The notes under the pieces: generated by a model
What the model was told of the DNA's origin: nothing
The model's database searches: none
Seen by the model: only the letters and a program-made list of their open reading frames with translations
Source of the DNA: Eukaryota sp. GEM-RC1
Taxonomy: Eukaryota
Length of the DNA: 64,000 bases
Assembly (NCBI GenBank): GCA_040285855.1
Contig: JAUFOQ010000016.1
Coordinates: 2,914,001 to 2,978,000, forward strand
Direction of reading: 5' to 3'
In this document: piece by piece, positions 1 to 64,000 of the stretch
Numbering within the stretch: position 1 is the stretch's first letter
How the letters are laid out: every line of letters starts with the position of its first letter
Translations under genes and position numbers: made by a program

Positions 1-946
1 TTTAACAATCTCAGTAATTTCATTGATTGTGGGTCGTAACATGGGATCAGAATTCAAACATTTTGAAATTAAATCCTTTAAACAATCAGGCATTGAAGAA
101 TCAAAATATAATGGTTTGTCTCGAAATTTCGCACCAATAATTTGATTAACCGAATACCCTTCAAAAGCTTCTTTTCCAGACAAAATTTCATACATAACTA
201 ATCCAAGTGAATAAATGTCACTAAAAGGACCAGGAGGATCATCAAATTGTTCAGAAGCAGCGTATTTCGGAGTTACGGCATGTGTCTTTGTTACCATGGT
301 AGTGGTAGTAGAAACAGTTTTGGAGGTACCAAAATCAGCAACTTTAACGTGACCATCAACTAGAAGTATATTACCTGGTTTCAAGTCACCATGTACAACA
401 GACTTCAGGTGGAGAAACTTCACACCCTGGCAAAGCTCTTTAACGTATCTAAGTGTTACTGATGAAAGAGAACTTGGGAAGGGGGAGGGAAGAAGAAGCT
501 CTTTCCATCACGATACCAATGGAATCATTGAAGAAGGAGATGCCATAGACACGTATAATAGAAGGATGATTCAGGTTGTAGAGCAGATTCATTTCCTTTT
601 GGAGTTGGAGTTTTCCTACATCTGTAAGTTCAACCATCTTGACAGCGACAGGGAGATCGGACCATTCAGCAGCGTAGACGACACCAAAACCACCTTCAGC
701 TATTTTAGTTCCGAGAAGTATGTGATCGGAGGGAATTTGAGGGCAAAGGTCTCCATTACGAGAAGCTCGGATGAGATCTTGTAGAGCAAAATTAGGTTTT
801 GTCTCGCTGAGAGATTTACTGCGGCAGACAGGACAGATGTCCAATGCAGCTGAGCATTGAGCACATGCGGTGTGTCCTTCACTACAAATCAATAATGGAA
901 GACGAGAAGATAGATTGAAAGAGTCATAACAAACAACACAATCCAT
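1..946 (-). CDS. RING-finger + Ser/Thr (TKL-like) protein kinase, paralog 1; +1 frameshift at ~480; runs off the window start
   Basis: N-terminal CVVC..C..GH..C..C..CPVC RING. Kinase motifs IAEGGFGVVY and VAVK, then after a +1 shift at TCC CTC CCC CTT CCC come HGDLKPGN and DFGTSK. Near-identical to 10190-11129. Confidence 0.9.
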
Positions 947-1149
947 TGATAGATCAAGAATAGGAATGAGTTACTGGTGATTGTAGTACTACAGTAGTAT
1001 AAAACGAAGAAAGGAACATTTTTACTAAGACATCCATTAACACACAGTATCTATTGTACTACGTCTACACGTAATAGTAGACTTGAGAGTCTTATTGAGA
1101 ATAACTCTGTACTCGATGTTTCTATAAGTGAACCAACACTTTTTTCGGT

Positions 1150-1412
1150 TCTTCTACTAAGGAAGCTCTAAATTTGCTTGAAAATTTGTGTTCAGAATTT
1201 GATAAGAAGTTTTACAGCTCATACTGGATGAGTAAAATTGATGTTTCGACTTTTTAGTCATTTTTAGATTTGTTGATTCTATTTTGGCCAAGTTGTTTGG
1301 TTGTAACTATTTTTGGGAATTGAGTAATTCGCTTGATAGTCTGTTTTAATAATCTTTATTTTATTTGTTGTTTTCTTGTTGTGTGTTTTTCTCCGCAGAT
1401 AAACCCGTTTTA
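1150..1412 (+). mobile_element. 3' end fragment of RLE-type non-LTR retrotransposon (family B)
   Basis: Degenerate copy of 37320-37590 (GSSTKE.LNL.ENLCSEF.KKF..SYW.SK) with the same 3' tail ttgttgttttcttgttgtgtgtttttctcc. Confidence 0.75.
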
Positions 1413-1499
1413 TTACCAGGTCCACTTTAGTAGAGTGTACCTACATCTAGTCATCAATATCCACAAAGTCCAAAATTTGTCTTTGGAGATACAAATGAT

Positions 1500-1890
1500 C
1501 TTGTGATCTACTTTCAACATAATGTATGTTTGAAGGTAATTTCTGGACTGATGCTCATCTCATTGGTTTCGTCAAACCCAGTAAGGGAATTAAATCTGAT
1601 GGAATCCGTCCAATTGCTTATGGACAATCAATCTCCCGTTTCTTTGCTTCAATTGTTTTTTATCGAGTGGTTGATACAGCAGATCGCTTTTTATCTCCAT
1701 TCAAATTTGGAATTAAGATATCAGCTTTGTTGTTTAATTCTCACGATGATAACTTAATTTCTATTCTCCATTCTACAATGCATTTGATTCCGTTAGTCGT
1801 AAGTCCGTTTTTGCTTTGACTGAAAAAGAGTATTCTGAGTTATCATCCTACTTTTTTTCGTTCTATTGAAAATCAAGTGATTACATTTAT
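1500..1890 (+). mobile_element. Reverse transcriptase fragment of CRE/SLACS-like non-LTR retrotransposon (degenerate)
   Basis: ORF 1526-1819 has GIRPIAYGQSISRFFASIV...FGI, typical of RT subdomains 1-2 in this clade. Degenerate afterwards. Confidence 0.75.
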
Positions 1891-2520
1891 GATGTTACTA
1901 CAAGTGTGAGCACATAAATCTCATGTTGTAACATCAAGAAATATTTGACTGGAATTAATAAAGAGAAGATGTAAGTCAACTCGATCCGAATTATTAATTG
2001 AACCAAGACTGAATCACCGAACACTGTTCTAATTTGACAAAATCCATGAGAATCAAACATTTCAAATGTAACATCTGTGACAATATTATGAAGGAACGAA
2101 ATTGAATGAATTTGGGGCAAGTATTTACATAACTAAAACTTGGACAGCGATGATTACTACATAAACATTCAGAGATGTCGTGCAAATCAGCACAAAACTA
2201 CGTGTACGTTTTTCAAAAACTAATTCTGAAAATTTATGAAGGCAAGTATTCCACATCAAACCAGTCATTGTCCTTTTACAACTTAGAACAAATGTAAATG
2301 TTGTACTTAGGAGAGGTTTTGTAAAGCGCAAACATAATACGATTAAACCTAAAGAACCAAAAAAAGTCGTACATTAGAACGCACAAAAGGTCAGAATCAA
2401 ACGTATTGCTAACCTAGACTGTTAATTAACAAAATTGTAAGTATAAATTATACACATTGAATACAATTTTGTTTATTAGTAAAGTATATATACTAGCAAG
2501 TCATAATCAATGAAGTCTAT

Positions 2521-5500
2521 TTAGTTTTCATCCTTTTCAGACAACTTACCAAAGTCCATCATGAGAGGGATTAAACATGAAGGTTCTGGGTGGACATTGT
2601 ACAAAAGCTTATCACCGTCACCTTTTTGATATGGATTGATAGCAGCTACTAAGCGGACTTTTGGATGTAAAGTTAGAGTTCCAAGCTTTCTGTTGGTAAT
2701 TAAACCAGACACGAGTCCTAAGAAATCAGAAGCATTACATTCATCTAAAAATAGAATCGGAAAGAGAGGACTTTCAGGAGGAAGTAGTATGGCAAGATTG
2801 TTGACCCTTTTAATAGTATCTTCTACTTCGCGAAGTTCTGTACCAGCATTTACAGTAACGTTAACAAACAATTCTTCCAATAAATTAGATGTTTCAGCAG
2901 ATTCATTCCAAAATAAAATAAAACTTAAACATTCCAGTAAATGAGTTTTTCCAACACCACTAGCACCTCGAAGAATGGTAGGCAAATTAGCAGAAAATCT
3001 AAGAGCAATTAAGGATTGTTTAAGGTAAGCATCACCAGTAAGGGCGTAGCTTCCGAAACGTTCTTTCCATAATTTAGGTGGCACAGAGTTATCAAAAGTA
3101 AATGATCGAATTATTGAAATTTTTCCTTCATCAGTGGCTGGTATTTCGACTGAATCCCTGGAAGAAGTGTTCATATCGATATAGGTTTTGAGAGCATTTG
3201 GAACGGTACTTCCTCTTGGAACTGTAATTGAAGGAGAATCACGAGTTAACATGAACATAACATGATTCATATCATTCCAATTAACCACAACTTTATCTCT
3301 ATCAGGAGCACTGATCGTGGGTACTGACATGAGAACGGTCTGACGGGCAAAGCCAAATATTAGATCAATACCACCACGGCGAATGTCATCAGTTTGACTG
3401 TCACTGTACCCATTTAGAGTCATAATCTCAGGAGAAAAGGCGACAGCTTGACCAAAATAGTTCAATTGAGATCCCAGTAAAGAAACAATATCTGTAAGTA
3501 GTCTAAATGACCATTGACTTTGATGAGGAGGAGGTAGATCTGCAAAAGTATTAGTAAAAAGAGGTTCTAACGAAGCAGAAGAATTGAGAAGAGTGGAAAG
3601 AAAACGAGAAATTGTAGCGACGTGTGCTTTCATTTCTTCAGAAGTGAATTTAACATGGCGAAAATCAAAAGTAAGTTCATGGACAAGATCATCTTTGTTT
3701 GGATATAAAGAATCAATAAGATAATTATACCAATTAAATGGAGTTAAACTGGCTCTGGAATATGAAGCAAACTCAATATACATCTTTTCCTCAAGTCTAA
3801 AAATAGAACCATTGTGCCGAAGACCTGAGAGAAAGGACAATGAAAACAAAATGTAAGCAGTATTGTAGAAGTCTTGGGAAGTCAAATTGGATGACGTTGT
3901 CCAGTGTTCTCGAGTGAACGTTCTTTTTAAAACATCCAAAGGCTCTCGAATGTCTAAATGAATATTAGGATTTGTCCAATCAATCTTATCATCACGAAGA
4001 TATTTTTCAATAAACTCAGAAATATTAACTTTTCCCGAAACATTAAATGTTTTTGTATGAGTTTCAATCAAACCTTCAGGAACGCATTCTCTTAAACACC
4101 TTGTAGTTTTACCTTGACCAGGTACTGCTGACGTGTAAATTGCACCTACAGTACAGCTTTCTAATACTGAAGACAAGTCAACTTCCGAAGGAAGGGTACC
4201 AAGTACAGAGTGAGTATTGTCAAGGAAATCAGTACCAGACCCAACGACAGAAATTTTAAAATTGTCGTCGTTCTTATCCTTCATATAAGTATAGAACTTC
4301 TCTCGAACAGAAAATCTCAATTGATCAAAACCAATAATTAATCGTTCAGATACTAGTGAGTCAGACATAACAGCAACTAAAGAACTGAAAGAAGTTTCCC
4401 AATTACAAATTAAAACATTTCGAATGTTCAATTCAATCTCTCTATGAACTGCTATTTTCAAAGCATCAGTGAAAAGATTTGATAGAGAATCTGATTGAAA
4501 ATACGTGATTGATCGATCTTTAATTTCAACAACAGGAGCTGCAGAATTGAATATTTCCTCGAGTTTAACATTGACAGAATAACTGGCATCAATTCCAGAT
4601 TGAGCTGAATTATTTGCAAAATATTTTGGGAATTCAAAATATCTTACTATATCAGCCACGTGACGATTCAAAAGAAAGTTTGAAATTTCTTTTGGATGCA
4701 TTCCTCTAAACCAGCCATTTTGAGCCTGTTCCAAGAGAGTCATCCAAGTATCACGTAATTCTCGTAAAGTCTCAACTTGTTGTTCAATACCAGAATTATG
4801 ACCTTTGATCATGACAATAAGTTCAGACTCATTAGAAATGATAGGAAAATCACAATCAACTAACTCTTTTAAAATACAGAGGATGTTATCAACGAGTTGA
4901 CACATATTTAGAAATTGATCTCTCTTTGCATCGTACAGTTGTTTACTATGATGAGATACGTAGATGTTAGTATTACTGAGAGATACGTCAGTAGAGGACG
5001 ATTCGGAAGGATTTGAAGACTCCGTACCCCGCAACAAAGCTTTAACCTTCTCCCAATCAATTGCATCTAATCCACACTCAGCGTGAACAGTGTCTTCTTT
5101 AATGTGGGCGTTACAACGATCACACGTAGATGGACAGTCTTCTAAAAGAGTGTAATAGGCTTCTTCGAATGAACCAGATGATTGACATTCCGCAATAATC
5201 TCACTGTGGACATGATTAGGAAAAACGAGTTGCAGACAGTTAATTTCTTCCAATTTGAGGTCTCTGAATCCACCCATTTTGTATACGGGTGATGGAACAG
5301 CTTTAAGACGAAGTCCATCAGCTCTAGCTCTATGAATCTCCTCTTCTGGAATATCAATTGTACTATCTTCTCCGGTAGGAAGCTGCAGTCTGACAGTAAT
5401 GGTTTCCAAGATTGAAAAGTAAAATACCTTTTTGGAAATTACACTTAGAAATAATATTATCCAATGCAGATTGATCACCATCACTGACCAACAACTCATC

Positions 5501-6620
5501 AATTGCCTTGATTGCACTCTTTAATTGATTGATTGACTTAACATATGCTGATACACGTTGAGAAAAGTGGCAATTTTCTTCCATCCAGTCATGAAGATTT
5601 CTCAATAACTGACGCATGTCGATGGCTCCTTCATCAAATACTGGCTTTAATACAGAATTCCAAAGAGATTTTGGATCATCTAACATACTGATAAAAAACT
5701 GTGTCACAGAGCAATGAACAGTATAAGAGGCGGCAAAGTTACCATAGAGCTTTGAGGAAAGTTCTTCAAGTGTTAAAGTAGAGTATTTGTTCAGAATTGA
5801 AAGTAAGTCATCCGCATTGTTAAGAAGTTGGAAGATTTGTAATAACATTGGCGGTGACGTACGATTGCAATGACTACAATCAACCATTGAGCTGAACTTC
5901 TTGGAGTAAGATCCAAAGTCAGATAATAGAGAGTCTGAAGAAAGTTCTGCAACAGAAGTAAATTTTCTATCAGCAATGGACATTGAAACTTTGATGACAC
6001 TAAATATTCCAGAAATATTCCTGAAACAGGCAATGATCGGATCCCACACGTGACGACTGACCCATGATTTGATATTAAAAAGTACTTCTTTTTGAAGTTT
6101 TCCAGAGGGATCAAGGAGAGAGAGAATTTCCATTTCATTAGACATTTCTTCTTCATTAAAACTACTATAGATAGACTCCAAATGAGAAGCCTTGACATCA
6201 GGTTCAAGAAGTTGGGCAATGAATTGTAGAATTTGTTGAGAAATTGTAGCAGCAGCTGCTTCGGGGTCAATTCCAGAAGGGACATTATCATCTTGATCTT
6301 CTTCAAAAGAATCTTTGACGTCTTTGTCATCACTAAGCAGAGTGGCAGGATGCTCAAGCAGGAAATCGGAACAGGAATTAACATAGATGGTGTAGAAATG
6401 ATGGAATAAAGCCGTAGAAGCAATCTTTGCAACTAAAATTTCACGGGGGGAATTATTATCGATCTGTAAGTCTTTCAACAAAGCGGAAGCTATCTGTGTT
6501 TTGAGGGGAGAAATTGGAAACGATATCATCATCTGATCAAGAGAAGAACAAGAGATTGAAATTCATTCCGCAGTTCTGACAAGTTTGATATGCTCAACAC
6601 CGGCTACACCATTTAAGGTG
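2521..6620 (-). pseudogene. RNF213/mysterin-like AAA+ ATPase fragment (frameshift ~5430, truncated at both ends)
   Basis: Motifs NVLICNWETS, IYTSAVPGQGKTT, HLDI, YALTGDAYLK...LPTILRGASGVGKT (Walker A), LFLDECN (Walker B), AAINPY and YNVHP..MDFGKL follow the RNF213 AAA1-AAA3 order. The ORF stops right after DFGKL, and an in-frame TGA lies just upstream of 6532. Confidence 0.75.
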
Positions 6621-9115
6621 CATGTAACATGTTTTCCGTGTTTAATTACATGAGAATGTTATATTCATCAGAAACCTCTACGGTTCGTATGGGTCCGGTT
6701 AACACACACACATATATTTCTGCACATCAGCAGAAACCATCAGAATTTGAACAACATTACTAACATTGTTTTCTGAGAATTGACTTTGTATAATGAGATT
6801 GTAAGGTGGCATAACAATTTTCTCTTGTAATTGACTGTACATCCTAACTAGGTATCTCAATCAACTTTAATACAATGCAAGTAATAAAATCACTTTATTC
6901 TACTTGAATTGGGAACTTGCTTTTTGGGGCCCTTCAAATGTTCTTAAAAGGATTTCAGTGTTGAGTAAAAGGCTGTACACACGTGAATGACACTACGGCA
7001 AAAAAATTCACCAATGCACAGATGGTTTTTAGCATTACAGATTGCCCACTTTGGCATTTCAAATTATGTGGAGAATTATCAGGCCAAATACATGACAGTA
7101 AACGCATGTTTAATGACCAAGAAAAATACTGGAAACTTGAGGAGTATAAGTAATCAGAAATGAAGCAGAGCCATCAGAAACATTCATTAAACAATTTGCA
7201 AAAACGGAATTTTTTTCCTTGACAAAGCCAAGTCGAACACTATAATCCATCCTTTCAATAATATTTGTTTTTTCTGTTGTAATTTTTTGAGACAGAACTG
7301 AAGATTAGTCAAAGATTTTTCAGCTTTTTCAGACACAGATTCTTGGAAACATTGAGACCAAACGTCAAACGGTAATTTAATCAACGCTTAGTTTAAGTTC
7401 AATAAATATTTAGACGAATTGGGGTTAGTAGGTCAAATATCATAAAGAAATCGATTAACAAATTCAATAATGAAACTTTTTCACCTAAAAATGAAGATTT
7501 GCATAAAATTGACGATTTGATAAAAACAATACCACCAAAATGGGCAGAAGTAAACAAGTAACTTCTACCTAACGTTGAATCAACTTTTAATATTGATACA
7601 AAAAAATTAATCCTCAACTCGTTAAAAGTTCTACAAAAATTCAGAGCGATTGGAGGAGCTGTACATCGCAAAACATGTGCTACAATGACGACATCTAAAA
7701 TGTAAATCAAAACAATTGATTTACAGTAGATTGGATTGCATGAAGAACTTACTACCATCACTGGCTGAGATAGACATACTATGCGCCGCATTATAACAGT
7801 ATATATATATTGTGGATGAACCCAGCTATATCGTTGTAACAATTTTGAAGATTGCCGTAAATTGGTTTCCTATTTTTACAGTTGCCGTATTTAACGGCAA
7901 GTTTAAAAAGTGGCTACGCGAAATACGGAAAAATAGTTTTACAAGTAAAACTACAGAACTAAGAACGGATAAAGAAAAACCATGAACTGACTAATCAGAA
8001 TCGGAGTCATGACATCGTTCTGGATGGTCTGTACGCAGAACCGTTTGAACAATTTGGAGAATTTTAACTTGTACAGCGGAAAACGGAAAAGATCTTCACT
8101 TCAAACAATGACGATTGTCAAAAGAATACGGTTTTGGGGAAGTCTTGTCAGTGGTAGATCCCTTGATTCTTCAGAACCATGATGGTAACCCACTCTTTAC
8201 GTGTCCGACTTACTCAATGCTGTACTTGTAAGTACTAAAGAAACTGATGTCGGTTCAATTAGTACTGAACTGATTCAATTCATGACAAAATAGAGGATAA
8301 AACTTACATTTTGTTCATGAAATTACGTCATGTATTTGCATAATGAACTATATGAAGATGTTACAATAAAATTTCTAAAAAATTATAAAGGAGCCCTTAT
8401 GGTCAAAAGCCATATCTAAAAACCATTGTTCCTAATAATCCAAACAATGTGTTTTGGACGTGTTTTAGACTTGAAACAGCTCACAGTTTGTAAGGTATGT
8501 CGATAAAAACTCATCACTTGTAATACTCTCATAAAGATGATCAATTATGCTTTGATGTTTCGATTTTCGGGACATGAAAAAGACAATTTTATATATCCAC
8601 TAAGGAAACATTTGCCGTAAATAATTTCCGAATTTTAACAGTTACCGTTTTTTACGGTACGCTATTTTATTTTACGTCAATGTAACGTATACCAAATTTT
8701 TGTTGCAAATAGGCTCCGCGTTGTGTGTACTAGCATATTCCATTAGCAAAATGTTGTCAATATATATTTATTATTCACAGTAACTACACATGTACCATAT
8801 TGTTCCAGTTCTCATAGTGTCAGAAAATATTGTTGGTGTACAATAAACATAAATATGTTATTTCTGATCCTTGGTTTGTGTGTTGAACTGAATGATTTCA
8901 AATATACAATTAGGTTATTGACAAATAGATTATTATTGTTGAAGGTTGATTTGTAAATGTTCTCAAAAAATAGGCATCAAGGACAAGAAAACTACTAGTA
9001 TAATTTCCAACAAGAAGTTTCCGTTCAAGAACTCAAAGTAATAGCAGTCACATCAGACTTGGGAAGTGGATCAAGTTCAATTGAATCAAGAATGGTCATG
9101 ATACGAGCTTCAGCT

Positions 9116-11129
9116 TCAAACTTTTCCACATACAAAATTTGGAATTTCATCAGAAATCTTTCGAATTACGTGTGCAAGGATTAAAGAAACTTGAGGTCTA
9201 GTAACACGCAGAATGTTGGCCAAAACATTTAAACACTCAATTAATGTATCACGAAGTCGAGCCAATCCATGTTCAACGTCATACATTCTAGCATACTGGT
9301 CTCCAATACCATTATTAACACAAGCACGAGCTAAGACCATGTACAAAGAGATACTTGATCCAAGTAACCAAGATCTTAGATTTGAATAGCGGAATAAACC
9401 CTTCATACAAGGTTCTACAGTTCCATTAGTAAATACATCGTAACGACTAGGTTGTAGTCCAGGTTGCCATTGAGGATTGGAGGAAAAGTGTTTAAAAGGA
9501 ACTTCAGGTGAAGAATTCTTTGGTGCCCAATTGACTGCAGAACATTTTGGACAATTATTAGCTACCCATTTCCAAACATCAGGACGATTACCATCTTCAC
9601 CAACGCTTTGAGTGTGACCGCAAGTTAAACAGTAGTACATGTAGCTATGAAACCTATACATACTTATACCAATTCTTGAAAAACAACTATTTGGGAAATT
9701 GAAGGGAATAAAAACAGCACCAATAAAGGAATACATAAAGACTTGACAAGCATCAGAATTTAAAATTTCACCGAGTGGAAGTAGGTATGAAATATATATT
9801 TCAAACAGATTGTAAAGTTGTTTGAAATTTGATTCTGGTATATTCATATTCTTAGAAATTAAAATAGCAGAAACCTTATGCCCAGTGATTTCAGATAAGT
9901 CAATAGTTCCGCTTTGAAGTCTTTGGACTTCTTCAATGATTGCAGGATTACTCTTATAGTCAGTATCACCTGCTAGACCACTAAAATCGTTATCACTTAT
10001 AACCAATGGGGTAATTAAAGGAAGTCCTTTTGAAACGTGACAGGATTTTTCAAATTTACTTTCTAAATCACAAACTTTCACCTTCAAACTATTCTTTTCA
10101 CTCTTCAAAAGGGAAATGATCTCCTTAAGATTTCCGTCGTTAATAAAAAATGATTGATCATCACAATCAGAAACAATCACACTTTTAATAACCTCAATGA
10201 TTTCATTGATTGTTGGTCGTAGCATGGGATCAGAATTCAAACATTTTGAAATTAAATCCTTTAAACAATCAGGTACTGAAGAATCAAAAGGTAATGGTTT
10301 GTCTCGAAATTTCGCACCAAAAATCTGCTTCGTTGAATACCCTTCAAAAGCTTCTTTTCCAGACAAAATTTCATACATAACTAATCCAAGTGAATAAATG
10401 TCACTAAAAGGACCAGGAGGATCATCAAATTGTTCAGGAGCAGCGTATTTTGGAGTTACGGCATGTGTCTTTGTTACCATGGTAGTGGTAGTAGAAACAG
10501 TTTTGGAGGTACCAAAATCAGCAACTTTAACATGACCATCCACTAAAAGAATATTACCTGGTTTCAAGTCACCATGAACAACAGACTTCAGGTGTAGAAA
10601 CTTCACACCCTGGCAAAGTTCTTTAGCGTATCTAAGTGTTACTGGAGAAAGAGAACTTGGGAAGGGGGAGGGAAGAAGAAGCTCTTTCCATCACGATACC
10701 AATGGAATCATTGAAGAAAGAGATGCCATAGACACGTATAATAGAGGGATGATTTAAGTTGTAGAGCAGATTCATTTCCTTTTGGAGTTGGAGTTTTCCT
10801 ACATCTGTAAGGCCAACCATCTTGACAGCGACAGGGAGATCGGACCATTCAGCAGCGTAGACGACAGCAAAACCACCTTCAGCTATTTTAGTTCCAAGAA
10901 GTATGTGATCGGAGGGAATTTGAGGGCAAAGATCGCCATTACGAGAAGCTCGGATGAGATCTTGTAGAGCAAAATTAGGTTTTGTCTCGCTGAGAGATTT
11001 ACTGCGGCAGACAGGACAGATGTCCAATACAGCTGAGCACTGAGCACATGCGGTGTGTCCTTCACTGCAAATCAATAATGGAAGACGAGAAGATAGATTA
11101 AAAGAGTCATAACAAACAACACAGTCCAT
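9116..11129 (-). CDS. RING-finger + Ser/Thr kinase with coiled coil and C-terminal Cys/His (RZ-finger-like) extension, paralog 2; +1 frameshift at ~10665
   Basis: ORFs 10632-11129 and 9116-10606 join by the same +1 shift as paralog 1. HGDLKPGN, DFG and YAAPE are present. The tail contains YYCLTCGHTQSVGEDG...CPKC. Confidence 0.88.
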
Positions 11130-11949
11130 TGATAGATCAAGAATAGGAATGAGTCACAAGTGTTTGTAGTAATGGCTAGGAGGTACACCACAGCAGTTGT
11201 AGTTGTAGAATCATGTCAATTTCTTCTTGTTCCAACGAATCTTCCATGTCCTTACATTTCCAGGATTCTATATTGTTTATCATCAATCTTCACTTGCTTC
11301 AACGCTTCCTGAAGCCTTCTCTTAACCATTCTGCCCCTCACCGTTGTCTTCGTAATATGATAATGAACCTACAATCATTCATGAAATCAGCTGGATTTGT
11401 AAGCCAACATTTCTACAAAGTGTCCATGTCAGCAATAAACGTGTTTTTCCAAAGAAACACGCTTTCTGTTATTCCTGCAGACCTTTCTCTACTTTCTTCT
11501 CTTTCTTCTCTCCTTGGAGCTAATGTACACATAATTGGCTTAATGGTTTGAATCCAAAAGGACTACGATACATTTTATTACATTTGAGATACATTATTTT
11601 CAGAGAAAAATTGGAATGCCACTTGATACAATTGATCATTGTCGTACGTTCAAGTCTTCAGTGAAAGCCGTACGACGGAACTAGTTGTATTTTGTCTTTC
11701 TGAATTAGATTAACTTTTCTATAACTTTTTGATAGTTGACAATTTGTTTTTCCATCTCAACAGCCGAATTGGTAATCATTGAGTACATCTGCCAAGCTTA
11801 GGGATACTTTGATATCTTCTAATCGTACCTCCAGTCTGCTCCAGTTGCATCCCATGACAGGAATCCAAGCAAATATGTTGCAACATATTTTTGTCATAAA
11901 AAAAGTACAATGATTATATTGGAACATTAGACGATTGCAATACATATTT

Positions 11950-12440
11950 AAGAATCAGAAAACTGTTATGTTGTCCCTTTTTCTTCAAACAAATTGTTTG
12001 TTGTCGATGTGATGTTTGTAAAAAGACATCTTTAAAGAATGCTTACGCTGAAACTTCCCCTTTAGACATCTCTGAACAAACCAAACAGGATAAATGCAAG
12101 GAATCATTGATGGCTGTAAAACATGTAAAACATGTTGAATACGAATTATGGCCCTTTGCTGTTTCAATTTACGGACGTTTAGGAAAAAGTGGATTGAATT
12201 TTTAAAACGATTTCGGAAAAATCGTAAAAAATGGGATGAACAAACGTTTTGATCATGTGTTATGGATGAATCGTATCGTTTTTACTATTTTTACAACAAT
12301 TCCCCTAATCATCTCCAAAGCTTCATTAGCTGTGAGTGCCTTTTATAAGGACAAAGCTGTTGTAAGAGTTGATAGCGACGTGAGTTGTTGTAATGATATC
12401 AAATTCTAGTTGTGTAATCTAATGTTTATAATAAAAATTA
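11950..12440 (+). mobile_element. 3' RLE-domain fragment of non-LTR retrotransposon (family C), degenerate
   Basis: Diverged inverted copy of 37980-38430 (PFAVSIYGRLGK...RIVFT). Confidence 0.8.
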
Positions 12441-14744
12441 TTGCATCAAAGACAAAGAAAACTGTAAGATATTATTGCAATAAATTACAATATTTTGGTT
12501 AAAACGGGACTCTAAATTCAGACCAGTAACATGTTTAGGTTTTCAGTTCAATTCAATATCCGAGACTACCATTCATCTTCCATTGTGCTCATTTTTGAAA
12601 CTATTCACACCTATTGGATTGTTATATATTATACAAATTTTCTTTCTTGTCGTCACTCATTTCCCGCTTTTATAATGCTAGATCTGATTTAGATCAAAAA
12701 CGTGTATGACTTATCATTATCGATCACATAAATTTGTGACTCACTTACAACACGTTGATCAAAGACTTATATTCCTTAATTCTTCCTCGACCTAATCCAG
12801 TAGACTAATTACATTTGTTTTGTAGTTCATCATTCTTTTGTTTTGCTTGCTAATCTACTACTACAACTACTTCGTTTTGTATCTTGGTTGATATCATGTA
12901 ATGATTAACTTCATTAAATCTCACGAGCAAAAATTGGAGATTACAGAACTACTTCCAAAATAGGTACTTATACAGGGTAAAAAGTTCATAAACTTATTCG
13001 TACAAAGTACAGTATTTTCATCGTACATGTACTTGGAAAATACAAATACTGTTTTTTTTGTAGTTTCTGTATTTTCTCAGGCCCCATAATTAGTGTATTT
13101 TTTTGTTTTGGATTATGCGGAATTAATACTATATTGTCTGTTATTTTACAGATAGAATGGTACCAGAAAAATCTTTGAAAGAAGATGTACTGTTCAATAT
13201 TCTCTAACTCTACGTGTTGGCCGTATTTTTGAAACATACTAGACATCAATTGGTCTTGTAGAGACCATTGAGATTCAACAGACCGAAACGTCTTTTATAT
13301 GTAACATTGGATAGATCTCTAGGCCTGCAATTTATTTACATCAACTTTAGAAAACACGTAACACTATTGATTCCGTGAAACTCATTAATTAACTACCAAT
13401 GGAGGTATGAGTACGCACATATGGGATGATCAAAGATCTCGTGTTGATGTACTTCCTCTCGGCAACGAAGATGTTTTTGATGTTGACAATAGTGATACCA
13501 TATGCAACTGTGCTATATGAAGATGAATTGCAAGTACAATGTAGTTGTTCTTGACGAGTATATAGTTGTAACAAACTCGTCTGATGATGAAGAATCACCC
13601 AATCCTCTTAATGTTTTTGAGGAATAACAACCTGAATGGTTGCAAAAGTAGATCGGAAAGGCCTTCTTTTCTACCCAGAAAAGAAAGCAAACTAAATATT
13701 GGTTACATTGTATTTGTTAGGGTATTTGTGATGTTTGTTATGTTTAGTTTTTCAGTGACACCCATATGATTTTAGTCATTGTCAATTTTAAAAAACAAAA
13801 ATATCACCATGGCTTTTGCAAAATGTTGCTATTTTTTTGTATTAAATGTAAAACTGAAAATTAACAAATACACGAAATACACGAAATACAAAAAAACAGA
13901 AAATACAGATAAATATGTTTCCCTTGTGATGGAGAAAACCATCACACATACAGTAGTTTGTAGGTTTACTCCAAAAGTCATAAACATCAAGGAAAATTGC
14001 ATAAATAAATTGTGTCCTACGCTAAGTTACCGAGTACAAACTCGCACTCAATGCGAAGTATTTTACCGTACTCACTTTGTGTTTACTGTTTTTGCCAAGT
14101 TTTGAATGCAATACTTCAGCATTGTGATGGAATCAGTATTCTAGTAATCATTTTGATGCTGCGTTGATCCAACCTTCAGACTATAATAAAACGCAAACTG
14201 AGCGTGAAAAGGACATGAACCAGACATGAACCATCAAGTACATGGTTGAGACGCACTATCACTAACACTGGAATCGACCGTACTGGACGTGCATTTGACT
14301 GGTAGTATTTGACTAGAAGTGTTATCACGACCAGCCTTGTGCTTATAGATATGGATTCCAAAACAGAACCACTACAAACATTAAGAGCATTAACACTCTA
14401 GTTACTACACAGGAATCTTTACTCTTTAGTGTGTCATCTTTAGTCTAGGTCGACGACAGCCGAACATAAGTTATTACAACTCAGGTCTAACCATAGTTTA
14501 TGAGACTTCGACCTAGACACACATGCATCATATAAATATCATCTTAACTTTTTGAATCACCAATAATGACAAAGACACATAGTCTCAACCATCTCAACCA
14601 TCAGCCACTTAGATACGTACACATACGTATATACAATTTTCAAAAACCACGGTCGAACTCAACTATGACCAACTCCAATCACATAAATTTCATCTTCTCT
14701 AAAACAGTTTTTTCTGATCCACATTTATAAGCTATTTGCTCGTA

Positions 14745-17700
14745 ATGCACAAACAAACCAAGAAATTCTTCACTGTTGTAACCATAGCAATAGTTTTATG
14801 GTTTGCAATGCGGCTTTTGTTACGAACTACAGGCCAGAGTTCCCAAACTGACTCTATGTCTCATCACATCTCCCATCTAAATCTATTCAGACGACGGCGT
14901 GATCTTCTCATCATACTTCTAGATGCTGAAACCAGTCTTCCCATTCCCAATGCCCATGTCTCCATTGATTCTCTCACCACTATTGCTTACTCCAATTCTC
15001 AAGGAGTTGCTTTCTTCCCCTTACTCAAACCTTCATTGTATTCTATCTCTCTCCAACATGATAGCTACGTACCACATTACGTCCAAATTCCTCACAAATC
15101 TGCTGTAACCGTCACCATCATCCTTACTCCTCGTACAGCACCCTTATCGATCTTCTTCCAGGACGCTCTCTCAAAACATCCTCTTTCTGATGTCCGTATT
15201 CTAGTTGACGGTGTTGAAGTGCCCACTTTATGTATCGATGGAATGATGACGTTATCAGACCTTCGCAGGGGAGCCCACAAACTTCAGTTCTTCTCTGATA
15301 ACTTCCACTCTAATTCCACCAAGGTTGAAGTTACCACGTCCAGTCAACCGGTGTTACACGTTGAGTTAAACCCACTAATGGTGAATATGACTGGATTCGT
15401 GTTAACCAATAAAAAGAAGCCAATTGCTGGAGCTTCTGTTAGTATCCCAAATTTTAAATCAATAACTGATATTAAAGGTGCTGTTAGCATCCCCAATCTA
15501 AGGTTTAATACTACTATCTTTCTCCATGTTTACCACGAATCCTTTATTGAGTCTGTCTTCCCTATATGTACCAACAGCTCAAAACCCTTCACTGTTCATC
15601 TTAAACAACACTTCTTTGAGTTAGAAGTTTCAGTTTATGATAACTCTACAAAGTCTAGTATTTCCCCTGTCAATCTTGTTCTTTTTCTAGAAGATACCGC
15701 CATTGACTCTTTGTTTACGGATGGAAGCAGAGTTACTGTCTTTGAAGGATTAGAGGTTGGCTATTACACACTCCAACTTCTACACCCAGGGTTTTGGGAG
15801 AAGTCCATACATTTCGGAAAGCTTCATGATTCTCATGATGTAAGTGTTTATCTAGAGCCAAAACTGTTCTCAGTGACTGGAATCTGCGTATACGAACTAT
15901 CACCAGTACCAGGAGTTAGAGTTTCAATCTCTGGGTCACGTATCTCTACTGTTACTGATCAGGATGGTGGTTTTAGCCTTTATAATGTTAGATTTGGGTC
16001 TCATGTGTTGCATCTAGTACATGACAAGTATGAAACGTTCCTTAAAGAAACAATTAATGTATACGAAGACTTGGATTTGGGCCAGATTTCTCTAAGTTCA
16101 AAGGCCTTTTGGGTACGACTAACTGTTTTTAACGACAAGTCAAAACAGCCACTTCCAGGAGCCCTTGCCAGTCTACAACGAGCTGATCAACGAATAGCCA
16201 ATCAATCACTTCATTTGTTCTCTGATGATACAGGTCAGATTGCCTTTCAAAAGGTTCCAGCAGGAGGATATGAAGTTACTGTGCAGTTGATGGGATTTCA
16301 TTTAAAAAGGTTGAGATTATTAGTTTTAGGAGACAATTTTGAAATATTGTATCTCAAACCCCTCTACTTCTCCCCTTTCCGGAAGGTTTGTTGACGATGG
16401 TGTTCCGATCTCTAACGTTTCTGTCGTGATTGATGGATTTGATTCTGGTGCATCAGGTACTACTGGAGATTTCTACATTGACAGCATCTCCTTTGGAACT
16501 TTTCTCTTTGCATTTATCCACCCTCGATATGAAGAAAAGAGATCTAACATAACTGTAAACTCAGCTTCCAGTAGTAAACTCGGAGACATTTCTCTCTATT
16601 TGAAATCATTTGTGGTTAATCTTACTGTTGTCGACTCCTTCTTCAAATATCCTGTATCTAACGTTTCCTGCTCCCTTTTAGCTCATTCAATTATTCCCCT
16701 GCCCTCAGTTCTATCTGATGAATTAGGTAGTGCATCATTTGAAAAAGTTTTATATGGAACTTACGATCTAAAGTTGGTTTCAGAAGGTTATAAGGACAAA
16801 GTTCTTACAGATTTCGCTGTGACGTCAGTGATTGACACTCAGATTATGATTGATCCTATTCTTTTCTCCGTTTACGGTAAAGTTCGAGATTCTACAGAAC
16901 CAATTCCAAATGTTAATGTTTCTATTCAAGAACGCGATCACTCAGTTTTATCCTCTGAATTTGGTTCTTTTGCTTTCCCTTACATTGCATATGGAAATTA
17001 CTCTGTTTCTTTTTCACACTTTCAATACGATTATCTCCTTATTAATTTAATAGTCAATGAAACTTTTGCTGGCGATTTGGATGTTGAGTTAAAACTGAAA
17101 TCTTTCTCAGTAATGTTTATTGTTTACGATTCTGTATCTGATGAACTTGTTAACAATGCTAGTTGTTCGTTCATCATGAATTCTAGAACTGCACCTTCTC
17201 CTTTTATTTCTAGTGATGCTGGTTTTATCTTCCACCAAAGCCTTCCTTGGGGAGTTTATGAGCTTGTGTTTGATTCATTTGGGTACAATATGTTACTTAT
17301 TTCAAATTTCTCTATTTCTAGAAATGTTAAGAGTGAAATTACTCTAGATCCATTTTTGTTCAACGTTACTGGAATTATCATGGGGTGGGCAAGAACTTAG
17401 CCAATGCATCTGTTTCACTCAATCAAAATTCAACAGTAATCTCTGATTCTAAAGGACAATTCTTTTTTTTTAATGTTAGATTTGGGTATCATAAGCTAGA
17501 AATCATTCATGATCATTATTTAAAAGAAGTTGTTCAATTGAATATTCTTAGTTCTGATTTCGACCCACGACTTGGAGAAATTCATTTGACTCTCAAATCA
17601 TTCTCAGTTAAGTATACCTTCATTGATTCCTTCTCCAATCAACCTGTCCCCCATGTGGCGTGTTCCCTCTTTGATATTAATAGCAATCATATTGGGCCGG

Positions 17701-18345
17701 TCATATCCGATGCACATGGAAATGTTTCATTTAGTTCAATTCCACTTGGTCATTATGACTTACAATTTGGAAGCAGATGGCTATAACTTTATGTACCAAG
17801 AGAATTTAAGTATTCTCGAAGACATTTTCGAAATCAAGTTTATTGAACCAAAACTGTTTAGCCTGTCTGGCACGTTCATTCCCAAGTACTATCCGATTCC
17901 AGGTGTCAAAGTGTACATTGACAATGCTGACGAACCTGTAATTTCCAATGATGAAGGTAAGTTTGTTATTCCTCATGTACGTACAGGAAAACATCAGCTA
18001 CGATTCCAACATAACAATTACGCTTTAGAAGAATCTGTTGTTGATCCTGAGGTCGATGGCAATGCTCTGGGAGATATTCAGCTTGTTCCTAAGTCTTATG
18101 GAACTGATCCAAATGTTTTTGGCTTTGTAGTTGATTCTTATGGAAATCCTCTTGATTCAGTAACAGTAAGTGTGGGCAACAAACGTTTGGCTAAGTCTGA
18201 TTTCAGTGGGTTCTTCAGTTTTCATTTGGATAATGGATTATTTAAGATTAAACTGAGACTCAATGATATGGTTGATGAGTTTTCAGTTGTTGTCGGAAGT
18301 TCTAATTTACATTTGTTAAGGAAACTTGAAACAGGACAAGTTTAA
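14745..18345 (+). CDS. Type II membrane protein with many carboxypeptidase-regulatory-like (CarboxypepD_reg/SpaA) beta repeats; 3 apparent frameshifts (~16373, ~17385, ~17767)
   Basis: N-terminal TM segment, then repeated units P(I/V).(G/N)V.VSI...T/SD..G.F....V..G.Y.L...H..Y across four overlapping ORFs that join at short homopolymers. Confidence 0.85.
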
Positions 18346-18497
18346 GTGTTTTGTTTTGTTCCATGTCTTGCGTTTCTATTTATTTAAGTTATATCCACGT
18401 GTTTTCTTTTTTAATATGAATCACATTTAAATGATTCCTTCATCTACATAATACCAATTGCAAGTTGTGATAAAAATATTTGATTTTCACTCATGAA

Positions 18498-19140
18498 CAG
18501 GGATGCGAACAAAATATATTGTTATTTTATTTTCTGAATTAGTATGTATTAATTTATTGTTGCAAATAAACTCTTTAATTGGTATTTTCTTTATTAAAAT
18601 ACTGTACTATTGTTTATTGTGGCAATAATTTTCGTTACTGGATTCATCCATTTGTATACTCTTATCTTCGATTCTGGAGTAAACAAGATGGGTTGTGGTT
18701 GCAGTTTTAGAAAATCCACTCTTATGGTGTTCTTTGTGCCCTTAAATGATTATACATACAAGAGGCGAATCTTTATAGAAGGAGAAGAACCTCTCTGATG
18801 ACAGTAGCAGACAAAAACCTAATCTTAAACTACACAACACTATAGAACTACAACAGGTACTGATGTAAATCTCTGATCTATAGAACTCAGATAATGTTCG
18901 GCAAAATATAAACGATTGCCCCTATCTTGATTTGTTGTAGGAGGAATGAAATTTAACATACAGTCTTCCCCCAGTTTATGTCCAGTCCAAGAGGTGGACA
19001 TAAACCGGGGAAGACTGTATGTAGATGATGAGACGACATTGAAAATGTCATCAGATTATAAGGAAATATTGACAATGACAATATATTTATTTTCGTTGTG
19101 AATAATAATTTATATATATATATATATTTTCGCATCCATG
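18498..19140. mobile_element. Non-autonomous hAT-like TIR element (same family as 45249-46138, inverted)
   Basis: Ends CAGGGATGCGAA...TTCGCATCCATG. Flanks ctcatgaa / tacatgaa are a degenerate 8-bp TSD. Internal gtaaacaagatg..ttgtgg.tgcagtt is shared with the 45.9 kb copy. Confidence 0.65.
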
Positions 19141-19510
19141 TACATGAACATAGGTTGCAGAGTTCTGAACAAAACATCTCTGGATCTGAAATCCCATCTA
19201 TACCTTTACTGATTTTCATTCTATGAATACAAACAACAACAAACGAATACAATACAAACTGGTGTCTTCTTCAGCAATGATCATAATTCCTGAAAAACAA
19301 TGTCAGCTTTATGCTTTTTTTGATTTATAGAAAATTGTTCTAGAAATGATGTCACTCTTGTAGGTATGTGGATAAAGCGACAGTAATAGAATTCATTAAC
19401 GAGGCTCCCTTCTACTATTGGATTTGAACCCAATCAGGACAGGATCTGAAAGATCCGCTTTTGACGTATTGATTGGAAGTGCAGATCTTCCTCAACACAA
19501 GTCATTTCTG

Positions 19511-21981
19511 ATGCGTTCTCCAAAACATCTGTTCCCTCTTCTGTTTCTTGTCGTGTTTCTTGCATATAAATCAGCCCACAACCAAAGACATAGTTTGCAT
19601 GATCCTATTGTTGCACATTCGACTGAAACTCTATTTTCTGAGGGCCGAGCGTTTGATTTTCTGATGCGTCTCAAGACAGAAGTTGATTTGAGAGTCCTAG
19701 GAACTTCCAAATCCACGTCAGCAGTCGAGTGGATACTCAAAGAAATAGCCATGATCCAAACATTGTATCCTGATGCTCATATTATGTATCAAACTGTCGA
19801 CGGGAACGGTACACAAAACAGTTTGCATGTTCCTGACCAGAAAATCTGGAGCAATCTGCGTAACGTCATCGTTTGTTTGTCTCCGCTGAATGATTCCTGT
19901 TCTCCTCATTTAGGTTATGCTGCTCATTTTGACTCAGTAAGTACTATGTTTGGTGCCCTCGATGATGCTAGTGGTACTATATTAATGTTAGAACTTCTCC
20001 GTTCCTTTGCTGCTGATCCACCCTCCAAAGCTATTTCTTTCGTGTTTACAAATGGGGAAGAAATGGGTCTCCTTGGCAGCTCGGTTGTCAAGACTCACCC
20101 ATGGGCTCAGCCTTCAGCAGGTTTCATTAACCTTGACTGTTCTGCAGGTAAAACTGCTCCAGCTGTCTGGTTTGTTTCCTCCTCTTCAGGTCCTCTCCCT
20201 AAGTGTTTAACTAAATCGGGAGTTGACCTCCGCCCTTGGATTTCGCCTCTAACATTTGGAAGAACCGATGGTAGTCAGTTTGTAGATGCTGGGGTTAATG
20301 TGATTGAACTAGGTATTTTGGATGACATGTCCTACTATCACACGCCAGTTGATGACGTGTTCAATTTGATCCCAGGTCAAATTCAATCATTTGGTGATTA
20401 TGCACACGATATTGGACGTTGTGTTCTTGATGATGATTCTGAAGCTCAACAGCCTTCACCTTTCTGTTGTGCTTCAAAGTTTTTTGGAATTTCGATTGTT
20501 TTCGCACAACTGGCACCCTTGGTAATTGCTCTGCTTCTCCTGGTCATCAACATTGGTTTGATCATGACCTACAAGAAAGTTACGTTGAGCCCTGCTTTTG
20601 CTGAAAACGGATGGTTCCGGTGGCTTTTACCTTTGTTTGGACCCGTCATTGTTGCTCTTATTGGCCATCTCATTCATCCAACTATTCTTGTTTCAGTTGC
20701 TCCTCACTTCTCCTACTTCATTTACACAACTATTGGGATCATTATATTTGTTTTAACTCACAAAAGAAGTCAGTTTGATATGGCTTCACTTGATGTAGCT
20801 ATGACGGCCTTCATTTTGTCATTTCTTGGATGTTTAGCGATACCTTTCATTTTCATATCCTTTATTTCGACCACACATTCTTCATTTTTGTTGTACATTT
20901 ACATTCGTAGCCATTATCGGACTGGAAGAAAAGACTACGATGGTTCACATGAACAAACTGTCAGTTACTGAGTCATTCTCAGGAGAACAGCCCTCCATAA
21001 CATTCAAAACTTGTACTTGGGATGATGTTCAATTTGTTCGAAACCTCTCTTCTTTGTTCGCTCTTCTGCTTCATTTGTTCATTTTGTTACCCGTTTGGAT
21101 GAGTTTCGGATCTTATGGAGTCAACATGGGATTGGGCATAGAATTACTTCTGATGGTTTATAGTTGTTATCCTCCTATTGGTTTGTTTGCTACTCTGTTC
21201 TATTACAATCATGAAGAGCTCACTAGAAGAATGAAGAAAATATTGCTAGGAATACTGGTATTATTTGTTCTTGTGTTTGTCTTGACCCCTATTGTGGTTG
21301 GCAACACTCCAGCTAGACCTCAGCTCACGAACACCTTCTCTCAAAGTGAACAGAAACTTAGTATTGAGATCAATCCAAATGAAGATTTTCACTTTTGTAT
21401 TAATGAATCTATTTCTAACGTCATCATTGGATCAAAACTTCCACTCTCAAAAGTTGAAAAGCATTTGAAGTCTCGTGAAATCGTATTTGATGACATTGAT
21501 TTTGAACCTCTTCCAGCCGTTGTTTTCGATAACATGGTCAACTTCATGTCTGATCGCTTTATTTCCATCAAGTTACCCTCTGTTCAAGACCTTCCTCTGG
21601 TGGAAGTTACTGGTGAAGCTCTTGTTGAAGGAAGGAATAGATCATGGTTGATTACAGTCAATCATCCTAATTATTTTAATTTTGTTGTCTCTATTCCTGA
21701 TTCTAGTGAGGACGTTGTGGTCACACCTGGTTTTGAAGATCCCCAGAAAGGACCGTTTTCTTTGCTTTTCTTCCCTCAGGATGCTACTCTTACTAAAACA
21801 GTATTTTCATTCACGTCATCGTCTGAAAAGTGTGTTTTTGTTGATTTTGGTCTTATGGGATTGTATTGTGATCTGTTTGATTCAGAAACATTGCGATTTA
21901 TCCACCAATTACTTCCCCCCTGACGCTGCTGATTTCCATCCTGGAATGTATGTAGGTGTTTCCACCAAATTATGTTTGTAA
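19511..21981 (+). CDS. M28-family ER metallopeptidase (ERMP1/Pff1-like), multipass; 2 apparent +1 frameshifts (~20950, ~21917)
   Basis: AHFDSV, GALDDASG, NGEEMGLLGS, INLD, TD and YYHTPVD zinc-site motifs, then a TM bundle and a C-terminal lumenal domain. Confidence 0.88.
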
Positions 21982-23210
21982 CATTTGTTAAATGTAATTT
22001 TGACTTTGGTCACATATTCATCTTCGGTTATAAATTTTTGTAAATAATTTTGAAACTGTCTAAATTCACCACTTACCACACACTGTCTATTAACTACAAG
22101 AAGTATCCGCTGTCAAAATAAGGTTGCATTAGGTAAGACCCAAGATCCAAAGAGAAGAAGTTCTATTATGAATACTCAGATGAAGATGATCTGTTGAAAT
22201 GATGTTAAGCAGGTTGAAGGTCAGAAAGAACAAGACCAATCATTTTATTCCGAACTTTTCCATCAAATGGTGGATTTACATGGCCCTTAATTAAAACAAC
22301 AAACATCTTTTAATCTAATCAGTTATTTTACAATGTTTTCATCACAGTTTCATTCCAAAAATGTTGATTGTAGTTTGCATCAATTGTAAATATATTTTGA
22401 CAGAACCAAGAGCAGGACAGCCCTCCTTGAAAACAGTCTTTCAGCTACGTTCGAGCAAGAATGAATAAAATTACGACATTAGTAAGAGCTTTCCTGGGTT
22501 TTAGAATTTTGTTGCTCAACTAGAGAAAAGAAAGTACCACAGATTTCTTTCGAAATAAGTTCGATGTAGAAGAAAAAATAGTGTTTTTATTGTGAAAGAT
22601 CAACAATAAATTATTGATGCTTATTGTATTGCAATTATTGACCTCAACACTTATTGTTTCGGAATCCCTGATAGCAGAACACAAGATATCGAATTAATGT
22701 GAGATAACTCTTTAATTTACGATTTACACCAATTGCAAAGAGCAATTGAACATACTAGTATTATACACAAAAGAGGAACATTGACTTATAATACAATTCA
22801 TCGAAATACACGAATGCCACCATTATGGTGACTCATAGAGAATACCACGCCCTGCCAACGATGATCGACAATTGGCCCCAGGTGATTTGGAGAATTCATC
22901 CAACTTAACAGATTTTAATTGATTATATCGATTGATGAAGTGTTTCTCTGACAACAAAGCAGCTTCTCGTTTGGAACTAACTCTTGATATATTATTCTGA
23001 TTCCATATAGCATATTCCTGAGCCTGAAGCTTGATTAGAGGATTTCTGTGGGAACTGTAAAGCATCCAAGAACTCGTATAAGAAGAAGATGTGAAAGGTA
23101 AGATTGTGTTGTTAGACTTCGTAGATATCTCTTGTGTCACATATTGGAGACTTTCATTCAGAGATGTTAGTAGATGTCAAAATTGTCAAAATTGTTCTAC
23201 TGTAGATAAG

Positions 23211-23762
23211 ATGTTGCACTTTCCTCGACGTCACTGTCCGCCTCACAGCTATTCACGGGGTCCCAGATTTCATAGGCCTTGGTATCATGGACCCAGATAC
23301 GGTCCTAGACGTCGTCATAACCACTTCTTCTTCACAGGACCGCGTCATTATATGCATGGTGGTCATCACATGAGGTCCAATCCAATGGCTCCTGTGAGTT
23401 GTCTTCTTGGTTCTATTGTGGTTTTTGCAATGGTTCTTTTTGTTCTTACTGAAGTGTTGTTCCATGTTATGTTGGATACGACAACTGTGTTTCTACTAGT
23501 CTTCATAGTATTCCTACTCGGAGCTGTTTGTATCTTTGGCAGGTCCAGAAAACACCTGTCCGTCACCCATCCTACTGTTCCTCAAGCAGTTCCTACTCAG
23601 CCACAATCTCAACACTATGTTACACAACAACATCCACCACCGTATGTTCCTCCTCACTCTTATGCTCCTTATAGTCAGCCACAGTATACTCATGGAAGTT
23701 TCCATAATGTACCTAGTTCAACTGTGGTAATTGATGCTACCCCGTCAGCTCCTGTGTTGTAA
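23211..23762 (+). CDS. Small two-TM protein with His/Arg/Gly-rich N-terminus and Pro/Gln/Tyr-rich tail
   Basis: Clean ORF from ATG 23211 with two hydrophobic segments, PPPY and PSAP motifs in the tail, and AATAAA just after the stop. Confidence 0.7.
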   Translation: MLHFPRRHCPPHSYSRGPRFHRPWYHGPRYGPRRRHNHFFFTGPRHYMHGGHHMRSNPMAPVSCLLGSIVVFAMVLFVLTEVLFHVMLDTTTVFLLVFIVFLLGAVCIFGRSRKHLSVTHPTVPQAVPTQPQSQHYVTQQHPPPYVPPHSYAPYSQPQYTHGSFHNVPSSTVVIDATPSAPVL

Positions 23763-24025
23763 ACCCTCTCAATAAAAGACTCTATTTAAAAACAACTGTT
23801 TTAAGATTCTACGAATCTAGACAAAAGTGTAATTTAGTGAGTTGATTAAACAGAAAGGAATTATGAATCATAGATTGGGTTAAACTAAATAATCATAGTT
23901 TATGATTAATGTAGATCAGCCTAATCTTTGAGGATACAAAGATGAAGTAAACATGTACTATAATGTAGTACATGTAGATTATTCAGTAGGAGATTCTGAA
24001 AAAGTTTCTCTTTAACTAGCTGCGA

Positions 24026-26054
24026 ATGAAGACTTCTTCCGTACTCATATGTCTCGTCTTCTTGTTGACGGTCACATCATCATCTCTGATATATACCTTT
24101 CCTGATATTTCTAGTCATTTTTCCGTTACCGATGACAAACTATTAATTGGAACCAAACTACCCAACTCTGGAAGGATCAGCATGGTCGATCTCAGCGATT
24201 CTTCCGTCTCGTGGTCTATCTCCACCCCTTCGCATCCCGTCCACTTCTTCGATCACAAGCTTTCTAAGTCCTTAGATCTCGTTGTTAGTCACTCCATAAC
24301 TGACTCCCAACATCGCTTCACAGCTATCAGCGGCTCTTCTGGTAAAATCTTCTGGGATATCCCTATCATTTCCTCCTCCACCCAAACTCTCTCTTGGAAA
24401 TCTCAAAAGTTCTTTGTTGTTCTCTCTGACAAGTCTCTCCACCTCATTGGTCTCAATGGCCTCGTCACTGACTGCCCTCTTGAACTAGCCAATCCTTCTC
24501 TTTTGTTTGCTGTTCAGACTGCTGATAATACTGTCTCTATTGTTGTATTCGATGAGGAATCTCTCTCTGGGGTGGTTCTACAGAAGACATCGTGTGTGAT
24601 GGAGAGTTTTGAAGTTTCATCTTATGATTCTCTTGCTGACGTCATCACTTCCACTTCTTTTAAGTCTTTATTCCCCTCTAATGATGACGTTACCACCATT
24701 CTTGAAGAAGATTCACCTGCTACTACTGTTGAAATTGAGTCGACAGACCCAACTTTTGTAAAAATTAGAAATTCTAATTATGAAGCTCAATTCTTAAAAA
24801 CTCCTTTTTCAAACGGAATCACGTTGACTGATGGTTCAATTCTTTCCATTTCCAATAAGCAAGCCTATCTATACAACGGAACCACCATCACGTCATTTGA
24901 ACTTCCTTTTGGCCTGGTCCAAATACCAAACTCTATGGATCTAGTCTTGATTGTCTTGCACTTGTTCGATCAGATCAATTGGTGACGTATTACAATCATT
25001 CAAAAGTCGATAATCAGGGATTTTATCATGATTTGCCTGAGTATACCTCTTTGATTCAATCAAATGACGTTGCTGGTTGCCCTTCTTTCTACGTTCTTGA
25101 TGGTCACAATGTGATTGGTAAGATGACGTCATCTGGATTGGCTAACAGCATTGTACCTGATATTGGTGTGCTGGCAACTAGCTTTGATGACTCTACAGTG
25201 ATTAAATCAAAGGGGAAAGTGATTTTCGAGGAAGACTGTCATTCAATCATTCATACTCACTCAACTTCCCCAATCAATTCTGATAACAACAAAGCTGTTT
25301 GGCCTCTCAATGATTTAATCTTGGTAGTTTCATTTGCTGAAGATTCTGTTATCCGTGTGCGTTTAATGTCGGGATCAGGACATGTATTTTATGTCAAGAA
25401 AATTTCAAATGTCTTGAATAATTCAGTTTTGGTCTATTCGGGTCACGGAAGATTCGTTTACTCCTACGTTACTGACAAGAGTATTGAGCGTAAAGTTGTT
25501 GCAGTCGAAGTTGTTAGTAGAGAAGAAGTTGACTGGAACATGGTTGGAAAAATCAAAAAGGAAGGTGTTCATGCTCGTGATTTCCATGCCGTTTCTCAAT
25601 TATTTACAACAAAATTCAATATTCGTCGATTTATTTCCCAAGGAGATGTTCTTTTGGAATTTTAAATGATGGACGAGTCGTTTCCATTTCGTTTAATTAT
25701 TTAAATCCTTTTAGATTAGTAGATGTTCCAGTTAAGAAGACCAAGAAAATGCCTTCATGGCAGATTTACCAGAAAGAACTTCCGTTTATCGCCACTTTAA
25801 GTAGTTTAAATGAAGAAACTGGATTGAACTTATATGAAGAATGTAGCAATCAGGGAATTACAACACAGCCTCTTGAATTTAAAACAACTGTTCACTTCGC
25901 TGGATCCGTGTTCGGTTTTGTTGATGTTTTCCCTTATGGAAAGACTGACTTTGGAGTCCTTCATCTTGTAGATGAATCGATTCAATGGTCAGTTGTTAGT
26001 ATTTTGATAGTCACTGCTATTATCCTGTTTGTTAAGGCAACCGGTACCAAATAA
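24026..26054 (+). CDS. EMC1: ER membrane protein complex subunit 1-like; 2 apparent -1 frameshifts (~24915, ~25657)
   Basis: Signal peptide, PQQ-like propeller start, and C-terminal features (SG.V....., FVYSY, AVEV, LNDGRVVSI....LNPFR, TT..F.G..FG, L.E) ending in a single TM. Confidence 0.6.
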
Positions 26055-26211
26055 ATTAAGTTTTTCTCACTTCATATTCCTTGTTGTGGGTTAACGGTTC
26101 AATGGATCGGAGATGATTGTGGCCAGAGTAAATGACATCAGGTGATATTTCATGTTTGACAGAAGGAAAAGGAGAAGAATTGACAAGAAATGATTTGCCG
26201 GCACATCTTAT

Positions 26212-28037
26212 ATGCCCCAGATTAAACACTTCCGACGTGTAGAATCCACCGTTGCAGGTGGAAAACGCATCATATCCCTATCTGATGTTGCGGACGATCT
26301 CTTTTCTTCCTCCAAACGCAAAATAGACCCCTTTGCTGTCAAATTTCGCTCCTTATCTCTTTCCAACTTCGACGATATTGAAGAACTACAGACAAAGAAT
26401 GATTCTAATACTTCACACATGCTCGCTATGGCTTCTCTTGCCGTCGAAGTCCGAACTCAGCTAATGTCACGAATGCGACAGCAACTGATGACCAATACAA
26501 CAGCCGCACTTACATCAATGACATCCCGAAAGAAACGCAAATCCAACTCAACAACATCCATCTCATCTACCTCATCTTCCGTGTCTAAATCAAAAACAGC
26601 CTGCAGATTGTCTCTTCTCTCCATTTCTCCCTCTGCTGTGCTTAAGTTTCTATTAAGTGAAGGAGATGACGTTCCACCAGAGATGAGTCACATGGATCTT
26701 TCAAATCTTGATGTGCAGCCAATTCCTGATGCTCCTTTAGTTTCTGAAAAGGAAGCTCTCGGCCAACTATTGTTTCGAGATGACTTCTTTTCGAACTGCG
26801 ACCGTCAAATCAAAGCACGACATCTGCATCAATTGATGTGATTGATGAGCTGGAGCAAATGGAAATCACGCTACCCAGTTGTAGAAAGTCTACTCAAAAT
26901 GAGATCAATGATTGGATTGGTCGAGATTCTACTATTATTTCCCCTCCAGTATACCTACCCCAACAACAAGAAACACAAGATCTGTTTGTTGACGTGGAAA
27001 TGTTTCAAGAGCAACATCCAGAACCAATGGAACAAGATGTTGATGTAGACCAGACTTTAGAGTCGGTTCAGTTGGACACGTTCAATGATGACGTTTACAG
27101 TCGGAATGTGTTACAGTTTCATTTATCAAATCTTTCTTATTCTGAAGCAGTTGAACCTCAGCAATTACAAGAAGTTGCCAAACCTGTGAGAAAATCTCGA
27201 AAAGAACATCCAAATCAAGTGATGTGATTATTGATTACGGTCAGGTGATTGATCCCTACTTGGAGAACTTTTTTGACGTCATTGATCGAGGTGATCAGTG
27301 TAGCTCTTTGAAACGAAAATCAGCTCGTGATTTACTAAGTAATTCTGTTCCAAAAATCAATTCTGAACCGATTTACTCTTGTGAACACATCGACAAACGA
27401 TTGCGTTTGTTTGGATCTCCAGGAAATCATCTCTGCGTTCAACCACTCTCTGACGTGTTTTGTCGAGTGTTTGGTGATAGCTACATGTCATCACGATCAG
27501 GTTTTCAACGGGAATCTACAGGAAATATTGAAATAGGAAGGTTTGCGCCCATTGAAAACCCTTTTATAACTCCTCCGCCATTGATTGATTTCTCAGCAAG
27601 GTCCAATCTTGAAGAAACAGAAGATATCCCAGCTTCAATAGACCTACTTCCTGATGACGTCATGCAACAATCACATGACGTTGCACAATTCTGATTGCGA
27701 CGAATATCCGCAGCAATCTCGACACGAAATTATTGAGAATGAAATTAGTAAAGCACTTAAAGAACAGAGTCATGGAAATTCTTCGTCACTTAGTATTTCA
27801 GATATTGCAAAATATGCATCACCTAAAGTAGCTAATCATGAGTTTAAAAGTCTACATCAGCAGAAGGAATCGGACAATCACAACATTTGCCTGCAAAAAC
27901 ATTTTGTTTCAATGTTGCACATTGCACACGTTACGAATACTGCTAATGAGGCACCTTTTGGATGTTCTGAATTGATGGGAAAACAAATTCGCCTCCGTTT
28001 GAGTGATGGTACTATTTGGTATGATATTGCACAATAA
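26212..28037 (+). CDS. Kleisin-like protein (Rad21/Rec8 or condensin CAP-H/H2 type); 3 apparent frameshifts
   Basis: Four consecutive overlapping ORFs. Helical N-terminus, low-complexity middle with RK.RKR...VIID, and C-terminal FVSMLHIA...IRL resembling a kleisin winged helix. Subfamily not resolved. Confidence 0.45.
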
Positions 28038-28291
28038 CATTACCCTCTGATCTTTTTGAAATATTTTAAATTTGGATAATGTAAATTACTCTAGAAAAAC
28101 TAAACCCTTGTACCATCTCATAATCATGAATCAATCTTAAGAGATGCGTCGAAATACCAGAATTTTGCTCTTAAAAAGGAAAAAGACAACATATTGAAAC
28201 AGTGAAAACCCCGTCACACATTTTAAAAAATAATAATCATTTATCAAAATACATTTCTCTAAACTTCATACAGTCTATTTTACAAAACACT

Positions 28292-29353
28292 CTACAACGT
28301 CATCTCACCAATTTCGATATGAATTCCCTTCATTTGCTCAACCATTTCCTTAACACTATCAACATTTAAATTACAACTAACCTCAGCAGCCGCCATAGCT
28401 TCTTCCAAGTCATTCCTACCTAATAAATCAGCCAACGCTTCCTTATTCCCAGCATAAAAGTTCAACAAAACAATTTCTGAGGGATCGTCACTCTTAGCTT
28501 GAAGTAAATCTCTAGATGAATCAATCTCATTCATTCTGGACTCAACTCGTGATGAGTGGTCATCAAGAATGTTCATTTGTTCAGAGGAGAACTCGTGAAC
28601 TTGGTCGAGGAGTTCAGCTTCTTTCTTGTCAATCAAAGAACGTAATTCATCGAATTTAGTTTTGATAGTGGATAGAACGTCATCGGATTTCGTTTTGAGC
28701 TCTTTCTTGACTCTGTCGACACCAGAGTAGCAATCAGCGAGAATGGCAAGTTTCTTTCGCAGGTCATCAATCAACGAGTCTACTTTCTTCAATACAATAG
28801 GGTGAGACTTTGCTAACTTTTGAACCTGATGCCCTTTATGAACCCCAAACAAAGCACAGTCAGAACAAAAACATTCAGACTCGCAATCAAGACAGAAATA
28901 CGCAACAGTTTCATCAGGATGATTGGGACAGGCAAGTGGACGCGTATCACTACCAGTGAGGGGAATTCGGTTGTGACGGGACATGAGAGGGTTAGAGGAA
29001 GGGTGAATGAGATTATCACAGGCTAGACAAAGGCAACCGTTACAGCGCTCACAGAATACTGCGGCGTAGTCCTTGGAACAGGACTCACAAATGACATCAC
29101 CGCTGTGGGACAACATTGGCTGGTCATTGGGGCGGTGTTGGGATTTGGAGGATGGTGGAGATCTAAACGGTGGAGAGAGTGAGCTTCTGACACTAGAGGG
29201 AGTGTAGGGTTTTCGAGAAGCGGGTGATGGAAGAGTTGATGAAGCTTGTCTGATGAAGTCATCCACAGACAAATCAGAAGCTATGGAGTTCTCCATGGCT
29301 AAATCAGCCTCCAAGCGTTTTTCAAGAGCAAGAAATTCATCAAGTGATGCCAT
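28292..29353 (-). CDS. Tandem B-box zinc finger + coiled-coil protein (TRIM-like, no RING)
   Basis: CESC...FCERC..CLCLACD..IH......HNR and CPNH...YFCLDC..CFCSDC...HKGH, followed by heptad-rich helix. Confidence 0.92.
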   Translation of the reverse strand: MASLDEFLALEKRLEADLAMENSIASDLSVDDFIRQASSTLPSPASRKPYTPSSVRSSLSPPFRSPPSSKSQHRPNDQPMLSHSGDVICESCSKDYAAVFCERCNGCLCLACDNLIHPSSNPLMSRHNRIPLTGSDTRPLACPNHPDETVAYFCLDCESECFCSDCALFGVHKGHQVQKLAKSHPIVLKKVDSLIDDLRKKLAILADCYSGVDRVKKELKTKSDDVLSTIKTKFDELRSLIDKKEAELLDQVHEFSSEQMNILDDHSSRVESRMNEIDSSRDLLQAKSDDPSEIVLLNFYAGNKEALADLLGRNDLEEAMAAAEVSCNLNVDSVKEMVEQMKGIHIEIGEMTL

Positions 29354-29529
29354 TGGATAAGTTGGATTTTTAGGCAACTCACCAAACTCCTTCTGAGTAA
29401 TCTCACTTAGACTAATTTTAACGCAAATTCTGATCATCAGTTTTAGAATTAGTCTCACTGAGACTACTACAGGTAGTAATTATCTGGTGTGACTGATTAT
29501 AAGATTACTTTATCTTTGTTTGTTGTTAG

Positions 29530-31415
29530 TATTTTCCACTTGAATTTATATCGAAAAGTGTTTCGTTATAGGAAAAAAATTTAAAATTTTCACAATTCAT
29601 TCAAATGAAGTCCCCTTTATTAATTATTCTTCTTCAAGTTTCAGATTTTTTGGTTGTTGTTTGTTTGGTAAAAAGAGGATATTGTCAAAAATCTTGATGA
29701 TTACTTGATTTTGATTCAACAAGAGTTGGATAAGATTAAAGTTCTTGAAACTGAAAAACACTTGAAATTCTTCATGCTCAAAATTTGTTATTCTGGTAAA
29801 TTTACTCATCTTTTAAGGTCCCTTACTCCTGAGTTATCGTATGATTTCTGCAGAGCTTTTTACAAAATTCGCACAGACTTTCTTTCATTTCTTCTTCAAG
29901 TCAACCCCAACATTTTAAATAACCACACATTTTCCAGTGCACATCGTGGAGGTTTGGGATTAACATCTTCTAAGTGATGGACTAAAGCAACATTCAATGG
30001 TGACGGAAAGAATCTTGTAAATGAGTTTTGTAATCGATATCCATCAAGAACTTGTGTTCTGGAAAGTACTTACAGCTTTTATATTGATCATTTCCGTGGT
30101 GAAATAGAAAAACTTTCTCCTGAGTTATGGTGATCTTGCTTTCCTGTCTAGGTTGATGTCAAAGAAATTCCATTTCGAAACATTTCTGGATTTATTTCTT
30201 AAATTCAGCGTTATGTGCCATAATGCCATACGGCCATACGACTATGTGCGTATGGCATTTTCTGCCATAAAGATCCTTAATTTTCTGTGACATGTCTATA
30301 TTCATAAGTTACAACTAAATCCATACAAATGTAATCCAATCATCCGATATCATTCAATAAAAGTTTCCAGTACAGTAGCTAAGATCTGGAGGTGATCTAA
30401 TTTGTTTAGAGCAAAACAATTGATCATGAAAGAATGGATGACTTCTGTCTGAAAAGTCTCGGATACATCAAAAAGCATCGTATTTAGCTGTTGAATAAAA
30501 GTGATGTACAATTTGGTGTTGGGTAAACACATAACTCATTAAAACACTTCAAAAACACGCCAGACAGGCCATCAGCCATACGGCCATATTCGTATGGCCC
30601 GTATGGCAGTCGAAAAATTGCATTATGGTATAACGCTGCTTGAATTCCTAAGGTGTTTGGATTACATCTATCTGATAAAGCTTGGATTATCAATATACGC
30701 CATAGTTTGGCTATTTGGCCTGCAAATGTATTGAACTATTCAACTTGCTCTTGTGGAGCTAATAGTGTTTTTCGTCAATTAATTAATTGTCGTTATTTTA
30801 TTCATCTACGTACATTAATTCATGATGGTGTTCGTGATTCTTGTTATTCCATGTTTAAAGCACATGGTTTTCACTCTAAAGTTGCTCCAGTTTTGAATCA
30901 TCTTTCAGAAAATGAATATACTGATCAAAAAAGAGGGGACATTCATACTCCTTGGCTTAAACCGAGTCAATCATTAATGGATTTTACTACAATAGATGTT
31001 TGTCACAAATCTCTGTTAGTAGGAGATTAGATTCTTCTTTCAATCCATTAACAGCAGCTTAAAAGCTCAAACACTCCAAGTATGACTCTCAAGTAGAAGA
31101 ATTAAATAGAAACTCATATTCCAAATTTGTGTTTCAACCTTTTGCTGTTTCTCTTTTTGGTTCTATCAGTTCTGCTGGTGATCAATTTTTCAAGGATATC
31201 GAAGAACTGTGTAAATATATCGGAATATGCCTTTCTATTTCTCTCGTTTAATTGAGAAATTGTACAAGTTTGGTGTGAAAGTTAATGTTGAAAAACGTAA
31301 TCTTTTAACGGGTGGTGATGAAGTTGTTTGAATTTAATCTTAGTATTACATGTTTTTGTTTGTTTTTACAATTTTATAGCTTTGTAGGAATGTTTCCTTA
31401 TTGGGTACCGTATAT
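29530..31415 (+). mobile_element. Degenerate RLE-type non-LTR retrotransposon (family A), interrupted by a TIR element
   Basis: RT thumb region (GGLG), CSCG..H.INC zinc knuckle, HDGVRD, KRGD..D, K.SKY and PFAVS.FG. Ends in the shared tail ...ccttattgggtaccg. Confidence 0.85.
30206..30638. mobile_element. hAT-like MITE inserted in the retroelement
   Basis: Ends CAGCGTTAT..GCCATAATGC / GCATTATGGTATAACGCTG. TSD cttaaatt / cttgaatt. Subterminal gccatacg repeats. The empty site is visible in the copy at ~42375-42400. Confidence 0.85.
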
Positions 31416-31874
31416 AGTACTGTAGTAGGTAGAATAAATGGAACTTGAGTTTATGATCATACTAGTAAACAACAAACAAGAAACCAAATACACAAACGAT
31501 TTACACAGTTTAAACAAATAGTTATTGTAATAATTTGGGGCCGGCTTATAAGCTGGCCGGCCAGAAGGGAATGAGTGGGCCGAAAGTAAAAAGTGTGCCG
31601 CCATCCCTACTTGAAATCAAACATTGTGCAAAATGTATTCTCTAATCGAAAGTTCTGTCAATAATTTTTTTATTTAATCCAGGGAATCATCACTGTGATG
31701 CCGGTCTACTTCTGAAACTACATCTTCCGTTTCTCAATAAATTTTTAAAATGGACAACTTAACACCATTGAGAGGTAAATTAACCAGAGTACATTAGAAT
31801 GAATAAATAAACACCAGGACGATACATTCCACAAGGATTTCGAACTGGTTCAAAAGTGACGTCATCATAGAGAA

Positions 31875-33093
31875 TTACTTAGAAACCAACGAAACATCAA
31901 TAAACTTGTGACTGTCAGAAACTACAACACTGACTGACTTTGGATCGTAGCCAGATAATTGGAAACTTAGCTCATATTCACCATTTTCAAGGGGTTCAAG
32001 TTCAAACAAACCATCGTTATCAGTATAAACTTCCTTCAACTTATCACCAAAAACAAGAACACCTGAAAGAGGAACTGAATCGCTAGTAACTAATCCTGAT
32101 AAAAGGAAAGTTGTAGGAGATGATGAACGCAAGAAAAAGAATAGTAGAAAAGCTAAGATAACGAGAACAAAACAAGATAAACCAATGGCAAAATTACGTT
32201 GAGTCCCAATGAAACTCCAGTTGTCCGTAACTTTAGTAATCCATGGTGACGTGGGTTCTGGTAAGGGATCACTACCAGTCAAAAGTATAACGTCATCTTT
32301 AAGATCACTTTTTGTTTGGCAGTTCAACTCCTTAACAAGTTTCTCCAATTCAAGTGTAGGAGGAGCATCGAAAACAGAAGAGAGATTGAACTGAAGAAGA
32401 GTGGGATTCTGGTGAAACACGTGATCAGAAGTAACAAAGGTTTTATCAGAGGGGTCAATGGTGATGAGTGGATGATGAATATCACTAATGAGACAAGCTT
32501 GTACTTTAATGGTAGTATCAGTGGATTGCTTAGAGATTTTCTGAATGAGTAGTGAAAGCTGTTCCCATGGATCTTGGGGAATGACATGACCTAAAGAGCG
32601 CAGGTGATCACGGTAAGCATTGACTAGCTCTTTAAGTTGTTCAGCATCGAGTGCAGAACGATCATCGGTAATAGTGGAGAGTTCCCGAGGAGGAACCTCC
32701 AGCACTGCAGTTGCAAAGGTCTCAAGGAAAAGACGATAACATTGATGAGCAAAAACAGGATTTGTGGTATCGGCAAGCTTTTCAACAACTTCGTCGTTAA
32801 GGCCAATATTCAGAACTGAGGTGAGATCAAAACCAATACAAAACATACCTATCGCATTGCTAATGGTAGTATCACATTCCTTCTGGACAGCAAGAAAGAG
32901 TGGGTTCTCGGACGAGCCGAACTTTAAACCTGTCGTACTTTCTAGCTCTTGAATCAGTTTAAACGAATCATGATTCGTGCTGGCCGCCAGAGAAAGAGTT
33001 GAGGGGAAAGAGTTATCCTGCAATAAGACAAAACGTGATAGTAGATACCTGTAACTCGTAAGTGAATCCAGGAAGTTGGAGGTTGTTTAGCAT
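31875..33093 (-). CDS. Degenerate PPDK N-terminal fragment + TM helix + CarboxypepD_reg-like domain, copy 1 (exons 33049-33093, 31875-33017; 31-nt intron)
   Basis: LPGFT, ELESTTGLKFGSSENPL, VLNIGLNDEVVE.LA, FAHQCYRLF and IPQDPWEQL match pyruvate phosphate dikinase. Then a TM segment and SGLVT...PLSGV.V...TDNDGLF.L..L..GEYEL.F...GY. Confidence 0.85.
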
Positions 33094-33369
33094 ACTAGTA
33101 TAGTATAGTATTCATTACAGATCCAATTTGATCGGAGTTAGTCTGGAAATAGGAATTCAGTTTCTCTTTTCGAGAAACACAAGTTTACAGACAAACTGAA
33201 TGTTCAATAATGACTTACGAGCTCAAATAGTACAGCAATTGAAGTGGTGCACATTAGCAGTGTCTCTCATAAATAAATATTAATTATATTTATTAAAAAA
33301 CGCCTTTAATTTTCTAAAGTTACGTCACTTTGATGAATGTTTGTTCTTCATCTTGTTAGTGAAATACGT

Positions 33370-33865
33370 TGGACCAAAAAGAAGTGATCTCCATAATCCG
33401 TGGCTTAAATCGAGTCAATTATTAATGGATTTTACTACAGTAAATGTTTGTAACAACTCTTGTGTTAGTAGGATATTAGATTCTTCTTTTAATTTTTCAA
33501 CAGCTGCTGAAAAGCTCAAACACTCCAAGTATGACTCTCAAGTAGAAGAATTAAATAGAAACTCATATTCCAAAATTTATGTTTCAACCTTTTGCTGTTT
33601 CTCTTTTTGGTTCTATCAGTTCTGCTGGTGATCAATTTTTCAAGGATATCGAAGAACTGTGTAAATATATCGGAATATGCCTTTCTATTTCTCTCGTTTA
33701 ATTGAGAAATTGTACAAGTTTGGTGTGAAAGTTAATGTTGAAAAACGTAATCTTTTAACGGGTGGTGATGAAGTTGTTTGAATTTAATCTTAGTATTACA
33801 TGTTTTTGTTTGTTTTTACAATTTTATAGCTTTGTAGGAATGTTTCCTTATTGGGTACCGTATAT
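33370..33865 (+). mobile_element. Chimeric family A retroelement 3' fragment at the duplication junction
   Basis: The 5' part equals 35820-35960. The 3' part equals 31060-31415, including a diagnostic internal deletion. Confidence 0.85.
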
Positions 33866-34324
33866 AGTACTGTAGTAGGTAGAATAAATGGAACTTGAGT
33901 TTATGATCATACTAGTAAACAACAAACAAGAAACCAAATACACAAACGATTTACACAGTTTAAACAAATAGTTATTGTAATAATTTGGGGCCGGCTTATA
34001 AGCTGGCCGGCCAGAAGGGAATGAGTGGGCCGAAAGTAAAAAGTGTGCCGCCATCCCTACTTGAAATCAAACATTGTGCAAAATGTATTCTCTAATCGAA
34101 AGTTCTGTCAATAATTTTTTTATTTAATCCAGGGAATCATCACTGTGATGCCGGTCTACTTCTGAAACTACATCTTCCGTTTCTCAATAAATTTTTAAAA
34201 TGGACAACTTAACACCATTGAGAGGTAAATTAACCAGAGTACATTAGAATGAATAAATAAACACCAGGACGATACATTCCACAAGGATTTCGAACTGGTT
34301 CAAAAGTGACGTCATCATAGAGAA

Positions 34325-35543
34325 TTACTTAGAAACCAACGAAACATCAATAAACTTGTGACTGTCAGAAACTACAACACTGACTGACTTTGGATCGTAG
34401 CCAGATAATTGGAAACTTAGCTCATATTCACCATTTTCAAGGGGTTCAAGTTCAAACAAACCATCGTTATCAGTATAAACTTCCTTCAACTTATCACCAA
34501 AAACAAGAACACCTGAAAGAGGAACTGAATCGCTAGTAACTAATCCTGATAAAAGGAAAGTTGGAGGAGATGATGAACGCAAGAAAAAGAATAGTAGAAA
34601 AGCTAAGATAACGAGAACAAAACAAGATAAACCAATGGCAAAATTACGTTGAGTCCCAATGAAACTCCAGTTGTCCGTAACTTTAGTAATCCATGGTGAC
34701 GTGGGTTCTGGTAAGGGATCACTACCAGTCAAAAGTATAACGTCATCTTTAAGATCACTTTTTGTTTGGCAGTTCAACTCCTTAACAAGTTTCTCCAATT
34801 CAAGTGTAGGAGGAGCATCGAAAACAGAAGAGAGATTGAACTGAAGAAGAGTGGGATTCTGGTGAAACACGTGATCAGAAGTAACAAAGGTTTTATCAGA
34901 GGGGTCAATGGTGATGAGTGGATGATGAATATCACTAATGAGACAAGCTTGTACTTTAATGGTAGTATCAGTGGATTGCTTAGAGATTTTCTGAATGAGT
35001 AGTGAAAGCTGTTCCCATGGATCTTGGGGAATGACATGACCTAAAGAGCGCAGGTGATCACGGTAAGCATTGACTAGCTCTTTAAGTTGTTCAGCATCGA
35101 GTGCAGAACGATCATCGGTAATAGTGGAGAGTTCCCGAGGAGGAACCTCCAGCACTGCAGTTGCAAAGGTCTCAAGGAAAAGACGATAACATTGATGAGC
35201 AAAAACAGGATTTGTGGTATCGGCAAGCTTTTCAACAACTTCGTCGTTAAGGCCAATATTCAGAACTGAGGTGAGATCAAAACCAATACAAAACATACCT
35301 ATCGCATTGCTAATGGTAGTATCACATTCCTTCTGGACAGCAAGAAAGAGTGGGTTCTCGGACGAGCCGAACTTTAAACCTGTCGTACTTTCTAGCTCTT
35401 GAATCAGTTTAAACGAATCATGATTCGTGCTGGCCGCCAGAGAAAGAGTTGAGGGGAAAGAGTTATCCTGCAATAAGACAAAACGTGATAGTAGATACCT
35501 GTAACTCGTAAGTGAATCCAGGAAGTTGGAGGTTGTTTAGCAT
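34325..35543 (-). CDS. PPDK-fragment/TM/CarboxypepD_reg fusion, copy 2 (intron 35468-35498)
   Basis: Offset 2450 from copy 1. One visible amino-acid difference (SSSPT vs SSSPP). Confidence 0.85.
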
Positions 35544-35819
35544 ACTAGTATAGTATAGTATTCATTACAGATCCAATTTGATCGGAGTTAGTCTGGAAAT
35601 AGGAATTCAGTTTCTCTTTTCGAGAAACACAAGTTTACAGACAAACTGAATGTTCAATAATGACTTACGAGCTCAAATAGTACAGCAATTGAAGTGGTGC
35701 ACATTAGCAGTGTCTCTCATAAATAAATATTAATTATATTTATTAAAAAACGCCTTTAATTTTCTAAAGTTACGTCACTTTGATGAATGTTTGTTCTTCA
35801 TCTTGTTAGTGAAATACGT

Positions 35820-36366
35820 TGGACCAAAAAGAAGTGATCTCCATAATCCGTGGCTTAAATCGAGTCAATTATTAATGGATTTTACTACAGTAAATGTTTG
35901 TAACAACTCTTGTGTTAGTAGGATATTAGATTCTTCTTTTAATTTTTCAACAGCTGCTGAAAGGCTCAAAAAAACCAAGTATGACTCTCACATAGAAGAA
36001 TTAAATCGAAACTCATATTCCAAATTTGTGTTTCAACCTTTTGTTGTTTCTCTTTTTGGGTCGATTAGTCCTGCTGGTGATCAATTTTTCAAAGATTTCG
36101 AAGAACTGTGTAAAGAAAAGAAGCGCAAGTTTAGGATGGCTGAATGGAAAAACCGTATAGTGTTTTCCATATATCGGAATATGCATGTCTATTTTTCTCT
36201 CGATTAATTGAGAAATTGTACAAGTTTTGTGTGAATGTTAATGTTGAAAAACGTAATTTTTTACCGGATGGTGATGAAGGCGTTTGGATTTAATCTTAGT
36301 GTTATTTGTTTGATTTTACAATTTCACAGTTATGTAGGAATGTTACCTTATTGGGTACCGAATAAA
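35820..36366 (+). mobile_element. 5'-truncated family A retroelement (RLE C-terminus + 3' tail)
   Basis: KRSD...MDFTTVNV...K.TKY...QPFVVSLFG...WKNRIVFSIYR, ending ccttattgggtaccgaataaa. Confidence 0.85.
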
Positions 36367-36799
36367 GTTTTAGATAAATATTGGTTAGTTCTATTTAGTT
36401 TCTATCTGTCAATAATGAGACAATCATAGCTCTAGGACTTTTAATGAAACATCAAATGTTCCTCAGACTCGTCATCGTCCTAAAGGAGCCAAATAGATGT
36501 TGTAGTGAATGCAACTCTGATTGAGGATACTTATGTGCAGTAATGCCGATTGCACAACAACAGCATAAATTGAGTTTCCGTTGTATTAGGGATGACAAAT
36601 CGTGTCGAGTACAGATTTGAAAAGTAGTGGGTAACAATTTCCTTATGTTCAGACATAAAGAAGACTCAGAAAGAATTGTACTGTCCTCAGCAACATCCAA
36701 TCGATCACTTTACAGTGTAATTCTTCCATCACAACCAGGCCCTCTCTTACGATAATTTAAAATAATTTAAACGTCAAAAGGTGCCACAAATAATTATAA

Positions 36800-37590
36800 T
36801 TACAACAAAATAAAACACAAATTTAAAGATCATGAATGGCTTGTTAACATGAGACTTCGTTTAGGTTTTTGGCCATTTGGTTTGTTACAGAACAGCACGT
36901 GTATCTGTAAAAAAAATTGGGCTAGCTTTCATCATTTGGTCAATTGTTCAAAGTTCATATATCGTCGTTCAATTTTGCACAACAGTCTTCGAGATACATG
37001 TTTGGAAATGTTTAAGGCGAATGGTATCCATGGCATAGTCGAACCATTACTTTCTCATCTTTCAGATCACTTTGATTCTACTCAGAAACGTGGTGATTTT
37101 ATTGGCCCTTGGTTGTCATGCCAAGAAATTGTTGTTGATTTTACGACCGTTGATCCTTGCAATGCTTCAGCTATTGCCAACATTTTACTTCAAATGATCC
37201 GCTGAAAGACGCTGAGAACGCCAAAGTGTCTAAGTACGGACATCAAGTTGCTGCATTGAATTCACCAAGACACAATATTATCGTCTTTCAGCCTTTTGCA
37301 GTTTCATTGTACGGAAATTTCGGTTCTTCTACCAAAGAGTTTTTAAATTTATTTGAAAATTTGTGTTCAGAATTTGGCAAGAAGTTTAAAAGATCGTACT
37401 GGAAGAGTAAATTTGCTTTTTCGATTTTTAGGTCTATGTATAGATATGTTGATTCCATTTTGTCCAAGTTGTTTGGAGGCAACTACTGTTCGGAATTAGG
37501 TTGTTCGTGTGATCATTTGTTTTAATAGTCCATATCTATTTGTTGTTTTCTTGTTGTGTGTTTTTCTCCACACATAAATCCGTTTTTAAA
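36800..37590 (+). mobile_element. 5'-truncated family B RLE retroelement
   Basis: MRLRLG.WP, CICK..H.VNC, HNSLRD, KRGD, VVDFTTVD, K.SKY and PFAVSLYG, with one frameshift. Confidence 0.88.
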
Positions 37591-37959
37591 CACAAATAGA
37601 AACAAACTATTATAGTATATTTCATAGTTCAAGTCATGGTAAGAAAACACCACATTCATCAACGTCTACTAATCCGTTTCAGGGAGTGTTGACAGTTTCT
37701 GAAAAGAGACCATTTTTTCGGTTATATTGATGTTGGTGACAGGACCTTTTGAGACGCGTTCATTTGATTGTGATCTAAAAGAGAGAGTTGCACTTGGTTT
37801 GAGAATACCGGATCTCAAGTGTATTGATTTGTTACTTGTTTGTTTTTACAATTTCATAGTTTTGTAGGAAGGTTACCTTATTGGGTGCCGAATAAAGTTT
37901 TCTCAGTGTATGGATAAAGGAAAAACATTTTATTTATATTTATATTTATTTTGTCCTGG

Positions 37960-39620
37960 AGTTTATTATAAATGTAATAAATCAAACAACTAAAATTTGA
38001 TGTCATTAAAACAACACCCGTCGCTATCAAACCTTACAACAGCTTTGTCCTCATAAAAGGCACTCACTGCTAATAAAGCTTTGGAGATGATTAGGGGAAC
38101 TGTTTTAAAAACAGTAAAAACGATCCGATTCAACCATAACTTATGATCAAAACGTTTGTTCATCCTATTTTTTATGATTTTTCCGAAATCGTTTAAAAAA
38201 TTCAATGCACTTTTCCTAAACGTCCGTAAATTGAAACGGCAAAAGGGCATAATTCGTACTCAAAATGTTTTACATGTTTTAAAGCCATCAATGGTTTTCT
38301 GTACTTATCCTGTTTGGCCTGTTCAGAAATGTCTAAAGGAGAAGTTTCAGACGAAGCGTTCTTTAAAGATGTCTTTTTAGAAACATCCACTGACACTACA
38401 TCAACAACAAACAATTTGTCTGAAGAAGAAGGAACAACAACATCTGCTCTCCGTTTACCAAAAAATTGGTTCTGTTTTTCGACATTACAATTATTACTTG
38501 GTTCTAAAGATCTTAAAAGTGGTTCAACAAATGACTCAATTTTGTAAGACTTACACATAGCATGTATTTGATCTCTTACAGCATCATGCATACACGTTCG
38601 ATAAGTTATGTAACGATTACAACTTAACAGATGAGAAAACGTAGATTGTTTTCCACAGCTACTTGAAGATCATTTGGCAAATTATGTGGCCATAAATAAC
38701 AACGAAGTCTCATTGTAGTGGTCCATTGATGATCATTTAATAACAGACCATTTACTTGTGGACTTTGATTAATTCATGCCACAACAGAACTCTCCTTTAA
38801 ATCAATTAAAAATTAGCCAAAGCTGGATTTTTTTCCTCAGCCAAGCTAAGACGGACTGTAAAATTTAAACTTTCAAAATATTTTAATAAATGATTTTGTA
38901 GCTTTTTTAAAGCAAACTTTAAAGACAAAATGTTTCGACATGGAATTTCATTGAAAACAAGACGACCACGACTCAGGAGAAAGATTTCCTATTTCACCAC
39001 AGAGATGATTAAGATAAAAGCTGCAAGTACTTTCAAGAAGAGTAGTTCTTGATGGATATCGATTACAAAACTCGAATACAAAATGTTTGCCACCACCAAT
39101 CAAAGCTGCTTTAGTCCACCATTTAGAAGATGTAAATCCCAAACCTCCGAAATATGGACTGGAAAATGTGTGGTTATTTAAAATGTTGGGTTTGACTTGA
39201 AGAAACAATAAAAAAAAAGTCTGTGCGAATTTTGTTAAAAGCTCTACAGAAATCATACGATAACTCAGGAGCAAGGGGCCTTAAAAGATGAGTAATTTTA
39301 CCAGAATAACAAATTTAGAGCATGAAGAATTTTTTAAATGTTTTTCAATTTCAAGAACTTTAATCTTATCCAACTCTTGTTGAATTGAATTCAAATAATC
39401 ATCAAGGTTTTTGACAATATCTTCCTTTCTACCAAAAAAACAACAACCAAGAAATATGAAACTTGAACCAGAATAACTAATGAAAGGGACTTCAATTGAA
39501 CGAATTGTTAATAACGTTGGTTCTTTTCCTATAACGAAACATTTTTGAATGTTTAAATTTAAACCAATCTCTTCACACAAAGTGGCAGCTTCTGCAGAAA
39601 TTGCTTTTATAGTCTCAAAT
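37960..39620 (-). mobile_element. Degenerate RLE retroelement (family C): RT C-terminus to endonuclease
   Basis: IGLNLNIQKC, FLGC, GGLG, HDAVRD, RRADVV, VVDVV, K.DKY and PFAVSIYGRLG across broken ORFs. Confidence 0.88.
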
Positions 39621-40441
39621 TTTTTTTACCTAAAATTATGAGGCAACCTCAATATACAACTAAATATACATAAATTCACAAAACTGACTAAATGCACAAA
39701 AGATAAACATGACAATTTTTGATGACGTTTGGAGTTTCCTTCCTCCTGTTCTGTAAGTCTGCTTCTTCTATAATTGTCTTTCTTATGTATGTCCCCCTTA
39801 GCAACTGTTCCTCCCTTGTTTGTGTTTGATACTAGAGACGAGCTACGGACTTTGTGAGGCAACAGGACACAATAGACGATCTTGCCCTCAAAAAAATGAT
39901 GTCCCTGAACCTCCTAGACAAGTTGCAAGAACAGAAGATTAGGGTATAGCTAGAGTGTCATGTCACTTCTCTTCTTCTAGTTCAAATAAAAAACTTCTCT
40001 GTCATTCTATTTAACCATAACACACACATCGTTCACTTGAAGATGAAAACACATGCTTCTGGATAACAAGCTTGTTGGTGGCATCTCTAAGCCCAAAAGT
40101 TGTTTAAGAAGAACACTTCCTCCACATTGCCATGGGAGATGCTCTTCGGGGATACATCTCTGACTACGTTTCTTCGCAACTGTTGTTTTGGATGTTCTAC
40201 ACCCTAACTTCATTCAGAGATGAGATTCTACTTGCCATTTTGCTGTGGAAAAGTGTTGTTAATCACTTGTGATTGCACTTCAGCAATCACATATTTATGA
40301 CCTCATGGAAAAATTTTGTCGCACGACAAAAAATTGTCGTGTTGGTATTTTGTATATTTATCCATTTTGTATATTTAGTTTTTTTCAAATAATAATTTTA
40401 TGTTATAAATTAACGAAATACAAAGAACTAGTACTTAAAAG

Positions 40442-41547
40442 CATAGTTGCAAAATACACGGACAAAAAAATAATACAATACAGAATACAAAAAATACAGA
40501 ATACAAAAATACAATACAGATACAGAATACAAATACAATACAGAATACTGTATTAAGTGTATTTTTGTCTTGTATATCGCAAGTATTTAACTAACTGTAT
40601 TGAGTCCAACCACTGCAAACGTGATTGATCTTCAGGGTTATCATGGTTCAACTCTTCAGTATACAGTCTTAGACTTCTTTTCATTAATTACCCCAATTGT
40701 TCTTTCGATTCTAAAATGCACCGACGGTTCAAATGTTCATTTAGTCCACGTTTAAAGAACTGACGTGGAGATATACAGTTATACAATGTGACGTTGGACA
40801 CTTTTTGTCCCGTACATTTGTTGTAAATCGTCTTAATATACCGCTTGTAGGTAAATATGTTTAAACTCGAAATCATAGTCCCCAAAGACCACACGTACAT
40901 CTTCAAAACAGGATCAAACTGAGTGTCGTGTAGCTCGTCTCATCAGGGTTTTGAATCTGCATCACTGACTGACAGTAGTGAAGCTACTGTAGATTGCACA
41001 ACTTTACATCATTTGGTGTTTTTCAATTCTTGGGGACGAACATTATTAAGCGTTTCTAAATTTTTGTTACTTGACTTTGATCGGTGTTTCACTTTTTAGT
41101 CATCTAGCATACGCCGTTGACGTACTGTACTGGAACGTTTAGAAAATTCAGCAGACAATTGTACAGGTATTTCTGCAAGTTTGAAAAATAATACATGACC
41201 CAATTGTACCATACAATGGTATAATTGATCGGAACGATCCGCTTTTGAGTGTTTTCCTCATTTACTTCAGTCATTGTCATCAACTAAAGGGATTTTAGGG
41301 CAGGGAAAAAATACAAAAAATACAAATACAAATACACTTTTGCAGAAAAAAATACAATACATAATACAGAAAAAATACAGAATACAAAAAATACTGTATT
41401 TTGTATTTTGCAACTATGGATTTTAGGGCAGGGAAAAAATACAAAAAATACAAATACAAATACACTTTTGCAGAAAAAAATACAATACATAATACAGAAA
41501 AAATACAGAATACAAAAAAATACTGTATTTTGTATTTTGCAACTATG
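40442..41547. mobile_element. Non-autonomous hAT element
   Basis: TIR CATAGTTGCAAAATAC and exact 8-bp TSD cttaaaag. AATAC subterminal repeats. Internal BED-finger-like relic VW...C...LNEHLNRRC at 40688-40906 (minus strand). Confidence 0.88.
41291..41547. repeat. Two tandem copies (~128 bp) of the hAT element right end
   Basis: gattttagggcagggaaaaaatac...gtattttgcaactatg occurs at 41291 and 41419. Confidence 0.92.
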
Positions 41548-41561
41548 CTTAAAAGAAGAGA

Positions 41562-42430
41562 TGTTTATTCGGCACCCAATAAGGTAACCTTCCTACAAAC
41601 TATGAAATTGTAAAAACAAACAAATAATACTAAGATTAAATCCAAACGACTTCATCACCACCCGGTAAAAGATTACGTTTATCAACATTAACCTTCACAC
41701 CAAACTTGTACAATTTCTCAATTAATCTAGAGAAATAGAAAGGCATATTCCGATATATGGAAAACACTATACGGTTTTTCCATTCAGCCATTCTAAACTT
41801 ACGCTTCTTTTCTTTACACAATTCTTCGAAATCCTTGGAAAATTGATCACCAGCAGGACTAATAGATCCAAGAAGAGAAACAGCAAAAGGTTGAAACACA
41901 AATTTGGAATATGAGTTTCTATTTAATTCTTCTACTTGAGAGTCATACTTGGAGTGTTTGAGCTTTTCAGCTGTTGTTAATGGATTAAAAGAAGAATCTA
42001 ATATCCTACTAACACAAGATTTGTTACATACATCTACTGTAGTAAAATCCATTAATGATTGACTCGATTTAAGCCACGGAGTATGTAGATCCCCTCTTTT
42101 TGATCAGTAAATTCATTTTCTGAAAGATGATTCAAAACTGGTTCAACTTTAGAGTGAAAACCATGTGCTTTAAACATGGAATAACAAGAATCACGTACAC
42201 TATCATGAATTACTGCACGGAGATGAATAAAATAACGACAATTAATTAAATGACGGAAAACACCATTAGCTCCACAAGAGCACGTTGAATAGTTTAATAA
42301 ATTTGCAGGCCAAATAGCCAAACGAAGACGCATATTGATCATCCAAGCTTCATCAGATAGATGTAATCCATACACTTTTGGAATTTGAGAAATAAATCCA
42401 GACGGTCCACTATTACAAAGATCAATTAAA
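41562..42430 (-). mobile_element. 5'-truncated family A RLE retroelement
   Basis: ORFs 42052-42375 and 41636-42052 are close relatives of 30653-31330 and carry the same 3' tail. Confidence 0.9.
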
Positions 42431-42589
42431 AAAAAGATATTTAAAAGACTGTATATTTAGTTGTATATTTAGGTTGCCTCAAAATTATTTATTCTAAAAG
42501 TAATAGACAACAACACTACAGTGTACATACATCTAATAATCAATATCCTCAAAGTCCAGATTGCCTAACTGGAAATTTTCACCTACCTT

Positions 42590-43390
42590 ATCTTCATAAT
42601 GACTGCCAAGAGATAATAAAGCACTAGATACAGAAGTCACCATACCTTTAAAGATAGCAAACACGATTCGATTGTTCCAAAATCTAAGATCAAAAGTCCT
42701 AGATGATTTTTTCTTTTACAATCTTCACAAAGATTTCAAGTAATGATGTTGCAGATTCACCTAAAGAACCGTACAGTGAAAACACAAAAGGGTACAACAA
42801 GTAATTTGAGTGTGAAGCCGAATTCAATAATTTCAATTTAGCACAATATTTTTGCATTTTAAATTTTTCACCAATCAGCAAGGGGTTTTTAGCAGTAGAT
42901 TTAGCAAGTTTCTTGTTGGAATCATTACAAACATCGATAGACATAACATCAGCAATAATGAAAGATCCATCAAGACCAGGAAATATGACATCCCCACGGC
43001 TATTTCCAAACGATTTGTCAACATCTGTATCATCAAACAAACCAGCCAGACTGATAGTTTCAAAAGGTGCAATAAAAGTAATTTCATCCATATAAACCAC
43101 AATTTCCAAATCCTTACACTTGGATTTAAGATAGTTGAGGATGGGGTGAATAGCAAGGCAGAAGAAAAAAAGGACCAAAAGGATCGCCTTGTTTAACACC
43201 GGTTAATGAAGAAAGATTAGCCGAGTTCTAGACCAAATCAGACGAATTACCATAATAAGTATGAAAAAAAGATTCCAATTCTGGAAAATGTTCTTGTAAT
43301 TGTGGCAAAATAGCAGCACGTTTAGCAGAGTTGAATGCGTTTTTAAAGTCAAGATTATAAACAAAAACTTTGATAAGAATATATAAAATA
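42590..43390 (-). mobile_element. Internally deleted RLE retroelement (family D): RT core joined to RLE
   Basis: LDFKNAFNS, GVKQGDPFGP and VYMDE (from YxDD) are followed directly by SRGDVI...ADV...K..KY...PFVFSLYG. Confidence 0.85.
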
Positions 43391-44579
43391 ATCAACTATA
43401 ATATGAAGTGTTATTGCGAAAAACTTTCTACGTTTCATCGTTTTCCCGCCGAAAGTAGTTGAACTTTGGTTTCTCATTATAGAAACTCAACAAAAACCAA
43501 ACACTATGATAGAGAGTGGGTGAGCACTCAAGATAATTATGAACTAAAAAGTATACAACTTCATCTACTGGTAGATTCAACTTCTAAGGTCTTTCATGTG
43601 ATTACAGCTGGTGTTTCTAAACAAGTGCATTTAATCGAGCCAAAAATGAAGTTTCTCCCCCGACTTTTCAGAAAAATTGAAGATAAATGAATATCATGCC
43701 TATTGACTCTCCAGTTCAATGAGCACCTATTCCATAACGTCAGGAGATTGTCGGAGATTACGTTGTTGCGCTGATATCCACGCAGTTGAGATGTAAACAG
43801 TATAGTGGGAGAGGAGGCAAGTGTTTTTGAATCAGTAGAAGTCATAACATAATTAAATGAATTGGCCTTGTCTGAACACACACAACTTCATACTATCATT
43901 GTACGTACTTTTGCAGAAGAAACAATGCATTTGGTACTCAAGCAGTATTTTTATCTCATGAATCTTCATTGAATATGCAAACAAATAGAATGCATAAGAC
44001 TAAATACTAATAACTAAATGATGATGTTAGAAATACCAAAACAAAGTACAAATAAGGGCTTTGTATTAATACAAATACAAATACAAAATACAAAATACAC
44101 AGAATACATGTATTCCGTATTTCTCATCTATGGTTTAAACCCTACAAAACTTGTAGTCACACTTTGGTAATAGAATTGGTGTACAATTCCAATTTCCAGT
44201 TTCTTAAGTATAAAGCAGGATTCAACAAACCTTCCAGCAGCTATACAACTGTTGGTACTATAGTCCATTCTTTGTTTAAACTGGTCATGGAACACAAAGG
44301 GAAGTGATGACACTGTTGAACATTCAATGTGGTCTTCTAATACCAATCACAGTGTTAACGAACAAGTAAAACTGGTCTAGATTTATCATATAAATGACTT
44401 ATATTGATGATTTCACTTAAGCTACAATCACATTTGAACTACAAGTGGTGTGATCACAGAAAAAAGGTCAGTGTGTTCACATGTGTTTGTGATCCACAAG
44501 TATGGTTTCAACCGACAATAAATAAATAGATACATCTTTATTGTAATAAATACACTACAACTATATTTTTTCCTTTAAA

Positions 44580-44810
44580 CCCCTGATTAGAACCCAAATT
44601 CCCATACAGCGAAATAGCAAAGGGTTGGAATACAATTTTGTTGTCATTTCTGAATCAAGAGTGGTTATTTCTTCATCATGTTCAAAAGTTTTGGCATTTT
44701 CAAAGGGTCAAACAAAGGATTCAAAATATTAACAATAGTCAAAGACTTACATGGATCAACAGTGGTAAAATCTACAACAACTTCTTGGCAAGATAGCCAT
44801 AATATGAGGA
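44580..44810 (-). mobile_element. Short family B retroelement fragment
   Basis: WLSCQEVVVDFTTVDPC...FQPFAISLYG, similar to 37110-37310. Confidence 0.75.
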
Positions 44811-45248
44811 TGTATCTCCTTAACTTGTCGAAGAACAAACTGGTGTACTGTTGCAGGAAACTCAAATGTATTGAAAGTCATGCCTTCTTGAAGAATAATC
44901 TTTTCTAATGGAGGACATGCTCTCAAAGACTTTCAGCAGATATGAAAGAAAGCTTTCGTTTTGCGTAAGACACTTAAAAGGTAGCGATACAATAAATTGG
45001 ATACATATCGTAAGTGTCTGTTAGATACAAGCAAACACAATTTGATGCTTGTATTGGAACCCCTTTATGTGGTCACACCTACTAGTATTTTTCCAATAGA
45101 ATTGCATCGGACACAATCCCTGTCCCGTAATGTCACGTGGACATTGTAAGAGAATGTAGAAGTGTTTATTACAAAACAATAATATGTCCCATGTTTTATT
45201 AACAATATTTTAATTTTTTCAAAAGACACATAATATGTCTGTATAGGA

Positions 45249-46138
45249 CAGGGATGCGGAAAAAAATATTTATTTAAATAAATTATTGTTCACGACGAAA
45301 ATAAATATATTGTTATTGTTGTGGCCAACAATAAATATATGTATTGGTATTGTCAAGTTTGGAAATAAAAAAATATATTTATTGGCAATATTTCTACGCA
45401 ATCCGATGACTTTTTTTTGTGGTCTATTCGCCATCATCCGTAAAATCTCCTTCATTGTCCAACAACCAAGTCAAGGGTTAGTATTAAGATTTTTGCGAAC
45501 AGTATCTTCACCGTAGTTTAGAATTATACATCAATAAAAGTTGTTTTTCCAGACTTGATGTGTGTAGTCTTTTGCGAAGACTTTCAGCAGTCAAGTTAGC
45601 ACGACTGAATAGTCCTTCGATTTGCTTGGATGGGCCTGTTTTGAGTGTAAAATCAATGTAGTGAGATTTGGATTAATGAGAATCAGTGACAGTTTCCAAA
45701 CGCTCTGCTAGTGTCCCACGCAAAAAGTCCTTCACTGAATGTTTCTCACTCTTACGGTCATCAGTTCTTGATTGCCGTTTAGACTTTGTTGAACTTCATC
45801 AGTTCAAAAGCCAAACAGTCAACAATTTGACGTAAACAAATAGTATGATCTATTGCCTAGGTTGTTTTTTTTACTAAAGTGAAAGTTCGTCAGAGGACAA
45901 CTGCACCCACAACACATCTTGTTTACTCCAAAAATGGATGCAAAATTGAATATAACATCAAACAAATGGATGATTTTAGGGATGGAAAATATTGCCACAA
46001 TAAACAATATTATTGCAATACTATTGTATATTGCTGGGACTCACAATAAATATATTGCTATTGTTTTGACCAACAATCAATATATTTTTAATATTTATTG
46101 CAATAAATAAAATAACAATATATTTTTCCGCATCCCTG
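45249..46138. mobile_element. Non-autonomous hAT-like TIR element
   Basis: TIR CAGGGATGCGGAAAAA. TSD gtatagga / gtatatga (7 of 8 match). Confidence 0.85.
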
Positions 46139-46489
46139 GTATATGAGTTGTGGTTCTTCTGACCAAAACCTTGCTGTGTCTAGTGTTTGTTAGATTCTAT
46201 TTGATAAGTCTTTTTGTTCTTCTATTTGTATCAACCAAAACAAACTCTCCCAGTGTTCAACGGACAAATTGCACAACAACCAGTATACACCCAAGTTGAC
46301 ACTAATTAGTTCATCCACAGCTCCAAGCTCAAAGTACTTACACTTAACTTTGTATTACAGTTTAATTCGTCCAACACTCATTTTATAAAGAAGAATACAG
46401 TACATGTTTGTTTTTTTTACATGTTTGTATTGGAACTCTTATGATATGGAAAATTTCTACTTCATTTGATTTTCTTGTTAGGACTGTGC

Positions 46490-47500
46490 AGGTTCGGGTT
46501 TAGGTTTCAAACCAAACCTTTTTTAATAAACCTAGCTGAATCTTAACCTTTTTAATAAAACCAAACCAAACCTAAACCTTTTTTAATAAAACCAAACCAA
46601 ACCTAAACCCTTTTCAATAAAACCAAACCTAAACCTTTAGCTTTAGAACTGTAGGAAAATGAAACACATTTAATTTCAATAACCCTCTTACTCTAACATT
46701 ATATATGAACGATCTTAACGCTTCTATTGACGAGAACTCGGTATCCAAGCATCTTCAGTTTGTTGCGATCAGGTTTTTTCTTCTACTGAACGTACAGTTA
46801 CAGAAAATAGAGCTTCTCTGTCTGATGAAAGTATCCAAGCACTTGTCAGTCTTAAGGATTGGAGACGATTTTTTGAAAAGGAAAAATAGCACCACTAGTA
46901 GTTGTTTGTGATACTCGAGCATTAATAATAAAGCTTATTTAGTACCAGGGCCTACGGAAAAATATTTGTATTTAAATATTTACAATAAATAATGATATTT
47001 TATTTATTTTTTCAAGTTGGGTTTCTCCATTATTTATTTTGTGAAAACAGAAAATAAAAAATTTTTTTACATTTTTTGCTCTCTCACACAAAACCTGGAG
47101 AGGTACTAGTGTTCGTGTTAGATCACGTCTGTGAAGGTGTTGTAGCATCCTTGTTTCCTTTGAATAAATAATTTAAATAATTGCAATTATTTATTTCCTT
47201 CATCGGCATTAACTCATATTTATTTATTCAAGAAAAAGTTTGCCATATTTTATTTAAATATTTTTCCGTAGGCCCTGTTTAGTACTACCGTAAGAACAAC
47301 TTTATTTTGACAGTGTTCCACTAAACTACAGTGTATTTTCAGTTCATAATACATATCGGGTTTACTAGGTTTGAACCTAAACCTTTTTTTACAAAACCTA
47401 GCTGAACCTAAACCTAAAACTTAAAAACCTAGTGAAACCTAATCCCATTTTTGGAGAAAACCAAACCAAACCTAAACCAGGTTTGGGGTTTGAAACTCTT
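46490..47500 (+). mobile_element. hAT transposon relic with dimerization-domain remnant (46731-46889) and AAACC subterminal repeats; boundaries approximate
   Basis: The frame from 46731 reads RELGIQASSVCCDQVFSSTERTVTENRASLSDESIQALVSLKDW, matching the hAT C-terminal consensus. aaaccaaacctaaacc arrays lie at 46510-46640 and 47375-47480. Confidence 0.8.
46946..47277. mobile_element. hAT-like MITE nested in the relic
   Basis: TIR CAGGGCCTACGGAAAAA and exact 8-bp TSD tttagtac. Confidence 0.92.
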
Positions 47501-48633
47501 TTGAAACTGTGAGTTGGTTTTTGGGTGCTTAACCCAAATTTCCACCCAACCAACCAATTCTCTCCAACCAACCATTTCCATTTTCTGGTCAATCCCATTT
47601 TCTTCGTGGTTTCTTTTCATGTACCGCCTTTCTACAACTACGAACAGCTTGTGACAGGCTGTTTTACGCTCTTCAAAATGAATGGCTATTTATACCTTGG
47701 GTCCTTTTGCACTCATAGCTAACTTCCCTAACTGTCTCTTGCGATGGACTAAGATCAAGTAGGCTGTAGTACCTCGTGGAATGTCTCTGTTTCTTAAACT
47801 GTTGTTTCTTAGTGTCTCATAGAATGTTCATTCCTTATCGTTGTGAACAGACTGGTTTATGGATGTTGATGTGCCATAGTCGCTTTTTTATAGTATCATC
47901 GTTTATAGTCCTGGGTTGTTTGTACATGAAACATAGACCATTGTTTAACAAGCAGGATAAGATCTTTATCCACATCAACTATCCGCTGGTTCACAGTTAG
48001 TTGTATAGAGAAAAGGAACAAGAATAAAAGCTGCATAGTGGTCCTCATATACTTTCTGTCTCGTTTCGTCACAGTTTGACATCGTGTTTTAGAAACAAGT
48101 CGTCTTCGTAGATGACATGCTGATAGGAACAAGTATCAAGAAGTTTAGCAGATGAAAACCAGTACGTATCAAAAGGCCAAATAAGATCATGATGTTTATT
48201 GACATTGTTGAGCTTGTCACACAATGCAAGGTCGTTTTTTACGTGAAACTATAGAGCCTATTTGATCGATCTACTTAACAGTGGTCCTTTTGGGACTAAT
48301 GGAATGGAAGGATCTCTTTTGATCAGGGAAGTTGTGGAATACATCGTGCAAATGCATTCCATAAAATTTGGGTCCTTCTGGGGAGTCATCAATGGTGTTA
48401 CCCTCTATTGTTTTGATATGAATCCCATCGATGGAATGATCAGTGTATCAGCAAGAGAAGTGTTTGGTGTTTGCAACTAAAGCACAGATTGCATACAGAG
48501 AGAAGACGTATGTTGTAGGAGACATCAAATGTTTGGTTGGTAAATGGGTAGAAATTGGGAGTTAAGCATCTCCCATGAAATTCACAGAACCCAAAAAACC
48601 TGCACAGTCCAAATTCTTGTACTACTTCAACCA

Positions 48634-50200
48634 ATGCAGTGTCTACTATTAGTCTTGCTCGCTACCACCATTGTAACCGCATTTCCTCCCCATTTCTCAT
48701 CCACCCCTTTCCGTGGATTTTTGGAATAGCACACAGTCTGCTGGCCAACATTCCATTACCTTTTCCAGCGGACAATCTTTCCAATCAGGAAACTCTTTCA
48801 TTGTTGCTTCATCCTGGTTTCGCGTTGGCAAATACTCCTCATCAAATGACATTCGGGCTGAAATGAATGGCATCTACAACTCATCATCTGGTCACGCTGT
48901 CTTCATTGTACATCCTAGACTACAACACTTCTCTACAGACTTCTTCCAGTTTGAAGAAAAAGGCTATGCCCTCAATGACACATACGGAACAATAGAAACC
49001 TTCCTAACTGTATCTGGATACGATAGAACTCCGTGTCTTCTCTTTTGTGAGATGTCCTTCGAACCTTTTGATGGAGACATTAGTGAAACCAACTTACCCT
49101 CGATCACTGCTTCTGCCACCATAGTAAACCTCTCTCTCAGCTACAACCCTCAACTCTGCCCTAACTACCAGCTACTTCTCCCATACTCTGACCTTTCCCT
49201 TGCTGGGGTAGACTTAATTGCGAGGAATAGCCGACTGTTTGTTTACTCTAGTCTTTGCTTGTTATCTTCTCTTCTTATCATGTCAAAGTCTTTGCTACTA
49301 GGAACAATACACCGATGGCTCCCACATTATCATCGCTTTGGTGCCTTTTTTGGTCGGAATTTAGCTCATAGATCTACAGTAGATGCTACAACTGATATAA
49401 CAGCATACCTATTTGGTCATCCACCACCCATCACTTCTTTTTGTTTCGTTTCTATCGACTTTTGTATATTCATCTTCAATTTAACCTGGGCTTTGGTCTT
49501 AGACACCCAGTCTACGGTAATTCTAGGTCTTTCTGGTCTCCTTTTGTTTCTTTCTCTGATATATCTGGACAAAAACTCAGTAGTGGCAAGAGCTCGTAAT
49601 CGATCACGTATTGATAGGTCGGTGTCAGTCATTATTCCGATTGCTGCCGTTTCACTCTTTTTGTTTGCTTCTGGATTAGCTGTTGTTGTGCTGTTAGCTG
49701 CGTCTCATGTTTTTGTTATAATGTTTGTGGAAATTGTTTTTGTACGTCGAGGTGAAACTCCATGTTTGTTTATTAACTTATTAGGAGGTGCTGGAAGAAT
49801 TATCGTTCCCGGATATTTTCTATTATATTCTGATAACTTTCTGATTTCCGAACCTTCGCCATTAACTTTTTATATAATGTGTGGAATTGTACTATTTGGA
49901 ATTTTGTTATGTTCGCTTGTCAATGTGAAAAATTCATTTTTGGCCAAGATATTTAAACAATGTTCGACATCGTATGATCCATTACATTTACCACTCGAAA
50001 TTTATGAAAAAATTAAAAATTCGAGAGAAGATGATTCAATTAATTGTACTATTTGTTTAGAAGAGATCACAATCACGGATCTTGAGAACAGTACGTATGT
50101 GATGACGAGGTGCAATCATTTGTATCATCGAACTTGTTTGACAAGGTATGCTAATGAATCATCCAATTCAATTTGTCCCATTTGTAGGCAACCTCTCTAA
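48634..50200 (+). CDS. Multipass transmembrane RING-H2 E3 ligase (Tul1/Dsc1-like); +1 shift at ~48720
   Basis: Signal peptide MQCLLLVLLATTIVTA joins the long ORF at a T5 run. Lumenal domain, several TMs, and C-terminal CTICLEE...CNHLYHRTCL...CPICRQPL. Confidence 0.85.
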
Positions 50201-50285
50201 ATTTTTGAAAATTTGCGAATGATATATTCTTCAGTGATCAAACAACTAAATTTCTGCGACTAATGCGTTTTAATAGTATCTTCAA

Positions 50286-52007
50286 TTAAGATAATTCAAC
50301 TGAATATTTTAATTTTTCCTTACAATGAGGACATTTAAGTCCACCAGAATCAGTATTGTTATCAGCAGTCAACAAATCAATGATTGGTATTTGTTTTTCT
50401 TTAGGAACAAAATCAAATCTGCGCTTAATTCCAAATAATTTAGCAATTCTATTAAAGAACTTTTTTGTTAACCTGTTCATTGACGATGTTAATCCACATT
50501 CCCTATATCTGTCCTCAGCCTGTCTAATCAAAGTGAACGCATCAGTAATTATAGCAATAAAGAAGTTCATCAAAATATAGTAACCAAATGACATGAAAGA
50601 GATCAAAAAGAAACTTCCCATGATTGGATCGACCTTATACAGAGCTAAGTAATCGAAATCAGTCAATAACATTCTGAACAACGACATTAATGATTGTTTG
50701 AAGGTCGAAAAGTCGAAAACGTCTTGGCCAAAAGACATGTGCCCCATCAAAGCAAATCCAACTAGAATTACGCCAAACACTACAGAGAAGGAAAGAATAT
50801 CAGGAATTGCCACGGCGAGAACGTGAATTAACACGGACAGCTTATGAGAAATTCTGAAAAATTTAAATAATTTAAATACCAGCAAGAACGCCAAAACTGC
50901 CAGAGCATACATCATTCTATCAATGAAATAGCCAAGTAATTCAAATGGGACTTGCTCTAGGTCAAAAACAGCAAAATCATTCAACGTGATGATTGATCGA
51001 GTTTTGTAGTAAATCACAATTCCAAAAAACACGTGTGTAATCAGCTCTAAATAGAAGTACCAGACACGTAGACATCGACGAAGCGAATTGCCAATCATAC
51101 TGTTGATTGTTAGACATATATAAATAAACTCACCAATCACGACAACAATTTCCATTCCAAACTTAAGTAAATCCTCAAAAGTAACTGCTGAAAACAATTT
51201 TACACTTTTAAAATATGTTGAAGTGAAGACAGATCCAGCAGAAGGAATCTCGAAAGCCACTCTAATTAGCCCAGTAGTATGAAGAGATGGATTATAAACA
51301 GCAAAATCAAGGGTAACCAAACGAGTTCCAATATCAATAAAATTATGTTCAAATAACTCAGTGATTATTTCCATGGTATCTGATAACGTTTTATTGAAGT
51401 TGATGACATAACCAGCACCAGAATAATGATTGATTCTGCCTGTCCAAGGAAACAAGCTCGTTTGTGAAGCTGACTTCCATTTCCATTTACCATTAGGACC
51501 AAATGGAGTCCTTTCCTCGTTTTCATCAGTCATTCTTCCGTAACAATGCTCAATCTCATGTTTGAACAGAGAGGGAACTTCACAAGAGTCTTTGGCAACC
51601 CTCTGGGAGGACAACTTTACTTTGCCAATGAGTCTATTGTACTGAGCAATGGTTCCAAGTTCTATAGTGCCGTTAGGAGAGAGTTTGTTATAGATACGTG
51701 GTAGGACTGAAGTGTTGATGTAGGGAAGGATATCTGCAGGAGTGTAGATATCGTAGAACTCATCATCAAGAAGCTTGAATTCAATAGCACGTTGGAAGAA
51801 GTAGCCGTTGGATCCACTGAATTGCAGTTTGAAAGCAATCAAAAAGAGAGTCAAGAAAACACAGTAGAAGAGTAAATCGATAGCTACAACAGTTTTCTCC
51901 TCTGTGCAAAGGTATGGAGTAAGAAGAGGACTTGGGAGGGGAGTTTCGTCCTCGTCAGACGAAGAAGGCAGGAGGTTGTCTGAAGCATTGGTGTTGATTC
52001 CGTTCAT
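50286..52007 (-). CDS. Polycystin-2 (PKD2/TRPP)-type cation channel
   Basis: TOP domain motifs RV..DSC, CY, YSGAGY and IDIGTRLV.LDFAVYNPS. Six TMs, pore FSTF..S..SLFRMLLTDFDY, and S6 ILMNFFIAII.D.F. Confidence 0.92.
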   Translation of the reverse strand: MNGINTNASDNLLPSSSDEDETPLPSPLLTPYLCTEEKTVVAIDLLFYCVFLTLFLIAFKLQFSGSNGYFFQRAIEFKLLDDEFYDIYTPADILPYINTSVLPRIYNKLSPNGTIELGTIAQYNRLIGKVKLSSQRVAKDSCEVPSLFKHEIEHCYGRMTDENEERTPFGPNGKWKWKSASQTSLFPWTGRINHYSGAGYVINFNKTLSDTMEIITELFEHNFIDIGTRLVTLDFAVYNPSLHTTGLIRVAFEIPSAGSVFTSTYFKSVKLFSAVTFEDLLKFGMEIVVVIGEFIYICLTINSMIGNSLRRCLRVWYFYLELITHVFFGIVIYYKTRSIITLNDFAVFDLEQVPFELLGYFIDRMMYALAVLAFLLVFKLFKFFRISHKLSVLIHVLAVAIPDILSFSVVFGVILVGFALMGHMSFGQDVFDFSTFKQSLMSLFRMLLTDFDYLALYKVDPIMGSFFLISFMSFGYYILMNFFIAIITDAFTLIRQAEDRYRECGLTSSMNRLTKKFFNRIAKLFGIKRRFDFVPKEKQIPIIDLLTADNNTDSGGLKCPHCKEKLKYSVELS

Positions 52008-52592
52008 GTTTGTGTGACCAAACTTCAATGAAGAAGGTAAGTAGGTTTTGGATAGAACAACCTAGACTCGATTAAAAAGTCAACTTTGATCGATCTCATT
52101 GTCCAATCTAGTGCCATCACAATATGCTCAGCATAAAGGTGCCTCAGATGATGGCAGTGTTTCTTAAAGCTTTTGGCTATTGTTTTAAACACTATATTTG
52201 TGGGAAATCAATATCATTTGATGTTTCACACTCAAACAGAATTCCAAAAACAATTCCGACAAATTGTTTTCACTAAGAACGGTACTAATATTCAAATATG
52301 ATTACACCATGAAGTAGAGGACTCAGAAATCTAGACTGTACTTGCAGATGTAGAATATCCAGAAAAAACCCAAATGTACTGTATTTCTGTCATCTGTGCA
52401 AAGGTATGGAGTAAAAAGAGGACTTGGGAGATTAATAGATTCTTCATTAATTAAATTTTTAAAAATTACTAAAACTGAATACTGAAAACCGACCAAAAAG
52501 TTCCAACCTAACAGATCTTAATCATTAAAAATTACCTCAATATCATGAGGCTAAAATCAAGTAAAAAAACAATAAACTACACAATCCTCTAG

Positions 52593-55236
52593 TTATTTCC
52601 TCAGCACATTCTTCCACTGTTGAACTTTCCTTCTACCAAAGGTCAATTCCTTCCCATAAGGAAGAAGTAAATGATCTTCAATTTCACAACTAGAACAGAA
52701 CATTTCCTGAATCTCCGTCAGCTTTGACTTTAAACTGTGTTCCTTCCTTCCACGAACATCTAGCCATGACAACAACTCACAAAAGACTTCTTCTGAAGTC
52801 ACAACCTGCCACGTTGACTCTTCTTCCCCTTTGTTTTCTAACCACACGCAATTAGGCGAGGAAAAGAAGAACCAATAAACCAAACCATTTCTATCAACCC
52901 CCAGAGGTTCTGTACGGATGACTGCTCTGTGTTCTAACTCTGTGAATTTAGAACTTGTAGCAGCCATTTTTTTACGATGCCGCTCAATTTCATCAGATTT
53001 GGCGGCAAGCAGCGAATCTTTGCGCCTTTCTAACCGGTCAAGTTTCCCCTGAGCTCTTTTCTGCTCAACACCTTCCAAATTGGAAATCTCGTTTTTAAGA
53101 GCCAGAATCGCTTCTTTTACCTCTTTAATCTTTTGAGAAGCTTCCTTTGAAGACAACTTAATCATAGCATCTCGATGACGTTTCTTTTCAGCTTGCTCCA
53201 TCTCAGTCTTGCTCTTTTTGATATCCATGACGTCAACAAACGTATTATCCACGTAATTTTGAACTGATTCACTCTGCAAACATAAATCCACTAGATATTC
53301 GACAAGTTCAATTCGTTGATCAACTTTTAAAGCAATAAAAGAGTTAAAATTTCTCACAGCATCACTCGCATTGTAAGAAACATTACCAAACACCAAAACT
53401 TCTTCTTCTTCTGGAAGTTCTTCAGATGACAGTGAATGTTCCGCCTCACTTTCAGAGTGTGCCGACTCCTCATCACTTAGATTTGGTCGTTTGACTTCTG
53501 GTTCAGTCGCTACCTTTCTGAGCTGAGCACGTGTCATGACGCGAGGTTTGGGAGTTTCTTTTGCACTCTTCTTTTCTTGAAGGTGTGAAAACGGCAGGTT
53601 TCTTGGAAAGTCTAGATGAACGTCGTAGTACAGGCCTTTCATCTTCGGAGGAGCTCTCATCTGAATCACTGAGCTCTTCTGATGACGTCATCATGTCCTG
53701 TGGAGGATTTTCCATAGCCTCTTCCCCGTAACTCACATCTTCCTCTTGTTCCTCATCTTCTTTCTCTTCATTAGAATCTTCATCTGAACCAACTGACTGT
53801 TCTTCTTCAACAGATGAATCGACATCTCCACTGTCAACATGTTCAGTCACTTCTTCCTCCGGTGATTCTTCTTCAACTTCACTATCTTCTTTTTCCTCTT
53901 CAACAACTTCTTCCTCCATCTGTTCCTCTTCAACAACTTCTTCCTCCACTACTTCCTCTTCAACCACTTCCGAGGCCTCCTGGATAGCTTGAACAAGCAC
54001 AGTGTTAAGTTCCTGAGCCTCTTCCTCATCGAACTCCTTGTACAACTTCCTCAGATTCTTAGCCAGTACCTCCACCCAATTACCTGGCGAAGGAGAGAAT
54101 CTCTTACCAAAAGATTGTATGATTAATGAAATAAAAACTTCATCAATTATAGTGCAATTTAGACTTCCCAAGTCTTCAGGAGACTTAACTGAATCATCAA
54201 GAAATGAATCAACAAGAGAAGAGAAAGAAATGGGTGAGAGGGATAAAAGTTTGGAAAATGAAGAAATGAATTCCGAGAGCTCTAGTAATGACGTGACATG
54301 ATCGGAATCGAGGTCAAAAACGTCATCGGGAGTCTCCTTGACAGGAAAACTTGCCACTTTTGGTGGAGGTTGCCCATCAAAAGATTGTGTGTGATCAGAA
54401 ATCTCATCGTCATCAATTGGAAATGATCTCCGAATGATTGGCTTTGATTGCGTTTGATGTGCAAAATCAGTGATTTTTGATTGATTCAATGATTTCTTTT
54501 GCTTTACAACTGGAACGTCATCATCAATAGAGATCACCTCACCTTCCCTTCCATTATTGGCAGGTGGACTATCAGGAACGTGAAGATTCTTCAAAACGCT
54601 TGGTAAAACCTTAAAATACCCACATGATTTCGTAGATATCTGTTTGAGTATCGTACGTAGTATAGTTTTGGTCAGATCCTTTCTTCTTTTAACACTTTCT
54701 TTATTCAGAAGAAGATCAATACTTCCATCCTCGTGTACTGTCCCGCTGGCCTCAGCTGAGCTTACAAGGAAAGCGGGGGCATTGCAGATGGTAACTAGAC
54801 TTTTGGAAGGAGGAAGGCTTTTAGCAAAGGTACCAATGAGAGGACGGGTTGAGTGGGGTATGTAACACCAGACTTCTTCACCGGGAAGAAGGAGATGGTC
54901 GAGAACAGTGGTGATGGTAGTGAGAAGTTCATCTAGTTTTCCTTTGAAGTTGTGGGTGAGGGATGTGATGAATTGGAAAACAGAATAAGGTAGACATAGT
55001 CTAGACTTGAGGTTTTGTTGAGCTTGTTGAAAGGAAGTGAAGTTGGTACCACCTAGAGAAGCAGTCCATACAGCAGACGCATAGAGTCTTAAAGTGGAAA
55101 TATAGGCTTCATAATCAATAAAGATTTCACCAGTCAGCTGGTTGGTAAAGTACTCCGTACCTGGTGAAAGAATAGGGGTAGGAGCAGGAGCATAAGGCTC
55201 TCCTTTGAGGTACGGAAATACTTGAAGTGGAGGCAT
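52593..55236 (-). CDS. WAC/DDT/WHIM-WSD chromatin remodelling subunit (ACF1/BAZ1A/Itc1-like); +1 shift at ~53575
   Basis: TGEIF.DYEAY.....LY...VWT (WAC), LLELSEFISSFSKLL.LSP (DDT), an acidic tract, RTEPLGVDRNG.VYWFF and WLDVRGRKE..LK (WSD). Confidence 0.88.
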
Positions 55237-55499
55237 TGGTATTATTTCTGGAATTCGTTTCAGTCAGGTTATTTTTGATTCACTGACTTATTTGTACAGA
55301 GCTCAGTTTTTTGATTCACGTGTTCCGAATCTCTACATACGTAACAAATTATATTCAAGGATTTGACCATCATCGTCAAATGGGTGTAGACAAAAATTAT
55401 TTCAGAAACAGTCTCAAGGTTTAATAGGTAGGTACACCCGAAGATTCTTAGATAGTGTTTGAATCTAGATGTCTCATCTACTACTAGTAGATGATGTAA

Positions 55500-55664
55500 A
55501 ATTCTGAATTCCACTCTGTGTATTAATATTTCATTTCAAATGCATTTCTACTCAGTCCGAGGACTGTTTTCACACATCTTCCTTAATTACTCTACAAAAT
55601 CCGAAGGCAATACAGTATACATCTCTGCATACTCCCTCCGGGGAAAGCTATACTACGTTACTAA
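55500..55664 (-). ncRNA. Candidate Fanzor omega-RNA scaffold/guide region
   Basis: Lies immediately 3' of the Fanzor stop. Several hairpins on the minus strand: TTTCCC-cgga-GGGAG, ATGCAG...CTGTAT, C-TTCG-G and CAGTC-ctcg-GACTG. The call is inferred from position; boundaries are unknown. Confidence 0.45.
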
Positions 55665-58600
55665 CTACGAGAGATATTCAGGTCTTCCTCTCCCTTCTCT
55701 ATACCCATCTACTATTCTCAACATATTCAAACACGCAAGCTGATTACGATTCCAATACTTTCTCTCACTTGATCCTCTACAATTCTCGCTTCGACACTCA
55801 AGTAGACCATGACAAAGCACTTTTGGAGTTTTTTTCTCTTCTGTAGGGTCTTGGATTCTCGATCTTATGGAACTTCTTCACCTCACTTTCACAATCTGGG
55901 CAGCAACTGGACGTTTTCTTTTCATTCAATAAAACGACTTCAAATCCATTTCTTCTCAAGAAAGACCGCCATCCGATTCCTCTTGTCGGTCTGTGATGTT
56001 TCAAATTCACTTGACCATTTGCCCCAAAATCACCCATACAGATCAGTAGCTCTTCTCTTCTTCGTCCAAAAGTCGATTCGAGTGACTTCAACAACCAGGA
56101 CTCTACTTTCTGCTTATGGATGTAGGAACGCATTTTTTGGATGCGCCATAAGGCAGAACAGTAAAACCAAGCGGTTGACGTCACTTGTTTCATTTTGGCC
56201 TGGACCCAAGCTTCGAGATCAGCAAACGTGGCAGATTTTGGACTTAATCCTGAAAGCAAGCTATCAGTTTCTTCAATTGTGAGCGGTGGAGTACTTTCAG
56301 AATCTTGATTTGATCTGTTTCTTGATGGTCTAACTTTGAACTTTCTTCTGGCACCTTTTAGCAGGTGTTGTTGCTTTCTTGCTACCACAGTCCATTTGCA
56401 TTGTGTCAGTCGCAGCCAATTACACTTGTTTTCTTGAATTTGTTCTTCATTTCTTCCACCAAAATAAAGTAGATCCCTTTTCCAGGGTCACAGACGACTA
56501 CTTTTTTTGTTGTAAATTTTTCTGCTCTCAAGTCTTTACAATAAACTTCTTTAATCTTTCCTTGTAAATCATCCTTACCTCTTTTTTCACCAGCAAAGTC
56601 ACGCCTAACTAACTCAATTGAACAGTTTTGACCGTCACTGAGGATAATGTTGTTGAACACATAATCCTTCTTTTTGAATTCTTTTAAATCGAAGTTTACA
56701 AACATTTTCCAAAAATCATGTTGGTCTTTTGGTTTGAACTTGGTCACCTCAGCCTGGTTGTTCATTAACTTCAGATCCTTGGTTTTCTTGTTTTGCCTGA
56801 CGATACTCCACAAAGTTCTAGTATCAATAGGAAAGTAGCCTGGGATTACCGTGGTTACAGCAGGAAACCAGTGAAAAGCCGCTTCTTCTTTCTCCTTCAC
56901 ATAACGATTCATAGTTATAGCTGCCGGCATGAATAATTGAGGCTTTTTTTCGAGTTCCAAAATTTTAGTAAATGGTCGAAGCACTCTTAATTCAAAAGGA
57001 GGTGATCTCTGCAAAATTTCAAATTTTTCAACGACATACGGGTAAATAAAGGCATCGTATAAAAAGTCTTGTTCGTGAGGTCTCATTCCTTTTCCCCCTG
57101 CTTTATCCTTCCAATCTTCTTCAAACTTTTCTAGGCAAAATTGATTTGAAAGTAACAAGTTGAAGTTATCGACAGATTCAGCAGTAAAAATGTCTTTAAT
57201 CTGTCGAAGAGCAAAACGATACAAAGTTAAAGTTTGTTGACGATCAGGTCGTTCTTCTCTTGGCAGCTCTTTAATTAAATTTGAAATTTCTTCTTCAGAC
57301 TGCTTTTTTCCAAAATATACGTTAATGAAACGATTAATATGTTTTTCAAAGTGGAGTTTCAAGTTGTTGTTAATGTTACACAGGAGTACTGGAGCAATGT
57401 ATTCTGGTGGTCTAGAGAAGCCTTGAGGAGGAAACATTGGAAAGTTATGGCCTTCATTTGCTTCTAACTGAATACGATAGCCCTTGTGAATTGAGTTGCT
57501 GTCGAATTGTGCTTCTCCCATGACAAATCGTTCTAAGTCCGCATCAATTGCACTACTGGGTCGTTTATAGGGCTGACCATAAAATTGGGCACAAAGATAA
57601 TTTATTCGAGTCATTACAGACGTAATCATTTGTTCAGTAATTTCAGGTAACGCTTCTCCACGTTCAAATCTTGCTGATAAAAACAATTGCAGGCATTGTA
57701 GGGTATGGCGACGAAGTTCGTGAAATTGAGGTGCTAGCTGCACAATGTTTTCAAAGACATCACGATGCTTCAAAATTCGTGGAAGAGTAGACTTTACCAT
57801 CCTATAAGTTGGAAGAATAAATTTTTCTTTCTGGAATAGCATACAAAGTTTTAAAGTTAAGTTGGCATGTTGATAATTGTAATCAACTAAGAGAGAGACC
57901 AGTGTACTTTTACACCAACAATCGATGGGCAAAAGATTTCCAAGTTCTTCCTTTTTAAGTTTGAGACAAAATTCGTGTATCAGATTTCGTGTAAGAGATG
58001 CTAAATCATTTCCAAATTTCATTGTGAGAAAACGTTTTGCGAACAATAAAGTATCAAGTATCAAGTATCCGTGTTTATTTTTAACAACTTCACGCCAGTT
58101 TTTAGATAAAAGATTAAGGTTGGATTCTTGGAAATTAACAGGCCATGGGAACTGATAAAACTGGAAACGCTTTTCCAAAACTTTGAAGTCAAATCCAATA
58201 ATATTGTGACCAGTAATGAAATTTGGCTGGTAATCTTGAATTACGTCCATCAATATATGGAGCAGGACCAACTCATTGGGCACAACATAGATTTCAGTTC
58301 TTGGGGATAAACTGCATTCAATTGGAGAAGGTAGGTTTGTTGCACAAAGGTTGACACAGATAATAATTGATTTTTCTTCGTAAAAATTGTCTTCATTAAA
58401 ACGGCCAAAAATTAATGCAACTGACATAACTTTTTGGCTAGAAATCCATCGATCATGTTCTTCTGAGTTCATCTTTTTCAGCTTCAGGGATTCCTTTCCT
58501 CGAAGCTTACTTAATTCCCTCCGTAATAGCTGTTGGAATTTCATCATCATGATGCATTGTCTCCAGGTCAATAGACATAATTTTTGGAAGAGCATAAGCA

Positions 58601-58946
58601 TTAGGGTGTTTTTGAGCACATCCGAATTCAATCAAATTCTGTTTTTCGTTGTTGTCATGTGGCTTAATTTTCTTCAAAGCTTTGAGACAAGATTTCTTAG
58701 CAGGAAAAACTCTATTAGACAGGCGTTGTCCATTAATTTTCAAGGGAGCTCTCCGTGATTTGGCTTTAACTTGAGCTTTTTTGGCAACTCTTGCTAAAAT
58801 TTCGAGATTTGACATTGGAGGACTAGAACTACTATCAACTCGACTTTTTTTTAACAGGGGGGAACAATGGAAGTCGAATCATCACGTCGAATAAAAGGAA
58901 GACTCAATCTTGTACCGATGGGATCAGAATTGGGATTAGATTGTGG
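55665..58946 (-). CDS. PolB-type 3'-5' exonuclease domain fused to Fanzor1 (TnpB-like RNA-guided RuvC protein); homopolymer indels at ~58855, ~58518, ~56478, ~55832
   Basis: Exo motifs: IMSIDLET, NE..LL...PNFITGHNIIGFD, ILDTL and YNYQHA. Fanzor1 motifs: VKSTL..IL, NINNNL..HF, FP......YFPIDT, F...ILSDG..CSI, VCDPGK(R)DLLY, ICMGD, PTRGIG, LNEKKTSSCCPDC, HGLLEC...C, WNRN..AC.NM and GRPEYL. Confidence 0.88.
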
Positions 58947-58985
58947 ACCTGGATTGGATTCCACATCACCATCAGATGTAAGATC
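58944..58985 (-). other. 2A/StopGo ribosome-skipping peptide DLTSDGDVESNPG|P
   Basis: Exact match to the (G)D[V/I]ExNPGP consensus. Same strand as the Exo-Fanzor ORF and directly upstream of it. Confidence 0.8.
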
Positions 58986-59485
58986 AATTTTGAACTGCAG
59001 TCTACAATCAAAACTGACAGAAATTTGCAAAAACGACACTTCAATAAAATTTCACCACCACCACCAAAACCACCACCACCACCGATCCACTGAATTTTAG
59101 AAGGAGGCAAGTTTGGGGGCTGGAAAGCAGTGTGTTGCCCTGGTGGTTCTATCACCATGCTGGGCATGTAAAAATGATAGGCCTGACTGCCAAAAACAAC
59201 ACACATACTCCCATAAAAAACCCTCGACTTCGAAAAAATAAAAAATTTGGATTGAATTGGATCAATGACCAAAAATGCCTTCCTTGGGGTTTTGCTTGAA
59301 CAATGATGCCTTTGATTAGCATATTGCCGCCCGGTCCCACCCAGGCTGTATGGATACAAGATATCTACAGAAGTTGCTTCTGTAGAATTCCACCTGATTT
59401 GATAGGATGACTTTCCCACCAAAAACAGGCCTCTCATAGCCGTCGAATCAATGAACATAGACATGTGAGCAAAAAAATGGACCAT
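58947..59485 (-). CDS. Unknown ~180-aa leader with Gly-rich patch, probably ending at the 2A site
   Basis: ATG-started ORF 58904-59485 joins the 2A frame through a single missing base in GAAATTTTATT (~59047). No family recognised. Confidence 0.45.
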
Positions 59486-60610
59486 TTTGTGGGTTGTTGG
59501 TATTTATAGATGTGTCTACAGTGTCATGTCAGTCAAGACATTTATTGACGATTGTCTTCATTTTTCACTTTTCAGTGTCCTCTACATGGACAATTGACGA
59601 TGAATTTGCTCCTTTCAGTTGTTCTTTAAACAATTCACATCTTTATTTTCTTCACACTTTCCTTCTGAAGATGATGTATAAAGATTCGTATTGGTTTTCT
59701 AGACACACTTTACACAAAATCACGCTACAAATGTCCCACTTCCTTTCTTCTTCTGTTCTTATCCTTTGTTTTGATATAAATAAAAGTATAATTGGGCGCG
59801 GACACAATTTGGTCTCAACGGCTTCCGTAGAGACACGTTTTGCTGGAGGAAGGAGATACCAAGAACATTGATAGAGCCCATGTTCCCTCTCAAGTCTCAG
59901 TCTTTCAACTTACATCACTCAGTCAACTCTCGTCTTTCCGATTCATCAACAAACATGTAACATTCCCTTTTCAATATAGATTTCTCTTCTCTTAGTGTTA
60001 CCACTCTTGCTTTGCTCTGTATCAATCTCATGCTATAAGTCAGAAGATGCTCCAGAATCATAGTCAATTCTGATGCTTATTTATCTTCATCAATAAAGCA
60101 AACAACTTTTCTACTTTTTGTGCTAACTTCTTCAAATGGACAAAACAAGAAAAAAAATTCTCAGTTTAGACACCTCACCTATAGTAGATGAGGGACGAAG
60201 TCTGATTCTTCCTGAAAGAGTTTTGTTCCTTACAGTTTGCTTCCGAGATCTCAGAAATCTTTTATCGTTTCAAGTCTTCTATTTCGCTCAGAAGATCTAC
60301 CCTTCTCAAGATCTACCCTCTCTAAATCCCCTGCTTTCATGTCTTCAAGACTGAGAGCAACCAACCATTCCCCCCCTCTCTTCAATACGTCCTTCAAGGA
60401 GATTTATGCTCATCGTAATTCCATGTTCAATGATATTACAAACAAAGTCAATGAGATTCAAGAAGATGGTGCAACAGAAACAGACAAGCTCTCGAGTACC
60501 TTGATCAGATTGATGTATATCTTTCTCAGGAACAGAAGAGATGTGAGGATGATGATTTAGATATTGATGAAGGTGTTTGTAATGATCATTCTTATTGTTT
60601 TAGTTCCCAT

Positions 60611-61160
60611 TCAGCTGTAGACTTGACAAAACTGACACTTACTCACACTCTTCTTCTTGGGAACCTGATCTGTAATCCCACCATCCTCGATAGTTATTGT
60701 TTGAGATTTTGGTCTCTCGAGGACAGCAGGTCTACCTTGACCTTGGATAATTCCATTTACAATGTTATAAATGTTAATAGCAGAGTTGAAGTCTCTATTC
60801 CAGAGGACATGACATTTAGCACACTGAACTAAGCCCCATGGTGAGACTTTGTTGCTCTTCAACCTTGCTTTCATGAATGGCAACTGTTTGGTCCATTCAT
60901 CTTCAAAATTACGTTTCACAACATTGTCTAATTGATTGTGTTCCATAATTTTTTTTTTCAATTTCTTCTCCTCCTTCTGTAACTTCTTCTTCCACAGAGG
61001 ATCAATGACTTTGACAAAGTCAGGATTGGAACAGATACCTTCCTGGTTTTCAGCAGCACAAGCAGAGCAACATTTGCTTGTCATAAATTCATCAACTAAG
61101 AAAACTTTAAATCCAAATTTTCTTAGTAAGTTTCAAAGAGTAGCGCCTTTTACTGTATTC
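60611..61160 (-). pseudogene. 5'-truncated second Fanzor1 (RuvC-II, Zn finger, RuvC-III)
   Basis: TVKGATL*NLLRKFGFKVFLVDEFMTSKCCSAC...WGLVQCAKCHVLWNRDFNSAINI...GRPAVL. Contains an in-frame TGA, and no N-terminal half is visible. Confidence 0.85.
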
Positions 61161-61773
61161 CCGATTGTTCAATTTGTTTGAAGTGAATGAGATTTATGAT
61201 TGTGCTGCAGATTGTGACAAGGAGTTTGTGAGTTTCATTGATTCGTTGCTTAAGTATAAAGAACAGTTGTATTTTATAACAAATAGCAATGAGGAGATTA
61301 CATTCGACATATAGAGAACACAAATCGGGGTGTTCTACTTCTACGAGGAACATCAGCAGTGGAGGGAGGATGAGGATTACCTTGGATTTAGTGAAACAGA
61401 AGCAGAAGGTACCTTGTCTTCAGATAGAATGGCATCAACGAGGGCTAGGAGAGAGATCTCATGTTTGATTTGTAAGATCAAGGGGGTGACTTTAAAAGAC
61501 TCGGATATGTGTTGAAGTGCTCGAAAGTAGTCCAAGGACAAGACAGGATACATTGCTTGTCATCAAGCTCAATCTCAGCACCAACATCACGTTTTACAAA
61601 GACATATAATTTGACATATGAGACGATAGAAAGCTGATGATGGTAGAATAAGCTGCTAAGAATCAGCTAAGAACCAGCATATTCCATACAGTTGAGGTAG
61701 ATATATAAATTATAATGAAAGGAAAGTTTCCCTGCACAATCTGCATCTTAAACATCACCACTTCACACACTCA

Positions 61774-63648
61774 ATGTCCATTATCAACACACTTACAGAC
61801 GAACAGGCTCAAGTGTTCCAAGCTATTACTCATGCAAGACCTTCTAAGCGTCGAAATTTCTTTATTACTGGTGGTGCCGGATCGGGCAAGTCTTACCTAC
61901 TGTACTGTCTTAAACAGTGGTGGTCTAATGCGGGTTCCAAGCTAATGAGACCCAATGGCCATGTCTTTTTTACTGCTACTACTGGTGTTGCTTCCACTGT
62001 CTTTGGTGGTCAAACCCTACACTCTCTCTTTGGTTATAATTTTATCCGTAATGAAAAACCAATAGCTGATGTCATTCGCTCTATGCCTTCAAGTGTTAAG
62101 TCTGTTTTACGAACTATTAGTGCCCGAAATTCAATGCTTGTTATTGATGAAATTTCAATGTTGACTGCTGAACTATTCAACAGAGCATCTGATATATTTA
62201 AAGATTTACTAAAGTCTCAGTTACCATTTGGTGGTCTTCAAGTTGTAATTTTTGGTGATTTTTTGCAACTTGCACCAATTGTAAAGTCTGACTCAAACAC
62301 ACGTACTGTTCTTCAACTTTCAGACTTTACGTTTTCATCACAGTCTTGGAAGGACTTGAATTTAAATTTTATTGAATTATCTGGAAGTATCCGCCAACAA
62401 AATGATGTCAATTTTTATAATTTTTTGAATGAACTACGTCTCGGACTTTTTGATGACTATATGAAACATATTTTATTGAAACATAAGTCACTAGCCAAAA
62501 ATATTGAAAGTCCAACCAAATTATTTGCTAGAAACAAGGATGTCGCCGACGAAAATTTAAAGCAATTTGATATATTATGTGAACAAGGCAATGAAAATGT
62601 TGAATTTCATTCCAATGAAACCTTAATTAAATCAGAAATTGGTAAAAGTTGGGCATTTGGTAAGCCTAATGAGGAACAAATGGAAAAGGCTGTTGGTTTA
62701 AATTTAAAAAAATTATCAAGTAGGCTAAACGATTTTGCCGAACAAAAATTTCACTGTGTCGTCGGGGGTTTGGTAATGTTTACCCAAAACAAACCAGATC
62801 TGGGCCTAGTAAATGGGTCAAAAGGCAAAATTATTGATTTTTCAGAGACTTCACATTTCATTAATGTAAGATTCGGGAGGGACGAAGAACCAATCAAAAT
62901 TATTCCGACTAAATTTGAAATTGAGGTGTTGAATGAGAAGAAAAAGCCTGTAATTATAGCTTCCGGATTGCAATATCCTCTTCGTCCTTGTTGGGCAATA
63001 ACAGTCCATAGATCTCAGGGACTAACAATTGAAGGAATTGAAGTTTCATTAAATTTTTGGGAATATGCCCAATTGTACGTTACATTGAGTAGGGTGAAGA
63101 ACTGGAACTCAATTAAAATTTTAGATATTTCTTCTAGATTTCCCAAACCAAGAATTGATCTTTATCAGTGGTATTATTCCACTTTTCACCCCTGTCGACC
63201 GGTTACTAAACCTCTTTATCCTTTGCCATTAGAAGATGAAAGAATTGTTAGAAATTGGCCTTCTGTGTTGAAAACTTTTGATGAATTTTCGTCCAATATT
63301 ATTTCTATTGTTGGTGAAAGTATGGAAACTGTTGATGTTCTTGATCCAGTCAATGAAGAAATTGAGGAAGATTTGGTGGAAGATGTTCCAAAAATTCAAA
63401 ATTTAAATACCACTTCTGATTCAGTTTTAGAATTGTTCGATAATGAAGTTGTTGTCTCTGGAAGTGATAGTGGAGATGATGAAACTGATGATGATGACGA
63501 TGCGTCGTCCAGTATGAATGATTTTGTTGTGAATGATGACGATGAGTGTCTCAATAATCAAAGTGTAAGTGCCATCAATTCTGATTTTATTTTTAACAAA
63601 CCTGTGCCAAAACTGAAAAAACAACAGTCACTACTTTGCCTAAATTGA
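61774..63648 (+). CDS. PIF1-family SF1B DNA helicase with acidic tail (may continue past a frameshift at ~63620)
   Basis: FFITGGAGSGKS, TATTGVAS..GGQTLHS, VIDEISM, PFGGLQV..FGDFLQLAPI, IRQ, LVNGSKG, QYPL..WAITVHRSQGLT and QLYVTLSRV. Confidence 0.95.
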   Translation: MSIINTLTDEQAQVFQAITHARPSKRRNFFITGGAGSGKSYLLYCLKQWWSNAGSKLMRPNGHVFFTATTGVASTVFGGQTLHSLFGYNFIRNEKPIADVIRSMPSSVKSVLRTISARNSMLVIDEISMLTAELFNRASDIFKDLLKSQLPFGGLQVVIFGDFLQLAPIVKSDSNTRTVLQLSDFTFSSQSWKDLNLNFIELSGSIRQQNDVNFYNFLNELRLGLFDDYMKHILLKHKSLAKNIESPTKLFARNKDVADENLKQFDILCEQGNENVEFHSNETLIKSEIGKSWAFGKPNEEQMEKAVGLNLKKLSSRLNDFAEQKFHCVVGGLVMFTQNKPDLGLVNGSKGKIIDFSETSHFINVRFGRDEEPIKIIPTKFEIEVLNEKKKPVIIASGLQYPLRPCWAITVHRSQGLTIEGIEVSLNFWEYAQLYVTLSRVKNWNSIKILDISSRFPKPRIDLYQWYYSTFHPCRPVTKPLYPLPLEDERIVRNWPSVLKTFDEFSSNIISIVGESMETVDVLDPVNEEIEEDLVEDVPKIQNLNTTSDSVLELFDNEVVVSGSDSGDDETDDDDDASSSMNDFVVNDDDECLNNQSVSAINSDFIFNKPVPKLKKQQSLLCLN

Positions 63649-64000
63649 GACCAAATCTATTGTCTCGAAATACTCTCAAACCCAATTTGAATTTACCTAG
63701 TTTGAAATTATCAAAAAAGTTACAGATCATGAGGACACTGAATCTATCAACAGAATAACAAATTCACTTGGTCTTCAGACAGACTTTGAAAACAACTTGA
63801 ACAATACTCATAGTATTGGAATGCAGACAGAAACAAAGGTTCTTACATCTGTCCACAACATTGTACCACTACACTGGAACCATAGTGATACAACACCAAA
63901 CAGTCTTTCAAATATGAAATTGAAACTGCAATTGTTAAAAGATTTAAATTTATTGATGGCCAAAATTTTGAGTTTTCATTTGAATGATAGGGACAAGTAC

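Follow-up and report, generated by a model that had tools for sequence, protein, structure and literature searches.

We analyzed a 64,000-nt stretch of contig JAUFOQ010000016.1 from Eukaryota sp. GEM-RC1, which we call the window. On the minus strand, an open reading frame (56406-58631) continues for 741 codons without a stop, from the exonuclease domain of a family-B DNA polymerase (PolB) into a Fanzor1 nuclease. An earlier note, made from the letters alone, had described this ORF, and we confirmed that ExoII, ExoIII, the start of the Fanzor, and RuvC-I are all in this single frame. Pfam's DNA_pol_B_exo1 profile (PF03104) matches amino acids 64-205 of the ORF (E = 1.8e-14), and the score of 54.2 bits is above the profile's cut-off of 23 bits. 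The other motifs are in other frames. ExoI is in a frame that opens at Met 58815 and that is distinct from the frame of ExoII and ExoIII; RuvC-II and the first zinc-finger pair are in a separate frame (55798-56487); and the second zinc-finger pair, RuvC-III, and the stop codon are in a third frame. The matched pieces of the gene contain no in-frame stops and total about 1,049 amino acids, counted from Met 58815, instead of the ~1090 that had been estimated. The gene had also been placed within 55665..58600, but its start Met is outside that range. The same start Met is found in P0016, P0017, P0019, P0042, P0043, and P0044, and the basic segment at the N terminus is conserved among the sister copies (73/78 identity). 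The coordinates of the features are in Table 1.

The surroundings of the gene are those of a gene-dense eukaryotic genome. A gene of the ACF1/BAZ1 type starts just downstream. Upstream, there are a fragment of another Fanzor, which is unrelated to the first, and a Pif1 helicase, whose intact ORF (61780-63648) is about 3 kb away. A Helitron that carries a Fanzor1 would be expected to have Rep (HUH) fused to Pif1, and TC...CTRR ends with a 3' hairpin. The Pif1 ORF has no match to Rep in Pfam, and a simple pattern scan of the window found no Rep motif. An inverted-repeat search of the window found arms at chance level only and no inverted element ends, and neither target-site duplications nor a transposase were found around this copy. 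For the candidate omega-RNA region, a 301-nt fold has z = -2.27 (3 of 100 shuffles were as good). The strongest of 24 fold windows, at 55431-55520, has z = -3.5, which is a modest hairpin signal, and Rfam has no match in this candidate omega-RNA region.

Table 1. Features of the fusion gene and its flanks, in positions of the window.
Feature	Position	Strand	Basis or remark
Possible Pro/Gly-rich leader peptide	59050..59167	(-)	Within a 199-codon open frame, 58904-59503
2A/StopGo-like motif	58944..58985	(-)	Core D-V-E-S-N-P-G-P at 58967-58944
Basic N-terminal segment	58573..58815	(-)	Begins at the annotated start Met
Family-B polymerase 3'-5' exonuclease domain	57834..58578	(-)	Pfam PF03104, fold matches, motifs
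ExoI motif	58572-58558	(-)	D/E at 58569-58561
Frame break in exonuclease domain	58517-58519	(-)	
ExoII motif	58211-58188	(-)	
ExoIII motif	57881-57867	(-)	His where the catalytic Asp belongs
Fusion junction	57798..57854	(-)	ExoIII helix to first WED strand of Fanzor1, linker of fixed length
Fanzor1 WED/REC lobe	56496..57818	(-)	Viral Fanzor1 matches, Foldseek
RuvC-I/bridge helix/RuvC-II/first zinc-finger block	55798..56495	(-)	
RuvC-I Asp motif	56495-56481	(-)	Adjoined by frame break 56478-56481
RuvC-II Glu motif	55932-55909	(-)	
First zinc-finger pair	55902-55891	(-)	
C-terminal block	55665..55835	(-)	Starts with frame break 55829-55835
Second zinc-finger pair	55805-55779	(-)	
RuvC-III, Asn	55754-55740	(-)	
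Stop codon	55667-55665	(-)	
Candidate omega-RNA/element right-end region (weak)	55431..55664	(-)	Fold signal

All three frame breaks in the window's copy are at runs of bases. At the break near ExoI, 4 of the 6 copies that cover it are in frame (P0016, P0017, P0019, and P0044), and the window's copy and P0042 are shifted. The break at RuvC-I is shared with P0019 and is absent from the relatives: in those of two further named species, the frame continues unbroken past RuvC-I. These comparisons uphold the joins by which the earlier note had added ExoI at one end and RuvC-II, the zinc finger, and RuvC-III at the other. (We set aside a programmed frameshift at RuvC-I, as the relatives are in frame there.) We also compared the sister proteins to the window's frame and found 13 departures. 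Five were dropped because they were clusters of substitutions or a different start, and we classed the other 8 as changes of frame or as ends. Five of these 8 are on runs of at least 5 bases, as compared to 13% of background positions. Their location fits run-length errors of nanopore reads in repeats, which short reads could not polish, and slippage in decaying copies would give the same pattern. As assembled, the gene in the window is a broken copy from a multi-copy fusion family.

The fusion genes were found as a multi-copy family of anaerobic protists. At 90% identity, the window's protein clusters with six others, which are encoded at separate loci of Eukaryota sp. GEM-RC1. Two proteins from Eukaryota sp. 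TZLM1-RC, P0008 and P0007, align through the junction (35% and 38%), and Eukaryota sp. TZLM3-RCL has C-terminal halves whose exonuclease end we did not recover. We then ran a profile against 1.84 billion representatives, obtained 475 matches, and drew relatives from the best 150 of those 475. Among these best 150 matches, P0046, P0047, P0049, P0055, P0056, P0058, P0077, P0092, and P0112 are exonuclease-Fanzor proteins. P0046 (1281 amino acids) is whole from ExoI through RuvC-III. Copies with the same junction are thus found in TZLM1-RC and in further relatives, and the junction is not confined to a single copy.

The junction, which links the ExoIII helix to the first strand of the Fanzor, has no indels in any of the 14 sequences that span it, and it is within one frame in the window, so the earlier claim that it needs no frameshift correction stands. 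When we compared representatives of six lineages (15 pairs), the exonuclease parts were 26-39% identical and the Fanzor parts were 25-38% identical. Since the junction is free of indels and the ranges of identity are alike, the two parts have diverged in step. The two named assemblies that bear the junction are reported to derive from nanopore reads and from different assemblers, Canu and ABruijn (PMC11316075), which rules out a shared chimera. Overall, the joining of a Fanzor1 to a PolB proofreading exonuclease is almost certainly a real fusion.

In a quick tree of the region from WED to RuvC-I (112 rows and 174 columns), 19 of the 112 rows form one family clade (SH-aLRT 99). Several of those 19 are truncated at the N terminus, which leaves their exonuclease uncheckable, and P0049, P0055, and P0058 bear the exonuclease but were left out of the tree because their sequences stop short of that region or inside it. 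As a control, we examined 80 viral Fanzor1 loci, which match amino acids 323-794 of P0019. The 81 Fanzor ORFs at these loci reach at most 13 amino acids ahead of the start of the Fanzor, and no ORF of the 80 loci has an exonuclease match (the best has E = 0.17). Alignments of these unfused viral proteins start at the family's fusion junction. Scans of metagenome contigs and viral contigs for the family's DNA gave no match, and neither did annotated phages. (One exonuclease match, L081, was rejected as spurious.)

To read the fold, we replaced a model of P0019 with an AlphaFold2 model of P0046. The P0019 model was built from a 12-row alignment, has pLDDT below 50 over amino acids 1-345, and is uninformative about the exonuclease. 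The P0046 model covers a stretch of 978 amino acids, was built from a 99-row alignment, and has pLDDT 86.6 and pTM 0.77; parts of its exonuclease domain score lower (51-65 in several blocks). Residues 265-978 of this model match PpFz1 (VIA Z = 26.4, rmsd 3.1, 580 aligned), SpuFz1 from its residue 18 onwards (Z = 25.3-25.9), and GtFz1 (Z = 21.0, 18% identity). Foldseek's TM scores by target are 0.82 for SpuFz1 and 0.65 for PpFz1, and for the models of P0046 and P0019, the top 7 rows from Foldseek and VIA are all SpuFz1, PpFz1, or GtFz1. The predicted fold of the whole chain, including its enlarged REC/WED lobe, is thus of the Fz1 type and not of the Fz2 or TnpB type. For residues 10-264, the matches are exonuclease domains from Pol alpha, epsilon, delta, and II, which are tied at Z = 13.6-14.7 (VIA, rmsd 3.3-3.5, 187-191 aligned), and no single polymerase stands out as the donor. 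An ESM Atlas model of amino acids 70-340 of the sister copy P0019 also matches PolB exonucleases (TM 0.64-0.71). Together, the Atlas scores and the VIA Z of 14.7 agree with the DEDD-type fold that had been proposed for the N-terminal region.

The earlier note had reported no polymerase palm domain, and we found none either. Palm motifs A, B, and C are absent from 6/6 family proteins and from the six frames of the window, and PF00136 is absent from the Pfam matches. The same scan found all three motifs in a control polymerase, P0154 (E = 5.9e-10); within the best 150 of the 475 matches, no other full polymerase is present. Given the fold matches, and given that the palm motifs are absent here and present in the control, we predict that the protein is a whole Fanzor1 that bears a PolB exonuclease domain at its WED domain.

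We also checked the catalytic residues. The window and P0046 both have the split RuvC pattern (D ... [TS][TS]xx-C4 zinc finger ... R-D/N), with the Glu of RuvC-II just ahead of the zinc finger. Pfam's PF07282 matches the RuvC-I/RuvC-II block of the window with E = 0.0048, which is under the cut-off. The family's RuvC triad is D-E-N: the residue at RuvC-III is Asn in all 14 family sequences that extend to the site, while the other fetched proteins with the pattern have Asp (65) or Asn (2). The RuvC-III end had been identified correctly as the end of a Fanzor1, but the residue there is Asn, not Asp. We considered whether the Asn might indicate a dead nuclease, and dropped this idea. GtFz1 likewise has Asn at RuvC-III and is reported to cut DNA, and the D606N variant of SpuFz1 is reported to be more active (PMC11423790), so the Asn is no sign of death.

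In the exonuclease domain, the D/E of ExoI and the D of ExoII are present in 6/6 lineage representatives, and the Asp of ExoIII is present in 5/6. The exception is the window's own lineage. The four acids and the Tyr of ExoIII are kept together in 5 of the 6 representatives, across lineages that are 25-39% identical. (In P0058, the spacing from Tyr to Asp in ExoIII is one residue shorter.) P0046 has D-E-D-Y-D in the exonuclease and D-E-N in RuvC. The earlier note had found the ExoIII motif at the right place but had missed that His replaces the catalytic Asp. All five copies of the window's lineage that we compared have this His (P0001, P0015, P0016, P0017, and P0019), so this lineage multiplied without the canonical site. 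Judging by these residues, the exonuclease of the window's lineage is likely to be weak or dead, at about even odds, and the exonuclease is very probably active in most of the family.

Upstream of the start Met, there is a 2A/StopGo-like motif, which is absent from the earlier note. Its core is the only match across the six frames of the window, and 3e-5 matches would be expected by chance. A run of bases (58845-58862) puts the motif one base off the frame of the exonuclease ORF. A codon model that was trained on 13 ORFs from the window scores the 2A frame the highest over 59060-58821. All of the annotated sister proteins begin at a Met downstream of the 2A. In P0092, P0055, and P0058, a 2A-like motif is in frame before ExoI, at a distance of 48, 64, and 293 amino acids, respectively; no 2A motif was seen in P0046 or P0049. 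Compared to the GD(V/I)ExNPGP core of 2A peptides, the motif is canonical (D-V-E-x-N-P-G-P) in the window and in P0092, and P0055 and P0058 have His instead of Glu. The motif alone is reported to be insufficient for skipping, and changes to the Glu usually abolish it (PMC3708506). In P0058, the 2A is followed by a SENP8-like cysteine protease (E = 3.7e-4 to PDB 2BKQ) and then by the exonuclease. Farther upstream, the codon model is positive over 59180-59061 only, and the frame of 193-199 amino acids there has no match in Pfam, PHROG, or the Atlas.

Among characterized proteins, SpuFz1 (PDB 8GKH) and PpFz1 (9CF0) have the closest C-terminal sequence (E = 2.6e-32 with P0046 as the query). They share the whole WED-REC-RuvC-TNB fold with the family, as well as a RuvC-II Glu that is six residues ahead of the zinc finger. 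The family differs from them in that an exonuclease domain of about 255 amino acids replaces the first 17 residues, the RuvC-III residue is Asn, a 2A lies upstream, and terminal inverted repeats were not found. GtFz1 (9CER) has the same D-E-N triad as the family, but it is more remote in both sequence and fold, and it lacks an exonuclease domain. The proofreading domains of family-B polymerases (Pol alpha, delta, epsilon, and E. coli Pol II) are alike in fold and in ExoI, ExoII, and ExoIII, but the fusion family lacks the N-terminal, palm, finger, and thumb domains of those polymerases. Engineered fusions of TREX1, TREX2, or T5 to MmeFz2 also combine a cutter and an end-trimming enzyme on one chain. 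Those fusions are artificial and use other exonucleases, whereas this family is natural and conserved. The 2A itself resembles that of APE-type non-LTR retrotransposons (Ingi, L1Tc, CR1, L2, Rex1, and Crack), which are reported to have a 2A near the N terminus of a single long ORF (PMC3708506). Unlike those elements, the fusion family has no reverse transcriptase or APE, and the exonuclease-Fanzor is what follows the 2A.

We know of no Fanzor or TnpB that does not leave the processing of ends to its host. Our preferred reading, to which we give a probability of roughly 45%, is that the exonuclease-Fanzor cuts and then trims, which would favor the copying of the element into empty sites. A guide RNA would direct the Fanzor's cut and the exonuclease would trim the fresh 3' end. 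We infer the binding of omega-RNA, and a cut 14-21 bases from the TAM, from the characterized Fanzor1s. They work with a 3' omega-RNA whose guide (14-15 nt) derives from the flank, and the reported cut positions are 16-17/20-21 for SpuFz1 and 14-17/14-16 for GtFz1 (PMC10432273). After such a cut, the end on the TAM side would carry about 14-17 target bases as a 3' tail that is mismatched to the element-bearing donor. (In the donor allele, those bases would lie beyond the element.) The tail would have to be clipped before gap repair ends, because it has no match in the donor at the junction. An exonuclease that is tethered to the WED domain would be beside the TAM, and so would be placed to clip the tail in cis. 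The trimmed end would then favor copying of the element into the empty site. The 2A would free the exonuclease-Fanzor (plus the protease, in one lineage) from the leader peptide.

OMEGA nucleases are reported to cut empty sites and to promote restoration by gene conversion, or restorative homing (PMC13565253). In yeast, the proofreading activity of Pol delta is reported to chew back invading 3' ends by up to about 40 nt and to excise 3' nonhomologous tails during gene conversion (PMC9477423). Rad1/Rad10 is also credited with removing such tails (PMC9477423), so hosts have other routes, which counts against the cut-and-trim reading. The 80 viral loci without an exonuclease imply that Fanzors as a group do not depend on trimming. 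Also, the engineered fusions of TREX1, TREX2, and T5 are all reported to have impaired editing by MmeFz2 (PMC12923547), which counts against it as well. The same holds for the lower pLDDT in parts of the modeled exonuclease domain and for the multiplication of the window's lineage without the canonical ExoIII Asp. As we found no element ends, target-site duplications, or transposase, this locus lends homing no direct support. We consider it somewhat better than even that the exonuclease works on the Fanzor's own cut, and slightly less than even that the trimming serves homing. Of the two ideas in the earlier note, a Fanzor with its own end-processing module is favored, and the recent passive capture of a piece of a polB gene is less so.

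The same anatomy would suit a protein that cuts in order to destroy. The exonuclease would chew the ends so that they could not be rejoined, and the Fanzor, instead of aiding homing, would serve as a weapon that mutates rival elements or viruses. The genomes of the named relatives are reported to be 28-55% repetitive (PMC11316075), and other RNA-guided nucleases are reported to show increased editing when they are fused to exonucleases (PMC12923547). But the many dispersed copies look like a selfish element and not like one domesticated gene, and the guide and the target are not readable, so we consider this unlikely. Somewhat less likely still, the exonuclease might serve the replication or transposition of the element and merely share a chain with the Fanzor. 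That would account for the modular chain (2A, optional SENP8-like protease, exonuclease, and Fanzor) and for the nearby intact Pif1 helicase. There are precedents, as P and piggyBac elements are reported to contain DEDDh nucleases (PMC3627910) and LTR polyproteins to contain DnaQ-like domains (PMC6338049). However, the exonuclease and the Fanzor are joined by a short linker that has the same length in 14/14 sequences, whereas the spacing between the 2A and ExoI ranges from 48 to 293 amino acids. Also, in the 4 cases seen, the 2A is ahead of both domains and never between them, and the simple pattern scan of the window found neither Rep nor palm motifs.

RNases occur within the DEDD fold, so the domain might instead trim the 3' end of a read-through transcript to yield the mature omega-RNA. 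The guides of Fanzor1s are reported to stop 14-15 nt past the conserved scaffold (PMC10432273), and they need 3' trimming. Yet every sequence or fold match is to the exonucleases of DNA polymerases, and the contacts in SpuFz1 suggest that the attachment at the WED domain would be at the end of the R-loop that is far from the guide's 3' end. This makes a role in guide maturation improbable. We give slightly less credence to a non-catalytic module that just binds DNA ends or stabilizes the protein. The His of ExoIII in 5/5 copies of the window's lineage agrees with such a module, but five further lineages, at about 30% identity, retain all four acids, which is more than a purely structural role would require. 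Finally, the frameshifts in the window's copy and in most sister copies might hint at an artefact or a neutral accident, either a chimeric assembly or the insertion of a Fanzor into a polB gene that was decaying. The identical junction in two named species (assembled with Canu and with ABruijn) and in further relatives, the intact P0046, and the lack of a palm domain nearby make this a very remote prospect.

The architecture of a Fanzor1 plus a PolB exonuclease is conserved and is built of known parts, and it is apparently undescribed so far. Among the papers listed by our full-text searches of openly available literature, we found no fusion of a Fanzor or TnpB to an exonuclease. These searches also gave nothing that joins Fanzors to metamonads or to 2A peptide polyproteins. 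The word "exonuclease" is absent from the main text of PMC3627910, PMC10711439, PMC10530073, PMC13565253, and PMC10691335, and "Fanzor" is absent from the available text of two surveys of 2A peptides (PMC12846837 and PMC12338488). Fig. S1B of PMC10530073 lists the domain architectures of Fanzors and may bear on novelty.

Returning to cut-and-trim, the fuller form of this reading is a natural clade of RNA-guided Fanzor1s that has long kept a working proofreading domain, is released by a 2A, steers the repair of its own breaks towards copying of the element, and sometimes carries SENP8-like cargo. We hold that fuller form only tentatively, at less than even odds. If it is true, then an RNA-guided nuclease can evolve control over the repair of its own break. 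The fusion would also allow a direct test of whether Fanzors act by homing, by comparison of the wild type to an ExoI mutant. For genome editing, the family might offer an evolved geometry of cutter and exonuclease where engineered exonuclease fusions to a Fanzor are reported to have failed (PMC12923547). The occurrence of 2A motifs is now extended to Fanzor-bearing genes. The best protein for such tests is the intact P0046, rather than the window's copy, and its D-E-N triad is of the type that is reported to raise the activity of SpuFz1.

The exonuclease-fused Fanzor1 is adjoined on its downstream side by a host gene of the ACF1/BAZ1 type, which is split over two overlapping ORFs (see the table) and limits how far the Fanzor element can extend on its 3' side. 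The window also contains a second Fanzor fragment, which spans the nuclease motifs from RuvC-II to RuvC-III. This fragment has the canonical aspartate, unlike the fused family, and its zinc-finger region is interrupted by a long insert. It is not a member of the exonuclease-fused family, and its 5' portion is absent or degraded. The nearby Pif1-like helicase ORF has an acidic tail and is without a Rep domain.

Features of the window other than the fused Fanzor
Feature	Positions	Strand	Basis or presumed identity
Two-copy gene	1-970 and 9116-11153	(-)	presumably RING-like and protein-kinase
Near-identical tandem duplicate ORFs (403 codons)	31875-33086 and 34325-35536	(-)	
Four short ORFs	35734-43202	(-)	presumably resemble restriction-like endonuclease ends of non-LTR retrotransposons
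Membrane protein (591 codons)	50286-52061	(-)	presumably similar to polycystin-2-type channel
ACF1/BAZ1-type chromatin remodelling gene (host)	52593-55239	(-)	WAC, DDT, WHIM1 and WSD domains
Second Fanzor fragment	60611-61132	(-)	PF07282, E = 3.1e-9
Pif1-like helicase ORF, unbroken	61780-63648	(+)	PF05970, E = 1.2e-32

In one lineage of the fused family, a SENP8/NEDP1-like cysteine protease (P0058, amino acids 219-400) lies between the 2A ribosome-skip motif and the exonuclease; its substrates may be host ubiquitin-like tags. Another relative, P0046, begins with a long, low-complexity extension (amino acids 1-310) that includes a 30-residue duplication and basic patches, and we did not find the 2A motif in this extension. 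In P0077, the sequence passes from the exonuclease motif ExoII directly to mid-Fanzor, which reflects either a mis-prediction or an internal deletion. In P0060, a DM10 domain is attached to the C-terminal half of a Fanzor.

Elsewhere in the window, both copies of the two-copy gene are interrupted at the identical place.

Follow-up and report, generated by a model that had tools for sequence, protein, structure and literature searches.

Motifs of the StopGo (2A) type lead to the skipping of a Gly-Pro bond on eukaryotic ribosomes. In the 2A literature, natural StopGo sequences are placed in RNA viruses and, rarely, in retrotransposons. The closest described systems are the non-LTR retrotransposons L1Tc, Ingi and CR1/Crack/L2, in which, in the available part of PMC3708506, a mobile-element ORF has GD(V/I)ExNPGP close to its N-terminus and before a nuclease, in some cases separated from it by a spacer or an additional domain, and with broken-motif copies, as is the case at the locus described here, which lies in a window of 64,000 nucleotides (the whole stretch of DNA analysed) from Eukaryota sp. 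GEM-RC1. The locus differs from them in its downstream protein, an exonuclease-Fanzor1 instead of APE-RT, in having no linked reverse transcriptase and in its upstream hexapeptide of the DLTxDG class; Pfam scans of the window pieces, family B and P0056 (relatives described below) detected no APE or reverse transcriptase 3′ of the 2A. Among viral StopGo sequences, the comparison is with the DLTxDG class (motif 4 in the part of PMC12846837 available; iflaviruses, picornaviruses) and with class A of PMC12338488, as 13 of 14 residues match many viral motifs. Viral StopGo lies between capsid and replication proteins, whereas here it lies near the start of a nuclear DNA-element gene. By analogy, we propose that the 2A works here like the retrotransposon 2As of PMC3708506 and not like that of a viral capsid-replicase polyprotein; the "virus-style polyprotein" put forward in a first-pass annotation of this DNA was an overstatement, since the leaders are short and unconserved, the pattern of retrotransposon 2As.

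Fanzor1 proteins are described, in the accessible part of PMC13565253, as RNA-guided nucleases that presumably restore their element through homing. Compared with SpuFz1, PpFz1 and GtFz1 (PMC3627910, PMC10432273, PMC10711439), the protein studied here has the same RuvC-I DPG, RuvC-II Glu before a C4 zinc finger and C-terminal WNR(D) motif, and its gene is likewise multicopy, but RD is RN in the window copy. It adds an N-terminal PolB exonuclease, a StopGo peptide and, in one lineage, an Ulp1-like domain, and no transposase was found. With respect to the PolB exonuclease domain (PF03104), ExoI, ExoII and ExoIII are intact in P0056 and family B, there is no polymerase domain and the exonuclease is fused to Fanzor1.

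From comparison of sequences we propose, with a probability of about 0.68, that a multicopy Fanzor1 mobile gene is present here in a copy with broken frames, that its relatives encode leader, StopGo, exonuclease and Fanzor1 in a single frame, and that the ribosome likely skips the Gly-Pro bond. The motif is kept across four divergent Fanzor lineages, which would extend StopGo to the gene of an RNA-guided DNA nuclease; if true, this would be the first StopGo found in a DNA-type mobile element or an RNA-guided nuclease gene within the literature searched, and it would offer a test of why cellular 2As sit near ORF starts, called unclear in PMC12338488. The first-pass annotation knew of no 2A report with a Fanzor, and no description of StopGo with a Fanzor, or of an exonuclease-Fanzor fusion, was found in the open full-text literature searched either. 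The main texts of three recent 2A surveys mention neither Fanzor nor TnpB, and the word "exonuclease" is not in the main text of PMC10711439, PMC10530073 or PMC13565253. The supplementary files of PMC3627910 that were covered contained no 2A motif, those of PMC10530073 none of six ExNPGP words, and NPGP occurred twice in the supplements of PMC10711439 and four times in those of PMC10432273 (part of the files), none of them canonical. At the sequence level, 186 Fanzor1 loci (1.45 Mb, a narrow sample mostly from one giant-virus clade) contained no 2A-like motif, 124 viral 2A loci contained no Fanzor, and the open frame 5′ of the Fanzor start was at most 19 codons in 179 viral and metagenomic Fanzor1 ORFs.

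StopGo motif and reading frames at the locus

The sequence KIDLTSDGDVESNPGP of the first-pass annotation, at 58991-58944 on the minus strand, holds the sole NPGP in a six-frame scan of the 64-kb window. It has the core D(V/I)ExNPGP as DVESNPGP (58967-58944, −), directly preceded by KIDLTSDG. With the window's own residue frequencies, D[VI]ExNPGP is expected 3.2e-5 times in the window, and 5.5e-12 times when DLTxDG is added; a chance origin was ruled out by these expected counts together with the conservation of the motif across lineages. According to the available part of PMC3708506, the 2A core by itself is insufficient for activity. The activity-supporting upstream hexapeptide is present here, DLTSDG belonging to the DLTxDG class. 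In the part of PMC12846837 available, this is one of the upstream classes; it goes together with Asp at p12 and with Ser at p15, both of which the locus motif shares, and includes an assayed example in which skipping was nearly 100%. Thirteen of the last 14 residues were matched by 14 of 139 viral motifs (from 124 viral loci, fetched by motif). The identical 14-mer appears four times in the table of PMC12338488 (three Symbiodinium/dinoflagellate entries and one unclassified, none assayed there), a study in which 14 of 17 assayed class A peptides were active. The motif is thus read as a genuine StopGo-type feature, at which skipping is predicted. The features of the locus are collected in Table 1.

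Table 1. Features of the locus and its surroundings, in window coordinates.
Feature	Position	Strand	Basis or remark
TATA-like box (TATAAATA), 16 nt 5′ of first leader ATG	59501..59508	−	read from sequence; putative promoter
Leader ORF, 199 codons stop to stop	59034..59485	−	sequence and copies; weak codon bias
T5 run, leader/2A frame break	59029..59033	−	read through in 4 named copies (P0048, P0050, P0051, P0052)
StopGo/2A 14-mer DLTSDG-DVESNPGP	58985-58944	−	sequence scan; comparison with viral and published motifs
Predicted skip site	between Gly 58949-58947 and Pro 58946-58944	−	
15 codons after skip site common to family B; end of shared 5′ module	58899..58943	−	tblastn and alignment
C6-TGTT-A8 junction; 2A stop 58853-58851; Exo-Fanzor frame one base away	58845..58862	−	same stop in P0050, P0051
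Basic NLS-like linker (LLKKSRVDSSSSPP), 5′ of first in-frame Exo-Fanzor ATG	58816..58857	−	linker comparison; codon bias p 0.07
PolB-type 3′-5′ exonuclease domain, one break at 58519-58517	57867..58575	−	PF03104 E 1.8e-14; motifs
Fanzor1 domain, breaks at 56481-56478 and 55835-55829	55665..57806	−	profile and structure-sequence matches; motifs
Candidate omega-RNA / right end, short hairpins	55381..55664	−	weak folding signal
ACF1/WSTF-type chromatin gene (WAC, DDT, WHIM1, WSD)	52593-55263	−	starts ~430 nt past Fanzor stop
Internal fragment of second Fanzor1 family	60620..61162	−	RuvC-II and RuvC-III residues intact; one premature stop
Multicopy stand-alone PIF1 helicase, 19 cluster members	61774..63648	+	Pfam; cluster

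As assembled, the 2A lies in a frame of 66 codons (59051-58851, −), which shares 148 nt with the leader frame and 28 nt with the Exo-Fanzor frame, and the motif is out of frame with both, each join being one base short. The first-pass annotation had named a motif that stays out of frame with both neighbours in polished sequence as grounds for giving up its proposal; the motif is out of frame in the assembled window, but relatives such as P0056 read in frame. It had put the upstream break at ~59047, and we located it instead at the T5 run, where the four named copies that read through have ...LKCRFLQ... (LTCRFLQ in P0050). Past the skip site, the continuation QSNPNSDP...IVPP that it described is present, followed by Cys and the stop. 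At the junction, C6 (58862-58857, −), A8 (58852-58845, −), KKSRVDSSSSPPMSNLEIL and ExoI (SIDLET) had been placed correctly, but the frames that it had read across the two runs are not joined as assembled. The three further breaks in the Exo-Fanzor frame are all at short runs.

Counted from the ATG at 59485, the window leader has ~180 aa, close to the ~170 aa first proposed, but the gene models of the named copies are shorter, starting at 59206 or 59167 (88 aa to the skip site in P0052), and codon bias is not significant over the first 93 leader codons (p 0.16). In view of this weak bias and of a fold more stable than that of shuffled sequences (z −3.6 and −3.4, best of 15 windows), the leader's 5′ part, 59480-59301 (−), may be a structured 5′ UTR and not coding sequence. 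A Gly-rich GGT repeat in the leader differs in length between copies by whole codons; a dUTPase-like reading of this Gly stretch was considered by eye and dropped. The leader had no Pfam match and no usable Atlas match, none of 163 candidates among longer proteins was a homologue, four exact variants of the leader start were absent from the protein collection, and the window leader showed no similarity to those of P0056 and P0064. Because leaders measure 42-110 aa in the gene models and are unrelated between lineages, with no detectable similarity, the leader does not appear to be a protein in its own right.

Copies and distant relatives of the leader-2A module

The copies of the element and its distant relatives were compared as protein models, and not as DNA. 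According to the available part of PMC11316075, such assemblies were put together from R9 nanopore reads, corrected with Illumina data, and carry AUGUSTUS models. The Exo-Fanzor forms a cluster of seven members at 90% identity, the six named members of which come from Eukaryota sp. GEM-RC1, and has relatives at 35-39% identity in Eukaryota sp. TZLM1-RC. A search with the 66-aa frame returned three clusters with eight members, seven of them with the motif region. The leader was joined to the motif in all six named copies having leader residues, in four through the T run, in P0047 via a different shift and in P0054 probably via a modelled intron or a deletion; both this P0054 join and the start of P0049 look like modelled introns. 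The 2A core is canonical in five of seven named copies; P0049 has Asn for Asp, a tolerated variant in the part of PMC12846837 available, and P0048 is broken, its Asn being lost.

Fifteen codons past the skip site, the copies diverge into family A (window, P0050, P0051) and family B (P0047, P0048, P0049, P0052, P0054), and the tblastn matches of P0047, P0048, P0052 and P0054 all end at 58899. In family B, the motif is joined to the downstream linker in 5/5 copies, three of which reach the exonuclease and two the Fanzor start. The family B exonuclease is of the PolB type, differs from that of family A and is catalytically complete; the family B C-terminus matched a Fanzor1 N-terminal profile, built solely from viral and metagenomic Fanzor1, with E 2.5e-7 (0 of 2000 shuffles scored as high). 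A profile comparison between the families was collinear across the exonuclease-Fanzor junction and weak (probability 8.5, E 0.004). Fold prediction of family B from three sequences gave a pLDDT of 33 and was set aside, and an Atlas search with its C-terminus was uninformative. Relatives of family A in metagenome or viral contigs were confirmed in 0/90 and 0/218 candidate stretches.

A search with P0054 over 1.84 billion representatives listed 150 matches, 149 of them new. Among the new matches listed, NPGP occurred in three (P0056, P0059 and P0064), all within ten element-type matches, and it was absent from the other 138 exonuclease matches listed. The models of the seven element-type matches without the motif apparently begin within the linker or beyond it, so that they speak neither for nor against its presence. 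P0056 is an unbroken chain of 1,473 aa comprising leader, 2A, linker, exonuclease and complete Fanzor1: a 110-aa leader is followed by NLVLDGDVEANPG and the Pro of the skip site, the 2A ends at 111, PF03104 covers 329-474 and the Fanzor match has E 1e-49. Its catalytic residues are complete (ExoI-III motifs and RuvC Asp, Glu, Asp), which would make it a candidate two-nuclease editor that is directly assayable. Exonuclease fusions have been engineered onto genome editors, and the natural exonuclease-Fanzor1 fusion parallels them. In P0059 and P0064, leaders of 42 and 86 aa precede the motif; in P0059, the 2A is followed by an Ulp1-like domain (E 1.8e-4, above Pfam's cut-off) and then by a degenerate exonuclease, P0064 aligns to P0059 twice, and P0063, a relative of P0059, extends into a weak match to the Fanzor N-terminus (E 0.0016).

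Across the four lineages, the last 14 residues are identical at 9-13 of 14 positions while the 20 residues on either side are identical at only 1-6 of 20, which indicates that the motif itself is under selection. Absence of the motif from homologous loci would have spoken against the first-pass annotation, and instead four divergent lineages keep it. The motif is in frame with both neighbours in P0056, P0059, P0064 and family B, and the downstream join of family A is out of frame in 3/3 copies. P0056 contains, unbroken, the continuous ORF of leader and Exo-Fanzor that had been proposed around the 2A, and P0054 has it as far as the Fanzor start; in family A its downstream join is putative.

An exonuclease tree of 58 segments (13 element-type and 45 of the other 138 matches) placed family B and P0056-P0064 in a 95/98 clade, and family A with its TZLM1-RC relative in a separate 100/90 pair on long branches; it is compatible with a single origin of all element exonucleases. 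Since the exonucleases lie on separate branches, yet leader and 2A are about 90-96% identical between families A and B, the most economical interpretation is an old 2A of the family B clade that reached family A by recombination, the putative exchange point lying 15 codons past the skip site. The Fanzor1 Sola2 families in the available part of PMC3627910 likewise combine near-identical, shared 5′ regions with different Fanzors, and the shared 5′ cassette would show how Fanzor modules get exchanged between elements. P0185 carries another exonuclease and a Fanzor N-terminus (E 4e-4) on a long separate branch, and is possibly a further independent exonuclease-Fanzor fusion.

The family A junction and alternative readings

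All three family A copies that show the junction end in IVPPC-stop. We consider it likely that family A has a continuous or spliced join here, which would originally have been in frame, and that the stop at C6 is a homopolymer indel error, because codon bias and an NLS-like motif are seen around the junction. Codon bias suggests coding sequence both in the A-specific codons before C6 (p 0.04) and in the stretch from the run to the ATG (p 0.07), and among the 57,297 15-mers of the window the one before the ATG scores best against the basic linkers of P0047, P0057 and P0061, anchors that were picked after the likeness had been seen; direct alignment of the A and B linkers was not significant (593/5000 shuffles). 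The 28-nt overlap of the 2A and Exo-Fanzor frames holds C6, one of four C/G runs of at least 6 in 64 kb. Other window genes have 13 frame breaks in 29.3 kb, some of which may be introns. Three of seven C/G runs of at least 5 lay in break zones, which cover 4.4% (p 0.0025; two of six, p 0.025, with a duplicate counted once), the single C/G run of 6 inside other coding spans lay outside them, and A/T runs were not enriched (3/96). The exonuclease break at 58519-58517 is read through in four named copies, and the break after RuvC-I is common to the window and P0014, four TZLM1-RC homologues being continuous there. Across the junction, 31 GT-AG pairs could restore the frame as an intron, none of them supported by named gene models. 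A programmed −1 frameshift was rejected by eye, as no canonical slippery heptamer lies in register.

The strongest competing reading, which we regard as unlikely, accepts the family-level layout but takes the family A stop as real, the module having been acquired from family B in the wrong frame, or an A element having landed in a B remnant. The 2A would then release just a 31-residue tail, and the Exo-Fanzor of family A would be made from the ATG at 58815 by reinitiation, or not at all. This would account for the identical stop in 3/3 copies, for the five other family A models that begin at their own Met (MSNLEIL/MSDLEIL), for the abrupt A/B divergence at 58899 with exonucleases on separate branches, for the protein's own basic stretch after the Exo-Fanzor ATG and for surroundings that are a mosaic of fragments (60620-61162). 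It leaves unexplained the codon bias in the Exo frame and the NLS-like motif 5′ of the ATG, and it fits poorly with a frame overlap that holds one of so few long C/G runs and with the recurrence of other breaks among copies at places where the frame must be continuous.

Less probable still is that what preserves the motif is a ribosome pause or partial skipping instead of clean release. This would throttle a toxic nuclease, or let a hydrophobic leader keep the unskipped form from the nucleus, with mostly leader alone or the fusion as product. In all four lineages, a hydrophobic stretch, mild to strong, lies 20-35 residues before the skip site (Kyte-Doolittle mean 0.5-1.9); the available part of PMC3708506 discusses reduced downstream product with 2A and reports inactive natural variants; and the W-V-(R/K) extension noted for the DLTxDG class in the part of PMC12846837 available is missing from the locus motif. 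However, the full 14-mer fits the class with near-complete skipping in vitro in that same source, most class A peptides were active in PMC12338488, and this reading departs from the preferred one merely in degree. Very improbable is a reading in which the locus would be what remains of an endogenous virus or giant element, with a functional leader protein before the nuclease and with PIF1 and a second Fanzor in the same unit. In its favour, the 14-mer class is common in RNA viruses, a distance of exactly 17 locus tags separates a leader gene from a PIF1 copy twice in named records, between-family pairs no more than 20 tags apart number 5 where 1.8 would be expected (p 0.03; 14/19 PIF1 tags known), and P0059 has its Ulp1-like domain between 2A and exonuclease, but the leaders are short, dissimilar between lineages and matched by nothing in the Pfam, Atlas and protein searches, no family A relative was confirmed in viral or metagenome contigs, 2A and Fanzor did not occur together in the 186 Fanzor1 and 124 viral 2A loci, and no capsid or polymerase match was obtained among 23 window ORFs scanned with Pfam.

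If the locus is a frame-broken copy of a leader-StopGo-exonuclease-Fanzor1 gene, skipping at Gly-Pro would split off a short leader and leave an exonuclease-Fanzor protein that starts with Pro (a predicted chain of ~1,094 aa at the window locus). The leader would be a disposable carrier for the 2A, and skipping would expose, close to the new N-terminus, the basic NLS-like linker; a reduced nuclease output is a further probable effect. Fanzor, loaded with omega-RNA from the 3′ end of the element, would cut target DNA, and the fused 3′-5′ exonuclease would trim the cut ends, so that simple rejoining is avoided and copy-back of the element favoured; alternatively, the exonuclease may serve in RNA 3′-end trimming. 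With odds slightly better than even, we suggest for this protist Fanzor1 lineage that a functional StopGo releases exonuclease-Fanzor from a modular ORF, leader-2A-(Ulp1-like protease)-exonuclease-Fanzor1-(zinc knuckles), that the leader-2A cassette is swapped among divergent nuclease modules and that the exonuclease processes the RNA-guided break.

Nuclease domains and neighbourhood of the window copy

The window exonuclease has ExoI DLE and ExoII N...FD, and its ExoIII Asp is replaced by His, as in 5/5 family A copies including the window; Asp is kept in P0002 and P0003. The set of an active PolB exonuclease (ExoI D-x-E, ExoII D, ExoIII Y-x3-D) is thus incomplete in the window and complete in family B and P0056. 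Kinship of the downstream domain to Fanzor1 was confirmed across the N-terminal and RuvC regions, and its best solved-structure matches were the Parasitella, Spizellomyces and Guillardia Fanzor1. It has the RuvC-I Asp (56489-56487) and the RuvC-II Glu (55923-55921) just 5′ of the C4 zinc finger, and at RuvC-III (55745-55743, −) it has Asn, not Asp, reading WNRNQ, at a position that is Asp in 161/162 viral Fanzor1 ends. The Fanzor1 signature, given in the available parts of PMC3627910 and PMC13565253 as D-X(125,275)-[TS][TS]xx-C4 zinc finger-X(5,50)-RD with Glu shortly before the finger, is present in the window as Asp, Glu, TSS and zinc finger with RN for RD, a degenerate member, and complete in P0056. 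Because of the RuvC-III Asp to Asn and ExoIII Asp to His changes, the window copy probably encodes no working nuclease. The family A C-terminus was compared in the window copy alone; with the RuvC-III Asn, either the whole of family A could be nuclease-dead, and then possibly an RNA-guided binder, or this copy alone. Folding of the candidate omega-RNA gave z −1.63 over 321 nt; of 14 windows of 120 nt tried, the best reached z −2.5 and −3.1. Rfam gave no matches at the locus, the candidate included.

No transposase, terminal repeats, target duplications or element ends were found at the locus, nor any convincing terminal inverted repeats. On the Fanzor-stop side, the element is bounded by the ACF1/WSTF-type gene. 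On the other side, the fragment at 60620-61162 belongs to a 14-member Fanzor1 cluster whose fuller copies (P0019, P0022, P0029) end in two Cys/His zinc knuckles; since it resembles P0056 (E 3e-46) more than it does the Fanzor at 55665-57806, it is probably the C-terminal half of family B. There is a hint that PIF1 is part of a larger composite element, of which the window would hold a compressed form. For a Helitron-borne Fanzor1, PIF1 is present, and no Rep (HUH) match and no termini were identified in the window, which ends at 64000.

Elsewhere in the window, 30644-43202 holds several fragments that, by eye and from translations, resemble the C-terminal endonuclease region of non-LTR retrotransposons. 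Two short MITE-like elements (45249-46138 and 46946-47277) have 22-nt terminal inverted repeats starting from CAGGG (95% and 100% complementary). Near-identical duplicated ORFs at 31875-33086 and 34325-35536 encode a 403-aa membrane-type protein, and the likewise near-identical copies of a duplicated RING-kinase (1-970 and 9116-11153) share a frame break, which lies at a C5 run.
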